From Obrimoposthia wandeli (taxonomy: Eukaryota): a DNA stretch of 64,000 bases. The stretch is from assembly GCA_977020255.1 (NCBI GenBank), contig CDROCS010003853.1:186001-250000 (forward strand), written 5' to 3'. Below the pieces are notes generated by a model. That model had not been told where the DNA came from, searched no databases, and saw only the letters and a list, made by a program, of their open reading frames with translations. Both the position numbers and the translations under genes were made by a program. This document shows, one piece after another, positions 1 through 64,000 of this stretch. How positions within the stretch are numbered: position 1 is the first letter of the stretch; every line of letters starts with the position of its first letter.

Positions 1-1199
1 AAAAAACGTCAGAAAAAAATTTAAACAAGGAGACATGTGTAAGAAGGTCCAGAAACAGCAGTCATGTGCTGCAGTGGCGAATGGGTGGAACTCCAGAGTG
101 GAGATCCAAAACATACGACAAGTGGAAAAAAGACTGATCCTACATCATTTATCGGATAAGGAAATATTATCCAAACAATTAATATCTGATATTCTACAAC
201 ACTTTCTTGTTTTATCTAATGAATATTTTTAATTTTTATGTCTAAATATTATTTTAAAAAGTCAGTTATAAAAAAGAGTTTCTTTAAAATGAAATATAAA
301 TTAATTGGAATAGAATGAAAATGAAATTGTGTCCAAATTTAATTGAAAAATGGGAAAGAAATTATTTATCGATTAAGGATAATTCAAAAATTGATGCAGA
401 TAAATTATACAATTTACTTGCAAAATATTAAAGTAGGATTTTCATTAAATATTGGTTTATTGTACTGAGGAGATTTGAAAATAATTACTGACTTTAAAGT
501 GAAAAAAATAAATACAGTAAAATATTTATTTGTTAATATTTTTAGATTTTTTAAAAATTATTTGTTTCTTGATTTGGAAAAATTATAAACAAATATATTC
601 AGACTTTATTTTTGTTAATTATGTACGAATATTTATTGACTGACACTTTTATTAATAAAGAGAAAGACTATATTATAAAATAATTATGTGTTGATGATGT
701 CTGTAATCTTTTTATCCTTTACACAATATATTCATGCGAATACTCCATTTAAATATTTAGATTCTAAAATTAAATTACTAATTGCTGTGTTCTAGAATAT
801 GTTCACCGATGTTTTTTATTTAATTTTATTGGGTTTTTACACGAAAAATATATATAATTAATTTATTGAAAACCAAATTGAAAACTGATCAATAAAAAGT
901 TATTGAAAGTTATCTAACAAAACTCTCGCCAACAAATCTACCTCTCACCAATCATATCAATCAATCGTCGCCAACAAAACTACTAATATATCTACCTACC
1001 TTTTGTCACTCAAACCAAATTTGGAATTGGGACTTCGAATGGCCAAATCTAAGCTAAAACAATATTGTATCTAACAATTTCCATTCCGATTAATGTCAAA
1101 ACAAACAATCTCGTTGTTATTGAATTACAAATTGAAATCTAAAAATTAAAAAAATCAATCGCGTTGTTTTGTGACATTTTTAAGTTTATTCAAACTCGT

Positions 1200-1735
1200 G
1201 CGAGAGTAATTTTTAAAATCTCCTGGTGTATATGCTTTATTATATGAAGCTAGACATTTATATTTTAACTGTTGAGTTAACTGAGTCACTGAAATTTTTA
1301 TCAGAGAATGGACCTTATATTATGCATTTCTTTAGTTTACTAGTCTTGCATGGTCAAGTTCAATTAAAAAAATTAATATGACTTTGTTATTTTCAAATAA
1401 TACTTTCACTTCTTTATCTATACAATTGAAATATAATTTTCTTTTACTATCAAACCCAATCACAGCATTATTTTTTTCATAATATTTCATTTCTTTTGTA
1501 ACCCGCCAGTTTTGTATGCTCTAGTTAAAAACCTTCTTCTTATCGGCTTGTTCAGACTGTAGAATAACTGATCGCTCAGCCATTTCTGCATTTTCTTGTA
1601 ATTATGTCTTGTTCTTTTTGCAAAGTTTGGAACTCCTGTGCAGCTAATTGGATCTTTTGGATTGAACCAAATCTTCTCAATTACAACAATTTGAATATAT
1701 AGAGATTTTAAATTTAGGTAAAGAAGGGTTAGCAC
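1200..1735 (-). pseudogene. Maverick/Polinton retroviral-like integrase, N-terminal remnant (copy 1)
   Basis: IEKIWFNPKDPISCTGV...KWLSDQLFYSLNKPIRRRF matches the typical Polinton integrase N-terminus. It lies next to Polinton ATPase and core-protein remnants; downstream sequence is degenerate. Confidence 0.75.
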
Positions 1736-1789
1736 CCATATTTTCAGGTGATTTTTGAAATAATTGTTTATGTTCGTGTCGCAGCTATA

Positions 1790-2100
1790 ATACTACTGTT
1801 CATTGAAGCAGCAACTGAAATATCAGCTCCTATGAAACCACCATTATGTTTAAGAATAATATTTCGTTTCCCTTTTATACTATTTACATTAGCAATACCT
1901 AGAAAGGTTTTTATATATATTTTTTAATACATTTCTCCGTTTTCCAATTTTTACTTGGCCCAAAACTATATTATACAAAACTTCCAATAAATCATCTACA
2001 ACAAAAGATGGAAATTCTTTAAAAATACTCATTCTCTTATGAGAAGAGGCTTTGACCAAAGCTTTTAAATAGGGTATGCTTCTCTAAATTTTTTCATTTA
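1790..2100 (-). pseudogene. Maverick small basic core-like protein remnant with xGG/F protease site (copy 1)
   Basis: Minus-strand frames read PYLKALVKASSHKRMSIFKEFPSFVVDDLLEVLYNIVLGQVKIGKRRNVLKK and KRNIILKHNGGFIGA, resembling the Polinton basic protein that ends ...GGFLGAL. Confidence 0.6.
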
Positions 2101-2272
2101 AAAAAATGTTCAATTTGAACATTGTTTATATTCGAAGCCATTTAAGTTTTCTTTTATTTCTAACTACAGATTTGATTAATTTATTATCTTATTTTTTCTT
2201 AATGATTCTTTTTTTTATTTCTTAGGCTTTACTTTACGTTTCACTATCAACTTTTTAAAAGGCATTGCAAAT

Positions 2273-2910
2273 TTATTTTTTATAATTTTTCTCTATTTGT
2301 TTATAAACAGTTACTCCCTTAGAATTAAATATGTATGTTAAAAAACGTAAATCATCTGGGCAAGCTTGTGTAAAGTCAATAAATATATACACATATGCTT
2401 GTTTAGCAGCATCATGGAATGAATCAACTAGAAAGTTCTTATTTTGGGGAAATGCCTGTCTGGCCACGAAATCAACAACTGTTTGATCTCTAGGATTTTT
2501 AAAGAAAACTAAGTAATGTACTTTAACATTTCTTGTTCTATGATGACCTCCTTGATGAAAAATATTTTAAGTTATAAATATAACTGTTATTTCACGATGT
2601 CTTGCAATCTTTGTAAATAAATTATTAAAGTCCGAATCCTTGTTAGCTTCCTGATACAAATCATCAATTATTATTACATCTTCTTTTTTCAATCTTTCAC
2701 ACCAATTTGCATTAAATACATCAATAAATTTTATTCCCTTCAACTTGCAAACATCTGTTTGGGTTGTCCACTTTCCCCTCCACCACCATGATGCCAATAA
2801 ATATTTTTGAAAATAGATTGGAAAGGAAAATTATTTTGTAACAATTTACATGCGAAATGTGTTTTTACACTTCCACTGGAACCAACTGTTTGAAATATGG
2901 CATTATTATT
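2273..2910 (-). pseudogene. Maverick/Polinton FtsK/A32-like packaging ATPase, frameshifted (copy 1)
   Basis: Walker A remnant VGSSGSVKT (~2866-2892), Walker B IIIDDL, then ARHREITVIFIT, YLVFFKNPRD and YIFIDFTQACPDDLRF. Confidence 0.9.
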
Positions 2911-2953
2911 TAGCTCCATTACATATACTCTTTCATATTTAATATTGTTTATA

Positions 2954-3218
2954 TTACCATAGAAGTTTCCTTATTGAAATGTATAATTTCAGAGCTACAG
3001 CAGATGAAATACAAAATTTAATTAATGAATATTTGGCTATAATTTTATTTATTTGTGTTCGATTTCTAAATTTTCGAATGACATGTGATCTAAACAATAT
3101 TATCTCTTGTAGTATCATTATTTTTAATTCGGATAAAATTTGTTTACTCCTTATTTTTCCATAAAAAACTTTTATCAAAACGATCCACTTCATTGTCTGT
3201 ATTTATAGTATTATTCAT
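2954..3218 (-). pseudogene. Small Maverick-associated ORF with C-terminal hydrophobic segment (copy 1, frameshifted)
   Basis: Lies directly upstream of the ATPase on the same strand and ends ...KYSLIKFCISSAVALKLYISIRKLLW. Homologous to 9641-9916. Confidence 0.4.
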
Positions 3219-3343
3219 TTGAAACAACAGGTTTAGACGGGTTTGTTTATAAAAAGATAACAAATATAATAAAATATATTTTCTAAAATCGATTCAATAG
3301 TGTATCAATTATATATTTTAAAGTTAAAAACACGATTCTAAAA

Positions 3344-3880
3344 GGCATGTAATTAACAGGACACTTAATTTACTATTTTTGGCAATTAAATTTCTACTTT
3401 GGGCATTTAAATTACTACTTTGGGCATTTAAATTACTACTTTGAGCATTTAAATTACTACTTTGGGCATTTAAATTATATTTTGGGCATTTAAATTACTA
3501 CTTTGAGCATTTAAATTACTACTTTGGGCATTTAAATTACTATTTAGCAATTTAAATGCTAATTTAGAAATTTAAATGCCAATTTAGCAATTTAAATGCC
3601 CAAAAAGAAGTAATTTAAATGCCCAAAGTAGTAATTTTAATGCCCAAAGTAGCAAATTAAATGCCAAATAGTAGTAATTTAAATGCCAAAAGATACCAAT
3701 TTAAATGCCAAAAACTAGTAAATTAAATGCCGTTTTTTTAATGCCAAATAGTAGTAATTTAAATGCCAAAAGATACCAATTTAAATGCCAAAAACTAGTG
3801 AATTAAATGCCGTTTTTAAATGCCCAAAGTGGTAATTTAAATGCCAAAAGTAGTTTTTAAATGCCCCAAAAAATATAACC
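3344..3880. mobile_element. Non-autonomous foldback/MULE-like element (copy 1)
   Basis: GG...CC ends, 10-bp direct repeat GATTCTAAAA at 3334-3343 and 3881-3890. Arms are inverted arrays of a 21-bp unit CTTTGGGCATTTAAATTACTA. Confidence 0.8.
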
Positions 3881-4849
3881 GATTCTAAAATATTTCCAAT
3901 GCTTGTTTTCATCCTTTATTCAACTTGATTGAAATTTTACCCATTGATAAAATACTGCTCAACTGTTTTATTTCCAAAGTTTTTGGTGAGGAATAAAATT
4001 ATTTATCGTGTAATTAAACATTACGTGCATTATATTTTCTGTTTTATATTTTACTATGATAATCAAATGATTCCCTTCAGTATTTTGATTGCATAGGGAG
4101 TTCTCTATATGTTGGAGTAGAGTAACTGGTGAGCTATGCTTGTGCTATATTCTGTAAGTGTAATATATAGTTTATTTTAACACCTTTTAGGTGATGTATA
4201 TCTCATCAAAGCCAACAATCAGTATTATCATTGGTTTGAGCTCACAAACGCATTACCCTTACAAGAAGCCGATATAAATATTTATAGATACATCTCACTC
4301 GCTTTTACACAATACTCCACAATGATACTTAAAGAAGCAGCAAATGATTCGGCAGAGTACTGCACACATTGTCTTTAAAATTAAAAAATACTTAAAATAA
4401 CCAATTAAAATAGATTGATTGGTTGCCTGTTGGAGCAAGAATAAAAATATAAAATAATGACGATTTTATCGAAGTGTTTATTAAACCTATTAAATGCATA
4501 AATATATAGGCTAAATTTGCCTTAATATTTTATTTAATAATCACAATAGACAACCTTATGAATCTATGATTTTTTATACATGATTCGTGCTATACACCAT
4601 AATCGTTTAAACACTTATTGTGTAAATTTGTTTATAGATACATTAAACTTTGGTACATAACTAACCTAAAATGTGAAGAGCTGATATTATCTCGATGCAT
4701 TTTTCAACATCTCATATCCAAATTTATGTTACACCTCAAATATATGAAATATTCACCATATAAATATATTTTTACATACATTATACTGTTAATAATTAAA
4801 TAATAAATTAATAAATATGTCTCAAATTACCCTGATTGTCATGACGTGT

Positions 4850-5200
4850 TTCTCTTGTTGGTGTCACTGTGGGTTAGCTCTGTCATTTTAGCGAGGAAAG
4901 CAAACCCAATCTTTTCTGAAAGAGTTAGTCTTACGGACGTTCAAGAGATAGCTGATAGTTGAACCGGGTGTTTACATATCAGACATCAAGTCAATAGAGA
5001 ACAATCTGAGAGCACCACATTTTCTCTCTCAGATTCGTCCTGCAGTTTGTAACGTTGCATCCCAAATGCTCACACCACCAGTCGTTGTATTGTAGTGTTT
5101 GACAACGGCTGGCCGAAGAGTTCAATTTGACGTGAATGTTGGGATGTGTTTGTTACCAGTTCCATGCTATATACAGATGATGCTCCTCCAAGCCACGAAA
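4850..5200 (-). pseudogene. piggyBac-type transposase C-terminal remnant (copy 1)
   Basis: RPAVVKHYNTTTGGVSIWD (~5060-5120) resembles the piggyBac KP..V..YN...GGVD..D motif; highly degenerate. Confidence 0.55.
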
Positions 5201-5669
5201 TGAATATATTATTGATTGTCTGTTATACCTTTGTTGAATAGCACAATATTTTTGTAAACCACTAAATGTGTAACAAACAGCAACTACATAACTTGTAATT
5301 ATGTGTATTTATCTGGGGTGAAAACACTTATTCGTACAATGATCGTTGAAATGATCATGTGAATATATTGTATACCAAGTTTATACTAAACATTATATAA
5401 CTATGCTTAACTAATTTAAGCTATTACTTAACAAGTATACTAAAAAAATAATGATCAATAAAAATATTTACCTTTGCTGCTCACTGTCTCTTCGTGGTAT
5501 GTGTGGAAATTTGAATTTTAAAATGCAAGCTAATATTTTTGTTCAATATATATTAAAACAAACAATAATATTTTTTAATATTACATCTATGATAACTATG
5601 GTACTTTGAAACCGTTTAATAAAGTTCGTGACGTGGCGTGTAGACCTTTTTGAAAAGGCATTTTTGTTG

Positions 5670-5930
5670 ATAATGAGTTAAAGAAACCACCAGCATATCT
5701 TTGTGAACTAATGATACAATAAAAGATTCAAACTGTAATAAATTTGACAAATTACAAAACAAAAAGTAAATTAGAAATTAAATCTAAAAGGAAAAATATT
5801 TTCAACATTTGTTCAAAAGGTGTATAAGACACTTTCCAAAGAAAACCATGAAAGTCCAAAGTACCGAACTTTAATCGGCAAATTAAATCACACTTATTGA
5901 ACTTGTGTTACGAGCTGCTAATTAATTTAT
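5670..5930 (+). mobile_element. L2/CR1-like LINE 3' end remnant (copy 1)
   Basis: KKPPAYLCELM ... NFNRQIKSHLLN resemble C-terminal motifs of L2/CR1 ORF2; no RT core visible. Confidence 0.4.
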
Positions 5931-7889
5931 TAAGAAATAAAGTTAAAATATCTGGAGAAAAAATTTATATTTGTTTTAATAATCCTTCAATTACCCGTGT
6001 TATTACTGAGAAACCATTTTACTATAAATATGTAATAAAATGACAACGGGACTTGACTTTTTCACTACATACTAATAAAATAGGTTATTAAAATATCGAT
6101 ATTTTCCGCTCACACTTAGGGTATACCTCATCATTTTGATATCTAAGATCTTTAATATATATCTGGGATTTTGATGTCGATACTAATGATGATTTTGTTA
6201 ATCTATAATATAAATTATATGCAATAATATATGTTAATTTAGTTAGTGAAGTTAGTAAATAAATTATTTTATAAATTTTATAATAATAATATATATATAC
6301 AAGTTTTTTTTAAATTATGATTAATTAACATAAAACAAACAGTTATATAAATAATCATTTTACATAGCATTTATTTCATACAAATTAATAATTTTTTAAT
6401 GCAAATAATTAGAAAATATTTTTTAGTTTCTTAAATAATTTTTTATCGTAAATAAAATAAAATGTAACATTATGAATAATTATATTTATTATTCTTGTTA
6501 AATTGCTTACTTAATTTCATATAAATAAATTTTACTTATTCTTTTTGTAATTTGCATATATTTTATTTATAAATTGAAATGAAAAATATTAAATAGTAAT
6601 ATCACTGAATTAAAAGCATTTAGATAAAAAAAATTTAGAGTGTCAACATTTAATTCTGTTCATCATTTACAAATAATGAAATTTAAAAAAAAACGTCAGA
6701 AAAAAATTTAAACAAGGAGACATGTGTAAGAAGGTCCAGAAACAGCAGTCATGTGCTGCAGTGGCGAATGGGTGGAACTCCAGAGTGGAGATCCAAAACA
6801 TACGACAAGTGGAAAAAAGACTGATCCTACATCATTTATCGGATAAGGAAATATTATCCAAACAATTAATATCTGATATTCTACAACACTTTCTTGTTTT
6901 ATCTAATGAATATTTTTAATTTTTATGTCTAAATATTATTTTAAAAAGTCAGTTATAAAAAAGAGTTTCTTTAAAATGAAATATAAATTAATTGGAATAG
7001 AATGAAAATGAAATTGTGTCCAAATTTAATTGAAAAATGGGAAAGAAATTATTTATCGATTAAGGATAATTCAAAAATTGATGCAGATAAATTATACAAT
7101 TTACTTGCAAAATATTAAAGTAGGATTTTCATTAAATATTGGTTTATTGTACTGAGGAGATTTGAAAATAATTACTGACTTTAAAGTGAAAAAAATAAAT
7201 ACAGTAAAATATTTATTTGTTAATATTTTTAGAATTTTAAAAATTATTTGTTTCTTGATTTGGAAAAATTATAAACAAATATATTCAGACTTTATTTTTG
7301 TTAATTATGTACGAATATTTATTGACTGACACTTTTATTAATAAAGAGAAAGACTATATTATAAAATAATTATGTGTTGATGATGTCTGTAATCTTTTTA
7401 TCCTTTACACAATATATTCATGCGAATACTCCATTTAAATATTCAGATTCTAAAATTAAATTACTAATTGCTGTGTTCTAGAATATGTTCACCGATGTTT
7501 TTTATTTAATTTTATTGGGTTTTTACACGAAAAATATATATAATTAATTTATTGAAAACCAAATTGAAAACTGATCAATAAAAAGTTATTGAAAGTTATC
7601 TAACAAAACTCTCGCCAACAAATCTACCTCTCACCAATCATATCAATCAATCGTCGCCAACAAAACTACTAATATATCTACCTACCTTTTGTCACTCAAA
7701 CCAAATTTGGAATTGGGACTTCGAATGGCCAAATCTAAGCTAAAACAATATTGTATCTAACAATTTCCATTCCGATTAATGTCAAAACAAACAATCTCGT
7801 TGTTATTGAATTACAAATTGAAATCTAAAAATTAAAAAAATCAATCGCGTTGTTTTGTGACATTTTTAAGTTTATTCAAACTCGTGCGA

Positions 7890-8421
7890 GAGTAATTTTT
7901 AAAATCTCCTGGTGTATATGCTTTATTATATGAAGCTAGACATTTATATTTTAACTGTTGAGTTAACTGAGTCACTGAAATTTTTATCAAAGAATGGACC
8001 TTATATTATGCATTTCTTTAGTTTACTAGTCTTGCATGGTCAAGTTCAATTAAAAAAATTAATATGACTTTGTTATTTTCAAATAATACTTTCACTTCTT
8101 TATCTATACAATTGAAATATAATTTTCTTTTACTATCAAACCCAATCACAGCATTATTTTTTTCATAATATTTCATTTCTTTTGTAACCCGCCAGTTTTG
8201 TATGCTCTAGTTAAAAACCTTCTTCTTATCGGCTTGTTCAGACTGTAGAATAACTGATCGCTCAGCCATTTCTGCATTTTCTTGTAATTATGTCTTGTTC
8301 TTTTTGCAAAGTTTGGAACTCCTGTGCAGCTAATTGGATCTTTTGGATTGAACCAAATCTTCTCAATTACAACAATTTGAATATATAGAGATTTTAAATT
8401 TAGGTAAAGAAGGGTTAGCAC
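7890..8421 (-). pseudogene. Maverick integrase N-terminal remnant (copy 2)
   Basis: Identical translation to 1487-1735. Confidence 0.75.
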
Positions 8422-8475
8422 CCATATTTTCAGGTGATTTTTGAAATAATTGTTTATGTTCGTGTCGCAGCTATA

Positions 8476-8790
8476 ATACTACTGTTCATTGAAGCAGCAA
8501 CTGAAATATCAGCTCCTATGAAACCACCATTATGTTTAAGAATAATATTTCGTTTCCCTTTTATACTATTTACATTAGCAATACCTAGAAAGGTTTTTAT
8601 ATATATTTTTTAATACATTTCTCCGTTTTCCAATTTTTACTTGGCCCAAAACTATATTATACAAAACTTCCAATAAATCATCTACAACAAAAGATGGAAA
8701 TTCTTTAAAAATACTCATTCTCTTATGAGAAGAGGCTTTGACCAAAGCTTTTAAATAGGGTATGCTTCTCTAAATTTTTTTCATTTAAAA
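8476..8790 (-). pseudogene. Maverick core-like protein remnant (copy 2)
   Basis: Duplicate of 1790-2100. Confidence 0.6.
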
Positions 8791-8959
8791 AAATGTTCAA
8801 TTTGAACATTGTTTATATTCGAAGCCATTTAAGTTTTCTTTTATTTCTAACTACAGATTTGATTAATTTATTATCTTATTTTTTCTTAATGATTCTTTTT
8901 TTTATTTCTTAGGCTTTACTTTACGTTTCACTATCAACTTTTTAAAAGGCATTGCAAAT

Positions 8960-9597
8960 TTATTTTTTATAATTTTTCTCTATTTGTTTATAAACAGTTA
9001 CTCCCTTAGAATTAAATATGTATGTTAAAAAACGTAAATCATCTGGGCAAGCTTGTGTAAAGTCAATAAATATATACACATATGCTTGTTTAGCAGCATC
9101 ATGGAATGAATCAACTAGAAAGTTCTTATTTTGGGGAAATGCCTGTCTGGCCACGAAATCAACAACTGTTTGATCTCTAGGATTTTTAAAGAAAACTAAG
9201 TAATGTACTTTAACATTTCTTGTTCTATGATGACCTCCTTGATGAAAAATATTTTAAGTTATAAATATAACTGTTACTTCACGATGTCTTGCAATCTTTG
9301 TAAATAAATTATTAAAGTCCGAATCCTTGTTAGCTTCCTGATACAAATCATCAATTATTATTACATCTTCTTTTTTCAATCTTTCACACCAATTTGCATT
9401 AAATACATCAATAAATTTTATTCCCTTCAACTTGCAAACATCTGTTTGGGTTGTCCACTTTCCCCTCCACCACCATGATGCCAATAAATATTTTTGAAAA
9501 TAGATTGGAAAGGAAAATTATTTTGTAACAATTTACATGCGAAATGTGTTTTTACACTTCCACTGGAACCAACTGTTTGAAATATGGCATTATTATT
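8960..9597 (-). pseudogene. Maverick packaging ATPase, frameshifted (copy 2)
   Basis: Duplicate of 2273-2910 (ARHREVTVIFIT instead of ARHREITVIFIT). Confidence 0.9.
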
Positions 9598-9640
9598 TAG
9601 CTCCATTACATATACTCTTTCATATTTAATATTGTTTATA

Positions 9641-9916
9641 TTACCATAGAAGTTGTCTTATTGAAAAGTATAATACCAGAGCTACTGTAGATGAAATACA
9701 AAAATTAATTAATGAATATTTGACTATAATTTTATTTATTTGTGTTCGATTTCTAAATTTTCGAATAACATGTGATCTAAACAATATTTCAATATTATCT
9801 CTTGTTATATCATTATTTTTTAATTCTAATAAAATTTATTTACAATTATTTTATCCGGAAACAAATTCGTCGACAAAGCGATCCACTTCATTGTCTCTAT
9901 TTATAGTATTATTCAT
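9641..9916 (-). pseudogene. Small Maverick-associated TM ORF (copy 2, different variant)
   Basis: 92-codon frame MNNTINRDNEVDRFVDEF...CISSTVALVLYFSIRQLLW with two internal stops; clearly diverged from copy 1. Confidence 0.4.
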
Positions 9917-10042
9917 TTAAAACAACAGGTTTAGACGGGTTTGTTTATAAAAAAGATAACAAATATAATAAAATATATTTTCTAAAATCGATTCAATAGT
10001 GTATCAATTATATATTTTAAAGTTAAAAACACGATTCTAAAA

Positions 10043-10583
10043 GGCATGTAATTAACAGGACACTTAATTTACTATTTTTTGGCAATTAAATTTCTACTTT
10101 GGGCATTTAAATTACTACTTTGGGCATTTAAATTACTACTTTGAGCATTTAAATTACTACTTTGGGCATTTAAATTACTATTTTGGGCATTTAAATTACT
10201 ACTTTGAGCATTTAAATTACTACTTTGGGCATTTAAATTACTATTTAGCAATTTAAATGCTAATTTAGAAATTTAAATGCCAATTTAGCAATTTAAATGC
10301 CCAAAAAGAAGTAATTTAAATGCCCAAAGTAGTAATTTTAATGCCCAAAGTAGCAAATTAAATGCCAAATAGTAGTAATTTAAATGCCAAAAGATACCAA
10401 TTTAAATGCCAAAAACTAGTAAATTAAATGCCGTTTTTTTAATGCCAAATAGTAGTAATTTAAATGCCAAAAGATACCAATTTAAATGCCAAAAACTAGT
10501 AAATTAAATGCCGTTTTTTAAATGCCCAAAGTGGTAATTTAAATGCCAAAAGTAGTTTTTTAAATTCCCCAAAAAATATAACC
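10043..10583. mobile_element. Foldback/MULE-like element (copy 2)
   Basis: Same structure and GATTCTAAAA flanks (10033-10042, 10584-10593). Confidence 0.8.
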
Positions 10584-11549
10584 GATTCTAAAATATTTCC
10601 AATGCTTGTTTTCATCCTTTATTCAACTTGATTGAAATTTTACCCATTGATAAAATACTGCTCAACTGTTTTATTTCCAAAGTTTTTGGTGAGGAATAAA
10701 ATTATTTATCGTGTAATTAAACATTACGTGCATTATATTTTCTGTTTTATATTTTACTATGATAATCAAATGATTCCCTTCAGTATTTTGATTGCATAGG
10801 GAGTTCTCTATATGTTGGAGTAGAGTAACTGGTGAGCTATGCTTGTGCTATATTCTGTAAGTGTAATATATAGTTTATTTTAACACCTTTTAGGTGATGT
10901 ATATCTCATCAAAGCCAACAATCAGTATTATCATTGGTTTGAGCTCACAAACGCATTACCCTTACAAGAAGCCGATATAAATATTTATAGATACATCTCA
11001 CTCGCTTTTACACAATACTCCACAATGATACTTAAAGAAGCAGCAAATGATTCGGCAGAGTACTGCACACATTGTCTTTAAAATTAAAAAATACTTAAAA
11101 TAACCAATTAAAATAGATTGATTGGTTGCCTGTTGGAGCAAGAATAAAAATATAAAATAATGACGATTTTATCGAAGTGTTTATTAAACCTATTAAATGC
11201 ATAAATATATAGGCTAAATTTGCCTTAATATTTTATTTAATAATCACAATAGACAACCTTATGAATCTATGATTTTTTATACATGATTCGTGCTATACAC
11301 CATAATCGTTTAAACACTTATTGTGTAAATTTGTTTATAGATACATTAAACTTTGGTACATAACTAACCTAAAATGTGAAGAGCTGATATTATCTCGATG
11401 CATTTTTCAACATCTCATATCCAAATTTATGTTACACCTCAAATATATGAAATATTCACCATATAAATATATTTTTTACATACATTATACTGTTAATAAT
11501 TAAATAATAAATTAATAAATATGTCTCAAATTACCCTGATTGTCATGAC

Positions 11550-11900
11550 GTGTTTCTCTTGTTGGTGTCACTGTGGGTTAGCTCTGTCATTTTAGCGAGG
11601 AAAGCAAACCCAATCTTTTCTGAAAGAGTTAGTCTTACGGACGTTCAAGAGATAGCTGATAGTTGAACCGGGTGTTTACATATCAGACATCAAGTCAATA
11701 GAGAACAATCTGAGAGCACCACATTTTCTCTCTCAGATTCGTCCTGCAGTTTGTAACGTTGCATCCCAAATGCTCACACCACCAGTCGTTGTATTGTAGT
11801 GTTTGACAACGGCTGGCCGAAAGTTCAATTTGACGTGAATGTTGGGATGTGTTTGTTACCAGTTCCATGCTATATACAGATGATGCTCCTCCAAGCCACG
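11550..11900 (-). pseudogene. piggyBac transposase remnant (copy 2)
   Basis: Duplicate of 4850-5200. Confidence 0.5.
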
Positions 11901-12371
11901 AAATGAATATATTATTGATTGTCTGTTATACCTTTGTTGAATAGCACAATATTTTTGTAAACCACTAAATGTGTAACAAACAGCAACTACATAACTTGTA
12001 ATTATGTGTATTTATCTGGGGTGAAAACACTTATTCGTACAATGATCGTTGAAATGATCATGTGAATATATTGTATACCAAGTTTATACTAAACATTATA
12101 TAACTATGCTTAACTAATTTAAGCTATTACTTAACAAGTATACTAAAAAAATAATGATCAATAAAAATATTTACCTTTGCTGCTCACTGTCTCTTCGTGG
12201 TATGTGTGGAAATTTGAATTTTTAAAATGCAAGCTAATATTTTTGTTCAATATATATTAAAAACAAACAATAATATTTTTTAATATTACATCTATGATAA
12301 CTATGGTACTTTGAAACCGTTTAATAAAGTTCGTGACGTGGCGTGTAGACCTTTTTGAAAAGGCATTTTTG

Positions 12372-12635
12372 TTGATAATGAGTTAAAGAAACCACCAGCA
12401 TATCTTTGTGAACTAATGATACAATAAAAGATTCAAACTGTAATAAATTTGACAAATTACAAAACAAAAAGTAAATTAGAAATTAAATCTAAAAGGAAAA
12501 ATATTTTCAACATTTGTTCAAAAGGTGTATAAGACACTTTCCAAAGAAAACCATGAAAGTCCAAAGTACCGAACTTTAATCGGCAAATTAAATCACACTT
12601 ATTGAACTTGTGTTACGAGCTGCTAATTAATTTAT
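12372..12635 (+). mobile_element. L2/CR1-like LINE 3' remnant (copy 2)
   Basis: Duplicate of 5670-5930. Confidence 0.4.
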
Positions 12636-13577
12636 TAAGAAATAAAGTTAAAATATCTGGTGAAAAAATTTATATTTGTTTTAATAATCCTTCAATTACC
12701 CGTGTTATTACTGAGAAACCATTTTACTATAAATATGTAATAAAATGACAACGGGACTTGACTTTTTCACTACATACTAATAAAATAGGTTATTAAAATA
12801 TCGATATTTTCCGCTCACACTTAGGGTATACCTCATCCTTTTGATATCTAAGATCTTTAATATATATCAAAATAACATATACTCACCAGGTTTCAGCTTC
12901 ATATAACTTAAGAGACATTTTCCAATAAATCAATAATCAAAATATTATTGACCACTGTATTCCCTTATGTGATTTGAAACCGAAAATATTATTGACCATT
13001 GTATACCCTATGTGATTTGAAACCGAAATTTATTTTCACAAATTTTATCATATATGTACATCAGGTACATCAGGATGTCAATGTTTTTAATTTTTTTACA
13101 AACATAATTTCGTCACTTGTATTTTTAGAAATAGAATTTAAAATTATGAATGGTGATGTATTTGTTTTAATACATTCGACCAGTTGCGTTAGAGTATTTA
13201 AAAAGTTCAATTATATTAAAAAATATTCCATTTTAATATTCCAATACATAATCTTGCATTAAATATCAATATCTCAATTCAATTAAAGTTATGAACATAA
13301 ATTGAATAAATACAATTGTACATCAATATAACACTCCTACCTCGAAAACCTCCAAATAACCTTAATCGCAGAATTAATTGCTTATACAATGGATATTCAT
13401 CAGGTGTGACAAGGTGTTGCAGATCATTAAGTTAATATTTCATTTGAATTGTTACTTTATGTAAATATAACTTATTTGATGTTAAAATCAACGTTATCAA
13501 AGAATAGAAGATAATGTATAAGTATAAAACTAAAATAAAATATATTAATAAATATATAAAATATAAAATACAGTTAC

Positions 13578-14399
13578 TCAGGGTTCTACAATTGTCACTT
13601 TTTTCTTGTTCGTATTGGATCGGCTACTGGCACTAAGAGCGGAACGTCGGCGTAGTGACGCTTTGTGGTGATTGTTGACGACCAACTCGGTGTGATCTAC
13701 AGAGACAGTGGAAGAGCTTGGGTCGTCAGTGACACCCAATAACAGCGGAATATGACTGAATGCAGAGAGAATATAATCGATGGACGACTTTTTCCTGGAA
13801 CAATTGGTGTCCAGATAACAGCGAATCTCCTTCTGCATCTTGTAGTTGCGAGCAAGAATAATGTCTTCCATTCTGGTTCGCGGTTTGGTTTGATCTGGCT
13901 CCATTTCAAAGGAAACGTCTGACTCCCTTCGCTGTGGTTTTTTGTCAACAATGTCGAGCTCTTCAACCTTTGACGTTTTTCTGGGCCCTAGCTGGGCCAC
14001 AAGGTAGTGGTAGAAGTTGTTCTTCTCTAGAATCACTTTGTGGCTTGACTCGTTCTCGTCGATTTCCCGAAGACGAACTCGCTGCTGATAGATCTCCAGC
14101 ATAACGACACCACTGATGACGAAAGAAAACAGACCGATTCCACAGAAAAACGGGGCGAGATTCTTGAAGATAATCAGGCGGATTTGCAGGCTGCTTTTTG
14201 GCGAGAATAATAATCTTTTGTTTGTATCGAGTATCGTAAAATTCTCGGCATATTGGAATAGAAATCCGATTAGAATGACTCCGACTATTAACAGTAATCC
14301 TCCGATTGCTAGAAAAAGCCATGTACATCGAACAGCGAACCGAATACGGTTGTCGTCTTCACGTCGAGTCGAGAATCTCGATTTGGTTAGCAAATGCAT
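13578..14399 (-). CDS. Intronless two-transmembrane protein, TMEM200/DUF2371-like (~273 aa from ATG at 14399)
   Basis: Long open frame, GC-richer than its flanks. Two hydrophobic helices; LAPFFCGIGLFSFVISGVVMLE resembles TMEM200 [22 protein letters not shown]. Ser/Arg-rich C-terminal tail. Confidence 0.75.
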   Translation of the reverse strand: MHLLTKSRFSTRREDDNRIRFAVRCTWLFLAIGGLLLIVGVILIGFLFQYAENFTILDTNKRLLFSPKSSLQIRLIIFKNLAPFFCGIGLFSFVISGVVMLEIYQQRVRLREIDENESSHKVILEKNNFYHYLVAQLGPRKTSKVEELDIVDKKPQRRESDVSFEMEPDQTKPRTRMEDIILARNYKMQKEIRCYLDTNCSRKKSSIDYILSAFSHIPLLLGVTDDPSSSTVSVDHTELVVNNHHKASLRRRSALSASSRSNTNKKKVTIVEP

Positions 14400-15446
14400 G
14401 TAGAGACTTTTAAATGAAGACAATTATATACAATTACCAAAGCATAATCAAATAATACAAAAAAATATTACAAATAATATCACTACTAGTACTTTTATAT
14501 GATACTGGTACTACAATTTCCAAATATCCATACAATCTGATAGAAAAATCAACATAAAAGAAACTGAAACATAGGAAAATAATATTATTATGCTCAACAC
14601 ACGCTGTTAGACAGATAAAATTTAGACCAATGAATAGCGTTTATTTCTTTCCTCTGTTTTTCAGGCAGAATCTATGAACCAAATAACTGGTGTTAGTTGA
14701 CAACACTATTGTGAATTTCAAAATTAATAATTAATTCAATGCATAAATAAATCCGACAGACTTTCGTGGTACCTTGCAATTACAAAGGCACTTAACTTCA
14801 TTTGATTGATCATGATCGTAGTAGATAATAATTTAGTTTAACTGTATCAGAATGGATCAATTTGAAAATTAATTTATTATTACACTTACTGTGGATGGGT
14901 GCTATTTTTAATTTGGATTAAAATATATTCTATATATAGTCGAAGATGTCTTTTACTTATTATGTAAGAAACTTTCACTGCATTCCAAAGGCATATATAG
15001 TATGTGTGTAATGGCGTGTGTTATTGAATTGTAATTGATTTCTTTTGAGTTAGTCAGGAATTTCTGTAAACGACCGATGCATTTCTATGGTAAAGTCAAA
15101 TTTTGAATACGATATTTTAATGAAATATTAACAACTGGTGTCAAATTACAAAATATAATTAAACAACGTTAAACATCAAGACTTTCAAGTATTATTCAAT
15201 GGAAAAGTTAAGAAATTTTAATGAAGAAACAAACAATAGGCCTATTTTTAAATCCTCATCTTAATTTCATTTTTAAGGTAAATAATTTTAAGATAGCATT
15301 TTTTCATTTTTACAGTACAAAAAATACCTGATACCTTTAGAGGATTATTGTCGACGTCTATTGATTCCGGCTTAGTTTTGCCTATTTCTGGTCTTGGTTT
15401 TGGCCAGACCATTTGTGAAGTAAAATCTAAAGTGACTTAATCGGCT

Positions 15447-15629
15447 TGTTACATCAACCCCACACAACACAACAATAGTTTTATGGATCATCCAGTTATC
15501 CTAAACACAGACTACAACACAATACAACAAACCTTCAGATATTGAGAATAGGCAGGCCCCATAAATCTACATAACTCACGTTGGGGGCCTTCAGATGAGG
15601 ATTCTAGGTTTCCATAGAAAACCCCAACA
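15447..15629 (+). mobile_element. LTR 3' (U5) end, related to the solo LTR at 51221-53199; left boundary uncertain
   Basis: Ends CCCCAACA; shares ACCTTCAGAT and AACTCACGTTGGGG with 53050-53199; followed by a PBS. Confidence 0.6.
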
Positions 15630-15637
15630 TATTAAAT

Positions 15638-15655
15638 TGGTGCCCGAGTGAGGAT
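15638..15655 (+). promoter_or_regulatory. Primer-binding site (tRNA-Ile(UAU)-like, imperfect)
   Basis: TGGTGCCCGAGTGAGGAT 8 nt after the LTR end. Confidence 0.55.
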
Positions 15656-16099
15656 AGCTCGTCGGACAAAGTGAATTCAGATAGAATAAATAGAGAATTT
15701 AAGAATAAGTTGTTGAATAATTGAGAAGAATAAGAGATTAAGAGTAGATAAGCGATTTGAGATTAAGTGAATTAAGTAAATTGATATATGAGTTCGTAAA
15801 AACATTGCTGAATAATCGAGACATAAAATATAAAAGTAATAAGTGAATCGAAGTTGAAAAAATATAAATAAATACATAATTGATAAGATAACGAATAATC
15901 AAGGAGGACCCGCGTTTAATACTAAAAGACAGGGTCGAGTTGAACAGGTTCCTCGAGTAGATAAAGAAGTTACAGAAATATTTTGAGTCGAAGAAACAGT
16001 AAACAGAGACATAAATCGATCAGCAATTTCAACCGAGAGTTTTGATTTGAGTGACTTAATTGGCGAAGTGAATCAAAGAGATATTGAAATTACCAATCC

Positions 16100-17265
16100 A
16101 GGAAAGATTCCAAAAGTTAATTTGAACGATATTGAAGAAATAATTGAAGAATATGATTAATCAAGATGTGAATGTGGAACAGTTTGGACAAGTTTTGATT
16201 GAAACATTCTGATCCGTTTTACAGGCTTACTGTAGGTCGCGAAATTTAAAGGAGATGAGGAAAGTATTTGTGACTTCCTAGCAGAATATCTGAGTTGCAT
16301 AGACGTTCAAGGATAGAACTATAGAGAAAATGTGGATGTATGTAAGTGTATTTGACAGGACTAGCACTTGAAGTGTATAAACATATGACAGAAGCAAAAC
16401 GAGAAAAATGGGAAACATTGAAAACTGCTTTTATAAGAATACTTGTAGATTTATTTGTAGATTTACCGAAAGTGAATAAAGGAATTTGGAGAAAACGAAA
16501 ACTGAAACATGATGAGAGGGTAAATGAATACGAATTTATTTTGCTAATCTTGACAGCACGAGTGCATCCAAGAAAAGTATTGAGAAATTATGCAGACAAA
16601 CCTGTAGCTGCAGATGCACAATTAGTAGAAAATAATCGGAATCAAGGCAAAATGGCAGACGTTTTGCTAGATATATTTAGAAGTGGATTGAAAAAAAGAT
16701 ATTAAAGTATTATTAGTAGTATCGAATACAAATGATTTTGCTAATGCCGTGCAGAAGGCGACGGAAATTAAGAATAATATAAAGCATATGCAGCGTTAGC
16801 GATTTACACATTTACGACAAATTAGGACGATAAAACAAAACTGTTTGTGAATAAGACAGAACCAAGGAATTTTCAAAGTCGAAGTTATGGAAATATGAAT
16901 TTAGAGATAGAAATAGATGAGAAATAGAAGAGACGATCGGAATAATAATGCAAACAGAAGAGAGCAAAATAACTCGCGTTGAAGAAATAATTCAGGTGAT
17001 AGAAATGAAAGATTCAATAATCGAGGAGGCGGTTATGAATCGAACTTCCGAAGAAAGGATTTTAAATTATAACGAACAGAATAGTCGACGAGTACAGTTT
17101 GAAGATGAACAGAATAAAATAGATATTCGAGGAAGATGCGTAATACGAATGGGTCATTACGTGAGAAATTGTACCAGAAGTAAAGAATTCGGTAATGGTA
17201 ATTACAGAGGATATAACTCACCCCACCCTGGAATAGAGGTGGCAGGTATACTCCGTCACAGTTGA
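16100..17265 (+). pseudogene. Ty3/Gypsy gag remnant
   Basis: FKGDEESICDFL...YLTGLALEVYKHMTEAKREKWETLK (retrotransposon gag) and a degenerate knuckle MGHYVRNC; many stops. Confidence 0.75.
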
Positions 17266-18904
17266 AAACGAATAATTAGTACACGGATAGACAACAGTTA
17301 CCAGGAAGATATAATAATTATACAGATAAACATTAAATAGCTAAATAGTTAAAAATAATTTAATCTTTCAATGAAAGCTTGTTAATCAAATAATTAATTA
17401 GAAAATCCGTAGTTTTTTCTTAAGTTTTATACTACTTCTGTGTGAGTATCATGGGATAGAAAAATTCTTTCGATTAATGTATTCCAAAAATCAGTATATT
17501 GTTAAGATTTTTTGAATGTGTGTTTGTGTGTGTGTGTGTAACAGGAACGGTAAAGATTTAGTTTTAGAGGGGAAAAAAGCATAATATATTTGAGTGTATA
17601 TGGATATAAATTCTTACACAAGGCCCTTCAGAATTATATGGGTGCACTATAATATTTTCAGTATTAAGGGGTCTAAGATGAGGTTAAAATGTATTTTGTT
17701 GGATGAGAGTGTGGTATAAGTTTTTTAAAAACTCTAATACATTTTTGTATATAATTCATAAAGTCCTATATAGTGATTTAGTGGCAGTGGTATGGTACAG
17801 TCGGTACATGTGAGGCCATATTGGGAATTTCAGAAACTAAATAGTATTTCAAAAATCGCTGTGTTTACCGTCGTCGACATAGTGCTGCTGCCAGGGCCTG
17901 TATTTCAAAGGCTACGGATACCTGTGAGTAACCTATTAGTAGAATAAATGAGACAAATTAGATTGGATTATTTATTTAAAAAATATATTTTTTAATTTAC
18001 TTTGTTAAAAAATTCAACTTGAAATTTTGCCATCGGTGACATTGATGGAGAGGCAGCTGAAACCAGAAATCATTGCAAGCCAATGTCTTCAAGAGCTTTC
18101 ACAGACTCAGCTGTGATATCTGGCTTGTTCTAGACTATGACAGGTAAAATGATTTCTTATTTGAAAAAATAACATGCTTTTATTCATGCAGGAACCCGAT
18201 CAGGTGCAATACGTGCAGGAGGTGCTATGAGAGGCTTATCAATTTGTGCAGAAGCAAAGGCATTCATCGAGACAGGAAGCTGAATGTGACCAAGAAGATT
18301 ATCTCAGCAAAGTAGGTGACGATTGTGAAGCAGGGGAAACTCCCTCCGACAGCAGACGATGGGACAATCTTGTACTAGAAGATCCCAGTCGTGTCAATTG
18401 AGCTTTTTCCACCGCTGTCTCAAGGACGCCTGCAACTGTATGCAGAGGTATCTCCACGACAGACTCAGCGACCATCAGCACTGCTATGGGCTGTCAAGGA
18501 AACTCCAACGAATCTGAGCCATAATCTGAGTTAAGCATGGGAAGATACTGATATCACATCTCAGGCTGCAGAATCAACCAGTCAAAATATGCAAAAGAGC
18601 GGGCTCAATGCACGGTTGGATGAGTTCTTGGCAGAACTTGTCACTCCTCAACCGCAATAGCAAGCTCCATAGCCGTATCCTCTTTTCTAACATCACTAGT
18701 AACATCTCATGTATGATGAAATTCTCTTTCTAGTTGATCACGTCTGATGACTTCCCATTCCCCGAAAAATATTCATTTACAATAACGGTATCGTGTGAAT
18801 TGAATGCTTTTCTTCGTCGTATTGTTAATATGCTATGAAATCACAAATAACAGCTAGAATGATCTTCAAACATTTATTAGTTTATATTTTGACATAACCT
18901 ATAT

Positions 18905-20560
18905 CAGGAATAGAAAACCTATGACACGCATGTCCAGATTTTGTTGGCACGCGCTAAAAATACAGTTTAATACTTTTCATATGTAATTTTTTTTTAATTC
19001 AATTTTTTTCGAATATTTAAAAATACATATATACACCTTAAATTTTCTAAACATGCGTAGTTTTATATAATGAAACGCATGCTGCAAAAAATTCGGCTAA
19101 AGTACACTTATTGGAACCGTAGGCTCCCAATATTTTAAAGTACCTTATGTTGTTTGGATGGCCATAAAACTCTTTACTTTTCTGGCACTCGGACCCATCT
19201 GGACTTCAAGGGGCATTTTTTTACCTAAGAGTCACATCAAAGGGTCGTGTAAAGCAAATGGTAATGTGTCTGGAAGAAGTAGGAAGATATATACAATACT
19301 TCTTTTCATATTCGTGTTCAGCAGGACAATATCTATCATTTAGGACCACTCGGGTACTTCTGGCACTCTTAGATAAAAAAGAACCCTGGAGATCCATATG
19401 GGAATACTCTTATAAATACTCATATTTTCCGTATAATTAAGTACAGTAATAAAGTTGTGAGTGGAAAGTTGAATAGTTTAAAATTGTGTATTTTTTAAAA
19501 AGCAAAGAAGAAATTATATTTTTATCAAAAATCTTTTATTTTATTTGAAAAAACAATTATTTTTATTTAACGATTTAAATTATATTAATAATTATTAAAC
19601 TCCTTTATAAGAATGTAAGAAAATAAGAAAAGAAAAGGGGAATCCAGTTTAAACAGTTCCAGCAGACCGTTTCAAGATTTGAGGACCGATAAATATGGAA
19701 TGATAAAAAGCGAGAAAAATGCTATGTGTTTGTTATGTGGCAGCACAACAGTTTGCAGAACATCTTCGGTAAAACGTCATTGTGAAACTAATTCTCATTC
19801 CTTATATTTAAATTTAATTCAGAACAAAAAGAATATATTGCACAACAAATTAGAAACAGAAATTTGCAATAGGCTTCATTCACCAAATTTTGAAATCGCA
19901 CGAATTACCTAGTTGCCGCCAGTTTTGAAGTTTCAAAAACCATTGCTACGCATAGCAAACCCTTTAGCGATGGAGATTATATTAAAAAAAGATTTCCTTA
20001 ATTGAGCAACTCATTTATTTGAAGATTTTGAAAATAAGAATCAGATACGTAAACGCATTCGAGAATGTGTCATAAGTCGAAATACAGTTAAAGACAGGAT
20101 ATTAAAAATGTATGAAAATATCAGTATTCAAACAAAAAAATTATATACGTTCAGCGAATCTATATTCTATATGTCTTGATGAAAGCACTGGCATTACATC
20201 TCCAGCTCGCTTGTCAATGATTGCTCGTTGTGCTAAGGGAGAAACAATATTTGGGGAATTGCTTTCGCTAGTTTCCTTATCAACAAATACAACGGGAAAA
20301 GATATTTGTTACGCAGTTGTAAAAGTATTTCAAACGGTTGAGAAAGATACATCAAAAGATAGTGTCAATTACAACCGATGGAGCCCCTCAATGATAGGCC
20401 GACAAGCTGGTTTTGTATCACTTTTACAAGAACACATTGGGCATCCAATTATTAACTTCCACTGAATTATCCAACAACAGGTTCTATGCACGAAATCTAG
20501 ACTAACATCATTTGAAGATATTTTAGGTGTTAAACTAAAATAATAAATTTTATAGCTACC
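18905..20560 (+). mobile_element. hAT (Buster/Charlie; SPIN/OC1/GTF2IRD2-like) DNA transposon, 3'-truncated, transposase pseudogene ~19620-20510
   Basis: 5' end CAGGAATAGAAAACCTATGACACGC resembles hAT TIRs. BED finger CLLCGSTT..KRHCET, then SICLDEST, TTGKDI, TDGAPSM (frameshifted), INFH. Confidence 0.88.
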
Positions 20561-20569
20561 CGAGCTTTA

Positions 20570-21060
20570 AATAATAGGCAATTTGAGTTGCTTTTAATAG
20601 AAGTTGGTTCAAACTACCGTGGGCTACTATAGCGTTAGTGATATGATCTAGGTTTTCTGTGAATCCATTTGATAATAACCTATTCTTACAAAATTTAGGG
20701 TTCTCTACTGGTCTAGTGGTGGAGGCGTTTTGCGTAAGGTTTCGGATTCCTATAAGTAACGTGAAAGGTATATGGAAATATTCTAGCAGTGTACGTGGGT
20801 TGCTACCAATGATCAGTTTGTGGTTGATCATGGTCGACAATCGATTGACTACATCTCTTTGATCTGTTCTTCCTAGTAGATCTGGTTTTGCTAGTCCACG
20901 TTAGGTTGTATTAAAGTTGGTTATGTATGTACGCGGGTGTAAATGATAGTGGTGAACATTCTGCACTCGAAATCACATACTGTGATTTGGACTGGGTGAG
21001 CTTTGTTTTCTTTGTCGTACATATTACGATATGCTATTGCTATTGATTTGTGTTTGAAAA
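20570..21060 (-). pseudogene. DEDDh (ISG20/REX4-like) exonuclease remnant, third copy
   Basis: HPRTYITNFNTT*RGLAKPDLLGRTDQRDVVNRLSTMINHKLIIG aligns with TPRERIRNYVKFITGFTKKSLTGKTDAEEVIENAQSILVGNILIG of 29913-30404; QITVCD aligns with SITIID. Confidence 0.6.
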
Positions 21061-21127
21061 CTTCAGGTGTCTCATTCGTTCTAAAAAATGATTTACCTGC
21101 TAATGAAAAAGTAGCTAATCTGTGGTA

Positions 21128-21478
21128 TCAAGGTTCCGTTGGTATGCGGAAAATATATTCGTTTTCTGGCATGGGTTGTTCAACGAATGCATGAGTTATT
21201 GAACTAGTCACTCTTAGGTATACTTTGATAGGACATTTCTGGGTATATCGTTTAACTTTTCGTTCTTGCAACTTATTTCTTATAAGATGTTGGGATGTTT
21301 TATCTTTGCCTACATCGATGGTGTATTTGACTGTTCCTGTATTGAGACATATGGTGAACGGCATGGGTCCAAGATTTGGCAAAAGAAGGTGTATGTGGCT
21401 GCAATGTGCGTCTTGATCAGTTAGTTTTTGGGTTAATGCCATACTTGAGTCGATTCGGAATGTTTTGCACGTTTGCAT
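21128..21478 (-). pseudogene. Unknown accessory ORF upstream of the exonuclease remnant
   Basis: Same position relative to the exonuclease as ORF-X; weak shared motif HLIRNKL vs THIPNKL. Confidence 0.35.
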
Positions 21479-22249
21479 ACACTGTAAGACTTTTGGTCAT
21501 TTCGTTGATTTCATGGCTCAATGTGTGAAACATTACAGGAGTAACTTAGGGTGGTCCACGGTTGGAGGATTAAATTCGGTCATCTGCATTTAATATTGAT
21601 TTTAGATATTTTACTCTTTATATATTCCTAGTTTATTTTAACCTTATATAATTTAACAATCATGATAAAAATGAAAGATTTCATCATTTGCTAGTCGATA
21701 AAAATACGGTTTACAAACAATAATATTTATATTACATAATCGTCTACTGAATAAAAATACATTATAGGATACAATTCCTCTGGTGTTAACAAATTGATTG
21801 ATTAGACAGAAAGTAGGGAAGGTAAATGTGGCCAAATAATGTTCATGGGATACTGTTCAATATCAGGTTAATTGTTGTTATGAGTAAGATAGGATGGTGG
21901 TGGCTCGCTTGGAGGTGCTTCGTAGGTTGGTGAGTGATTTCGGATGATGGTTTTTTTTTCCTTTTTCCCAACGGACTGGTGCTGGATCAATATATTGACA
22001 TTGATTACAACTAATAATTATATATTTCATCTCCTCATCTGTACAGCTTAAATCAGCTTCTTGAATTTTCTTTTTTTCTTTTACATCGTTGTTAATATTA
22101 GAATTTCCATCATTATAAGCTGTTGCTGCAATATGTTCCGATTGATTATTAATTATCTACGTAATTGGTATTATTGTTAAGGCATCTGCTTTATTCTCTT
22201 TCATAGAAACACATTGAATTTTTACAGCTAATTCATATTCAGAAATAAA

Positions 22250-22636
22250 GATAGAGTCAACTGTTGTAGAGTCTGGGAATCTTTAGGTCGGTGAGCAGCA
22301 CGGGCACAGCGAAGTACTCTTTTAACTGTATCAGCAACTGGAGTATGGCTTTTGATCTCATCTAGAGCAGTAGCATTAGAGAATGTAAAGATTTGGTTGG
22401 GTTTGTCGTTGAAAGTGCTGGCTTGACTTTTCATTGAATGGCGACACAGTTCAATATATATTGCTGTCTGGTCTGCAGGGTGAGTATGTTTTTTGCAAAG
22501 ATACTCCATATATCCATTCTCTTTGTATATTTTAAGAACACCATTACAACTCTGACGTTTCACACAACGCCGTATTATTTCATATTTCGATTTCATTACA
22601 ACTTTAACAGTATAAATGAATCCACCTAAACAAAGC
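22250..22636 (-). mobile_element. FLYWCH/MULE transposase fragment, near-identical to 44268-44650
   Basis: KSKYEIIRRCVKRQSCNGVLKIYK...HTHPAD matches the element at 43957-45162. Confidence 0.85.
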
Positions 22637-24546
22637 CACCTATGCCCAGAAATATCCTATCAAAGTATACCTAAGAGCGACTAGTTCAATAACTCATGCA
22701 TTCGTTGAACAACCCATGCCAGAAAACGAATATATTTTCCGCATACCAACGGAACCTTGATACCACAGATTAGCTACCTCTTCATTAGCAGGTAAATCAT
22801 TTTTTTATTCTCAAATACAAATCAATATCAATAGCATATCGTAATATGTACGACAAAGAAAACAAAGCACACCCACAGTCTACGTTTAATTAACATTTGA
22901 TAAGTAGCCATACTATTTACTTTACCGCTATTTTTCAACACTTTATCTATCAAAATGTATCTTTAAATCCTCAATTCCATTGTCTTTCACCTTAATTGTT
23001 GTAAAGCTTAATTCTTTATAATCAGATTCATGCGACAATGTTAGTAAGTTTAATTCATTCATGGCGTCTTCTAGACTACCCAATTATAATTGATTTTCCA
23101 CTATTTCTGATAATGGTGGTTCTTCTATGTCATCTGTTTCGACTTCGAATTCTATCGTAGGTTTAATGGTTAACCTTTTTAGATGCCTACCTTTTCTAAT
23201 AATCATTTTTATAGATTTGAAAATCGTTCCACTAGTGGGAGGAATTTTTTAAAACTTAATTACTTTCTCCTTATGGTGGGTTATTTTGTGCTTGGTATTT
23301 TTATCATCTGTAGTCTCTAATTGTGCGTTGTGATATTTGCTTTTTATTTCTATGTAAGTATTTCTGAGTTTTTCGCTCATTCTCATTTTTTCTCATTTCG
23401 CTTTCTGAGCTCGTGTATATAAGTTCTTCCTCGTTTGTCTTTGATGAGACCTGATTATCAGGTGTGAGTATCGATATGATGTATCATGCATTAGCGGTTG
23501 GAAAAATCTGTTGTGCCCTTCCGATTATGGTTCTACCGTAGAAAAATTAAATACTTACTGTAGTCAAAATAGCATTACTGGTTGTATCTCTAATATACAC
23601 ATGGGCATGTGCGTCGGATGACTATTTTTAATTAACACTTTTAAGATATCTTCATAAGTAGAAATGATTACTCGAGGTGCAACTGATATCATGCCTACCT
23701 CGTTTTGTTCAATTAAAGGCTGTTCGTTAATTAATCATCTGATCATACTTACTTTTCGAGTTTTCACATTAGTTTTTTTTATTTTATACTTATTGTCGAT
23801 CTTTATTTCTACGTTCGCTATTTCTTCGTCTGTGATAACTGTTTTCTCGTTTGACTGTGTCTTAATTTTTGCATCAGCTACATTAATTTACAATGTTACA
23901 TCGATATTTTTGTTGGTTAATTTATACTCATCAGAAATTTACATACTACTGTCTTTCCATCAGAGAACTTTACCTTCATTACGCATAAAATTTCCTGTGT
24001 TTACAGTAATTAAGTGTACGTGTATTAATGTTGATTTGTAAAATTTTTGTGATAATGTTGCGATTATGTCTTGATGTTCGTTTAACATTAGTTTAGGTAC
24101 ACCATGTAATAATGGTTTCTAATTTATATCTAATTCATCTACTTCGAAAGTTAGGTTATGTATACTAATTATATCGTATATGGTGTCCTCATCTACATCA
24201 TATAAGTTGTCATAAAAAACTTTCTGCTTCTGGTAAGGTAAAACTGTTATATGTTACGGTTAAATTTGGTGTCATACGTAATGTTATTTGTAATTTAGTT
24301 AAGTTAAATAAATCATGTTATGTAGGTATTTTAGCTGCTAATGTTCTTCCATCGAAATATGTTATATTTAATTTAAAAGTTATTAATTCCATACATCCAT
24401 TTTTCGAACTCAATTTTTCTAGCTATTAATTCAATATCCGTGTTTAACGTTTATTTTTTTAGAAAATACCATAATTATGTCTTCCTCGTTATCTAAATTC
24501 TCTTCTGGTGTGAAGCATTTTGCCGGGAATTTTCACTGTCAGCTTT

Positions 24547-24977
24547 TGACGATTCTGGAAGTAATTCCCGGCTCTACACGCCCACACGCGTGCAACCGGG
24601 AATTATTTAGGGATTCCCCGGACAATCCGATCTGGGCTCATCTGCGTAGATCTTTGTTGGGGTACGAAACTCACCACAAAAATCCGCCAAGACCACAGAT
24701 CGAAGTGACCCATTAGGGGCTACTCGATCTGTGATCGAAACTTCCCCACATAAATATTATTATTATTATCTCTGGCTTCTCGTGATCTACCGCGAAGTCA
24801 GAGATAATGTGCCGTCCGCCTGATGAGCCCGACATGGAGAAACCGGTTAAGCCGGTCGGGGACTGTTAACTAATCTTATCAGGATTGAAAAATGCCAAAG
24901 TATATTCTAAAATCATTCAATTTCCCTAATTAAGGAAATTTCCCCTGGTTAATTTCCAATTAACGAAATAATTAACA
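24547..24977 (-). mobile_element. LTR-like segment related to the LTRs of the 12.5 kb element; boundaries uncertain
   Basis: 24770-24970 aligns with 29405-29560 and 41070-41280. A possible CTTT 4-bp flank occurs at 24543-24546 and 24978-24981 (could be chance). Confidence 0.6.
24814..24863 (+). ncRNA. Type I hammerhead ribozyme (stem II eroded)
   Basis: GTCCGC CTGATGA GCCC GACA TGGA GAAA CCGG TTAAG CCGG TC GGGGAC; core intact, GUC site at 24855-24857. Confidence 0.75.
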
Positions 24978-25052
24978 CTTTCAAAAATTAATTTTTTATA
25001 AAAACAATAAATACAAAAAATTAATCAATTAAATTACCCCAAAAACAAAAAT

Positions 25053-28000
25053 TCATTTTTTCATTCTTAACATATCCATAGCAGTAAATTCCATCGATGC
25101 TAACAGTATCTGGATTGGTTTTAGTGATACTTTCGTTCTCTGACCGGTATTTTGTTTAGTCACACATACTTTATACTGTTTGCAACATGTTTTTATATTA
25201 TTTTCCATCTCGTCGCAAAAATATTTTCCCTTGATTCTTGATGCAATTTGTCGATTAGATAAATGTCCGCCTAACTTTCCGTCGTGATAATGAATCATTA
25301 ATGTTTGAATTAATGACGTTGGTATCACTACGACTGTTTTGTCTTGATTGTTTACAAAGTACAATATTCTTTCCTTGATAGAATATTTCCTTGATAGAAT
25401 ATTTCTTGCCTAATTCCTCTTCTATATCTTCTTTAACTAGCAGTTCTTGTATTTAACCTGATTTTGAATCATCCTTTTGTTCTTTAACGATTTCTTTATC
25501 GATCTTGGCTATTTTAGCTAAAACTGTCAGCAAATTTGATAACTCTACTTTCATAAAATTTCCTTTTTCGTCTACGTTCTCTAGTCGTGACAAACTATCG
25601 GCGTTTCTGTTGGCTCTACCTGCTCTATGACGAATCTCAAAATCGAATTCTGCTATCTTTGTTAACTATCTGTTCAATTTACTCAATTCAGAACACAGAA
25701 ACGTGTTTGTATAATTATTGAAGTGGTTTATTATCTGTGTATAGAATTATTCTTTTCCCTAAAAAATAATTTCTGAAATGTCTTGTCGAATATACGATCG
25801 CTATACATTCTTTCTCAACTGTATAATATCCTGTTTCTGTTTTATTTAATCATCTGCTTGCGTATGAAATCACATACTATTTTCCTTCATCATCTTCTTG
25901 ACCTAGTACTGCGCCTAAAGCTTAGTTGCTAGCGTTAGTCATCAGTATAAATTTGTTTGAAAAGCTAAACTGGGTGCTTGAATTAACTTTTGTTTTAATT
26001 CCTCATATGCTTTTTGTGCTTCTGCTCCCCAGAATAATTTCTCTCCTTTCCTTGTGAGCTTTCTTATTGGTCCTGCTATCTCTGAAAACTGTTTCACAAA
26101 ACGTCTGTAATAATTAGCTAAACCTAGAAAACTTTGTATTTTTAACGGTTTTCGGTGCTGGGTGCTCTTTTACTTTCTCAATATTACCAGAGTCAGATCT
26201 GGTCCCTTCTTTCTAAACTATGTGACATAAGGAGGTTACTTTGCACTTTGTTGGTTTTAGTTGAAGTTAAGCATTTTTTAACCTTTTAAATATACTTTCT
26301 ATGTTTTTAAAGTGTTCGTTAAAAAATGAGAAATTATGTTATCACTTCTCCTTGTTAGTGTAATGGTACTATGTACGGGCGTTTACGCACTACTTTGTTC
26401 TCAGTTAAGGGTATTGTGTGTTTAATTACTGGTGTTTCTCCCAAATCGTATTGATTCTTAGCTATCACTTTTGGAAATCTATTAAATCATTTATGTAATT
26501 TATCTTTTTTGTTGATGATTTTATCCCGTAGATTTTATTGTTATTTTCTCGTAATTATCACTTCAACTTGTTTATCTAATTTCATTGTGTCTGGTCTGAT
26601 TAATTTCTTTGTACGGCAAAATATCCTCATTTGTTTCATCACAAATGTACAAGGTAAAATTCCGATTATATTTACAGGGTATCCGTTGACTGATATTAAA
26701 TACTGATCTGGCGGTTTCATTTCGCCTTTTTGTTTCTCTGTCAAACATTATTCACTGCTCCTGTATCGACAAGTGCTTTCAATTCCTTGTTTTTTACTCT
26801 TATGGTTGCAGCTGGTCTTAAAACTCCATTCACATTTCCCATCGAGAAAATTATACTTTTTCCGTTTACTTTCATTCTTTTGATCATATTCACTTGTTTT
26901 TACCGCATTTTGTGCATGATACTGCAGTTCTCCTTTTAGCTGATCATTATTCTGCTGGTGTCTCAATTCCTGGTAATACAGTCGCTTCTAACTCTATGAG
27001 TTTTCCTTCTACTCTTATTTTGCATTAAAAACGTCCTTCTGAGCATAGTGGAGTTCCATTCACCACTGTGAATGCCTCTTGTTCCTTATTCATATCTTGT
27101 CGCTTTTTAATAGTCAGCGTGTTAGTGTCAACGATTGTCATTTCGGCTCCTGTATCTATGACAGCTTCATATTCCCGGATATTAAATTCGATTCCAACCG
27201 CTGGTGGGTCACACGAATTACTATTTGTTCATTTCGTTATCATTACATTCTTTTAATAACGCTTAGCTTCCTTATGTAACTGTTGCGTTGGGTAGATACC
27301 TGTAACTGTTGCTGCTTGCTGACATATCTCGTCAGTTGATGACTTAAAACTTGGTCCTGGACTATTGTCGTCGTCACTTCTATTACTGTTGTCATCTCTT
27401 ATGTTTTCTTTCTCGTTACAGTTGTATTTCGCACAAATTATTAATGTCAAACAGTCCTTGATCTTTCCTTAATGCACGTAACTCATTATTGTGATGGCAG
27501 TGCTTTAAATATTTCGCCAATAATGAAAACATCTAATAATCAATTTCCAGGTTACTCCTGTAATTCTATACAAACCGTAAGTTGACAAGATTTGTGAGAG
27601 AAGAATTTATAGAAATTTAATTGTTACGTAAATACCAATTATTTCTGAAAACATTTGTCCTAAAACAAGGAATTTTCCTTATTTATTTTCTAATGTTTTG
27701 TTTGCTGCTTGCTTAAAATGCTCCTCAGACAAAATCATTTCAAAATCAGCAAGGTCTGCTCCTGCTGGCATTACTCGATCTACCATCTCTGTTAAAACTC
27801 TCGCTCTACGAACGGGAAACATTGTCTCGTTCCAAGTTGATTTTAATTCCTCTGGAGTGTATAAACCAGTACAACCTAAATTGTTGAGGATTGAAAATGT
27901 TAAGTATTTTTTCGTAAAATTTTAATTTTTTGGTGAATATTCATTTTAACTCTATTTTCTCTACTATCATTCAATTTAGTGAACACTGTTAATGGTGCTT

Positions 28001-28840
28001 CAGGGTCTTCCTGTTTTACATACTTATCGTATTTTTGTAATAAAATTACTGCTGCATCTCTGTGCTCTGACATGTTACCTGAAATTTCGACTAATTCGGT
28101 TATAACTGATTTAAGTTATTAGGCTCTACTGTTTAAATACTCATTATTTTCATCATTTTCTAAAATATTTTTGCTTTATTTATGATTAATTCATCTGTGG
28201 TAATTCGTTCGCTATTTTCACCATCTTCTGATTTATTTATTAATTCATAATATCTAATCGGATTTGTGTTTATGGTTTGTTCCATAGGTAACTCTTATAG
28301 CTCAATAATTTTATTCATCGTATCATTAAATTCTTTAGGGGTTATATTTCTTTTTGGTTTAGAAATTACGGCTGTACTCGAAGTCTTATTTTTTGGTTGT
28401 TTCTCTAGTATTTCCAACATTCTTACATATTTATTATTCATATCCTCCTGGTCGATATCTTTACGTAATTTATCCTCTTTAGGGTTTTCCTCATATTTGG
28501 GTACGTAATTTCAGTTTATGTTAGGTCTTGGTGGACTTTAACGGTTACTACTTTTCTCTTCTCTTCGATTATCGTCAAATCTATTTGAAAACTTATCATT
28601 ATTTATGTTATTTCGTTGCCAGTACGATGGTGAAATTGATCCGTAATTATTTCTATCCTTCGGTTTCCATTATTATTATAAAATTATTTCTGTCTGTTTT
28701 GTCTCTTCTTGGACCACGACAGTTTCTTGCTATATGGCCAATTTTATCGAAATTATGATATTACGCGTCACTGATATTCAAATTTTACTCTCTAATTGTC
28801 GTTAAATGGGGTACGGTAATCAAATCCGCTAGGTGAATTA
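25053..28840 (-). mobile_element. Older Ty3/Gypsy element D, 3' part (gag knuckle, glycoprotein remnant, two proteases, RT C-term/RNase H, integrase Zn finger), heavily deleted
   Basis: Knuckle remnant KIGHIARNC (~28720-28760); DTG motifs at ~27150 and ~26765; TNASN*ALGAVLGQ RNase H (~25900); HYHDGKLGGHLS integrase Zn finger (25053-25364). Confidence 0.85.
27500..27910 (-). pseudogene. C-terminal remnant of chuvirus-like glycoprotein in element D
   Basis: NNLGCTGLYTPEEL...MFPVRRARVLTEMVDRVMP...*GKFLVLGQMFSEIIGIY...ILLSQILSTYGLYRITGVTWKLI aligns with 35067-35480. Confidence 0.85.
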
Positions 28841-29614
28841 TGATAAGTTACAAATAAATAACTAAATTGTATTTGTCGATAATTGAATAATTCTCAACAA
28901 ATACCAGATCAATTTTTCTGGTCAAAATGATACACTCTTTGTCCTGTATAATTCTTGTGTTGTTATTTTCATAGGCATCTCTGTATATATACAAACAAAC
29001 ACAGACAGACACAAACACACAAAAATCAATTTTCATCCGGACAGTTGGAGGGCGATTTGCAGAAACTGTGGCCATAGAGACACAGACCGAGAGAGATATT
29101 TTGCCGCAGCTGGAGAGACTGCACACGCTGTCATGCTATGGAGTTGTCCCAGCTGCTAGAGGCACCCGAAGGCAAGAGAGAAGACCCGACACGGCGACAG
29201 AATCGGTAGGAGAGAATATTGATGATGACAATGATGATGTCGCCGTCGATGATGATGACGACGTCACTGTCGCTGGAATCCACTGTGGACTGATGCATGA
29301 CATCAAATAGATCCGGCCAACATCAGGATAGTGGAGGGCGGCGCTGCACAACCTGCAGACTTAGTGCAAGTAAGTGCCCTTTGTTTATTTTCTCCTTTTT
29401 TATTTCTGACTTTGCGGGCATTTTGCCCACCGCGAAGCCAGAGATAAATCTGCCGCCCCCCTGACGAGCCCGGCAGGGCGAAACCGGTTAAGCCGATCGG
29501 GGACTGAACTAATAAAACTGATTACAAAATGCCAAAGTGTATTTCACTTACCCGAATTAAGAAATAATTTTAATTTTTTAATTTTATTATTTTTTTTTAA
29601 TTATAATCCTAACA
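28841..29614 (-). repeat. 3' LTR of element A (774 bp)
   Basis: Aligns with 40420-41325; preceded on minus by a purine-rich tract AGCCGGAGGA. Confidence 0.92.
29455..29504 (+). ncRNA. Type I hammerhead ribozyme in the 3' LTR (antisense to the element)
   Basis: GCCCCC CTGACGA GCCC GGCA GGGC GAAA CCGG TTAAG CCGA TC GGGGAC; intact core, predicted cut after C29498, one stem III mismatch. Confidence 0.85.
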
Positions 29615-29912
29615 ATCCTCCGGCTAATAAATGTTCTGGCCTCAGAATTCAAATCTCCAGCAAAACACAAATAAAAATCAATTTTTTCCAATTAAATTAC
29701 TTAAAAAATGATAAAACTTTTAAACATTGAAAATGTTCTTGATAAAATAGTAATACTTATTAATGAAACAATAATAATACCTTTGATTATACGTTGTCTA
29801 AAATAAAACATTCATCGGAGTCGGAGTCGGAGTCTGTTATCTCACTTGGGATACTCAACAAATCGTTTAGACAAAATTCCTCCACCAGTCTATCTCTACG
29901 TTTTTCAAAAAC

Positions 29913-30404
29913 TCACTTAATGTTCTTGGTATCCTCTAAACATGTGTGAATCTTCTTCTGTGTTTCTTCTCCAAAATATTTTGATATCATTGTCTTTAAT
30001 CCTATTTTAGGATGGTTATGGCCAAGTTCTGTTCTTATTTCAGTTGATGCACCCAGGTCCATGATTCTAGCAAAATGGTGTTTTTCTAGTCTTAATACTT
30101 TCAAATCATTTTCTAATCCTGCACCTATCAAAATATTTCCTACTAATATTGATTGTGCATTTTCAATGACTTCCTCTGCATCAGTCTTTCCTGTCAAAGA
30201 TTTTTTGGTGAAACCAGTTATAAATTTAACATAATTTCGTATTCTTTCTCTTGGCGTTACTATTTCATGTAATACAATCTGATCTTTTTCATCTATGATT
30301 GTAATGCTAGCCAATGTTTGTTTTTTGTCTACCGTGATGGCCATTTCACAGTCCATGAAATATTTAATTGGAATTTTTGATATATTTGTATTTTCTAAAA
30401 GCAT
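29913..30404 (-). CDS. DEDDh 3'-5' exonuclease, ISG20/REX4 family-like, carried by element A (163 aa)
   Basis: ExoI YFMDCEM, ExoII ILIGAGLENDL, ExoIII IHTCLED; all catalytic positions appear present. Confidence 0.88.
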   Translation of the reverse strand: MLLENTNISKIPIKYFMDCEMAITVDKKQTLASITIIDEKDQIVLHEIVTPRERIRNYVKFITGFTKKSLTGKTDAEEVIENAQSILVGNILIGAGLENDLKVLRLEKHHFARIMDLGASTEIRTELGHNHPKIGLKTMISKYFGEETQKKIHTCLEDTKNIK

Positions 30405-30587
30405 TATTTTATTCGTTTTCCAGATTAACTATATAAAAAATGTATTTCTCCTGGGACTAAATTTTAGGAGATATTCGTTTCTTAACTCTTTTTTATCAAT
30501 GGTATAAGAATGATTTTGTAAAAACATGTGACTTAATTTCTTTTCTTGTTTACTCATTAAATGAGCTCTTCCTTCTGCTCCATGAAT

Positions 30588-30953
30588 TTATATTTCTTCT
30601 ACGTCTAGTAAATCTCCTACTAATTCTGATAAATTTATTCTTACATTGTTGGTGTGGTGCATAGTAAAAATTACACTTTTTCTGCTAGTCTTTGTAATTT
30701 TTAGTTTATTAGGAATATGCGTTTGGTCTTGGAATACCTGTTTTCCTTCTCCATTTTTAAAATATCTATTGCTATACTGTCTTATTCTTCTATATAGGAA
30801 TTTCGCTAAAATGTTCATTGTTGGAGTGCATAATGGTTCTTCCTCTAAACTATTAGTAAGGTCTACGACTGATGGTGAAAAATCGTCCAAACAACTTTCC
30901 CCTACAACTCGGATCCACTTCCGTTTGTTTGTTGAGTACTCCATCTGTAACAT
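30588..30953 (-). CDS. ORF-X, unknown accessory protein of element A (may extend past the stop)
   Basis: Homologous to 55625-55870 (QTHIPNKLKITK..INLSELVGD vs QNYFPNKLKITT..IAISEFLPD). Confidence 0.55.
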   Translation of the reverse strand: MLQMEYSTNKRKWIRVVGESCLDDFSPSVVDLTNSLEEEPLCTPTMNILAKFLYRRIRQYSNRYFKNGEGKQVFQDQTHIPNKLKITKTSRKSVIFTMHHTNNVRINLSELVGDLLDVEEI

Positions 30954-31549
30954 AATTCAGTCGGAGTAAAATATAGAACAATGAAAAATAAAGAATAAAG
31001 AAACATTTTCATGCAACTGTAGAATATGTAGTCATAATTTTGTACAACAGATATATTATATAATAATCAAGTTATCATACTGGCCAAATTAGCCCAATTC
31101 GGATTAATTTCCAGAATCATGTCCATAAATAAAGTTTCGATTCCTGTTGGGAAAAATAAGTCTGATCATTAAGTGTTGGGTCTGTGACTGCAGAGCTAAA
31201 GTTACTCTCCGTTGAGAACTGATTCTATGATAAAGATCATCAATTTTATGTGAATCAGATTTGATTATCTGTTCAAGCTCATTCATTTATGTCTGTTGCA
31301 TTTACTTTGTGTAAATTTTTATTTGTTATATAATATATTATAAATAATATCATTATTTTTATGATTTCTTTTATCGATATTTTTATTGTATTTTTATCTG
31401 ATGATTTTTATTAATATTATTTTGTTTCTGTGAGTTTTTTATTGTTAACATTTGTAAAACAATATTATCGTTAGTTGATCTCAGATTATATCTATGAATT
31501 TTTACTTTTGTATTTTCCTCAGGTACTTGACGACATCTATTTATATGTG

Positions 31550-34500
31550 CTCTTATTTCTTTTGATTTAGGGTCATTTTCAAGTTAAGCGGTTATGTTAG
31601 TTCCGTTGGTACTAATGACTGTATATGGTTTTGATAGTTTGTGTGACAGACCTACGCTGATTTGTGGATTGTGAATCATCACTTTACTTCCATTTTTATG
31701 TTTGATGGTTTAGTTCTTCTATCATAGTATTCTTTGTAGTTTTCTTTTATGTTTTTTACAAATAATTTTTTCAAAAGCTAATTTTATTCTCTCTCTATTT
31801 TCTATTTTGTATTCTGGTATTTCTAAGTATTGAGTGGTAGGTTGTAATAATGTTAGATCAATAGGCATTTGTGGATCTCTGAGGAACATAAGGTAAAAAG
31901 GTGTTTCTCCTGTTGATGCATGTACTGATGTTCTATATGCAAAAAGGCATGGAGGTATGTGTAAATCCAAATCTGTTTGATTGTTGTTAATGTATGATGC
32001 CATCATATCTTCGAGGGTTCTATAAAATCGTTCTAATAATCCATCGGTTTGAGGGTGATATGGAGTTGTGTTAATCTTTTTCATATGAAATATTTCAGCT
32101 TTAGATGCTAACACATTATTTATGAATTCAGGACCTTTGTCAGTTAAAAACTTTCGGGGTGCACCGAAAGTAAAAATTATTTTTTCGACTAAAACCTTCG
32201 CGATGGTTTCAGCCTTGTGATCTTGTGTTGGGAAAGCCTTTGGCCATCTTGTAAAATAGTCGGAGAATACTATTATGTAGCGATTTCCTCGGGGTATTTC
32301 AGGTAATGGTCTCATTTCATCCATGGCAACGATTTCCATGGGGGCTGATGGATAAGGTATTGGCTTTAAAGTAACTTTAGTGGTACGTAACGTGTTTTTT
32401 CGTTTAAGGCATATTTCGCATGTTTTGCACCAATTTTTTACATTTTCTTTCATGTCGATTTAATAATATTTTAGGTTTAACCTTGAAAATGTCTTTTTTG
32501 ATGATAAATGTCCACCTAGTGCTCCATTATGATATTGAAGGAGTAGTTGACATTGTATGTCTTTCGGGATTACTAATGAGTATAAATTTTTATCATTTAA
32601 ATAATATAATATTTCATTACTATATTTATATCGTGATTCGTGACTTTTTAAGTGTTTCCTTAATTTTTCATCTGTTGGAATTTCGTTTATGCTAATGTAT
32701 TTAGCTATTTGTTGAATTTCAGTATCTTTACTTTGAAGTTCTGTAATTACTTTTTCGTCGTATCTAGCTTTTATTATTGTAAAAAGGTTGGATGCTGAAT
32801 TGTCAGTATTTAACATATTTATATCATCTCTAATTCTAGACAAGCAATCTACATTTGCATTCGATTTTTTTTTCTATATTTTATTTCTATGTCATATGTT
32901 TGAAGAATTAATGCCCATCTCATTAATCTAGATGTAGTGTCTTTGTGATTGAAAAGCCATTGTAATGGTCTTTGATCTGTATATACATAAATTTTCCGAC
33001 CAACTAAGTAATGTTTAAAATGTTCCATAGCAAAACAAATAGCTAAACATTCTCTTTCAATTGTTGAGTAGTTTTTTTCATGTTTTTTAAGACCTCTGCT
33101 TGCGTATGCTATTACATGATCTTTCTCGTTATTATCTTGTTGTCCTAACACCGCTCCTAGTGCGTATCCACTTGCGTCTGTCATTACTATAAATGAGTTT
33201 TTGAAATCTGGATATCTGAGTATAGGTTTTTCAATTAGTTTTTGCTTTAAATATTCGTACGATTCTTGTTGTTCTGTTTCCCATTCAAATTTTTCGTCTT
33301 TTTATAATTATTTTATTTAATGGTGTTGCTATTTGAGCTAAATTTTTTATAAATCTACTATAGTAGCCAACTAATCCTAAAGATTCTTGAATATTTTTAA
33401 CAGTTTTTGGAATTGGAAAATTCTTAATCTTTTCCATATTACTTTCGTCTGGTTGTATTCATTTTGCAGACACCGCATGTCCTAAATAATTTACTTTTTC
33501 TTTTATCCATTCACACTTTTTTGGTTTTAATTTTAAACCCGCTAATTTCAATCGTAGAAAAACATTTTCTAAATCTTTAAGATGTTCTTCAAAATTTTTA
33601 GAGAAAATTATTATATCATCAATGTAAACCATTACATGATCAGCGTCCATTAAAATGTGACTCATACATCTTTGAAATGTTGCTGGAACTCCTGTTAGTC
33701 CAAAAGGCAATACATTAAATTCATACAAACCTTCTCCTGTTGAGAAAGCGGTTTTATTTTTTTATCATTTTCTTCAATTTCGATATGCCAATAACCACTT
33801 TGTAGATCGAGAGTTATGAATATTTTGGCGTTTTTTTGTTTGTCTAAAATCTCGTCTATTCTGGGAAGTGGATATGTATCTTTTTGTGTATTCTCATTTA
33901 ATTTTCTATAGTCTACACAGAATCTCAAGGAGCCATCTTTCTTTTTACTTAAACTACGGGTGATGTCCATGGTGAAAAACTTCTTATTATTATGTTATTC
34001 TCTAACATTCCTTTGATTTGTCTTTGGGCTTCATCTCGATAAGCGTATGGTATACGGTAAGGTCTTCGTTTAATTGTTGTATTAGTAGTTAGCGGAAGAT
34101 TATGTTTTATTAGATCAGTACGTCCTAAATCATATTCAGTTTTTGCAAAAATAATATCATATTTTTCTTTTAAGGTTTTTAGTCGTGATTTTTCATAGTC
34201 TATTAATTGTATTTTGTCAAAATTAATTGTTGATGTATCACTTATTGTTTCATTATCAATAAAACTAATAATTTCGATTACACTTATTTTTCCTAGGCGT
34301 ATCCCTGTATTAAGATGAATTTGATTTGTATCTCCATTTAATATTTGGATAGGTATTGTATTATTTTTAATTTTACATATTATGTTGGGTTGTTCTTTGT
34401 TTCTTCTTAATGTTTATATGGCTCAAATAATATGTCTTTGTCTGATACTAAATTTGTTTCTAAGTGTAATATTGTTACCGTTCGTGGTTGTAATATAATA

Positions 34501-34960
34501 TATCCTTTAATTTATATTTCATATTCGCTTTTAGCATTGGCTTTGCGAATATTTTTAATTTGGTTTTGTTCGAAGTCAAAATGTAAATTATTTCCTAATT
34601 TCCTTAATGTATCTATGCTAATAATCATTTGACATGGACAACCTTTCATAATTCTGGTAGGGATTTTTATCGATTTATCACCTATTTTAAATATACAATC
34701 CAATTAGCCTATTATATTTACTGGTTGTCCATTTGCTGCCATAACTTGGCTATTTTCGCTTAACAATGATGATTTTTGATACTCACTTAGAAATGATTCA
34801 TCTAAAACGGTAACGCTTGACCCTGTATCTATTAAAGCTTTTAAACTATAATTATTTATTTCAACTTTTACATATGGTCTTTTGTCATTGTCTAGTTGAT
34901 TTATTGTATAAATTGTCGGTGCAGTCGGCTCTGGGATGACCACTTCATTTTTGTACATTT
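31550..34960 (-). pseudogene. pol of element A: protease (34500-34958), RT (33200-34100), RNase H (32849-33200), integrase (31550-32600)
   Basis: ALIDTGSS; [21 protein letters not shown]; TDASGYALGAVL; HNGALGGH...CKTCEIC, DYFTRW, TDKGPEF, TPYHPQTDGLLER. Confidence 0.95.
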
Positions 34961-35066
34961 TAAAATCGGGATATTTCGGGGATTCTGTATTTTCTGTAAT
35001 TTCGTTGATAGTTAATTTTTGTGATTTTGTTTCTCACATTTCGTTTGATAATGCGTTTACTGTATT

Positions 35067-36960
35067 TTAATGATGATTAAATATAAGAAATTTAGCCAAA
35101 AATGGAAAACATCCCAAAATTAGTTTCCATGTTAATCCACCAACTTTATAAATATAATATGTAGAAAGTATTTGACTTAATAAGATTTTGAAACATATTA
35201 TAAGTGCATAAATACCAACTAATCCTGAAAAACCTTGGCCAAATATTAGAAATTTTCCCCATATTTTTGTCATTGTGTTTTTTGTAGCTTTTACAAAATG
35301 GTTGGGTGACAATAGCAAGTCATAATCTGGACGACTAAATCCATCAGGTACTGATCTTTCGATGATTTGAGTCAAAACTCTTGATCTTATTTGTGGAAAT
35401 AATATTTATTTTCTGAGTTTATCAATATCTTCTTGTATGTATATACCGTTTGTATTTAATTCGTTGTCCGGTTCTATTTCTAAGTTATTTTCAAGGACTG
35501 TTAATTGAAGTTGTTTTGGTTGTGTAACTATGTATCTTCTTGGAAGTGTAATCCATGTATCTTTAGTGATTTGATAAAGTGGTGCCATTAAGTTTGAACA
35601 ATTCATTTCTTTGATACTATAAATATTAAAACGTATTATTCGTGTGATAGGCTCTACAAATAATGAGTAATTTTTATAAGTTATTGGTAATTCTTTTGTA
35701 CATTTGTCATGATGTCTTATTTTTACTATTACTTTTTTGCATTTATATGTGTATAGAACTTCACCCATTACTCTACCGAAAATACCGTCTGACAAAGGTA
35801 ACAAAGGTGTTATCAACTCCGGATTAGTAGCAATAATTGCTAATTTAGTTTTTAAGATTTCTTGATTTAATTTGCAATCGTTGTTAATTGTTTCTCTGTA
35901 TAATGCTTCTATTGTCATTAAGCCTTTATGATAAAAATAATCTATTTTATTGTTAAAATAATCGTAATTTTTAATGTCAAATTTTGTAGGTGTGTATTTT
36001 GCATTTTGTATTTTTTCCTTACTAAGATATATGCCTTTATAGTTTGTTGTATAAATCATGTGTCCACAACGTGTTTCTTCTTTCTTTTTTATAAATCTCA
36101 TTCCTGAGCCTTGATCTGTAGACATTAAAATAGTCGGGGTATTTGCCTTTTGTTGCTTTCGTGTTCTGTATGTTTTAAATATATCTTTTGGTATTTGTTG
36201 ATTAAATTCTGGATCGTCTTTAAATCTTCTACCTTGAATTATTTGAAAATTTTCAGTTTTAAGATGTATTAACTTACATTGTTCTAAATGTACTTTATAG
36301 TATATAATTGAGGAACCTGTGTTACAGTATCTCATGTTGGCTTCACAAAATGGCATTTTCATCATTGTTTTTGTGGATGGGTCAAAAATTGCTTTAAAGA
36401 TTCTAAGTTCTACCTCAAAGTTTTTTATCACAACTAAACCTTTTTGTTTGATTCCCATGACTACATATGTACCTGTCGTACAAGTAACGTCTGATTTTAT
36501 TGAACCAACTACAGTTATCATTTGTTGAAGGATTTTACCTTTAACTGCTCGAACTTTAATTTCTCTATCAATGCGTAATTCACCAGTTGTGAATGCATCT
36601 TTGCAATTTAAAGCATCGACTATTAGTAGTGTTTTTCCGAGTGTGGGTCTCACTATTGAGCTGTGACTATCTGCTCTGCAATGTGTTATAAATGTTTCTA
36701 CGTGTACTCTACACTCGAACAATTCAGCACTTATAAAATCAGTCTCTTGGTAGACGTGGAGTAACTCAGTTCTTTTAATTTTTACCTCGTTTGGGTCTGC
36801 GTCTGCACATTGCTGTAAATCCATCAGTGAGTTCTGTTTTGTATTTTATAAGATGTGCAATCATATGCTTCTATAGCATTTATGGGTTTTATTATATTTA
36901 CTATCAACGTTATATTACTATTAGTTGTATAATTTTATAAATATTTTTTAAATATTCTTT
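35067..36960 (-). pseudogene. env-like class III fusion glycoprotein (chuvirus/gB-type) between gag and pol
   Basis: N-terminal AYDC (~36870, frameshifted), Cys-rich ectodomain (CRVHVETFITHCRADSHSSIV; GEVLYTYKC; CTKELPITY; NGIYIQEDIDKLR), stop at 35406, then a C-terminal TM region WGKFLIFGQGFSGLVGIY. Confidence 0.82.
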
Positions 36961-37199
36961 TATATATTCAGTGAATTTATTGTATTTAACTTTACTCTTT
37001 TTAGTATTTTTTAATTTCCTTTTAGGCTTTGTACCTTTTGTGGTGTTTGTGTGTTCTTTTTTTTTTAGTTTTAATTTTATTTTCTAAAGTTATACAACCT
37101 GTTCCAAACATTTCACCGAATTCAGATTGATCATTTATTTTTGTTGTATTTTGCTCTGAGTTATTAAATTGTTGATGTTATTCTTGATAACGGTTATTT

Positions 37200-38690
37200 A
37201 TTCCTTCTAATTTTTGTTTTAATAGTGCAATATCTCCGTTTTCATATGTTTATTCGTTATTTTCTAATATATGTACTGGATTTTTATAATTTGTTTGAGG
37301 GTTGTATTGTCTGAATTGTGTTGTATTTCGTGTTTGGGGTTGTTGAGGTATGGTTGTACTTTGAAATTGATTTATTAATGTTTTTAGTTTGTTACAATCA
37401 TCTGTAGTATGGTTATGCATGTTGCAAATTTTACAGAAATTTTTGGGTTTTTGAAAAAAAATATTTTGATTATTATATCTGTAATTGTTGGGTCTACTAT
37501 TGCTATTTTGTCTATATTGTAACTTTCAACATGTTTCTAAAGTGTGATTTTCTTTTTTACAGAATTTACAAAATTTGTTATTATTGATCTTACGACAATT
37601 TTCTATTGTGTGATTTTGTAATCCACAATTTGTACACTGTCTATTATGGGTTTGTGGGTTTGTGTCTATATAAATTATTGATTTCTATATAAATTATTTG
37701 ATGTAAATCTCGATGGTTGATTATTTTGGAAATTACTCATTGGGTTTTGATTTGTATTTTGCATATTGTTAAAATTTTGAGTTATTTGAGGTCTTTCTAT
37801 TTTTTCGAAAGACAATGCCGATACTTCTGATGGGTGCAATATATTTAACCGAGTCTCTACTAACTGTGCCTTGGTAATGGCTTGTTGAAAATTTTCTACC
37901 TCTAACAAAGCAGGATGATTTTTAATTTTGTTATTTAATCCGTATAAAAACTTATGTAGTAATAATCTATCTCGCTGAGCTTCAGCAATTTCGGGAAAAG
38001 ATCTTAAGGCTAATCGTTTTAACTCTACGGCAAAAATATTTGTAGGCTCTCCTAATAACTGTTCTCGTTGTCTAAATTGATTTAAATAATTTTGCTCGGA
38101 TTGTGTTCCTATATCATACCCTGAAAATGTTGTACTAAATGTTCCCAGGTGTCTCTATGTTGTTCCGTCAATCCTCTATAAATAGTTAAGACAGTGCCTT
38201 TAAGGTATACCGGAAAAATCCTAAGTTTCTCCGCGTTAGTCCACTCAAATGCCTGAGCAAATGAGTCGAACCTATTCAAAAATTCGGGTAAAGAAGATTT
38301 ATCGCCATTGAAAGCGTCTAATGGGACATTTAATTTATGTGCAGCCATTATTTGAAGTTGGTCGTCTATTTCTATGTTATCTATTTCGTTTAACTGAGGT
38401 TCAGGTGTAACTATTGGTGTTATGCTTTCTGTTTCTTCTATTTCAGTTTTAAAGATATCTGTTAGACTTTCTGAGTCTGATGAAAATGTCTGGTTTGTGT
38501 GTTGAGAGTATGATGGAGTTTCTGGGAAAAATTCGTTTTTTGTTCTTAAACTTGTTTGAGACTTGGGTCTTTGTGGTGGGGATTCTGTTGATTCTGTTCT
38601 TACCAGTCGGGTCTGTTTGGATTTATGAATTTTTATTTATTCAATGTTAATCACCCCTATATTTTTTTATGTGTTTCCGTTTATGTTGTA
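37200..38690 (-). pseudogene. gag of element A with three CCHC zinc knuckles
   Basis: FNGDKSSLPEFLNRF..WTNAEKL; knuckles CTNCGLQNHTIENC, CKFCKKENHTLETC, CKICNMHNHTTDDC (37390-37640). Confidence 0.9.
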
Positions 38691-40399
38691 TATTATTATT
38701 ATTTTTAAGTAAAATATCAATTATGTACGTGATTTTATCTTTGGACGTTAATTGGGCTCGTAATGTTTGAATAACCAATTTTTTAAGTGTTTACTTTAAA
38801 AGACAATCTGCACCAGACTTCTCAAAATGTCGGCTATCCTTGTTTCGCAATCTGGAAAAATAACGAGCACAGAAAAGTCTATTTGTACTTTGAGAGTATT
38901 TTAGGTTAATTATAGTATTCTTAACTTTATAAAAGATACTATAAAACTCTTGCTGTTGGTTAAATAAACTCAACTCTTTTATTATGGTGTACTAAAATTA
39001 TGAATTAAAATATTTCGTATATTTCGATCACTTTCTTTTATAAACGACAAATTACCAAATTGTTGAAACACTTTAACAATAATGAGGGCAAAGAAATATA
39101 TATATATATATATTTATGTAGTAGAAACAAAATTATTTACTTATGCTGTTCACAGTTCAAGTTGGAGTATACGATTCAATATATAAAATTTTAATTTTAC
39201 ACCGCTAGTTATAACGTTAATTATGTCAATTTGTTTGATGTAATGATTCTATGTTTTGAAATTAGTTCGTCAAAGAATGAAAAACAAACATAAAATAGTA
39301 AGTTAAAATTTAAGTAAAAGATAAATTAAATGGTAGTGGTTCAGAACCGAATCTTAAATCAACTGTAATCGCAAAACCGCAAAACCACTTTTAAATGCAA
39401 AATATGGTCAATAAAATCTCTAAACAATAATTATACACTTTAAAATGCTTATACACAATTATTATTATTATTTTTAATTATTTTTCAGTTTAAAAATGAC
39501 TTTATACTTCTCAAATCAAGGTATTCCCACAGTCTCTCTTAATCTGTTCTTACTTTTAATCAACCACTAAAACCACAACTGTTCCCTGACTCTGCGGTTA
39601 TCTGCTTATTTTGGTCTCAGAACCTTTGTTTCGATTATCGCAGAGAAAGGTACAGCGATGCCCAAAATAGTCAAAAACGTTTTACAAGAATTTTTACAAA
39701 AATAATATCTTCATGAGACTGTTAGAAATTCCTATATTGAAAAATATAATTTTGAGTTTTTACTTATCAAAATCAATTGTATCCTAGAATATAATAATCG
39801 ATTTTTCAACAAAGAGAAATTAAAATTTCTTAAAAATGTTTCTATAAACAACTCAGTTAAAATGAGAATCAAAAACACTCAAAACAAAATATAAAAATTA
39901 AATTCGAATTGTATTTTTAAGTAAAAATTAAATTAAAACGATGTGTAGGGCAAACTATTTTAATAAGACGTTAATGTAAAATCAGTATCAATAATTTTAT
40001 AACGCGTAATTTTAGTCTCTTTAATATAAAAATCATATTCAAAGTTTTTGTAATACAATTACACAAAAATTTTAGTTTGTTATAAATAAATCAAAATCCG
40101 TATAACAACGTGTTAATTCAATATCCCTTCAAATGTTAATTGATATATTTATAAAATGTAATTACGCAAAAATTGGTATTTTATAAATAAAGTCAAAATT
40201 ACAATCCGTATAATAACCTGTTAATTTAATATCCCTTCCAAACCAATTTTAATACTTAAATAATGCAATTACGTAACAACAAAAAATTCTTTTATAACCA
40301 AAATCAAAATTAAAATCAGTTTATTTTCAAAATTAAATATTAAATAATATCAAATGCAAAAAAAATAAAGAAAAACGACCTGTGTTTTCTCGCAGTTCT

Positions 40400-40417
40400 A
40401 TCACGTCAGGCTCTCCA
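40400..40417 (-). promoter_or_regulatory. Primer-binding site of element A, tRNA-Trp-like
   Basis: TGGAGAGCCTGACGTGAT, 15/18 match to canonical Trp PBS TGGTGACCCCGACGTGAT, 2 nt after the LTR end. Confidence 0.8.
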
Positions 40418-40419
40418 AA

Positions 40420-41325
40420 TAATAAGTTACAAATAAATAACCAAATTGTATTTTTTCGATAATTGAACAATCCCCAACAAATACCAGATCAATTCTTCTG
40501 GTCAAAATGATAAGTTACAAATAAATAACCAAATTGTATTTGTCGATAATTGAATAACTCTCAACAAATATCAGATCAATCCCTCTGCTCAAAACGATAC
40601 ACTCTTTTTCCTATATAATTCTTGTGTTGTTATTTTCATAGGCATTTCTGTATATATACAAACAAACACAGACAGACACAAACACACAAAAATCAATTTT
40701 CATCCGGACAGTTGGAGGGCGATTTGCAGAAACTGTGACCATAAAGACACAGATCGAGAGAGATATTTTGCCGCAGCTGGAGAGACTGCACACGCTGTCA
40801 TGCTATGGAGTTGTCCCAGCTGCTAGAGGCACCTGAAGGCAAGAGAGAAGACCCGACACGGCGACAGAATCGGTAGGAGAGAATATTGATGATGAAAATG
40901 ATGATGTCGCATTCGATGATGATGACGACGTCACTGTCGCTGGAATCCACTGTGGACTGATGCATGACATCAAATAGATCCGGCCAACATCAGGATAGTG
41001 GAGGGCGGCGCTGCACAACCTGCAGACTTAATGCAAGTAAGTGCCCTTTGTATATATTTTTCTTTTTATCTCTGACTTCGCGGGCATTTTGCCCACCGCG
41101 AAGCCAGAGATAAATCTGCCGTACCCCTGACAAGCCTGGCAGGGCGAAACCGGTTAAGCCGGTCGGGAACTGAACTAATAAAACAGATTACAAAATGCCA
41201 AAGTGCATTTCACTTACCTGAAATAATATTTCCCTACTTAAGGAAATTTTCTCCCGTTATTTCTTAATTAAGAAATAATTTAAATTTATTTATTTATTTT
41301 TTTTTTTTTAATTATAATCCTAACA
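40420..41325 (-). repeat. 5' LTR of element A (906 bp; includes an ~88-bp tandem duplication at the U5 end)
   Basis: Aligns with 28841-29614; 40420-40507 is repeated at 40508-40595. Confidence 0.92.
41121..41170 (+). ncRNA. Type I hammerhead ribozyme in the 5' LTR (G8A core mutation, likely inactive)
   Basis: GTACCC CTGACAA GCCT GGCA GGGC GAAA CCGG TTAAG CCGG TC GGGAAC. Confidence 0.8.
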
Positions 41326-41329
41326 ATTA

Positions 41330-42100
41330 TTTCTCTGATAGAATTGGTCTTTGTTAAATTTACTCATTCTTTTATCACTTTTACCTTCATCTCTTATCTG
41401 ATCCGAAATCTCTTATTTTTGAGTCATCTCTGGGCATTTGTCTCTCGAAGTTACGGTTTCAGGAATCAACTATGTTAAATTGGTTAAAATTTCGGTTACG
41501 GTAATCGTCTCTGTTATATTTATTAAAATTACGGTTACTGGAATCATCTTGAATAAATCCATTTCCAAAACGGTTTCTAGAATCATCTTTGTTGAATCTT
41601 ATGTCTCGGTAACTTTGAGAATTATTTATGTTAAAAGTTATCTACGTCGGGGATTTGTTAGACTATATGTGCACAATATTATTTTCACAACACTTTTCGT
41701 TTTTATCAAAATCCTTATCAAAACAGTAATTCTCACTCGGGGCACTAATTTATATTTGGACCAGAGTTGAAATAATTTTTAGGGAAGCCTCTGGTGAGTG
41801 TGTCCTTTAGAGTGATAAGACTTGTATGGACGGCCTAGTTTTTTGGTCTTAAAACTTTTCAAAAGGTATGGGTATTCTATACCTCAATTTTATTTGCAAA
41901 TATTCGCTATATCAGAGAGTCGATGACTTCTAAAAAATATGTCTTTTTGGCTAAAAGCGTATGTCTATTCTCTAGATTTTAAATCGTGTACGTTTATTTT
42001 TAAAACAATCCTTAGCCAAACAATAAATTATTTTTATAGAAACCTAAAAATGATACTCGAATAATAATACAAATAAGTTAGTACAAATACAAGTAACAAT
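41330..42100 (-). pseudogene. 5' part of the gag of older element D (split by insertion of element A)
   Basis: EFANKIE...KDTLTRGFPK, N/R-rich tail. Removing A and one ATTA restores the frame KDQFYQRNNSPSGFDYRTPFND. Confidence 0.75.
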
Positions 42101-42966
42101 AAATACGAACAAGAATGTTATTTGTAATGGGTCCAACTATTCCAGATGTGTCTGGTTTCAACGAATTGTTTGCCCAGCTACAGGCTGATTTTATTTTCGA
42201 CAAAAGGAGATTGAGTTTATAAAAAGCTTGGGCTTGTTTCAGGCTTAAGAATTTTACCCCGCATTTTATATCTACACAAATAAATGGTCCGTTTTCATGA
42301 CAACTAAATAACTATGATTTGTTACGGAAGTTAGTTTATAATCGAAAGCTATTCGCCGTGTATAACTCGGTCCTCGAGATATAGTTTTCTTTCGCGAATT
42401 GGACTTTCTTGATAACTGTGAGTTGCAAGCTTGTCCTTGGCGCTCGTCTTCTTTTCTCGCGAGCTTATCAGAGAAACCTGTGCTGGAGTTCTCTGTCATT
42501 CTTCTTTTTATATTCGCTGTCCTAGCGGCTAGTCGGAATTTATTTACTACTGCTGCTTCTCTGCTAAAATCGACTCAAGTTGTGGTGTTTTGCAGAATTC
42601 AATGTATGTGTCTGTCCAATACTACTGGTGTCGTTTGTTGCTTCTAAATCCACTGTAACTGTATTGTGGTGTCTCATGTGACTGGTATTTATGCTGTTGA
42701 ATCAGCAGTCACATGGGATTGATTAAATATACATTTAGTTTTTGGAGAAACTTAATCAATGTATTTTGTCTCATTTTTTAATATATTTTTTAATTTAATT
42801 TTATCTTTCAGGATTATAAAATGTCCTTGGCAGGACTATATAAAGCCATTTAATTTAATATTTTCTAATTTAATTCATTAGATTCTAGACCTCAACATAT
42901 ATTGTAAATTAGTAACAATTTGTAATTTTGAAATGGTAGATAAGTCAAATTGGTATTTCAAAAAAT

Positions 42967-43544
42967 TGTAATTGTCTGCTGGAAGTCTGCAGTTTTATAG
43001 GAAGAAGATGGTGCGAGATACCGCACTTTCTGGTAGAGGAGGTCCGGGATATGTAGGGAGACCGAACAGACCCCAATATACACAGAGAACATCGACCACC
43101 ACAAGCATAATACTCCATAGGGAATTAGACTGATGGTAGAGGATAAGAGAGAAAAAGAGATTTGAGAGTCGGACATGTCAAGGGAGGTAGAAGAAGATTG
43201 ATGCGTCTTGGGAGTGGAATCCAGACAGTTTGATCTGATAATGTCTGTCGGGGATTCACGGAAGACGGGGAAACAGTAAGCTGACCAATAGTTATACTGG
43301 CTGTTGTCAGGAATCATTGCAGGGGAAGAGTGTGATACCAGTGTGCTGGAGAGAAGGAGTTCCTGGGTGGTAGACCATTTCCACGAAATTGAAGATAATC
43401 ATCCGTGCCGTCTCCCTGAAGAGTTTGGCAGGACGAAACGGGACATTTTTCCGTCGGAGACTAACCAATTCACCTCCCTTATTGAGGGTATTTCAGTTTA
43501 ATTATTTTAATTAATTATCAGTTATTTAATTCTATATCCCAACA
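42967..43544 (-). mobile_element. LTR-like segment of a third subfamily (TGTTGGGATATAG... on minus); left boundary uncertain
   Basis: Terminus resembles the element A LTR, and it carries the same hammerhead at a similar distance from the edge. No clear PBS or TSD found. Confidence 0.55.
43410..43461 (+). ncRNA. Type I hammerhead ribozyme, apparently intact
   Basis: GTCTCC CTGAAGA GTTT GGCA GGAC GAAA CGGGA CATTT TTCCG TC GGAGAC; perfect 6-bp stem I, GUC site, predicted cut after C43455. Confidence 0.9.
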
Positions 43545-43956
43545 TTATTCATTTTTAATCATTATTAGATTTTGATAATAATAACATCTAATTAAAAAAA
43601 ACTATACTGTTGGACTGTATGTAAAGATTTAGTAGAAAAATAACGATAATGTAGGTTACTGACTAATATTTGAAAATGTCTCACGACTGTAAATTTATTG
43701 TTTTTTTATTGAAACTTGTTATTATCCGATCGAATATATCGACACAGTATACAAAGGGTCTTTTATTTCAAATTCAAAACATACATTTTATAACGTCAGC
43801 ATTTACCTAAAAATTAGTAAGTAGATGGAGTTTTTACAAACCACAAAGCACCTTAGGATGTTGATGTAATATATTAACACCCTATTATATTTGAGCTATT
43901 TGTGTGTTTGTGATTTATTTTTTTTAGATTTCTAAATTTCAATAACTATTTTTAAC

Positions 43957-45162
43957 GGATCTAGGACATTTCGGACACGGACGTTTCGGACACGGATGTT
44001 TCGGACTAGGACCTTTCGGACTAACCTTTTATTGAAGTAGGACGTTTCAGACTATTAAGAATTTTTATCTTCTAATTTTAATATTTAAAATATATTTTGG
44101 GTTAATTAAGTTTATTTGAAGATGGCGTTCATTATTTTTGAGATTTATTACTAAATTTAGATTTCAGCCAATTTATATGAAATTGTTGTACTTTTGTGTC
44201 CAATTATTCATTCAATTCAGGAAAAATTACATAATGGAGATTATCAATACCAAAAGAAATGGAATAAAGCTTTGTTTAAGTGGCTTCATTTATACTGTTA
44301 AAGTTGTAATGAAATCGAAATATGAAATAATACGGCGTTGTGTGAAACGTCAGAGTTGTAATGGTGTTCTTAAAATATACAAATAGAATGGATATATGGA
44401 GTATCTTTGCAAAGAACATACTCACCCTGCAGACCAGACAGCAATATATATTGAACTGTGTCGCCATTCAATGAAAAGTCAAGCCAGCACTTTCAACGAC
44501 AACCCAACAAAATCTTTATATTCTCTAATGCTACTGCTCTAGATGAGATTAAAGCCATACTCCAGTTGCTGATACAGTTAAAAGAGTACTTCGCTGTGCC
44601 CGTGCTGCTCACCGACCTAAAGATCCCCAAATTCTACAACAGTTGACTATTGCTGATCATTGGTGTCAGACCACCTGTGAAAACGCTACCAACTTCTTCG
44701 CGTACGACAGCGGTCAAGATGCTGAGGAACGTGTCGTCGTAATTTCTACTGACTCCCACTTTAAACGTCGTGCCTCTTGTGACACTTGGTACATAGACAG
44801 TACTTTTGCAGTTGCACCACACCTCTTTCATCAGCTGTATCTTATTCAAGGACACTGTAATGGTCTCTTTTACCTCTTGTCTATCAGCATCTTCGATCGA
44901 ACTAAATTAGTTGAAAACTACCAATTTCTTATAAATTGGCTGAAATCTAAATTTTGTTAAAAAAATCTCAAAATAACGAATTGAAATCTTATAAATTGAC
45001 CCAACAAATCTTGTAAATTGACTCAAAAAATCTAGTAGAACGAAGACCATAGTCAACTAAACTTAATTGACACAAAATATATTTTAAATCTTAAAATTTA
45101 AAGATAAAAATTCAAAAAAGTCCGAAAAGTCCTACTTTAAAAAAAGTCCTATCCGAAGCACC
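43957..45162 (+). mobile_element. MULE (FLYWCH + MULE transposase) element, internally deleted
   Basis: Sub-repeated TIRs (GGACRTTTCGGAC arrays; TCCGAAAAGTCC at the right), near-TSD ATTTTTAAC/ATTACTAAC, FLYWCH domain, DTWYIDSTFAVAPHLFHQLY. Confidence 0.85.
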
Positions 45163-45826
45163 ATTACTAACTTGAAAAAGCAAAATTAAAATAAAATAAT
45201 ACGGTTTCATAATGTTCTAGATTTTATTTCAAAGATTTTTAAAGCTAAAATTGCGTAAAATAAAATTCAATATATTAAAATTTTACATGTCAGTTAAATC
45301 AATTTTATAAAGACAATTTTTACAGTTTCTTTTAAATATCAAAATATTACAATTTATTAGAAATATATTCTTCAAAAATAATTTTAAATAAGTATTCAGT
45401 TATTATTGCATAAACATATCTTTCCTGTTATTTTAACGATATGTTGATATTTATTATCTAATTTCAAAAATTATCAAATCGAAAAATAAAAGTGGTAAAA
45501 TGTCTTCCTTAACTCTATATCAATAAAATGTCTAAACCTGTGTTTTAACAAATAAATTTATAATTATTTTGAAAAACAAAATTTAAATTTTGATTAGTAA
45601 TTGAATTGTATTTATTATTTATTTAAAGATTTTGGCGAAATTTAAATTAATGGTTTGAATATTAAATATATCATATGAATCTGTTTCGTAAGCTGCATTG
45701 AATTAAAGCGCAAAATTTGAAATAAATAATTTATATTAAATATCATATGAATTAGATTATTAATTTCGATTCAAGTCATACGTATCAAATACGCCATTAT
45801 TTAAAAAAAGTTATTCTATATTAAAG

Positions 45827-47029
45827 ATGGCAACTGAAGTAGCAAATCCACCAAAAGAAATTGTTTCAGAAACTAAAGGTGATACCGAAGTTATTGCAAA
45901 AGACGAAAATCAACTTACTATAGATGATATTCGAGAACAAGTCAGATATATTGAAAAATCCGTACATACGAAAGAACCCCATTATGTTGCTAGAGTTGTT
46001 CGAAGCATTTTCAGAATAAGGAAGAAGCTTAATTGTAATGTGTTTAATCGACTCGTCAATGGCTATTATCCAAATGTATGCCCACAAAAAACGTATTTTA
46101 CCGAATATCTACCTGAAGCGATAGATACAGAGTCACACACAGCTGCGTTTTCACCTAGATCTAAAGCTTCGCAACATTTGATTCCTGAAGTAGAAGTTTA
46201 TCTACATTTATTACTTTTAGTTTTTCTGATTGATCGAAAAGAAGACAGAAAAGAAGAAGCGATTAGATGTGCTAATGTGTTATTAGAACGTATTGGTGAT
46301 CATAACAGGCGAACATTAGACATGATTGCGGGGAAATGTTATTTTTATTACAGTATCGCGTACGAAAAAGCCGGTAAACTTGAAATGATTCGTTCAAATT
46401 TATTTAAACTTCTGCGTACATGTACTTTAAGAAAAGATTATCATGGCCAATCAGCTCTAATCAATCTATTACTACGTAATTTTTTGGCCTATAATCTTTA
46501 TGATCAGGCTAACAAGCTCATTACAAAAGTGAACTATCCTGAAGAACCTTCAAACAATGATTTAGCTCGGTATTTATATTATCTGGGGAGAATTAAGGCG
46601 ATACAGTTGGACTACTCAGCATCTCATCAACATTTGATGTCTGCATTGAGAAAAGCACCGCAAAATTGTGCTGTTGGTTTCAAACAAGCCGTGCATAAGT
46701 TGAATACGGTTGTTGAACTGTTGTTAGGAGAACAGCCGGATCGGGTTAATTTCCGTAATCCTGCATTCAAGGCGTGTTTGGCACCGTATTTCCAGTTGAC
46801 ACAAGCAGTTCGAGCTGGTGATTTGGCGCAATTCAATAAAGTGTTAGAAGAGTTTGGGAAATCATTTATTGCTGATAAAACCCACACATTGATTGTTCGC
46901 CTGCGTCATAATGTTATAAAGACCGGTGTTCGACTGATGGCGCTGAGTTATTCCAGGATATCGCTGGAGAGTATCGCAAATAAGCTGCAGCTCGGAAGTC
47001 CGGAAGATGCAGAATTTATAGTGGCAAAG
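45827..47029 (+). CDS. PSMD3: 26S proteasome regulatory subunit 3 (Rpn3), exon 1 (401 codons)
   Basis: LIPEVEVYLHLL, RRTLD, LLRNFL, NNDLARYLYYLGRIKAIQLDYS, LRHNVIKTG, DAEFIVAK; donor AAG|GTGAGA. Confidence 0.97.
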
Positions 47030-48059
47030 GTGAGAAGTGAACTATGTCAAAATTGGATTTACTATTCAGTTAAAAGATTGATGGCGTTAAGATTTTTTTT
47101 ATTAAGATTTTTAGAATTTTACAATTACATTTTCGAGATAAAACTCTTCTTGCACAGAACTTATATTAAATTTGAAGATAGTTATTAAATACTTTATTTA
47201 CTGCCTCTTATTTGATAACCACGAGAAGGACATTCTGAATTTCATTGCTCTTACAAAGTGAGGCATGATGATAATTTAAAATAGAAAATTACAGCTAGAA
47301 TTTTTACTTAGAATGCGAAAAATTCAGTATGATGCGTTGATAAAACTCAATTATGTTTGTCAAATGAAAATTAATTGAAATAGATACTAATATAATTTCA
47401 GTGATAGTTAATCACTTACAACATTCAAAATCAATAATATATGTACGAATTGATACAGGTATAATAATTTTAATATACCTGGTTATTTAAAGTAACTTAC
47501 AAATTCAATTCCTAGTAGTTCACATAATATGGATGCAAAAATAAATATCTTTACGTGTTACGTGATTTTCTAAAAATTGAAGTTATTTTGAATTACCCTC
47601 TATATGAATGTTATAATTGAATACCAATAATAAAACCAAATTCTGTTATAAATAATAGAAAAATATATTTTTTTCAAATATTTTCATTATTGTTTTTATA
47701 TAAATAGAGCCGAAAAACTAGTCAACTTTCATATCATTGGGAAAGTGAATCGAAAGTGTAATTTAGACGTAATTTCTGTAATAAAATTTATGTAGGTGAT
47801 ACGGACAGGTTGAATACATTCAATTACCTATTTTCCAAATTACATTCAATTTGAAAACAGTGCTTTTTTAATACAATTCTATAAATTTGCAGAAAACATT
47901 ATGAAGAAATCAGATTTTATAATACACATTAAAAGATTTTTGAGAAAGCTTTGATAAGATTGAGAATATGACCAATTTTAAGTTAAATGTATATAATTAA
48001 TCTTTCGCTATATTTATGAATAAAAATATTTTCAGAAACATTGTGAAAAATTGTGATTA

Positions 48060-49053
48060 CAGTCAACTCTCAATATAGTGCCACTCGAAGAAATTCTTTT
48101 CAGAAAAAAGTGGCCCGTTATCGAGGGAAATGTATAAATAAAACTTTGTTAAGCTATAAGTTAAATAAATAAACAACAAAAGCACAATAAATAAAATTGC
48201 ATTTTTTAAATACAATACACAACTATATTTCTGGAACATCGAGGTTTTTAAAATTTTCTGAAATCCAAAATCTTTCTTTTCTCACCTGATTAGTTTACGC
48301 AGCTTATTATTTAAATTAGCTATTTAGATATTTTTCCGCCTCTAATAGGATTTTTTTATATTGAATTTTCAGACAATATTTTGAAATTCATACAAGTTTC
48401 ATCCATATTGTAAATATCTCCTGACTTAAAGATTAAAACTAAATTCCGTAAACTATTTATATTTATCAACTAAAATATTATGAAAAAGCCATTTCACCAT
48501 TCAGAAGATAATTTATATCGAGTCTTGAATATGTACAACCATTAAATTCTTTGGCAAGAAAATTTGCTTTATTTGTCATTGTTTGTTCATTAACAAATTG
48601 ATTTGTATTTTCAAGTATTGATTATTGGTCATATTTTTCTTTTATGGATTATAGCACAACGACTTATATTCAAATCGTACTTTTAATTAAAATAAATGTG
48701 CAATACGTTGATGTTGTATCGTATGTTTCTCGGAATAATCAAGTATCTCCAATCTTAAACATGTTCTTTTATTCATTTTATTTTGTAAAAAAGATTAAGA
48801 TAAATAATTTAAATTGCTTTTTATTAAAATTTGAAATGCCAAAAATTATTTTAGAAGTAACAGAAAATTATAATAAAATATATTGTTATATAATATTTTT
48901 TATTAAAAACTCACGTATATTTTTAAAACATATTTTGAAGCAAATAATTATTAGATAATACAGAATATTCACTTTAAAAAGTATGGCACTATAAAGAGGG
49001 CGATTATACGTAACTTCTTTTTTGAATCTTGGCACTTTATCGAGGTTTGACTG
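48060..49053. mobile_element. pogo/Tigger-like (Tc1/mariner) non-autonomous element in PSMD3 intron 1
   Basis: TA flanks (48058-59, 49054-55); TIRs CAGTCAACTCTCAATATAGTGCCA / CAGTCAAACCTCGATAAAGTGCCA. Confidence 0.8.
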
Positions 49054-49938
49054 TAATCATGATTTTAGTACATATCTGTACTATTCATTTTGTACCATTG
49101 CTAATCAATTATATTAGGTATGTTCTATCTGAAGTGACCGTTTATAAATACGTCTATTAGTCTTCAGGTTGTCAAAAAATATCTAATTTAAATCAATAAT
49201 TAGATCCCAAACGTTGTTAATTGAATTGTTCTAACTGTTTTAAGTAAAAAATAATTTTAAAATATATGAAAGAAAACATTAATTTGAATATTTTTTCTTC
49301 TCAAATTGTTGAGATTTGATGTTTTTACTTGATCCTCAAATTTATCTGGAATCGTCCACCTTGCTAATCGTTGACGCCATTAAAGTTTTCCAAGAAGATA
49401 GCTATTGGCAATGCATAAATGTAACTTGAATCTCATGATAGAACTGAGGATTTTATAGCTATCCAAATGTTTATGTATTATTATGATGTATTTATTTGCT
49501 TAAATATTTTTAAGAAAGTTTGTGGCAAGGTATTTTATTGGTCACAAAACATTACTTTCGAGTTCTAACATTGTCTAGATGAAATGTTCATATTTAATGA
49601 TCTTCCAAATCTGTACACACATAACCACTTAATTTTCAACTGACATATCAGGAAATACCAAAATTATGTACAGTCATCTTCAATTGGCAACAGATTGACA
49701 CTAGTTTATGTGCAGATATGGAATATGATTTTCTTTATGTCAAATGGCTCATGTAGAATGTTGGGAACACCATGTTGAGGTCAATTCCTATTCACCTTAT
49801 GCTTCTCGAACTGTGCTATACAAATTAGTATTCGCTACAATCCCAATCTTAAATAGATCATGTTAACTGACTGTTTTGCGTCTTCAGTCACTGCAAAAAT
49901 GATTTCTAGTCTCCTAATAAATTGCTGTTTCGTTGCAG

Positions 49939-50145
49939 GCCATCAAAGATGCGGTTATAACAGCTAAAATTGACCACGAGAAAGGCAACGTCTTCACCCA
50001 GGAGTCACAAGATGTCTACTCTACCGAGGAGCCACTGAGTCAGTTTCATCAGCGCATCCGGTTCTGCATGGACATCCGTAACCAGTCCGTCAAAGCCATG
50101 CGATTCCCGGCCAAGCATTACAGTCGCGATCTGGAAAGTGCTGAG
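49939..50145 (+). CDS. PSMD3: PSMD3 exon 2 (69 codons)
   Basis: TTGCAG|GCC; [13 protein letters not shown]...[14 protein letters not shown]...SVKAMRFP; donor GAG|GTAAG. Confidence 0.96.
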
Positions 50146-50194
50146 GTAAGCAGTATGATTGTCTTTCATTTCTGTGACCCTATTTTCTTTCTAG

Positions 50195-50269
50195 GAGCGC
50201 CGAGAACGAGAGCAGCAGGAATTAGAAAGTGCGAACAATATTACTGATGACGAATACGATGGATTTTAG
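50195..50269 (+). CDS. PSMD3: PSMD3 exon 3 ([11 protein letters not shown]...DGF stop); total ~494 aa
   Basis: 49-nt intron ending TTTCTAG; matches the conserved Rpn3 C-terminus. Confidence 0.93.
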
Positions 50270-51220
50270 ACCTTAATGAGAGTTTAATGTTTTTTCTGTT
50301 AACGTTCAGTTTTGTCGTTTTAATATATATCTGATAAATTTTTATTTTATGAAGAATTGCCCATTTTTTTTTCCAAATCTATGAAAGTTTAGGCATAAAT
50401 TAAAGATTAAACGCTTAATTTAAAACAACAATAAACCTTACAACTTTATCAGTTTTTAGTGTTGTAATATATTGAAATTGCTTCAGCTCTAGATTAGTAG
50501 TCTAGAACCACATAGTGTTTCATATTTATCATTGCTTTTATTTGCAGGTTCTTAAGGACTCTGCAGCAATTGAGAGTTGAAGCATCGAATGATTAACACA
50601 AACCTGATACTTTATTTCACTGTAATGTGCTAATATCCCATTTGTTTCTTTCATGTTTTTACTCATTAAATTGTAGCTAATATTCCATATGATTGTGTTC
50701 ATTGTGTAAAAATGAATATCTCTTGTAAACTGCAATTTTCAAAATCATGGAAAACGTAATATTTGTAATTTAACAAATTCTTTTACGTTTACAAAAATGA
50801 AATATAGCTTCCCGGCTTATTAAAAGTAAAAAACATGTTTAATGAGATCTTTAGTATTTTCCGTAGCATGAATGAGTGCTTTTTATGTTTATTTCTTCCA
50901 ATAGCTGTTTTACAAAATTAATAAATTATGAAAATACACATAAAAACTTCGAAAATTCCTCATTTTGAAATAATACTTAACAAATATTTTACTAAAATGA
51001 GTTCAAAAAGATAATAATCTCGAGGTCTGTGTGTTGTTTTGATATTCACATTTTAGGTTAAATAGAAGGAAATGCGTGAAATAAAAAAAATATATGTATG
51101 TATATCTATTATATTAGATATTATGTGAAGGTACATACTATGGTGAATATATTTTAAGGTGTAATTGCTATATTAGACAATAACTGAGTGGATATCTGTT
51201 GGCTCAACAGTTATTACACT

Positions 51221-53199
51221 TGTTAGGTTTAGGTTTTGAAATAAATTAAATAATTAATTGATTTTATAGTGAAATAGAAATCCTTGAAAGCAAGGTTATA
51301 ATTAAATAAATTTAATATCAAAATTAAAATTGATGAGATTAAAATTGTAATAAAATATTTAAGGACCACGAAGGTCGTGTGTGATGCGTAAGTATTTATA
51401 GAAGTTAACGTTAACCAAAAGAGCCCCAAAAAAGATATAGCCACAAATCGAAGAAGTTAATTGAAGAAAAGTTTGGGAAGAAAGAAGTTTACCATAAAAA
51501 GAAAGCACTTAAATTACGCCAGACAAGAATCCCATTAGCGCTATCTGAATTAGCCATCCTAATCCAGTCCGAGCAACAGGAAGACGCTGGGAACTCATCA
51601 CGTTTGGAGGTAGGCGAAATTAAACTAAGTGCAGTTTAATTAGTTTCCAGGAGAAATCGATTGGGAAGAAATCGTCTGAATACAGACAGAACCCATTAGT
51701 ACATTCTTACACGGACACACGTACACGAAAGGCGAAATTTATTTAAAAGAAGGGAAATTGGAAAATTCATTAGTCGAAGAAAATTCTAAGTAGCAGTCTC
51801 TTGCAAAGAAAAGGAGAAAAAGGACGAAAAAGAATATTCACGGAAAAAAGGTGAATAACGCGATTTCGTGGAAATTATTCATCCTTTGCAGTTCGACACA
51901 GAAAGGAGAACAGCGAGCAAGAAGCCGAGACGGAGCTATTCGGAACCAGGAAATTGTCTCCGTGCAAGCAGAAGTATCGGACCAAAAACAGCGGATTAAC
52001 TCAGGACCAGAACAATTGTCCCCGTGGAAACACCGCAGCACCGGACACCGCTATCTCAAGCTAGGAGCTTGCAGGATCTCGAAAGCATTTGGATTGGATT
52101 GGTGAGAGTCAGAGTGGACTATTAATTGAAGTTGATCAATTATTTAAACTTGTTTCCCATTGAATATTTATTGAAATTGATCATTTATTTAAACTTGTTT
52201 CCGATTGAATATTTATTGAAATTGATCATTTATTTAAACTTGTTTCCCATTGAATATTAATTGAAATTGATCATTTATTAAACTTGTTTCCCATTGAATA
52301 TTAATTGAAATTGATCATTTATTAAACTTGTTTCCCGTTGAATTTTATATTAATTGAAGTTGATCATTTATTTAAACTTGTTTCCCATTGAATATTAATT
52401 GAAATTGATCATTTATTTAAACTTGTTTCCCATTGAATATTAATTGAAATTGATCATTTATTTAAACTTGTTTCCCATTGAATTTTATATTTAAACTTGT
52501 TTCCCATTGAATATTAATTGAAATTGATCATTTATTTAAACTTGTTTCCCATTGAATATTAATTGAAATTGATCATTTATTAAACTTGTTTCCCATTGAA
52601 TATTAATTGGAATTGATCATATATTTAAACTTATTCTCATTCCGAAATTTTAATTGAAAGTGATTCTCAGCATATTAAATTAGAAAGACTCTATAAAGTA
52701 GAGCACAATTGAATATTAATTTAGAGAATCAGATCATTACCAAAGAGTTTGATTAAGGAAGTTGACTAAACTCAATCCCTATTTTAGAGCAACCAGCTCT
52801 CCAAAATCTATACCCTTGCACTTAACCACAGTTCAGAGTCGAGACTCTGGTAACTAACCCACTCAAAGTAAAATCGATACGTGGCTCATCCCCACTTGTG
52901 TAGAGACTTGCAGAAGTCTTAGGAATTTACTGTAACTTTTTAGAAATACGTACGTAAACGTATTGCTTTGTGTTAGTCTAGTGTGTTAACAATAAACGAT
53001 TTCCTACATTAGAAAGCTTTGTTCTAAACCCTTCAGATTAGGAGACACCAAAAAACAAACACCTTCAGATAAGAATTGAGACAGGCAACTATAACATTAA
53101 GTAGGCCACAACCATCCTTAAGTCCTGCTTCTATAAGAACTCACGTTGGGGCCCTCCACATTCAAGAGGATCTATAAGTTTCATATAGAAACCCCAACA
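51221..53199 (+). mobile_element. Large solo LTR (1,979 bp)
   Basis: TGTTAGG...CCCCAACA ends, 4-bp TSD CACT (51217-51220 / 53200-53203). Confidence 0.85.
52125..52640. repeat. Tandem array of a ~45-bp unit, about 11 copies, inside the solo LTR
   Basis: Unit ATTGAAATTGATCATTTATTTAAACTTGTTTCCCATTGAATATTA, head-to-tail with no spacers. Confidence 0.95.
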
Positions 53200-53699
53200 C
53201 ACTTATAGAAGCTTAGTGAGTTCTTAAAGATTTTTCTCTCTCAATAACTTTGTTATTATTAACTCTGGTTTCACGGGAATTTCTACGGCAAAGTCAAATA
53301 TAATGAGGCGAAAAACTGTTTGACTAACTTAAGATAAAAAATAAATGCCAAGGTGCATAAAATATTCTTAACCAATTTGTTAATTAATGTTTAATTGACA
53401 ACTTTTTTAATTAATTTATTTTTCAATACTTTAATTAACGTTTTTTCAATAAAAATACAAACAATATTCTCAAAAATCCGTGGGTATACAAAAACTGAGT
53501 ATAAAAAAAAATATTGTAAGTACTAAAAAATATAGTCAGTTTTTCACATTGTGATAAGTCTGCTTTATGCGTTGAAATCTTTATCACTGTTGTAAAAATC
53601 AATGGTGTATGCAATAAAAAGTCAATGTGTTTTATAAGTCATAAAAATGTTTGATTAGGTAATAATACTTCGAATAAAAAAATAGAACTACCTCATTTT

Positions 53700-54480
53700 A
53701 CAACAATCGTAGAATTCTGTGTCAAATTCCAAGTTTCCATTCTCAGTTAAAACCGAGGAATTTTCGTTGCTCTTGCTGCTTAATGGATTTATTACTTCGG
53801 TCAGATCAAACTCCTCTCTTAACATTACTTCTGTTAAGGTAGCAGTAAGGTTTTAAATTCCGATTTCTTTGGTACTTTCATTGATTTGAGATTTGATTGT
53901 TCCTTGATGTAAAAATTAATGCAGGATCTAATTCCGATGAGAAAACAACGAAAATCCTCTCCTCCATTGAGATATGAGGCAGAGTATCACAACTGGTAGG
54001 TGAGCGTGGCTCCATAGCAACGCCTTTGGGCATTAGAAACGCCTATTCATGGTTATTAAATTTAATTTCCAAAAATGCAATTAATTTTGTCGATGACTAT
54101 AGTCTATTTTGAGACCAAACTTCTGTGGGCCAATAAACGATAAGCTGCGAGTGGGTCTGTTCCAGAATTAATATCGATTGTGGTATCATTGTTAAAAGAA
54201 AGTGCTTGTTGGAAGATAAACATTAGAGGAAGTCGTCTTCAGCAGTTTGTCAATGTTTAATGATGGCAATGTGTCTATCCTAAAACAATTGAATAAGTTT
54301 GGTATCAAGGATATGACTTTTACTGAAGATGCGGCTAAGTCTAGTGATAAGGACAGATTATACTTTGCAATGAGAAAATCATCAGACCAAGGTAAAAAAA
54401 TCGGAGAAAGAGACTCAGAGATATCAAGAAAGGATTCACAGACACCAAAACCCATGAAGAAGGCAATGTGTATGAGAGAG
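53700..54480 (+). pseudogene. DDE transposase C-terminal remnant (Kolobok / 'Mutator-like' type)
   Basis: RPNFCG...MFNDGNVSILKQLNKFGI...DKDRLYFAMRKSSDQGKK resembles the PK..FCG / FN.G / D..R...A.....K motif series. Confidence 0.5.
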
Positions 54481-54979
54481 GCGGACTTTGAATGGGTTTT
54501 CTCATTTGTTCGCTGATTTTATAAATTTAATATTTTCAGCATATCTATGATCATTGGTAAGGAAATATCTGTAACCAATTGATATGAAATTTGGTTTACT
54601 TCTGCACAAGAGATCACCCTAGGAGTCTATGAATTTTTTTTCATGATTAGTACCACTTTGCCATATTTATTAATGATTGAATACGTAATTAGGCAACAAT
54701 TTCAGATAAAAAAAGAAAATTATATTTTATGAAGAACTTCTGCATTTTTCCCGTAATTTTGCTTCATAGTTCCCTTATATTATATCCGAAGAGTATTCTC
54801 TGAAATTTTGATCGAAATTGGTTGGTATTTATTACATGATTGTACCAAAATTTCACCTATTTTTTTTACAAAATGGCATATATTAGTTTTAAATGAACTT
54901 CTATTTTATGATCAACCAAATGGTAGATTAGTTGTAGTTGCATATTAGTAAGTGTGGAAATGGTTTTATAACCTACTTG

Positions 54980-55450
54980 CTACCTTAATCTAAAATTTTT
55001 TCTGGTGTGGGTTGCATCTTTCATGCTGGTGTGAACTTCTGCTTGTGTTTTCATGTGTAGGTATTGGTGCACCATGTTTGCGAGTCCAATATTTGAATGG
55101 TTGTGATTTAACTCGGCTCCTATAGTCGTTGATGTTCTTAAGTCAAAGATGATGAACAACATCTACCTTTGTAATCGTAATGCTTTCAAGTCCTTTGTTA
55201 AACCTACGCCTATGGTTACGTTTCCAAACACAATGTTTTTTAAATTTCTCTATCATTTCTTCAGCATCCCTACAACTCTGCAGCTTTCTATCTGATAACC
55301 ATGTTATTCTTATCACATAGCTTGTTACTATTTTTCTGGTCACGCATAGTGTACCTATTATTACGTTGCTAATGTAATTTATTATAGACACACTTGCTAA
55401 TACTGGTTGCTTGATCACTTATATGGACATTTAACAATCAATGAACAGTT
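54980..55450 (-). pseudogene. DEDDh exonuclease remnant, second copy (element C)
   Basis: FIDC*MS, LASVSII, DAEEMIE, ELNHNHSNIGL..M..Y...TQAEVHTSMKD align with 29913-30404. Confidence 0.8.
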
Positions 55451-55624
55451 ATGTGTGTCTCTTCGTTTTTTTCAATTCTAAAAGGGCTATCAGTTGTGGA
55501 TTTTCCGTTTTTCTTATCTTTTTGATAAATAATAGGTTTGAATATTTTCCTATTTTTATGCAATACGCATTTTCCAATTGTGCTGCTTTCAATGTGTAGG
55601 TCTGATTACCCATCATGAGAAAAT

Positions 55625-55870
55625 TCAAGGTCTTGTCTGATCAGTCTTTAAATGGACTACTTCTAATGCTAAGAGAATATAGATTTTTTCGCATTCGCCA
55701 TCTGGTAAAAACTCGCTAATGGCTATGTGGATTGGCCTATATTCGTTGGATGAAATCAATGTGCTTGTTCTTTCTTCTGTGGTGATTTTTAGTTTATTGG
55801 GAAAATAATTTTGATTAGAAAACCTTTTTTCTTCTACCGTTTCTAAAAATGCGACACTAAACTGACGCAT
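55625..55870 (-). pseudogene. ORF-X homologue (element C)
   Basis: PNKLKIT motif and same position upstream of the exonuclease. Confidence 0.6.
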
Positions 55871-56825
55871 TCTTTGGTAAAAAATCTTGCTAAAAACGAT
55901 TTTTCTTGCATATATTCTGGTATTCCTCTTAAACGTTTTGCTGGATTTTCTGTTTTATCATACCGAATGGGTCTCTTTTGGTCTGGAATCGTGTCCAGGT
56001 GATTGCCATCCATATGTTTGTCTTAATTGATTTATTATTCGTCTAGGATAAAAGAAATCGTTTAGCATTTTTAAGGATCATAATAAAGTCAGTCTGTTCA
56101 TGTTGTATGTGGGATTTGTCATGATGATAATTTATTATAGTCAACCAAAGAAATTATTGCCTTTACATTATGAGAATTGCAGGAATTATTTTAACCAGGA
56201 TTATGTTCGTTAGTGTTTATATGTGAGTCATATCCATCATCAAGTGTTGAGTTATTTGGAGCAGTAGGATACATGGTCATATAAGAATTTATCATGTGGC
56301 TCTAGGTCATCATTTGTCTTTGAAATGAGGTTATAGTCGATAGTTGGCTTAGTGTTTGTAGTATTAAATAATCTATTCTGCCAAAACTATGGACTAACCT
56401 CCTTTCGAGTTCATCAACTGTTAATTCACTATTTATTTTTCTTCCACATTTTGTCTAATTATTTGTTTCAAATAATCATTTTGGTTTATGATCTTTATAT
56501 AATAGTCGTCATGTTGTTTGTAAACATCTCGTATCTTTTTCTCTATTTTTTGTTGCATTTTTGCAAGGTTTTGCTATTCAGTTCAATATTATCTAAAATA
56601 GTCATTATTATTATTTCAGGATACGTTTCCTGGTGATTTTATTTTATAAAATTATTTCTATTATACTGTTTATGGTACATATTTCTTGTTCCTATCTATT
56701 TTATTACTAAATTAATATTGATTTACTTAATTCTACTAACAGTATATATTAATTAAATTGTTTCTGTTTCTTGAAATTAGGTTATTGTATTGTTTTTCTT
56801 TCTCTATTCTCTATTACAGTGTTTT

Positions 56826-59800
56826 TGTAAATTATACCAACCGTAAAATATACCAACCGAGGGGGTTTATGTAATAGAAAAAATCAAGTCAACGAAACCC
56901 TTTATTCACATATATTCACATACATTCCATATTCATCAAAAAATAATTTATCTTTCCTTGATTTAATACTCCCATGGAATCTTTCAAAAATTCCATTCGA
57001 CTGTGGGTAGTATACACAGGAATACGTATGTTTGATACCAAGCTTATTCAAATATTCTTCAAATTCCTTACTTCTGAATGATGAACCATTATCTGTTACA
57101 ATACGTTTGGGTATACCACATAACGAAAATAGCTGATTCAAATGATTAATAATATTCTTTGCACATGTATTTCTAACTTTAAATAAAAATGAGAATCTTG
57201 AATACCAATCAATGACACTCAAAAATGTGTAGCCCTTTAGACACTCAAATGGATCTGTAAAATCTAATGATATTGTATCCCACACTTCATTTAATGTTGA
57301 TTCACTCACTTGTAGTGGTGCTGGTTGATCCATCATAAAATGTTGACACGTATTGCAGCGATTAACCCATTCTTTAATTTCTTCGCTCATCTTAGGCCAC
57401 CAAAAGTAATTTTTGATCATCTCTGTCATTTTCATAACTCCAATATATCCACTATGACCAGTATCTAATACCTGTTTTCTTAACATCAGTGGAATGTAGA
57501 TTCTATCATCAAATCGAATTATATCATCTTCAGTTGTCAAATTTCTTTTTATCGACTTATATTTACCATTATTTAATGTCATGTAAGTGTGCTTCAATTC
57601 TTTAAACAATTCATCATCTTTACGTTCTTTTCTTATATCTTCAATGGATACTAAACTATTTTTCATAACCAGACATATCATACTTGCATCCTTTTCCTTT
57701 AACGATCTTTCACTCAAGGATACAGGTAGTCGTGACAAATTATCTGCAATATCATTTGATTTACGTGGTATATGTCGCATATCAAACGTGTAATCTTGTA
57801 TCTGTAGAAGCCATCTCTGAATTCTGGTATTCGACTTTTCAATTGGCTTTTTGAATAACGATATAAGAGGCATCTTATCTGTAGATAACGTAAATTTACG
57901 ACCAATTAAATACATTTTTAGTTGTTCAGCTGCAAACAACACGGCCAAACATTCTTTCTCAATTTGAGAATATCTTATTTCAACATCGACTAATTTCCTT
58001 GACGCATATGTGACTGGTTGATTATGTTGAATTAAAAATGCTCCTAGTCCATATCCACTGGCATCAGTTCTAACTTCGACATGGGCATCTTTATCAAATA
58101 TTTCAATCCACTGATAGTACCCAATTCATGTCTTAGTCTATTAAATTTAGTGTTCACTTCTGGTGTCCAGTTAAATTCTTCTGTCTTCAAGATATCCCAC
58201 AATGCTCTCGATAATTCAGAATAATTAGGGAAAAACTTTGTCCTACATAACCTGCCAGACCCAAAAATGTGAGTAGTTCAGCATGGTTTTTCGGAATAGG
58301 TTATAATTGCAGTGTTTTCATTTTACTAATATCTGGAGTTAAACCATTAGCTGTTAACGTATGACCCAAAAATTTCACACAGTTCTTATTATATTCACAC
58401 TTTTCTTCGTTTATTATCACATTAAACGACTATAACCTTTGTAAAATTAATTTCAAATTGATATCATGTTCTTTCTGTGACTTTCCAAACACCAAGATAT
58501 CATCTACGTAGCACATTACACCTTTTAGTCCGTTTAAAATATGTTCCATGCACTTTTGGAAGACTTATGTTGCGGAACTTAACCCAAACGGTAATCTTTT
58601 ATACCTTTACCGATTAAATGGCTTACAAAAAACTAAGTATTTCTTACTTTCGTCATGCATAAGAATTTGGTGATACCCTTTCTTTGCATCTAACATTGAG
58701 AAGACCTTAGCCCCATTTAATTTTATCATCAATTCAGGAAAATATGGCATTTGAAATGCTTCCCTTTTTATAGCTGTGTTTAAATGTCTTATATCTAGAC
58801 ATAAGCGTACATCGAAATTTTTCTTTAGAACCGGTACTAATGGAGAACACCACTAATATCCATCTACTTCTTCAATTATATTTTATTCTAAGAGTTTCTT
58901 AATTTCTAATTTAACAGCATCTTTAATTGCTGGAACTATGCGTCTTGGCATACTTTATCATCAATTTTTATTTTATCCCTGATACAATTATTATGTGTCG
59001 TATTATTTTTATCAGTCGAAAAGGACACTGAACATAGTGGTAAGTTAATAACATTCAGTGAATAACACAAATCTGCACTCAGTAAAATATTACACGAGTT
59101 TACCGAGACAGCATAAAAATCAGCATTAACTGTTTTATTATTATATATTACTGGTAAATTATTATAACCTAAAATGTCTAGCTTATTATTATTATATGTA
59201 GTGACCTTTAATTTAGTTGGTCTCCACTTCATATCCGGAAAAGTAAAATATTACACGAGTTTACCGAGACAGCATAAAAATCAGCATTAACTGTTTTATT
59301 ATTATATATTACTGGTAAATTATTATAACCTAAAATGTCTAGCTTATTATTATTATATGTAGTGACCTTTAATTTAGTTGGTCTCCACTTCATATCCGGA
59401 AAAGTAAAATATTACACGAGTTTACCGAGACAGCATAAAAATCAGCATTAACTGTTTTATTATTATATATTACTGGTAAATTATTATAACCTAAAATGTC
59501 TAGCTTATTATTATTATATGTAGTGACCTTTAATTTAGTTGGTCTCCACTTCATATCCGGAAAAGGTTTAGCTGGTAACACATTTACAATTGTACCTGTA
59601 TCGATTATATATTTAAAATATCTACCGTTGATGTTTAAAGTACACTGCGGTAGTTTATAACTAAGTGCATTTACATTTAAAATTGTATTTATATGTTTAT
59701 TTGACAAGCAATATTTTTCATAATGTCCTACTTTACTACATTTATGACATGTCACATTTTTCGCTTTGCAATCTTTACTGTTACCTAAATGACTAAACGA

Positions 59801-60925
59801 TCCACATCGAATGCACTTTTTATCACTATTAAATACAGGTGTCTGCTTAATATACGTATTATAATTGTGCCTACCACTGTTGTATTTATTATTATTATAT
59901 TTAAACGAGTTACGTTTAATTTCATTAATCTGAGACTGTTCCTCACTATTTTCGGATATATTATTAATATTATCACTATCTCCCCTAATAACTTGTCGTT
60001 AGGAAGTTGTTTGTTCAAAATTTTCAGCCTTATTAATGGCTAATTCAAACGTTAATTTACTGGGATCTTTTATAAGCAATTTTTCTGCTAACTTATCGTC
60101 CTTTATGCCATAGACAAAAATGTCTCACATCATTTCTGTGGGTTTTTCAAAATCACACTCATTGCAGCACCTTCTTAAACGACATGTAAACTCATTTATA
60201 GTCTCACGAGCACATTGCTTCAATTCATAAAACTTTTTACGAGCTATGAGGATCGAACTACTTGATTTAAAATATTCTTCAAACCTTACTATAGTATGCT
60301 CGTACGTATTTTTGGGCTCTTTCAGACCATCAAATATGTCTAACCCATCTCTACCTAATGAATTCAAAAATAACGGAATTTTTTGTACTTCATTAACATT
60401 ATTTATAATTAAAAGATCACTAAACATTCTTAAGAAATGTTTATAATCATCAGCACTTGGGTTTTTTCCCAATGCTGGCATAGTACAGCTAAAATTATTT
60501 TTATTCCTATCCAATCAATGTCAAATGATAGCGCAAAATGATAGATGAAGTATTTATACGTATTTATTTTACCAAATTTAATAATATTAACTACTTAATC
60601 ACTATTAAGTATCATCCAACAATGCAAAAATAGTAGGCGAAAATAACAATATATCTACAATAATACTTCAATACAGTACTGGCCAAATAACAAATTTATT
60701 CTAATCGCTTTCGCTAACTTAAATCATTTAAATCCTTTTCTGATCCTCGTCGCCAAGTTTTGTAAAATATACCAATCGTAAAATATACCAATCGAGTGGG
60801 TTTATGTAATAGAAAAAAACAAGTCAATGAAATCCTTTATTCACATATAAGGGTACCTAGTAGCATACATCATCAATATACATAACATAAATCAATACTA
60901 ATTTATTACAAATATTAATTATACA
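56826..60925 (-). mobile_element. Ty3/Gypsy element B (Mag/CsRN1-like), nested in element C; 3' LTR truncated
   Basis: Short LTRs 60761-60925 and 56826-56914; PBS TGGCGACGAGGAT (60743-60755, tRNA-Ser(GCU)-like); gag 60125-60514; CHKCSKVGHYEKYC; IDTG; YVDD (~58500); TDASGYGLGA; integrase 56902-57500; weak TTTT TSD. Confidence 0.9.
59082..59564. repeat. Perfect 3 x 161-bp tandem repeat in the protease region of element B
   Basis: Units start at 59082, 59243 and 59404 and look identical. Confidence 0.95.
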
Positions 60926-62400
60926 TTTTCATCCACACTATTAAACAATACTATTACACAACAAGTGTTTATTGACAAATCTGAAGAACTCTCATTTCTA
61001 CGAGTAATATATGTGGAAAATGCACTTGGAGGAATGTAAAAGTTTTTTCGATGTTTTGTTTTTGAAAATATTGTATGTTTTGAAATTATGATTTTCCATG
61101 ATATTCTTATCACGAAAGATAATTAGTTCAATTATTAGGATTATTACTATGAGTTCTTTTCTTATTTTATTTTGGGAGCATATTTGTTTATCATTGCAGA
61201 TTTTTAATACTTTTATTGAAGGATGTGTAAAATAGTGTTTTTGTTGTTTTTTTAAATTTAATAATTTTTTTATCTATTCTGAGATATTAATTTGATTTGT
61301 ATTTTTATAAGTTTTTGTTGTGAATGTTGTTATATGTTGTATATGTTTTCTGGTTGTTTCTTTTATATATTGATCAACTTCGATTAATAACCAATGACCA
61401 AAGGGGTGATATAGTTTAGATATCTTATTTCCTAAAGTTATTAATTTTGTTAGGTTTTTAAAAGTTTCGAATTTCTCCCCGTTGCCTGTACATTATTTGG
61501 TTTGTTAGTTATCACAAATTCCCCATTAAATATGATTATTTTTTCTGTATATCTCACATTTTTTAATGGTTAAATTTGTTTTGGCTTGTGATTTTAATAC
61601 GTTAATTATAAATTCTGTGCCTTTGTCCATTAATAATTTTTGGGATGCATTTAAGTAGAAAATGATTTTTTCGATTAAAACCTTCGCGATGGTTTCAACC
61701 TTATGATTTTCTGTTGGAAAGGCCTCTGGCCATCTTCTAATATAATCGGAAAATACTATTATGTAGTGATTTTCTCGGGGTGTTTCAGGTAATGGACCCA
61801 TTACAAATCCATAGTAACTGTTTCCATGGGGGCGATGGATAGGGTATTGGTTTCAAAAGAACCTTTGTGGTTCGTCAAGTATTTTGCTGTTTAATACATA
61901 TTTCACATGTTTTACACCAATTTTTATATCATCCTTCATATCAATTCTATAATATTTTTAATTTTATCGTGTATGTGTCTTTTTGATGATAAATATCCCC
62001 CTAGGGCTCCATTTTGATATTGAAGATTTAATTGACACTGCTTTTATCTAGGAATTACTAGTGAATATAAATTTGTATAATTTAAATAGTATAATATTTC
62101 TTTACTATATTTATATCGTGATTCATTGATTTTAAATTTTTTTCGTAGTTATTCATCTGTTGGTACTTGATTTAAGCTGATGTATTTAATTATTTGTTGA
62201 ATTTCGACGTCTTTACTTTGAAGTTCAGTTATTAAGTTTTCGTCATATTTAGCTTTAATTATTGTGAAAATATTTAATTCAGTATCATTAGAAGAAATAA
62301 TATTTATGTATTTTCTTTTTCGAGATACACAAAATGTGATTTTCTTTTCTATATTTTATTTCAATATCATATTTTTGTAAAGTTAATGTCAGTAGGTGTC
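60926..62400 (-). mobile_element. Element C: RNase H end and integrase remnant, close relative of element A pol
   Basis: LQKYDIEIKYRK, IFTIIKAKYDENLITELQSKD, GPLPETPRENHYIIVFSDY..RWPEAFPT, SKLYHPFG. Continues at 54950-56825 once element B is removed. Confidence 0.85.
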
Positions 62401-62722
62401 CGGTCTAATCCATCTAACTCCCCCTCCCCCCGGGGCTACCACTGTCCTTTAAAACCGTGCATGTGTATGAAGTGAAATTTCGTGCATATGTGTGTCCATT
62501 CCACCCGAAGGGGTGGGGGCACAATTTTTTATTTTACTTTGAAATTTCCCGCTAATCTCAAAGGTGATTAATGAAGACCACGGGAATCCATATTGACCCC
62601 GGTGGCTTATCGCAGAAGAGATTTCAAATAATATATATATTTTTAAACATCTAGGTCAGTTTTATAATTTAGAGGAGAAAAACAAAATACGAGTCAAAAT
62701 TCTTTTCAAAACATTTAATAAA

Positions 62723-63163
62723 TCAGAAATAAAACACCATATTGGCTTCACTCAAAGTCCAAAGAGACTGCATTTTCCCGTCATCAGCAAAATATACATT
62801 GAGACGTATTGAGATATTCCATAGTTCTTCATCTAAAATTGAAGCAATCAAATATCCTAGATTATCTCTAAAAGCCAGACTGGGATCAGTTTTAAGCTGG
62901 AAATAACTTCCTTCATATACATAATCAGGAATGTAAAATCCCAAAATATTTTTCAATTGATCAATATCAGATATTGCTAAAATTTTGATGAGATATTTAT
63001 TCTCCACTTTTGATATTTTCACAGGATTCATGGCTCGTATAATTTGATGCCTCTTTAATATATTACATAGTTTACCTTTTGAAATTCTTTCTGGATAATA
63101 AAAGTTTCCTACATATCTCAGAAGAGGATTCTTTCTAAAATAAGGAAACTGATTAAAAAACAA
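62723..63163 (-). CDS. Hypothetical 146-aa protein, head-to-head with the Maverick capsid fragment
   Basis: 441-nt open frame in very AT-rich DNA; no family recognised. Confidence 0.4.
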   Translation of the reverse strand: MFFNQFPYFRKNPLLRYVGNFYYPERISKGKLCNILKRHQIIRAMNPVKISKVENKYLIKILAISDIDQLKNILGFYIPDYVYEGSYFQLKTDPSLAFRDNLGYLIASILDEELWNISIRLNVYFADDGKMQSLWTLSEANMVFYF

Positions 63164-63654
63164 TGTTTATAAAAAAAATACATATACATCAAATTTTTGG
63201 TGATGTAAGATTACCGAAATTCGTTTTAATTTCTTTTCAAAAAACTGCAAAGTTTCTAAGAAATTATACGAAAGATGTAACTCAATTTGACAATCTTAAT
63301 GTAGGTTCAGTGACACTTTCAATAAATACTGATTATCGTGAAACATATAAAACAGATTTCGAAGGTAACACTTATGCCTTGGCTTATACGCAATCTATTA
63401 TTTGGAATTTGGGTCAACTAGATAAAAATATAAACGATAGTATTTATTTCACATAGTTTAAAATCAGTTGTCCGTTCTTCACATTTATTTTGACACCAGA
63501 CTTTGATATAAACCAATGCCAACTACCAAAGGATGGAAATTTACGACTAGAAATTAAGTTCAATGCAGCTTTAACACATCCTACTACAGTGCTCATTTAC
63601 GGAGTATTTGATTCGGAAATACAAATCAATAAAAACAAAACTGTCATATTATAG
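63163..63654 (+). pseudogene. Maverick/Polinton major capsid protein (double jelly-roll), C-terminal part, one internal stop
   Basis: RLPKFVLISF...LTPDF...GNLRLEIKFNAALTHPTTVLIYGVFDSEIQINKNK, typical Polinton MCP C-terminus. Confidence 0.9.
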
Positions 63655-63655
63655 A

Positions 63656-64000
63656 ATGAAGTAAGACATTTTTTAAATTTATATTTTTAAATTTTTATTT
63701 AGTTCAGTTCAAGTACAAGAATCACCAGAGAAGGTCCTGGGTGATAAATTCAATGAAGTTTATCGTATTGATATGATTCAAATTTTTCAATCTGAAGGTT
63801 ACATTATCAATTATCATACTTCAAATTTACCGGGAGAACATTGGATAGCTATTTATGTTAGAGAGTGGACAATACATGTATTTGATCCACTTGCAATGTA
63901 TTATCCACACAAACTTGTTTCGACTATTCAAAAAGGACGAAGAAGAGTATTTTACAACAAGATACAATATCAGGATCCAGCGTCGAGAAACTGTGGACAT
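63656..64000 (+). CDS. Maverick adenain-like cysteine protease, with a predicted 42-nt intron (63661-63702); runs off the window
   Basis: Spliced MNSVQVQE...LPGEHWIAIY...VFDPL...QYQDPASRNCGH contains the H/D/Q/C catalytic motifs. Confidence 0.88.

Follow-up and report, generated by a model that had tools for sequence, protein, structure and literature searches.

Antisense hammerhead ribozymes in the LTRs of an env-bearing Ty3/gypsy retrotransposon family: a possible counter-measure against antisense transcripts

In the literature cited here, the known ribozymes of retroelements process the RNA of the element itself. In its passages on retrotransposons, a review lists only R2, L1Tc, SINEs, Penelope and the retrozymes (PMC6765202). 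The plant LTR retrozymes (PMC4918200, Cervera et al. 2016) carry a hammerhead in both LTRs and have a Ty3/gypsy-type primer binding site (PBS), a polypurine tract and a 4-bp target-site duplication. They are 1-1.5 kb long and non-coding, and their ribozymes, mostly of type III, delimit the transposition RNA. A type I hammerhead in the terminal repeat of an animal retroelement is known from Penelope-like elements, Terminons and animal non-LTR retrozymes (PMC6765202, PMC6431247). None of these has an integrase, a PBS or true LTRs, and they process their own RNA. DEDD exonucleases are a further feature of Terminons (10.64898/2026.07.22.740005). Finally, the flatworm GAG-ENV-POL errantiviruses and Burro/GYPSM1 have a gB-type env between gag and pol (PMC13524379, PMC6431247); in the text of the former paper (eLife) on these elements the words 'ribozyme' and 'exonuclease' occur 0 times. 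The retrotransposon of Obrimoposthia wandeli described here, element A, shares traits with each of these systems: LTR hammerheads together with PBS, polypurine tract and target-site duplication, the type I layout in a terminal repeat, the DEDD exonuclease and the position of env.

Element A and its hammerheads

The window is the whole stretch of 64,000 nucleotides that was analysed (assembly GCA_977020255.1, contig CDROCS010003853.1, positions 186,001 to 250,000 of the forward strand). At its beginning (1-13400) a segment of about 6.7 kb, with minisatellites of 21-22 bp, is present as two near-identical tandem copies, either a recent duplication or an assembly artefact. A proteasome gene in the neighbourhood of the element has its best named hits in flatworms; a planarian host is likely. 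Element A is a Ty3/gypsy element on the minus strand with the ORF order gag, fusion glycoprotein, protease, RT, RNase H, integrase and exonuclease-like, and all of its ORFs are broken. The LTRs (28841-29614 and 40420-41325) are 95% identical over 721 nt and have the ends TG...CA, one end being altered. These LTRs, the PBS, the polypurine tract and the target-site duplication assign the element to Ty3/gypsy, and the order PR-RT-RH-INT with a gB-type env between gag and pol assigns it to the GAG-ENV-POL elements. By eye, the env resembles the Smed_errantivirus_1 row of PMC13524379. The features of the element and of neighbouring LTRs are:

24810..24863, plus strand: hammerhead with a damaged stem II, from a related LTR (outer edge 25072) that sits inside the integrase of another gypsy relic
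28837..28840, no strand: target-site duplication, 4 bp; second copy at 41326-41329
28841..29614, minus strand: 3' LTR of element A; a segment of about 40 nt that most sister LTRs have is missing
29370..29375, plus strand: antisense-strand site resembling a splice donor; 9/29 subfamily representatives have the full motif, hence not general
29400..29448, plus strand: long hairpin directly 5' of the focal hammerhead; some LTR subfamilies only
29451..29504, plus strand: hammerhead of type I that runs antisense to element A and has two helix mismatches; cleavage site after 29498
29615..29630, minus strand: short polypurine-tract region, common to the 3' LTRs of the family
29913..30956, minus strand: accessory ORF, broken, with a DEDD-type 3'-5' exonuclease at its C-terminus; a sister copy matches RNase_T
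31722..35033, minus strand: pol in pieces (protease, RT, RNase H, integrase)
35067..36845, minus strand: env-like class III fusion glycoprotein, PF24664, broken; between gag and pol
37250..38636, minus strand: fragmented gag-like ORF without a Pfam match; assigned from its position and by inspection
40400..40417, minus strand: primer binding site, 16/18 to the 3' end of the same genome's tRNA-Trp
40420..41325, minus strand: 5' LTR of element A, whose 3' end has a tandem duplication of 87 bp
41117..41170, plus strand: hammerhead copy of the 5' LTR; one invariant core position altered
43406..43461, plus strand: hammerhead with compensatory stem changes in a solo LTR that is more distantly related (outer edge 43544)

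The match of the PBS to tRNA-Trp fixes the minus strand of element A independently of the ORFs. Together with the ORFs and the position of the motif it confirms what the initial annotation had stated, namely that the hammerhead lies on the plus and the element on the minus strand. Elsewhere (G000:C5734:143176-151119, L254) a unit of 207 bp is repeated in tandem more than 30 times; the four complete ones that were scanned are tRNA-Trp genes. The exonuclease of the accessory ORF is presumably REX4/ISG20-like. A DEDD exonuclease was seen in the hammerhead clade and in none of the giant relatives that were fetched. That the LTR end with the hammerhead is the U3 is inferred from its position and from TATA-like boxes far downstream, which are present in 6 of the 8 LTRs examined.

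The focal hammerhead is made up of stem I (29455-29460/29499-29504), a core which starts at 29461, stem II (29468-29479) and stem III (29483-29497); a GCC 5' of stem I is able to pair with loop II. Conserved core, three helices and an open stem I are found in the focal as well as in the family copies and define the type I layout. In folding, the three-way junction is the minimum-energy structure of the 61-nt plus strand and the minus strand forms no junction; the z-score of the piece (0.21) is unremarkable. The hammerhead has no Rfam match at the gathering score. Since three microbial look-alikes of the LTR hammerhead were also without a match, the Rfam library misses this shape. The outer LTR edge is 153 nt from the start of the focal core and 116 nt from the cut; in the family the distance from core to outer edge is 99-240 nt with a median of 133 (72/76 copies placed). 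Besides the focal one the window holds three more copies, at 24820, 41127 and 43416, all on the plus strand. In one LTR subfamily splice-donor-like sites on both strands (29370-29383, 29534-29553) form an inverted repeat which encloses the hairpin and the hammerhead.

The focal copy itself is damaged. Its first stem III pair beside the core is mismatched, a pair which is broken in 3/76 copies (the focal variant also occurs in 2/30 close copies), and there is a second mismatch in stem I. In a context of 150 nt the probabilities of its junction pairs are near zero, compared with medians of 0.20-0.96 for 75 copies, as calculated by a program that ignores pseudoknots. The focal copy thus probably cuts poorly, and the proposal in the initial annotation that any plus-strand transcript is cut at 29498 is not supported for it. 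As the LTRs are 5% apart, damage to the hammerheads of element A is expected from neutral decay. A ribozyme function would be a property of the family and not of the focal insertion, and the copy in the window is a decayed example.

Occurrence and conservation in the family

A tight hammerhead motif has 1,598 exact matches in the 1.35 Gb genome (804+794), which is a lower bound on the number of copies, against 0+0 for a reversed-pattern control. Nine same-strand pairs, 12.8-15.7 kb apart, were fetched, eight from these matches and one obtained separately. Eight of the nine enclose gag-env-pol-exonuclease and in all eight coding elements both hammerheads are antisense; the ninth has no family ORFs inside. 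Among the first 30 pattern matches the LTR edge is 100-260 nt downstream in 24 and upstream in 0.

We also sampled the family independently of the ribozyme. Three exonuclease searches, of which we took the best 30 of 150 listed each, gave 90 loci, three of them the queries' own. As the exonuclease served for sampling, the hammerhead was not used to select the LTRs. An antisense hammerhead match with up to 4 substitutions is present in 77/90 of these LTRs, all of them at the 3' end of the element. The single loose sense match is not a hammerhead (this check covered the first 60 exonuclease loci, including its own), and no sense hammerhead was seen. The 13 LTRs without a match are accounted for by ten that are truncated or interrupted, either at the site or short of it, and by three antisense copies with indel damage. 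The antisense orientation seen in the initial annotation is thus that of the family, in both LTRs.

The 77 matched copies comprise 76 distinct ones, which fall into 29 subfamilies defined by the LTR body alone, and one representative of each was compared. Between subfamilies the 12 core positions are 0.977 identical, a value somewhat inflated because the three indel-damaged copies stand outside the count and the match step favours core-like sequence. The free core position (0.57) and loop III (0.53) are far less conserved, and the stems take values of 0.72-0.87. The initial annotation had asked in advance whether the core is better conserved than the neighbouring LTR sequence. This is the case, as the 50-nt flanks are only 0.62 and 0.69 identical and the shuffled flank 0.58. 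The core is intact in 68/76 copies, core plus stems in 64/76. The LTR bodies are mostly unalignable even between elements whose RT/RNase H are about 90% identical, and the ribozyme end persists. As a side observation, the 62 clusters of LTR bodies (L081-L098, window 28841-29400) divide into 48 groups that have no 150-nt stretch in common, some copies being truncated, and exonuclease type and LTR type assort independently.

For covariation, 46 copies were aligned (45/62 cluster representatives plus one copy from the window), after removal of near-duplicates, of the tandem array and of one truncated copy. In this alignment 92% of the cells pair, compared with 32-47% in slid controls, and there are 77 two-sided changes against 29 in shuffles, although the hammerheads are related and the changes are not independent events. 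The stem changes include G-U pairs suited to the hammerhead strand. The putative pseudoknot between the GCC at stem I and loop II is complementary in 92% of the cells with only 2 two-sided changes, and the same arrangement can be seen in microbial hammerheads that are unrelated. Fast hammerhead cleavage depends on pseudoknots of this general type (PMC3088659). In equilibrium folding the pair probabilities of typical copies are modest, with medians of 0.20 for stem I and 0.41 for stem II (n=75). On these sequence comparisons, we conclude that the LTR hammerhead is real, abundant and under selection; the evidence for the family comes from one genome and from related sequences.

A giant gag-env-pol relative with an RT about 68% identical is abundant, and the one LTR pair of it that was examined has no hammerhead. 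The 20 stretches that were retrieved for nine distant elements showed no match to the exonuclease. In L183/L184 two hammerhead-bearing LTR pieces lie on either side of a distant pol; their match covers only 184 nt, and they were not counted as an element. Pattern scans of metagenome (21 stretches, 19 listed) and viral (4) sequences gave only loci without a match to the element proteins, most of them microbial-looking. Some metagenome and phage contigs (L221-L243) carry hammerheads with the same stem II and loop, and three that were tested were undetected by Rfam. Inside one LTR (L064:1922-2962) a 156-bp unit with a degenerate LTR hammerhead module is repeated in 6.7 copies. Retrozyme-like arrays may arise from hammerhead LTRs as well as from Penelope elements.

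What the ribozyme may cut

A hammerhead acts only as RNA. The conserved strand therefore implies an antisense transcript, which itself we infer. Orientation alone proves nothing because a sense ribozyme at this place would cut the element's own RNA. We suggest that the conserved antisense hammerhead in both LTRs is a counter-defence which severs antisense transcripts of the element and so breaks piRNA traps, and we give this reading a probability of about one half. A copy might be read backwards by a host gene, by a piRNA cluster or by divergent transcription of the LTR itself. The antisense transcript would be cut on entry through the 3' LTR and again on exit through the 5' LTR. This would leave an antisense body of 12-14 kb without a cap and without a poly(A) tail, whose cyclic-phosphate 3' end would be open to 3'-5' decay. 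Such a severed body would be poorly processed and exported and hence a poor piRNA precursor, and the genomic RNA, which holds only the complement of the ribozyme, would stay uncut. The initial annotation had seen the hammerhead of the 3' LTR as a block. Its antisense position in this LTR stands, but both LTRs carry a hammerhead, and with one ribozyme per LTR the device would excise rather than merely block. More tentatively, and with somewhat less confidence than in severing as such, the family could be pictured as enveloped LTR retrotransposons armed with paired antisense ribozymes which excise the element from any host or piRNA-cluster transcript, an escape from the trap at the level of RNA only that would be paired with the element-coded exonuclease.

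The antisense threat invoked by the initial annotation does exist in planarians: of 270 piRNA clusters 268 run in one direction only (PMC6824462), and antisense LTR sequence is strongly over-represented in one class of clusters (10.64898/2026.01.28.702291). A single insertion is enough in Drosophila: lying antisense in a host transcript, it can set off piRNA immunity, for which cytoplasmic transcripts are the trigger (PMC13226689). In the genome studied here, a stretch of 47 kb (window 24800-64000 plus L256; contig 210-257 kb) holds about seven separate Ty3/gypsy insertions, all on the minus strand, with a proteasome gene on the plus strand among them. This run was noticed post hoc and is expected by chance in about 1 in 60 cases. 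The stretch may represent one transcription unit of the plus strand or else a small piRNA cluster. A one-strand piRNA cluster over the whole contig was discarded, since the orientation is mixed outside the 47 kb. Four contig sets (one sample, kind unstated) gave no usable information on strand, start or splicing over 28700-29560, and their very high depth over the hammerhead module is a measure neither of copy number nor of expression.

Other roles have to be weighed against the same observations. The ribozyme might mature an antisense RNA made by the LTR, either by setting the 3' end of a short RNA or by feeding a self-limiting small-RNA loop. The conservation fits any catalytic role, and upstream on the same strand lies a GC-rich body of 300-500 nt with a GC box (18/29), the donor (9/29) and, in some families, the hairpin. 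However, this body is non-homologous between most subfamilies and has no shared ORF, and donor, hairpin and a downstream AATAAA (6/29) are not general; we regard such a maturation as unlikely. A little harder to accept is an explanation unrelated to cutting, in which the sequence persists as a regulatory DNA element of the U3, as a structure of the sense RNA or as a recently spread passenger that is tolerated only in antisense. LTR ends do exchange between subfamilies, so that the module could sweep, and the folding probabilities of stems I and II are modest even in typical copies. Yet near-invariance is limited to the catalytic positions. The free core position and loop III have fallen to background levels, and the stems change in compensating pairs, among them G-U pairs that suit the hammerhead strand.

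The two equal sites that flank the element body could also release a unit-length antisense RNA which is circularised for replication or persistence. Plant retrozymes make circles in this way (PMC4918200), and one LTR has the array of 6.7 modules of 156 bp. Such a unit would, however, be 12-14 kb long and non-coding in antisense polarity. Moreover, the opposite strand carries a normal PBS and polypurine tract, and replication primed by the tRNA does not depend on an RNA of this sort. In our view an RNA circle of this kind is quite improbable. Hardly credible is a start of cap-independent translation of an antisense ORF by cleavage, which has been reported for type I hammerheads of fungal RNA viruses (PMC13725137). 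Here the first ATG after the cut opens a median of 13 codons and at most 30 (76 copies), no antisense ORF behind the cut is conserved in these copies, and those antisense ORFs that are longer vary between subfamilies and shadow the exonuclease. An antisense gene in the LTR or behind the cut was likewise dismissed, as there is no shared ORF on either side.

Several points speak against the severing of antisense transcripts as a counter-defence. The initial annotation had assumed that the cut comes before the exonuclease/pol region is copied. In human cells transcription passes on and the 5'-OH product is not degraded (PMC6938672); for the same reason we discarded the cut as a transcription terminator. 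With transcription continuing past the cut the antisense body would still be made, and by analogy with the stable product in human cells a single cut would leave antisense RNA. The planarian clusters with antisense LTR sequence are weakly polyadenylated anyway (10.64898/2026.01.28.702291), and by this analogy the loss of the tail may not matter. The new RNA end could feed piRNA processing instead. RNA ends with 5'-OH and cyclic phosphate can also be ligated into stable circles. An escape from trans-silencing would be shared by all members of the family, and selection for it is weaker than for an advantage confined to one copy. Finally, the related giant gag-env-pol family is abundant without a hammerhead, as far as its one examined LTR pair tells. 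A polyadenylation signal or a splice donor as a part of the device was rejected, as neither is general among the 29 subfamily representatives.

If the severing of antisense transcripts is nevertheless true, it would be a transposon counter-measure against the very step that starts immunity. Many natural copies with intact and with dead hammerheads coexist, so that planarian small-RNA and RNA-end data could test this reading.

Relation to known systems

The antisense orientation is surprising and we did not find it in print, although a prior mention may exist. Titles and opening abstracts in the mostly open-access literature searched gave no LTR hammerhead of an autonomous LTR retrotransposon and none in antisense. 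In PMC7229834 and PMC4209133 planarian or antisense words occur in 0 places.

A Penelope origin of the hammerhead was checked at 46 GIY-YIG loci. None has a convincing hammerhead, and as many of these loci look non-Penelope this says little about such an origin. Several of them (L287-L302) have ORFs of about 600 aa and by size and layout are like bacterial repair genes, which suggests bacterial contigs in the assembly. The family has neither the tandem short units nor the adjacent Penelope ORF of a Penelope pseudo-LTR or non-LTR retrozyme, one internal array being seen. With the hammerheads placed in LTRs, an abundant class of 'orphan' flatworm hammerheads is reassigned.

In summary, the family differs from each of the related systems. 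The giant gag-env-pol relative in the same genome is, in the LTR examined, without the hammerhead that marks this family. Compared with Penelope-like elements, the element here is primed by a tRNA and bears an integrase, and its ribozyme is antisense. Since the LTR hammerhead cannot touch the genomic RNA, its target would be antisense RNA and its function would go beyond those catalogued. Nor are the hammerhead pairs LTR retrozymes, as the interior is coding in 8/9 pairs and the ribozyme lies on the strand opposite to the transposition RNA. In contrast to the plant LTR retrozymes, the family described here codes for gag, env, pol and an exonuclease, is 12-14 kb long, and carries a type I hammerhead which faces away from the transposition RNA.

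Follow-up and report, generated by a model that had tools for sequence, protein, structure and literature searches.

ORF3, a DEDDh exonuclease gene with a predicted AlkB-like domain carried by envelope-bearing Ty3/gypsy elements

An open frame for a DEDDh-type exonuclease in the window (the whole 64,000-nucleotide stretch of DNA analysed here) is, judged by alignment with longer relatives, the C-terminal exonuclease domain of a broken two-domain gene, ORF3, which lies in a decayed Ty3/gypsy element that we call element A. As far as sequences can tell, it is almost certain that ORF3 represents a two-domain, element-borne family, and by analogy with nucleases of known function we regard it as a likely counter-defence nuclease of envelope-carrying Ty3/gypsy elements, with a probability of about 0.5. 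The fusion of a DEDDh exonuclease to an AlkB-fold domain in LTR elements is apparently undescribed. The copy in element A is most likely dead, an ordinary broken gene that adds little beyond pointing to the family.

The order of genes in element A is gag - Monjiviricetes-type G - PR - RT - RNase H - IN - ORF3, and its features and the further ORF3 copies of the window are as follows.

28841..41325, minus strand: element A, a decayed Ty3/gypsy LTR element of 12.5 kb with TG...CA ends and a 4-bp target-site duplication
40420..41325, minus strand: 5' LTR with an internal duplication of ~90 bp
~40417-40400, minus strand: stretch starting with TGG after the 5' LTR, resembling a primer-binding site
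37250..38636, minus strand: gag region in several frames, similar to the Retrotrans_gag-bearing ORF of locus L005 (E 2e-11)
34908..36845, minus strand: envelope-like G glycoprotein with in-frame stops (PF24664 Monjiviricetes_fusion, E 1.5e-55)
31401..34943, minus strand: pol (PR, RT, RNase H, IN), interrupted by stops and shifted in frame 5 times
29787..30953, minus strand: ORF3, ~388 codons when read through the breaks, with two domains, an acidic tail and an inferred start codon
30462..30797, minus strand: N-terminal domain of ORF3, taking in most of ORF-X; an AlkB-like barrel is predicted on the intact relative P0002
30404->29913, minus strand: the 163-codon frame, from ATG to stop, that covers the DEDDh exonuclease domain of ORF3
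29615..29625, minus strand: short purine-rich stretch right before the 3' LTR, a weak polypurine-tract candidate read from the sequence
28841..29614, minus strand: 3' LTR, beginning with TG at 29614
54992..55915, minus strand: second whole two-domain ORF3 copy, more broken, with 58% nucleotide identity to the copy in element A over 985 columns
20658..21010, minus strand: third exonuclease-domain remnant, more diverged, with the ExoII acidic residue absent

Element A has LTRs, a gB/mononegavirus-type env between gag and PR and the order PR-RT-RH-IN, and ORF3 is an accessory ORF of its own, located after pol and ahead of the 3' LTR. The first-pass annotation had described the 163-codon frame as a retroelement-borne exonuclease, and we find the motifs where it had placed them, DCEM at residue 18, NDL at 99 and HTCLED at 153, together with the full catalytic set (D18, E20, D100, H153, D158). 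It had also located the frame correctly, 3' of integrase and of ORF-X and about 290 nt ahead of the purine-rich stretch that abuts the 3' LTR. In a phmmer comparison with solved structures the frame matched SDN1 (E 2e-8), ISG20 (6e-4) and ISG20L2 (7e-4), its catalytic positions lining up with theirs, and its sequence likeness to ISG20/SDN1-type exonucleases is beyond chance. A word-index protein search gave no match for the 163-residue frame and only 2 proteins for a family alignment (A1).

ORF-X, which had been taken for a gene of its own, proved to be the N-terminal domain of the same protein, since ORF-X, the intervening stretch and the exonuclease form one frame that is interrupted by stops at 30590-88, 30431-29 and 29915-13, and since P0002 (from 30794) and P0004 (from 30866) each give a single HSP that reaches 29874 and spans all three stops. 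The pairwise identity of the window ORF3 to these full-length relatives is 32% over 308 columns. The N-terminal 184 residues of the window protein, which contain no exonuclease sequence, match nine of the 150 best exonuclease matches at E<0.05, and all nine are members of the family described below. The third stop is premature: it cuts the protein 5 residues after the ExoIII Asp (D158), 18 of 19 relatives carry on for another 22-208 residues (the exception, P0022, ends 1 residue past the Asp), and the helix that holds the Asp, which extends 10 more residues in the P0002 model, is incomplete in the window copy.

The frame had been reported to remain open while gag, G and pol of the same copy are broken. 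The breaks in gag, G and pol are real, and the frame itself is cut by premature stops as well. We counted 10 (strict) to 17 (all) breaks in the 1790 codons of G-pol, a density from which 1.9-3.1 breaks are expected in the 331 aligned codons of ORF3, and 3 are observed. The probability that any given 163-codon stretch remains open is 0.21-0.40, and longer open stretches exist in G (477 codons) and in integrase (246 codons), so the proposed selective preservation of the nuclease in this copy fails. The two LTRs differ at 35 of 720 aligned sites (4.9%), a divergence that by itself would account for 0.8 new stops in ORF3, so that decay before insertion or sequence error may contribute to the three found. 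This excess would also fit a stand-alone exonuclease of 163 residues whose frame selection has kept open, as would an ATG 17 codons ahead of the first catalytic residue and the presence of all five catalytic residues. Such a frame, or a recent host REX4/ISG20 retrocopy, is nevertheless largely refuted and hardly credible to us: homology crosses all three stops, the last helix is cut, the break density equals that of G-pol, the second window copy has the identical two-domain layout, and the tree places the family away from the host groups. An alternative genetic code behind the ORF3 stops was rejected, as all three stop codons occur and pol also has frame changes.

To characterize the family, we used an exhaustive protein search, which returned 1211 proteins at E<=0.001, and examined the best 150. 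Its top matches are proteins of 358-500 residues in which the exonuclease begins near residue 170-215. Among the best 150 matches 28 were assigned to the element-borne family. Twenty of these match a profile of the N-terminal domain at E<=4e-16 (the profile was built with 19 of these or near-copies of them, and P0141 is independent), P0038 matches it at 0.002, and the remaining 7, short or partial proteins, were included for their motifs and then borne out by the tree. In a quick tree of 150 rows, from which the short row P0076 was left out, the 28 proteins and the window copy lie on one side of a branch and the 121 others on the other side (SH-aLRT 95). A careful tree of 60 rows under a mixture model, with 31 of the 121 host-type rows hand-picked across the quick tree, separates the family from 30 of these 31 by a branch with 100/100 support and a length of 0.88; the long-branched outside row P0103 falls within the family. 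The window copy groups with P0002, P0004 and P0005. The input of both trees consisted of matches selected by their likeness to the window protein, and the host rows were read from their motifs as REX4-like or REXO1/SDN-like, with no named ISG20 among them, so the subfamily of the donor is not fixed. Within this sampling the family lies outside both large host-type groups and is not nested in the REX4-like clade, and we conclude from the sequences that it is distinct from the REX4-like and REXO1/SDN-like host groups sampled, real and old. A specific ISG20 or REX4 origin, as put forward in the first-pass annotation, thus finds no support in the trees, and an ISG20 origin is further unsupported because ISG20 is a vertebrate interferon-induced gene and the host looks like a flatworm. 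A search with the family profile itself gave ISG20L2 (6e-30), ISG20 (5e-24) and SDN1 (3e-21).

The five catalytic positions are kept in all 20 aligned rows of A1, 7 of them with Glu at the ExoII Asp. The ExoIII His is found in 28 of 29 rows, with a gap in the last, and a Tyr of the DEDDy type was not found there. Around the active site the family departs from the other matches: Met after the ExoI Glu occurs in 2/29 family rows versus 116/121 others, the ExoII His in 14/29 versus 113/121, and a new Asp follows the ExoII His position in 26/29. In ISG20, Met14 and Arg53 contact the ribose 2'-OH (PMC9157404). The equivalent of Arg53 is Arg in none of the 20 aligned rows (Val in the window copy, which retains the Met), and a preference for RNA can therefore not be assumed. 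PF00929 scores above its cut-off in 14 of 19 relatives and below it in the window read-through. No relative was found among the IMG/VR viral contigs with two sub-family alignments as queries. In the ESM Atlas, full-length P0009 gave RNase_T clusters only, at 0.78, which we regard as a lead. P0009 itself is represented by 24 near-identical records, and 11 of the 15 listed lie on contigs of 15.6-17.0 kb, as a high-copy active element in many assemblies would give.

Structure prediction agrees with these assignments. The full-length model of P0002 has a pLDDT of 85, and its exonuclease part aligns in VIA-align with ISG20 at Z 20.6 (rmsd 2.0, 161 residues aligned), followed by Pan2 (Z 18.6), SDN1 (14.9), RNase D (10.7) and the arenavirus nucleoprotein (~10); Foldseek likewise gave ISG20L2 and ISG20 as best matches of the model. 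The exonuclease domain is therefore predicted to have the DnaQ-like fold. The N-terminal domain of P0002 folded alone (pLDDT 92) as a double-stranded beta-helix, with Ofd2 as the closest structure (Z 11.6, rmsd 2.8, 132 of 138 residues aligned), then ALKBH6 (Z 11.2, rmsd 3.5, 136 aligned), a viral prolyl hydroxylase (Z 10.6) and ALKBH7, OsALKBH1, NMAD-1 and ALKBH5 (10.1-10.3). AlkB and prolyl hydroxylase matches are tied within 1 Z unit, and cupins reach Z <=9.7 over ~95 aligned residues, only ~2 Z units under the top. With Foldseek on the PDB, cupins and ALKBH5 appear at E ~1e-3 to 1e-4, ALKBH5 with the higher TM-scores. The best viral models were those of 2OG-Fe(II) oxygenases, together with replicase polyproteins from vitiviruses, closteroviruses and Picornavirales, which we take to carry AlkB domains. 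Searching with the N-terminal domain in Pfam, among PDB sequences and in the ESM Atlas yielded no usable match. We predict from the models that the domain is an AlkB/2OG-Fe(II)-like barrel; this common fold alone shows no function.

Whether the barrel still works as an enzyme can be judged from its residues. An HxD/E iron motif occurs in at most 4 of 23 rows, which are near-copies, no second His is conserved, and the HxD/E...H triad with a 2-oxoglutarate-binding Arg was not recovered when strand order was used to infer the structural mapping. The conserved polar columns among the 23 rows are a His (21), a Glu (17), an Arg (14) and an Asp (12). As no HxD/E motif is conserved, we infer that AlkB catalysis was lost and that the N-terminal domain would be a non-catalytic binding domain. 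That it is an active atypical oxygenase or demethylase, with the fusion coupling modification or repair to trimming, seems very unlikely to us: the match to AlkB/2OG-Fe(II) enzymes does extend over the whole domain, beyond the cupin core, and the His and Glu columns are conserved, but the iron motif and the second His are lacking as described and the domain is 45-80 residues shorter than its top structural matches.

The link between ORF3 and the elements was confirmed at further loci. A metagenome scan yielded seven loci (L001-L007), all from one assembly. In L001 and L003 an intact ORF3 comes after an open G-PR-RT-RH-IN frame of 3210 and 3005 codons, with an RT ~70% identical to that of element A; no LTR pair was present within the fetched DNA. 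The contigs of relatives measure 12-17 kb. In L005 (1347-6782) the exonuclease gene lies 2.1 kb upstream of the gag ORF. This could mean that the accessory genes of this subgroup lie ahead of gag, or else that the two ends of the element are joined via an LTR in the contig. L004, L006 and L007 are 68-84% identical to L005 or to each other, and L002 is too short to show its genomic context. A TRAF-like gene (RING, zf-TRAF, MATH; PF21355) is found within L006:300-3999 and at L004:640-1845 (E 2e-27 and 7e-29), and in L006 two RING-finger ORFs of the same strand also lie upstream of the exonuclease gene, which at both loci thus belongs to a row of accessory ORFs that share one strand. Such neighbours occur in only 2 of the 7 loci and are absent at element A, L001 and L003; by analogy they would be host-signalling cargo, as in the planarian element Burro (PMC6431247). 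Thus, sequence context, read for a few of the 28 proteins, places the ORF3 family in elements, beside G-pol or gag.

Both ORF3 domains are under purifying selection by these estimates. Six pairwise comparisons among the four intact copies of L004-L007 gave dN/dS values of 0.03-0.05 (exonuclease) and 0.05-0.11 (N-terminal domain). Saturation of dS affects several of these pairs; in the least saturated one the exonuclease shows 42 synonymous versus 6 non-synonymous differences. Because all seven loci come from one metagenome assembly, the estimates rest on probably one host. The idea of a captured cellular nuclease used as an accessory gene thus holds for the lineage, which keeps a conserved accessory gene of cellular type, and was given up for the ISG20/REX4 origin and for preservation in this copy. 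Two outcomes that had been named as fatal to it did not materialize for the family: it is no recent host retrocopy confined to this insertion, as the separate branch, the other loci and the other window copies indicate, and its catalytic residues are retained.

Exonucleases have been described in LTR elements before. The LTR retrotransposons Juno and Vesta of bdelloid rotifers carry a DEDDy exonuclease as ORF3 (Rodriguez et al. 2017, PMC5408684), and accessory DEDDy ORFs of rotifers are cited as known in PMC6338049. Like the rotifer ORF3 as described there, the ORF3 reported here is a DEDD-superfamily 3'-5' exonuclease encoded in a separate ORF after pol with intact catalytic residues; it is nearer to element-borne copies than to host enzymes, and DEDD is changed to DEED in some members. 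In contrast to the rotifer enzymes, which are RNase D-like and of the DEDDy type, the ORF3 described here is of the DEDDh type and of the REX/ISG20/SDN/PAN2 branch, a difference which implies independent capture. It also adds the AlkB-fold domain and occurs in elements with an env-like G, whereas most Juno and Vesta elements are described without env. ORF3 therefore seems to work like the rotifer system yet stands outside that group, and by the sequence tests run it is not an ISG20 or REX4 orthologue. It shares with host REX-family enzymes (ISG20, ISG20L2, AEN, REXO4/Rex4, REXO1, SDN1, PAN2) the fold, the ExoI D-x-E, the ExoII Asp and the ExoIII H-x4-D, and differs from them by its deep separate branch, the AlkB-fold fusion and its residence in elements. 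Similarly, the N-terminal domain shares with AlkB/2OG-Fe(II) dioxygenases (Ofd2, ALKBH1/5/6/7) and the AlkB domains of RNA-virus replicases a predicted double-stranded beta-helix over 129-137 of 138 residues, and differs by the absence of conserved HxD/E...H ligands, by an identity of only 7-17% and by its fusion to an exonuclease.

The elements themselves belong to a known kind. GAG-ENV-POL gypsy elements have been reported from flatworms, nematodes and bryozoans, and they do not form one clade (Chary and Hayashi 2026, PMC13524379). As in these elements and in the planarian Burro/GYPSM1, a mononegavirus-like fusion glycoprotein is encoded between gag and pol, intact relatives having it in frame, and the host is probably a flatworm. 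Burro (PMC6431247) also shares the TRAF/MATH and RING cargo, here in L004 and L006, and differs in size (>30 kb versus 12.5 kb for element A). An exonuclease or AlkB-like ORF is mentioned neither in the main text and the seven text-searchable supplements of PMC13524379, long cells and figures aside, nor in the Burro section of PMC6431247. Searches of the open-access literature brought up neither a REX-type DEDDh ORF in LTR elements nor a fusion of such an exonuclease to an AlkB fold.

As counter-defence nuclease, ORF3 would be expressed from its own subgenomic or spliced RNA, apart from Pol. Its AlkB-like domain would bind single-stranded nucleic acid without modifying it and present the 3' end to the two-metal DEDDh site, which would hydrolyse the strand in 3'-5' direction. 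The enzyme might thereby clear away nucleic acids that betray the element to the host or lead to its silencing, candidate targets being small-RNA guides of the host or aborted RNA and cDNA by-products of the element itself; in element A the gene is decaying along with everything else. Enzymes with comparable tasks exist, as SDN1, the best match of the frame among solved structures, degrades small RNAs and the DEDDh domain of the arenavirus nucleoprotein erases immunostimulatory RNA. An extension of this model that we consider unlikely is that the dead AlkB domain, possibly derived from an RNA virus, reads methylated nucleotides and steers the ISG20-like nuclease to them. If so, one protein would combine two roles that in mammals are divided between ISG20 and the reader YTHDF2, on which ISG20 depends (PMC7046284), with the nuclease turned on host silencing RNAs or immune transcripts, and this would be a retroelement-encoded, mark-guided RNA destruction system.

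Two other roles have to be weighed against counter-defence. Somewhat unlikely in our view is an enzyme of the replication cycle, packaged or present at assembly sites, that would trim genomic RNA, primer tRNA or cDNA 3' ends or edit RT errors. REX-family and ISG20L2 enzymes trim 3' ends of structured RNA and ISG20L2 is the best profile match, viral AlkB domains repair their own genomes, the loss of the Arg53-equivalent would permit DNA substrates, and the elements are large, all of which would suit such an enzyme. A function in 3'-end processing has also been suggested for the rotifer DEDDy ORFs (PMC5408684). Yet ORF3 is not fused to Pol and its position varies between subgroups, ordinary gypsy elements replicate without it, including an unrelated one in the window (56823-60849), and host-modulating cargo surrounds it in two of the seven loci. 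Its separation from Pol, its absence from ordinary gypsy elements and the TRAF and RING cargo are the reasons why we favour counter-defence. Distinctly unlikely is an ISG20-like factor for antiviral defence or superinfection exclusion that would degrade the RNA of incoming viruses or rival elements to the benefit of the host cell. ISG20, the closest fold, is a broad antiviral exonuclease (PMC9157404), the G gene shows that the elements met negative-strand RNA viruses, and antiviral accessory domains of retrotransposons have already been proposed (PMC6338049). A gene of this kind should outlast the dead copies that carry it, yet each of the three window copies is broken, that of element A at least as much as G-pol, and this loss of ORF3 from dead copies weakens the antiviral reading.

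The counter-defence reading would matter because, to our knowledge, very few counter-defence proteins of invertebrate retroelements have been found. With DEDDh here and DEDDy in rotifers, ORF3 is a second case, independent of the first, in which LTR retroelements have captured a 3'-5' exonuclease, and two such captures suggest that nucleases solve a recurring problem for these elements. As a small, soluble two-domain enzyme with many intact members, it makes resistance to small-RNA silencing directly testable.

Among sequencing runs compared by shared words, four runs of one study share 0.34-0.36 of the words, and no RNA run is listed. Several other features were seen in the window. The second ORF3 copy likely belongs to a related element with a pol remnant at 61526-62388. 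The unrelated gypsy element at 56823-60849 (minus strand; 92-bp LTRs at 56823-56914 and 60758-60849, without G and without ORF3) was apparently inserted between this remnant and the second copy. We rejected the idea that the copy rides on the unrelated element, because that element is bounded by LTRs of its own and does not include the cassette. At 25068-27897 (minus strand) there is a third decayed G-pol element, similar in kind to element A, followed by a broken coding sequence at ~22900-24700. Two inverted-repeat-bounded stretches, 20993-22875 (abutting the third exonuclease remnant) and 44015-45157, have a transposase-like segment in common that is 97-98% identical and in opposite orientation. 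A host gene for the 26S proteasome subunit Rpn3/PSMD3 lies on the plus strand at 45767-47188 and 49921-50247; its first eight organism-named matches are flatworms with 56-63% identity, which makes a flatworm the likely host, and the best match that names no organism reaches 77%. Two frames at 62723-64000 resemble, by eye, what we take to be remnants of a Polinton/Maverick capsid and cysteine protease. Positions 1-13400 form a near-identical tandem duplication with a period of ~6.7 kb, which could be genuine or an assembly artefact, with arrays of 21-22-bp repeats in both orientations.

What the first reader, a model, noticed from the sequence alone, without database searches (positions are those of the whole stretch)
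43410..43461. Apparently intact pseudoknotted type I hammerhead in an LTR-like segment
Seen: perfect stem I GTCTCC/GGAGAC, core CUGAAGA, stem II GUUU/GGAC, GAAA, stem III and a GUC cleavage triplet. The loop II sequence GGCA is complementary to the UGCC immediately 5' of stem I, which gives a 4-bp pseudoknot. Compared with the other three copies, stems co-vary (GTCCCC/GGGGAC vs GTCTCC/GGAGAC; GCCC/GGGC vs GTTT/GGAC) while the core, GGCA and TGCC are kept. This is the signature of selection on the RNA fold. It is the best candidate for an active ribozyme in the window.
Basis: seen in the sequence. Interest (0 to 1): 0.85.

Follow-up and report, generated by a model that had tools for sequence, protein, structure and literature searches.

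The report
Hammerhead ribozyme in old solo LTR
The sequence encodes a complete self-cutting hammerhead RNA motif, one drifted copy of a family of about 8,000 that sits backwards in the terminal repeats of virus-like jumping genes in this flatworm genome; the proposed extra "pseudoknot" pairing is possible but is not backed by compensating changes.

Summary
Window 43410-43461 (+) is a structurally complete type I hammerhead. All core bases, three pairable helices and a GUC cleavage triplet are present, with cleavage predicted after C43455. It scores 30.5 bits on Rfam RF00163, just under the cut-off of 34, and 75.6 bits on a model built from its genomic relatives.

It is not a lone curiosity. 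The genome (1.35 Gb, a flatworm by its PSMD3 gene) holds about 8,200 such cores, against 8 for a reversed control. They lie 80-160 nt inside one end of the LTRs of envelope-bearing Ty3/Gypsy elements, on the strand opposite the element's genes. The copy in question lies in an old solo LTR (about 42903-43544).

Across relatives, helices I-III covary strongly, and G·U pairs outnumber A·C mismatches. That indicates RNA-level selection on this strand.

The 4-bp loop II/5'-tail pairing (GGCA/UGCC) is conserved and register-specific. It shows no pair-specific covariation, and A·C outnumbers G·U there. Pseudoknotted hammerheads of all types were described in 2011.

This copy keeps the catalytic bases, but two G·U pairs weaken helix II, so only 3% of its predicted folds fit the hammerhead shape. 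No RNA data exist for it.

The scan had already found this antisense LTR hammerhead several times elsewhere in this genome.

The parts
42903..43544 (-). Old solo LTR that carries the hammerhead. Sense of the parent element family is the minus strand, by homology of both termini to the 28841-29615 / 40508-41325 LTR pair. The left end is approximate; no clear target-site duplication.
   Evidence: Right terminus shared with more than 10 relatives whose flanks differ. Left end aligned to the B/C LTR start. About 80% identical pieces at many loci. No partner LTR or coding homology nearby.
43406..43409 (+). 5' tail UGCC, complementary to loop II (proposed 4-bp pseudoknot)
   Evidence: GCC abuts stem I in 7,212 of 8,207 genomic cores. 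No pair-specific covariation.
43410..43415 (+). Helix I, 5' strand
43416..43422 (+). Catalytic core C3-A9 (CUGAAGA)
43423..43434 (+). Helix II (43423-26 with 43431-34; two of the four pairs are G.U) closed by loop II GGCA (43427-30)
   Evidence: weak helix; hammerhead-compatible ensemble 3%
43435..43437 (+). Core G12 A13 A14
43438..43454 (+). Helix III (43438-43 with 43449-54, including A15.1-U16.1) with 5-nt loop 43444-48
43455..43455 (+). C17; predicted self-cleavage between C43455 and G43456
   Evidence: Position in the RF00163 alignment; cleavage itself not tested
43456..43461 (+). Helix I, 3' strand
24814..24863 (+). Copy A: hammerhead-like, damaged (non-pairs in helix I and at two places of helix II, including the innermost pair; loop GACA)
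   Evidence: (47.5 bits)
29455..29504 (+). Copy B: in the 3' LTR (element sense is minus) of a TSD-flanked Gypsy-type element; one non-pair each in helices I and III
   Evidence: (65.7 bits)
41121..41170 (+). Copy C: in the 5' LTR of the same element; departs from the invariant core at core position 8 and has one non-pair in helix I
   Evidence: (63.8 bits)
28841..41325 (-). Reference element that fixes the orientation. LTRs 28841-29615 and 40508-41325 (95% alike, TG...CA). 4-bp target duplication ATTA at 28837-40 and 41326-29. Integrase, fusion glycoprotein and exonuclease ORFs on the minus strand.

Best explanation
43410-43461 (+) encodes a complete type I hammerhead ribozyme. If the plus strand is transcribed, it would cut itself between C43455 and G43456, leaving a 2',3'-cyclic phosphate and a 5'-OH.

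It is a drifted member of a very large family of about 8,200 cores. This family is a built-in feature of the LTRs of envelope-bearing Ty3/Gypsy retroelements of this flatworm. The motif lies 80-160 nt inside the U3-side end of the LTR, on the strand antisense to gag-G-pol.

This copy sits in an old solo LTR. It is probably a relic with no present role. It keeps every catalytic base, and its changes in the helices are G-C to G.U.

For the family, I infer that the ribozyme is kept by selection to sever antisense transcripts at the LTR edge. These start in or read through the LTR. In a 3' LTR the cut falls just before such RNA enters the coding body. That would limit long antisense RNA and double-stranded RNA.

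Loop II (GGCA) most likely contacts the conserved GCC tail as the helix I-helix II tertiary brace. Whether this is a true Watson-Crick pseudoknot is open.

Shown: motif, family size, LTR location, orientation, covariation of helices I-III. Inferred: cleavage, antisense transcription, biological role, pseudoknot.
For: Motif and scores.

Family size: 8,207 cores against 8 in the control. At least 150 genome hits at about 88 bits, the scoring cap, many as same-strand pairs 9-14 kb apart. Six copies pass Rfam's cut-off.

LTR status and orientation:
- A TSD-flanked LTR pair has minus-strand integrase, glycoprotein and exonuclease ORFs and plus-strand hammerheads.
- The same layout is seen at an independent locus with long ORFs: L062 has RT-RNaseH-IN and exonuclease on the plus strand and the hammerhead on the minus strand about 390 nt after the last ORF.
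- The D-type LTR terminus is shared by more than 10 insertions.

Selection on the fold:
- Covariation of helices I-III, 0/500 shuffles.
- G.U 65 against A.C 28 in the stems, p=1.6e-4.
- The hammerhead is the best-conserved segment between otherwise barely alignable LTR families: 0.81-0.83 against 0.58-0.60 identity.

Tertiary brace:
- GCC tail in 88% of cores.
- Perfect UGCC/GGCA in 1,598 of 1,936 pattern-matched copies.
- Slid registers pair at 44% or less, against 66.7%.
- Pseudoknots are documented in all hammerhead types (PMC3088659).
Against: - No cleavage assay exists, and no RNA data for this organism. The one transcriptome-like run (X4) has no contig over the LTR.
- D scores below Rfam's gathering score.
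- Its helix II has two G.U pairs. Only 3% of the predicted ensemble is hammerhead-compatible. A competing helix between the tail and loop II plus the 3' strand of helix II is the minimum-energy fold in context.
- The pseudoknot shows no pair-specific covariation, and A.C outnumbers G.U there. The most abundant subfamilies can form only 3 pairs.
- The antisense-severing role is pure inference.
- Two related elements from another sample carry no hammerhead, so the feature is lineage-restricted.
Confidence: 0.75

Rival explanations
1. D is a dead relic. The motif is formally complete only because its post-insertion changes happened to be C-to-T transitions that leave G.U pairs. The RNA would misfold and not cleave at a useful rate.
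For: - Hammerhead-compatible ensemble is 3%, against 25-78% in good relatives.
- The hammerhead fold is 2.4 kcal/mol above the minimum-energy fold, and there is a competing helix in context.
- The solo LTR is about 20% diverged from relatives.
- There is no transcript contig over it.
Against: All invariant bases and all helix positions remain pairable. Pseudoknot-braced hammerheads work even with a one-pair helix II (PMC3088659). Secondary-structure energies ignore tertiary contacts.
Confidence: 0.35
2. One reading: the 4-bp UGCC/GGCA Watson-Crick pseudoknot forms and is needed for fast cleavage.
For: - Conserved, register-specific complementarity.
- Individual compensated copies exist: tail UGUC with loop GACA in 10 copies from several subfamilies, and L035, L020 and L045.
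- Helix I of 6 bp and helix II of 4 bp.
- There is a precedent.
Against: - Shuffles reach the observed pairing in 173/500.
- Partner odds ratios of 2.8 and 3.3 are matched by non-partner odds ratios of 2.3 and 2.45, as expected from mixed copy ages.
- A.C 35 against G.U 14.
- 160 copies with tail TGCC carry A at the second loop base (GACA or AACA), which mismatches the tail.
Confidence: 0.45
3. The motif belongs to a non-LTR retrozyme or a Penelope-like element, and its association with a Gypsy LTR is coincidental.
For: These are the published homes of animal type I hammerheads (PMC7229834; bioRxiv 10.64898/2026.07.22.740005). One locus (L036) does hold a 156-bp tandem array of degenerate hammerhead-like units.
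Against: - D is not in a tandem repeat.
- Helix III has 6 bp, unlike the minimal Penelope type.
- No Penelope RT is in the window.
- The motif lies inside TSD-flanked LTRs with TG...CA ends and at a fixed distance from the LTR terminus in many insertions.
Confidence: 0.05
4. The family's paired LTR hammerheads excise a unit-length antisense RNA that is circularised, in a retrozyme-like cycle.
For: Same-strand pairs 9-14 kb apart. Both LTRs of an element carry the motif. Plant LTR retrozymes work this way in sense (listing, PMC4918200).
Against: The product would be about 12 kb and antisense to all genes. No antisense ORF of 120 aa or more lies in the element. There is no RNA evidence. In this window's element both copies are damaged.
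Confidence: 0.1

Closest known systems
Type I hammerhead ribozyme, Rfam RF00163 (Schistosoma Sm-alpha / amphibian satellite type)
   Same: Same core, same three-helix topology with open helix I, GUC cleavage site, flatworm host. Six genomic relatives pass the Rfam cut-off.
   Different: D itself scores 30.5, below 34. Helix I has no internal bulge, so a 5' tail stands where the loop I/bulge contact would be. The location is an LTR, not a SINE-like or satellite repeat.
Pseudoknot-braced hammerheads (Perreault et al. 2011, PMC3088659)
   Same: Complementarity between a loop of one helix and a single-stranded tail next to the other helix. Helix I is two pairs longer than helix II.
   Different: Here the pairing is only 3-4 bp and lacks covariation support. 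It has not been tested biochemically.
Plant LTR retrozymes (Cervera et al. 2016, PMC4918200)
   Same: A hammerhead inside each LTR of an LTR retroelement of the Gypsy world.
   Different: Plant elements are small, non-coding and non-autonomous. They carry type III hammerheads in sense and give 600-1000 nt circular RNAs. Here the elements are 12-14 kb, coding and envelope-bearing, and the hammerhead is type I and antisense.
Animal non-LTR retrozymes and Penelope-like element pLTR hammerheads (PMC7229834; PMC4209133; bioRxiv 10.64898/2026.07.22.740005)
   Same: Type I hammerheads in animal retroelement repeats, thousands of copies per genome.
   Different: Those are tandem 170-400 bp repeats or pLTRs of Penelope elements, in sense, often with a minimal helix III. 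D is dispersed, in a true LTR, has a 6-bp helix III, and is antisense.

Membership tests
Hammerhead ribozyme, type I (RF00163) | Invariant core C3 U4 G5 A6 N7 G8 A9 ... G12 A13 A14 | tested here: met
   43416-22 and 43435-37
Hammerhead ribozyme, type I (RF00163) | Helices I, II, III with G10.1-C11.1 and A15.1-U16.1, helix I open-ended, H17 not G | tested here: met
   6, 4 and 6 pairs; C17 at 43455. Helix II has two G.U pairs.
Hammerhead ribozyme, type I (RF00163) | Score at or above Rfam's gathering cut-off (34 bits) | tested here: not met
   30.5 bits. Six relatives score 35.8-38.5. D scores 75.6 bits on the family model.
Hammerhead ribozyme, type I (RF00163) | Covariation that supports the helices | tested here: met
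   0/500 shuffles; slid registers at 42.5% paired or less, against 84.2%
Hammerhead ribozyme, type I (RF00163) | Mg2+-dependent self-cleavage | not testable with these tools
   No RNA run for the organism
Pseudoknotted hammerhead (Perreault 2011) | Complementarity of four or more bases between loop II and a tail next to helix I | tested here: met
   UGCC 43406-09 with GGCA 43427-30; perfect in 1,598 of 1,936 pattern-matched copies
Pseudoknotted hammerhead (Perreault 2011) | Compensating changes that keep the pairing | tested here: not met
   not above shuffles; partner odds ratios about equal to non-partner odds ratios; A.C outnumbers G.U
Plant-type LTR retrozyme | Small non-coding element with sense hammerheads in both LTRs | tested here: not met
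   Elements are 12-14 kb and coding; the motif is antisense
Non-LTR retrozyme | Tandem repeats of 170-400 bp, each with a type I hammerhead | tested here: not met
   D is single in its LTR. A separate 156-bp array exists at L036.
Penelope-like element hammerhead | Minimal helix III and a neighbouring Penelope RT / GIY-YIG gene | tested here: not met
   6-bp helix III; only Gypsy-type domains in the window

The most novel reading that the evidence does not exclude
Autonomous, envelope-bearing LTR retroelements of a flatworm have kept, through the diversification of many LTR families, a working hammerhead on their antisense strand. It would act as an RNA-level device that cuts antisense or read-through transcripts at the LTR edge and so blunts double-stranded-RNA-based silencing. 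This would be the first ribozyme with a role in an autonomous LTR retroelement or endogenous-retrovirus-like element of animals.
Probability: 0.3. Interest if true: 0.8.

Novelty: new variant of a known kind. Interest (0 to 1): 0.45.

Why it matters
Hammerheads in animal genomes are so far tied to satellite-like retrozymes and Penelope-like elements. In plants they are tied to small non-coding LTR retrozymes.

Here a large family, clearly under selection, is built into the LTRs of coding Gypsy-type elements on the antisense strand. That would add a new genomic niche. It also poses a testable question: what does an element gain from cutting its own antisense RNA?

The copy examined here adds little by itself. 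It is an old solo-LTR relic. It does give a clean natural test case of how far helix II can drift to G.U before activity is lost. The family's tail/loop II complementarity is a ready-made system to test a pseudoknot brace in a type I hammerhead.

Tried and rejected
- **Rfam whole-window scans.** Neither the gathering nor the E-value mode listed the motif. Only the 111-nt stretch did.
- **RNA evidence.** Two run searches found only one study with no run recorded as RNA. Run X4 behaves like a transcriptome: it covers PSMD3 at 45763-47030 and then diverges as at a splice. It has no contig on the LTR. A hole there proves nothing.
- **Pseudoknot covariation.** Three tests were run: an alignment test, genome-wide tail-by-loop counts with non-partner controls, and G.U against A.C. 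All were negative for pair-specific selection.
- **Cross-sample conservation.** Two contigs from another ENA sample carry related gag-G-pol elements (41-43% identical glycoprotein). They hold no hammerhead, even with filters off. Their LTRs were not verified, so this is a weak negative.
- **A and D as the two LTRs of one old element split by the 28841-41325 insertion.** Rejected. A is of the B/C type and has no similarity to D's LTR outside the motif.
- **Coding remains next to D.** None were found by tblastx.
- **More genomic copies.** The family alignment therefore rests on 58-74 distinct copies plus exact pattern counts.

Full report
**1. The observation**

The plus strand at 43406-43461 reads as a textbook type I hammerhead:
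- tail UGCC
- a 6-bp helix I
- core CUGAAGA
- a 4-bp helix II (G-C, U-A, U.G, U.G) closed by GGCA
- GAA
- a 6-bp helix III that starts with A15.1-U16.1
- C17 at 43455
- the 3' strand of helix I

Rfam's whole-window scans listed nothing. A scan of 43380-43490 gave RF00163 over the full model at 30.5 bits (cut-off 34), E=2.8e-6.

The window holds three more hammerhead-like copies on the same strand: A 24814-24863, B 29455-29504 and C 41121-41170. Each is damaged:
- A has non-pairs in helix I and at two places of helix II.
- B has one non-pair each in helices I and III.
- C departs from the invariant core at position 8 and has a non-pair in helix I.

**2. What it belongs to**

The genome is 1.35 Gb in 6,912 contigs and about 30% G+C. 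The PSMD3 gene at 45827-47188 is closest to neodermatan flatworm proteins. The best named hits are a contaminant in a sturgeon assembly at 67% identity, Protopolystoma at 63% and trematodes at about 61%.

RF00163 finds 30 matches in the genome, six above the cut-off. I built a covariance model from 17 intact relatives that includes 8 nt of 5' tail. It returns at least 150 matches at about 88 bits, which is the scoring cap. Many are same-strand pairs 9-14 kb apart.

The exact core pattern with a 4-bp helix II and 4-nt loop occurs 8,207 times, against 8 for the reversed control. On the family model D scores 75.6 bits, B 65.7, C 63.8 and A 47.5.

**3. LTR context and orientation**

B and C lie in a 95%-identical repeat pair. 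Its ends read TG...CA, and it is flanked by a 4-bp duplication, ATTA, at 28837-40 and 41326-29. Between the repeats, integrase, a Monjiviricetes-type fusion glycoprotein and a 3'-5' exonuclease-like ORF all lie on the minus strand. The hammerheads are therefore antisense, 111-162 nt from the U3-side end of the LTR.

An independent locus repeats this layout. L062 has RT-RNaseH-IN and exonuclease ORFs on the plus strand, and an 88-bit hammerhead on the minus strand about 390 nt after the last ORF.

D's surroundings match many loci at about 80% identity in pieces spanning 42947-43559. More than ten relatives end with the same terminal motif (...CCCAACA, at 43544 in D), followed by unrelated flanks. 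The left part aligns with the start of the B/C LTR.

D therefore lies in an LTR of about 640 bp (about 42903-43544) of a sister family, in the same polarity. There is no partner LTR or coding remnant nearby. It is an old solo LTR, and I could not find a clear target duplication.

**4. Selection on the fold**

I used 74 distinct copies collected from 67 sources (the window and 66 loci). Helices I-III are 84% paired. They show 149 double-change cells against 50.7 +/- 10.7 in shuffles (0/500 reach this). Slid registers reach 42.5% at most.

G.U pairs outnumber A.C mismatches in the helices, 65 to 28 (p=1.6e-4). That asymmetry is expected only if pairing is selected in RNA of this strand.

Between LTR families that otherwise barely align, the hammerhead is the best-conserved segment. 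BLAST matches to the high-copy families cover only 43407-43471. Identity there is 0.81-0.83, against 0.58-0.60 for the rest. So the family's ribozyme has been maintained during LTR diversification.

**5. The pseudoknot**

Evidence in favour:
- GCC abuts helix I in 7,212 of 8,207 cores.
- UGCC with GGCA is perfect in 1,598 of the 1,936 copies that match the tail/loop patterns tested.
- The pairing is register-specific: 66.7% paired, against 44% or less when slid.
- Loop II is far more uniform than loop III.
- Pseudoknots that brace helices I and II are documented for all three hammerhead types, and mutational proof exists for a type II example (PMC3088659).

Evidence against:
- Shuffles reach the observed pairing in 173/500.
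- In the genome-wide counts (see the table below), the odds ratios for true partners are 2.8 and 3.3. Those for non-partner positions are 2.3 and 2.45. Mixed copy ages would produce this pattern.
- A.C mismatches outnumber G.U, 35 to 14.
- The commonest subfamilies can form only the three G-C pairs.

| Tail | GGCA | GACA | AGCA | AACA |
|---|---|---|---|---|
| TGCC | 1598 | 152 | 63 | 8 |
| TGTC | 33 | 10 | 4 | 0 |
| TGCT | 52 | 8 | 3 | 5 |

My reading is that loop II and the GCC tail very likely make the tertiary contact that every fast hammerhead needs. A Watson-Crick 4-bp helix is unproven; I put it at about 0.45.

**6. Is D itself active?**

All catalytic bases are present. The two G.U pairs make helix II weak. 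The hammerhead fold is 2.4 kcal/mol above the minimum-energy fold. Only 3% of the ensemble is compatible with it, against 25-78% for good relatives.

In context, the tail pairs with loop II plus the 3' strand of helix II in a competing hairpin. Tertiary bracing is not counted in these energies, and pseudoknotted hammerheads tolerate very short helix II. I put in-vitro cleavage at roughly even odds or slightly better.

No RNA run is on record. The transcriptome-like run X4 covers the neighbouring PSMD3 exon but not the LTR.

**7. Mechanism**

Shown: motif, family, LTR location, antisense polarity, and RNA-level selection in the family.

Inferred: plus-strand (antisense) LTR transcripts are cut after C17. 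In a 3' LTR, the cut falls about 80-110 nt before antisense RNA would enter the coding body. In a 5' LTR, it falls just before the RNA leaves into host DNA.

The likeliest benefit is severing antisense or read-through RNA, which would limit double-stranded RNA or chimeric transcripts (about 0.3). Excision of a unit-length antisense RNA is less likely (about 0.1). D, in a solo LTR, is most likely a relic.

**8. Comparison with what is known**

The library search found hammerheads in:
- plant non-coding LTR retrozymes (type III, sense)
- animal non-LTR retrozymes
- Penelope-like pLTRs
- schistosome repeats

It found none in the LTRs of autonomous Gypsy-type elements or on their antisense strand. 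Absence from that library is not proof.

Two related elements from another sample lack the motif, so the feature seems lineage-restricted.

The scan has already reported this antisense LTR hammerhead several times on other pieces of this genome, and two first-stage notes mention a loop II pseudoknot. This report adds the family size, the orientation at a TSD-defined element, the G.U/A.C strand test and a negative covariation result for the pseudoknot.

Noticed in passing
L036:1948-2951 (G000:C1019, about 40.9-41.9 kb): A tandem array of seven units with a 156-bp period. Each holds a hammerhead-like motif whose core departs from the invariant bases (20-32 bits on the family model). It looks like a decayed non-LTR retrozyme or satellite next to a D-type LTR copy.
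   Followed up: no
window 24814-43461 and 29913-63163: All four hammerhead copies are on the plus strand. All Gypsy-type ORFs of at least three elements (31722-32843, 35406-36824, 56902-57948 and others) are on the minus strand. Other loci (L064, L067) also hold 3-4 same-strand copies within 10 kb. This suggests same-orientation nesting or tandem insertion.
   Followed up: partly
window 45763-47030: PSMD3 (proteasome Rpn3) exon. Run X4 has a 1,585-nt contig that matches 45763-47030 and then diverges, as at a splice donor. So X4 is probably RNA, though it is not recorded as such.
   Followed up: partly
window 1-6163 and 6688-12868: A 6.2-kb direct duplication at 99% identity. It contains AT-rich inverted repeats (3344-3875, 10043-10578) that gave weak chance matches to miRNA models.
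   Followed up: no
window 22255-22636 and 44269-44648: A 380-bp segment repeated in inverted orientation at 97% identity, very deep in DNA contigs (a high-copy repeat). Another inverted repeat lies at 44026-44195 / 44914-45146.
   Followed up: no
window 59081-59565; 52117-52678: Perfect 162-bp tandem duplication (59081-59565) and an 86-91% tandem repeat block (52117-52678).
   Followed up: no
genome-wide (listing): A distinct hammerhead subfamily has a GUAA (GNRA-type) loop II instead of GGCA, for example at G000:C18:215866 and C36:86518. It would be a natural contrast for the tail/loop contact.
   Followed up: no
L068, L069 (ENA sample ERZ25039515): Related elements have the gene order gag, fusion glycoprotein, protease, RT-RNaseH-IN, and in L069 an RNase T-type exonuclease. 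They have no hammerhead. The glycoprotein-before-pol order is shared with the window's element.
   Followed up: partly
P0002: The second-best PSMD3 relative is labelled as a contaminant in an Acipenser sinensis assembly. It presumably comes from a flatworm parasite of the sturgeon.
   Followed up: no
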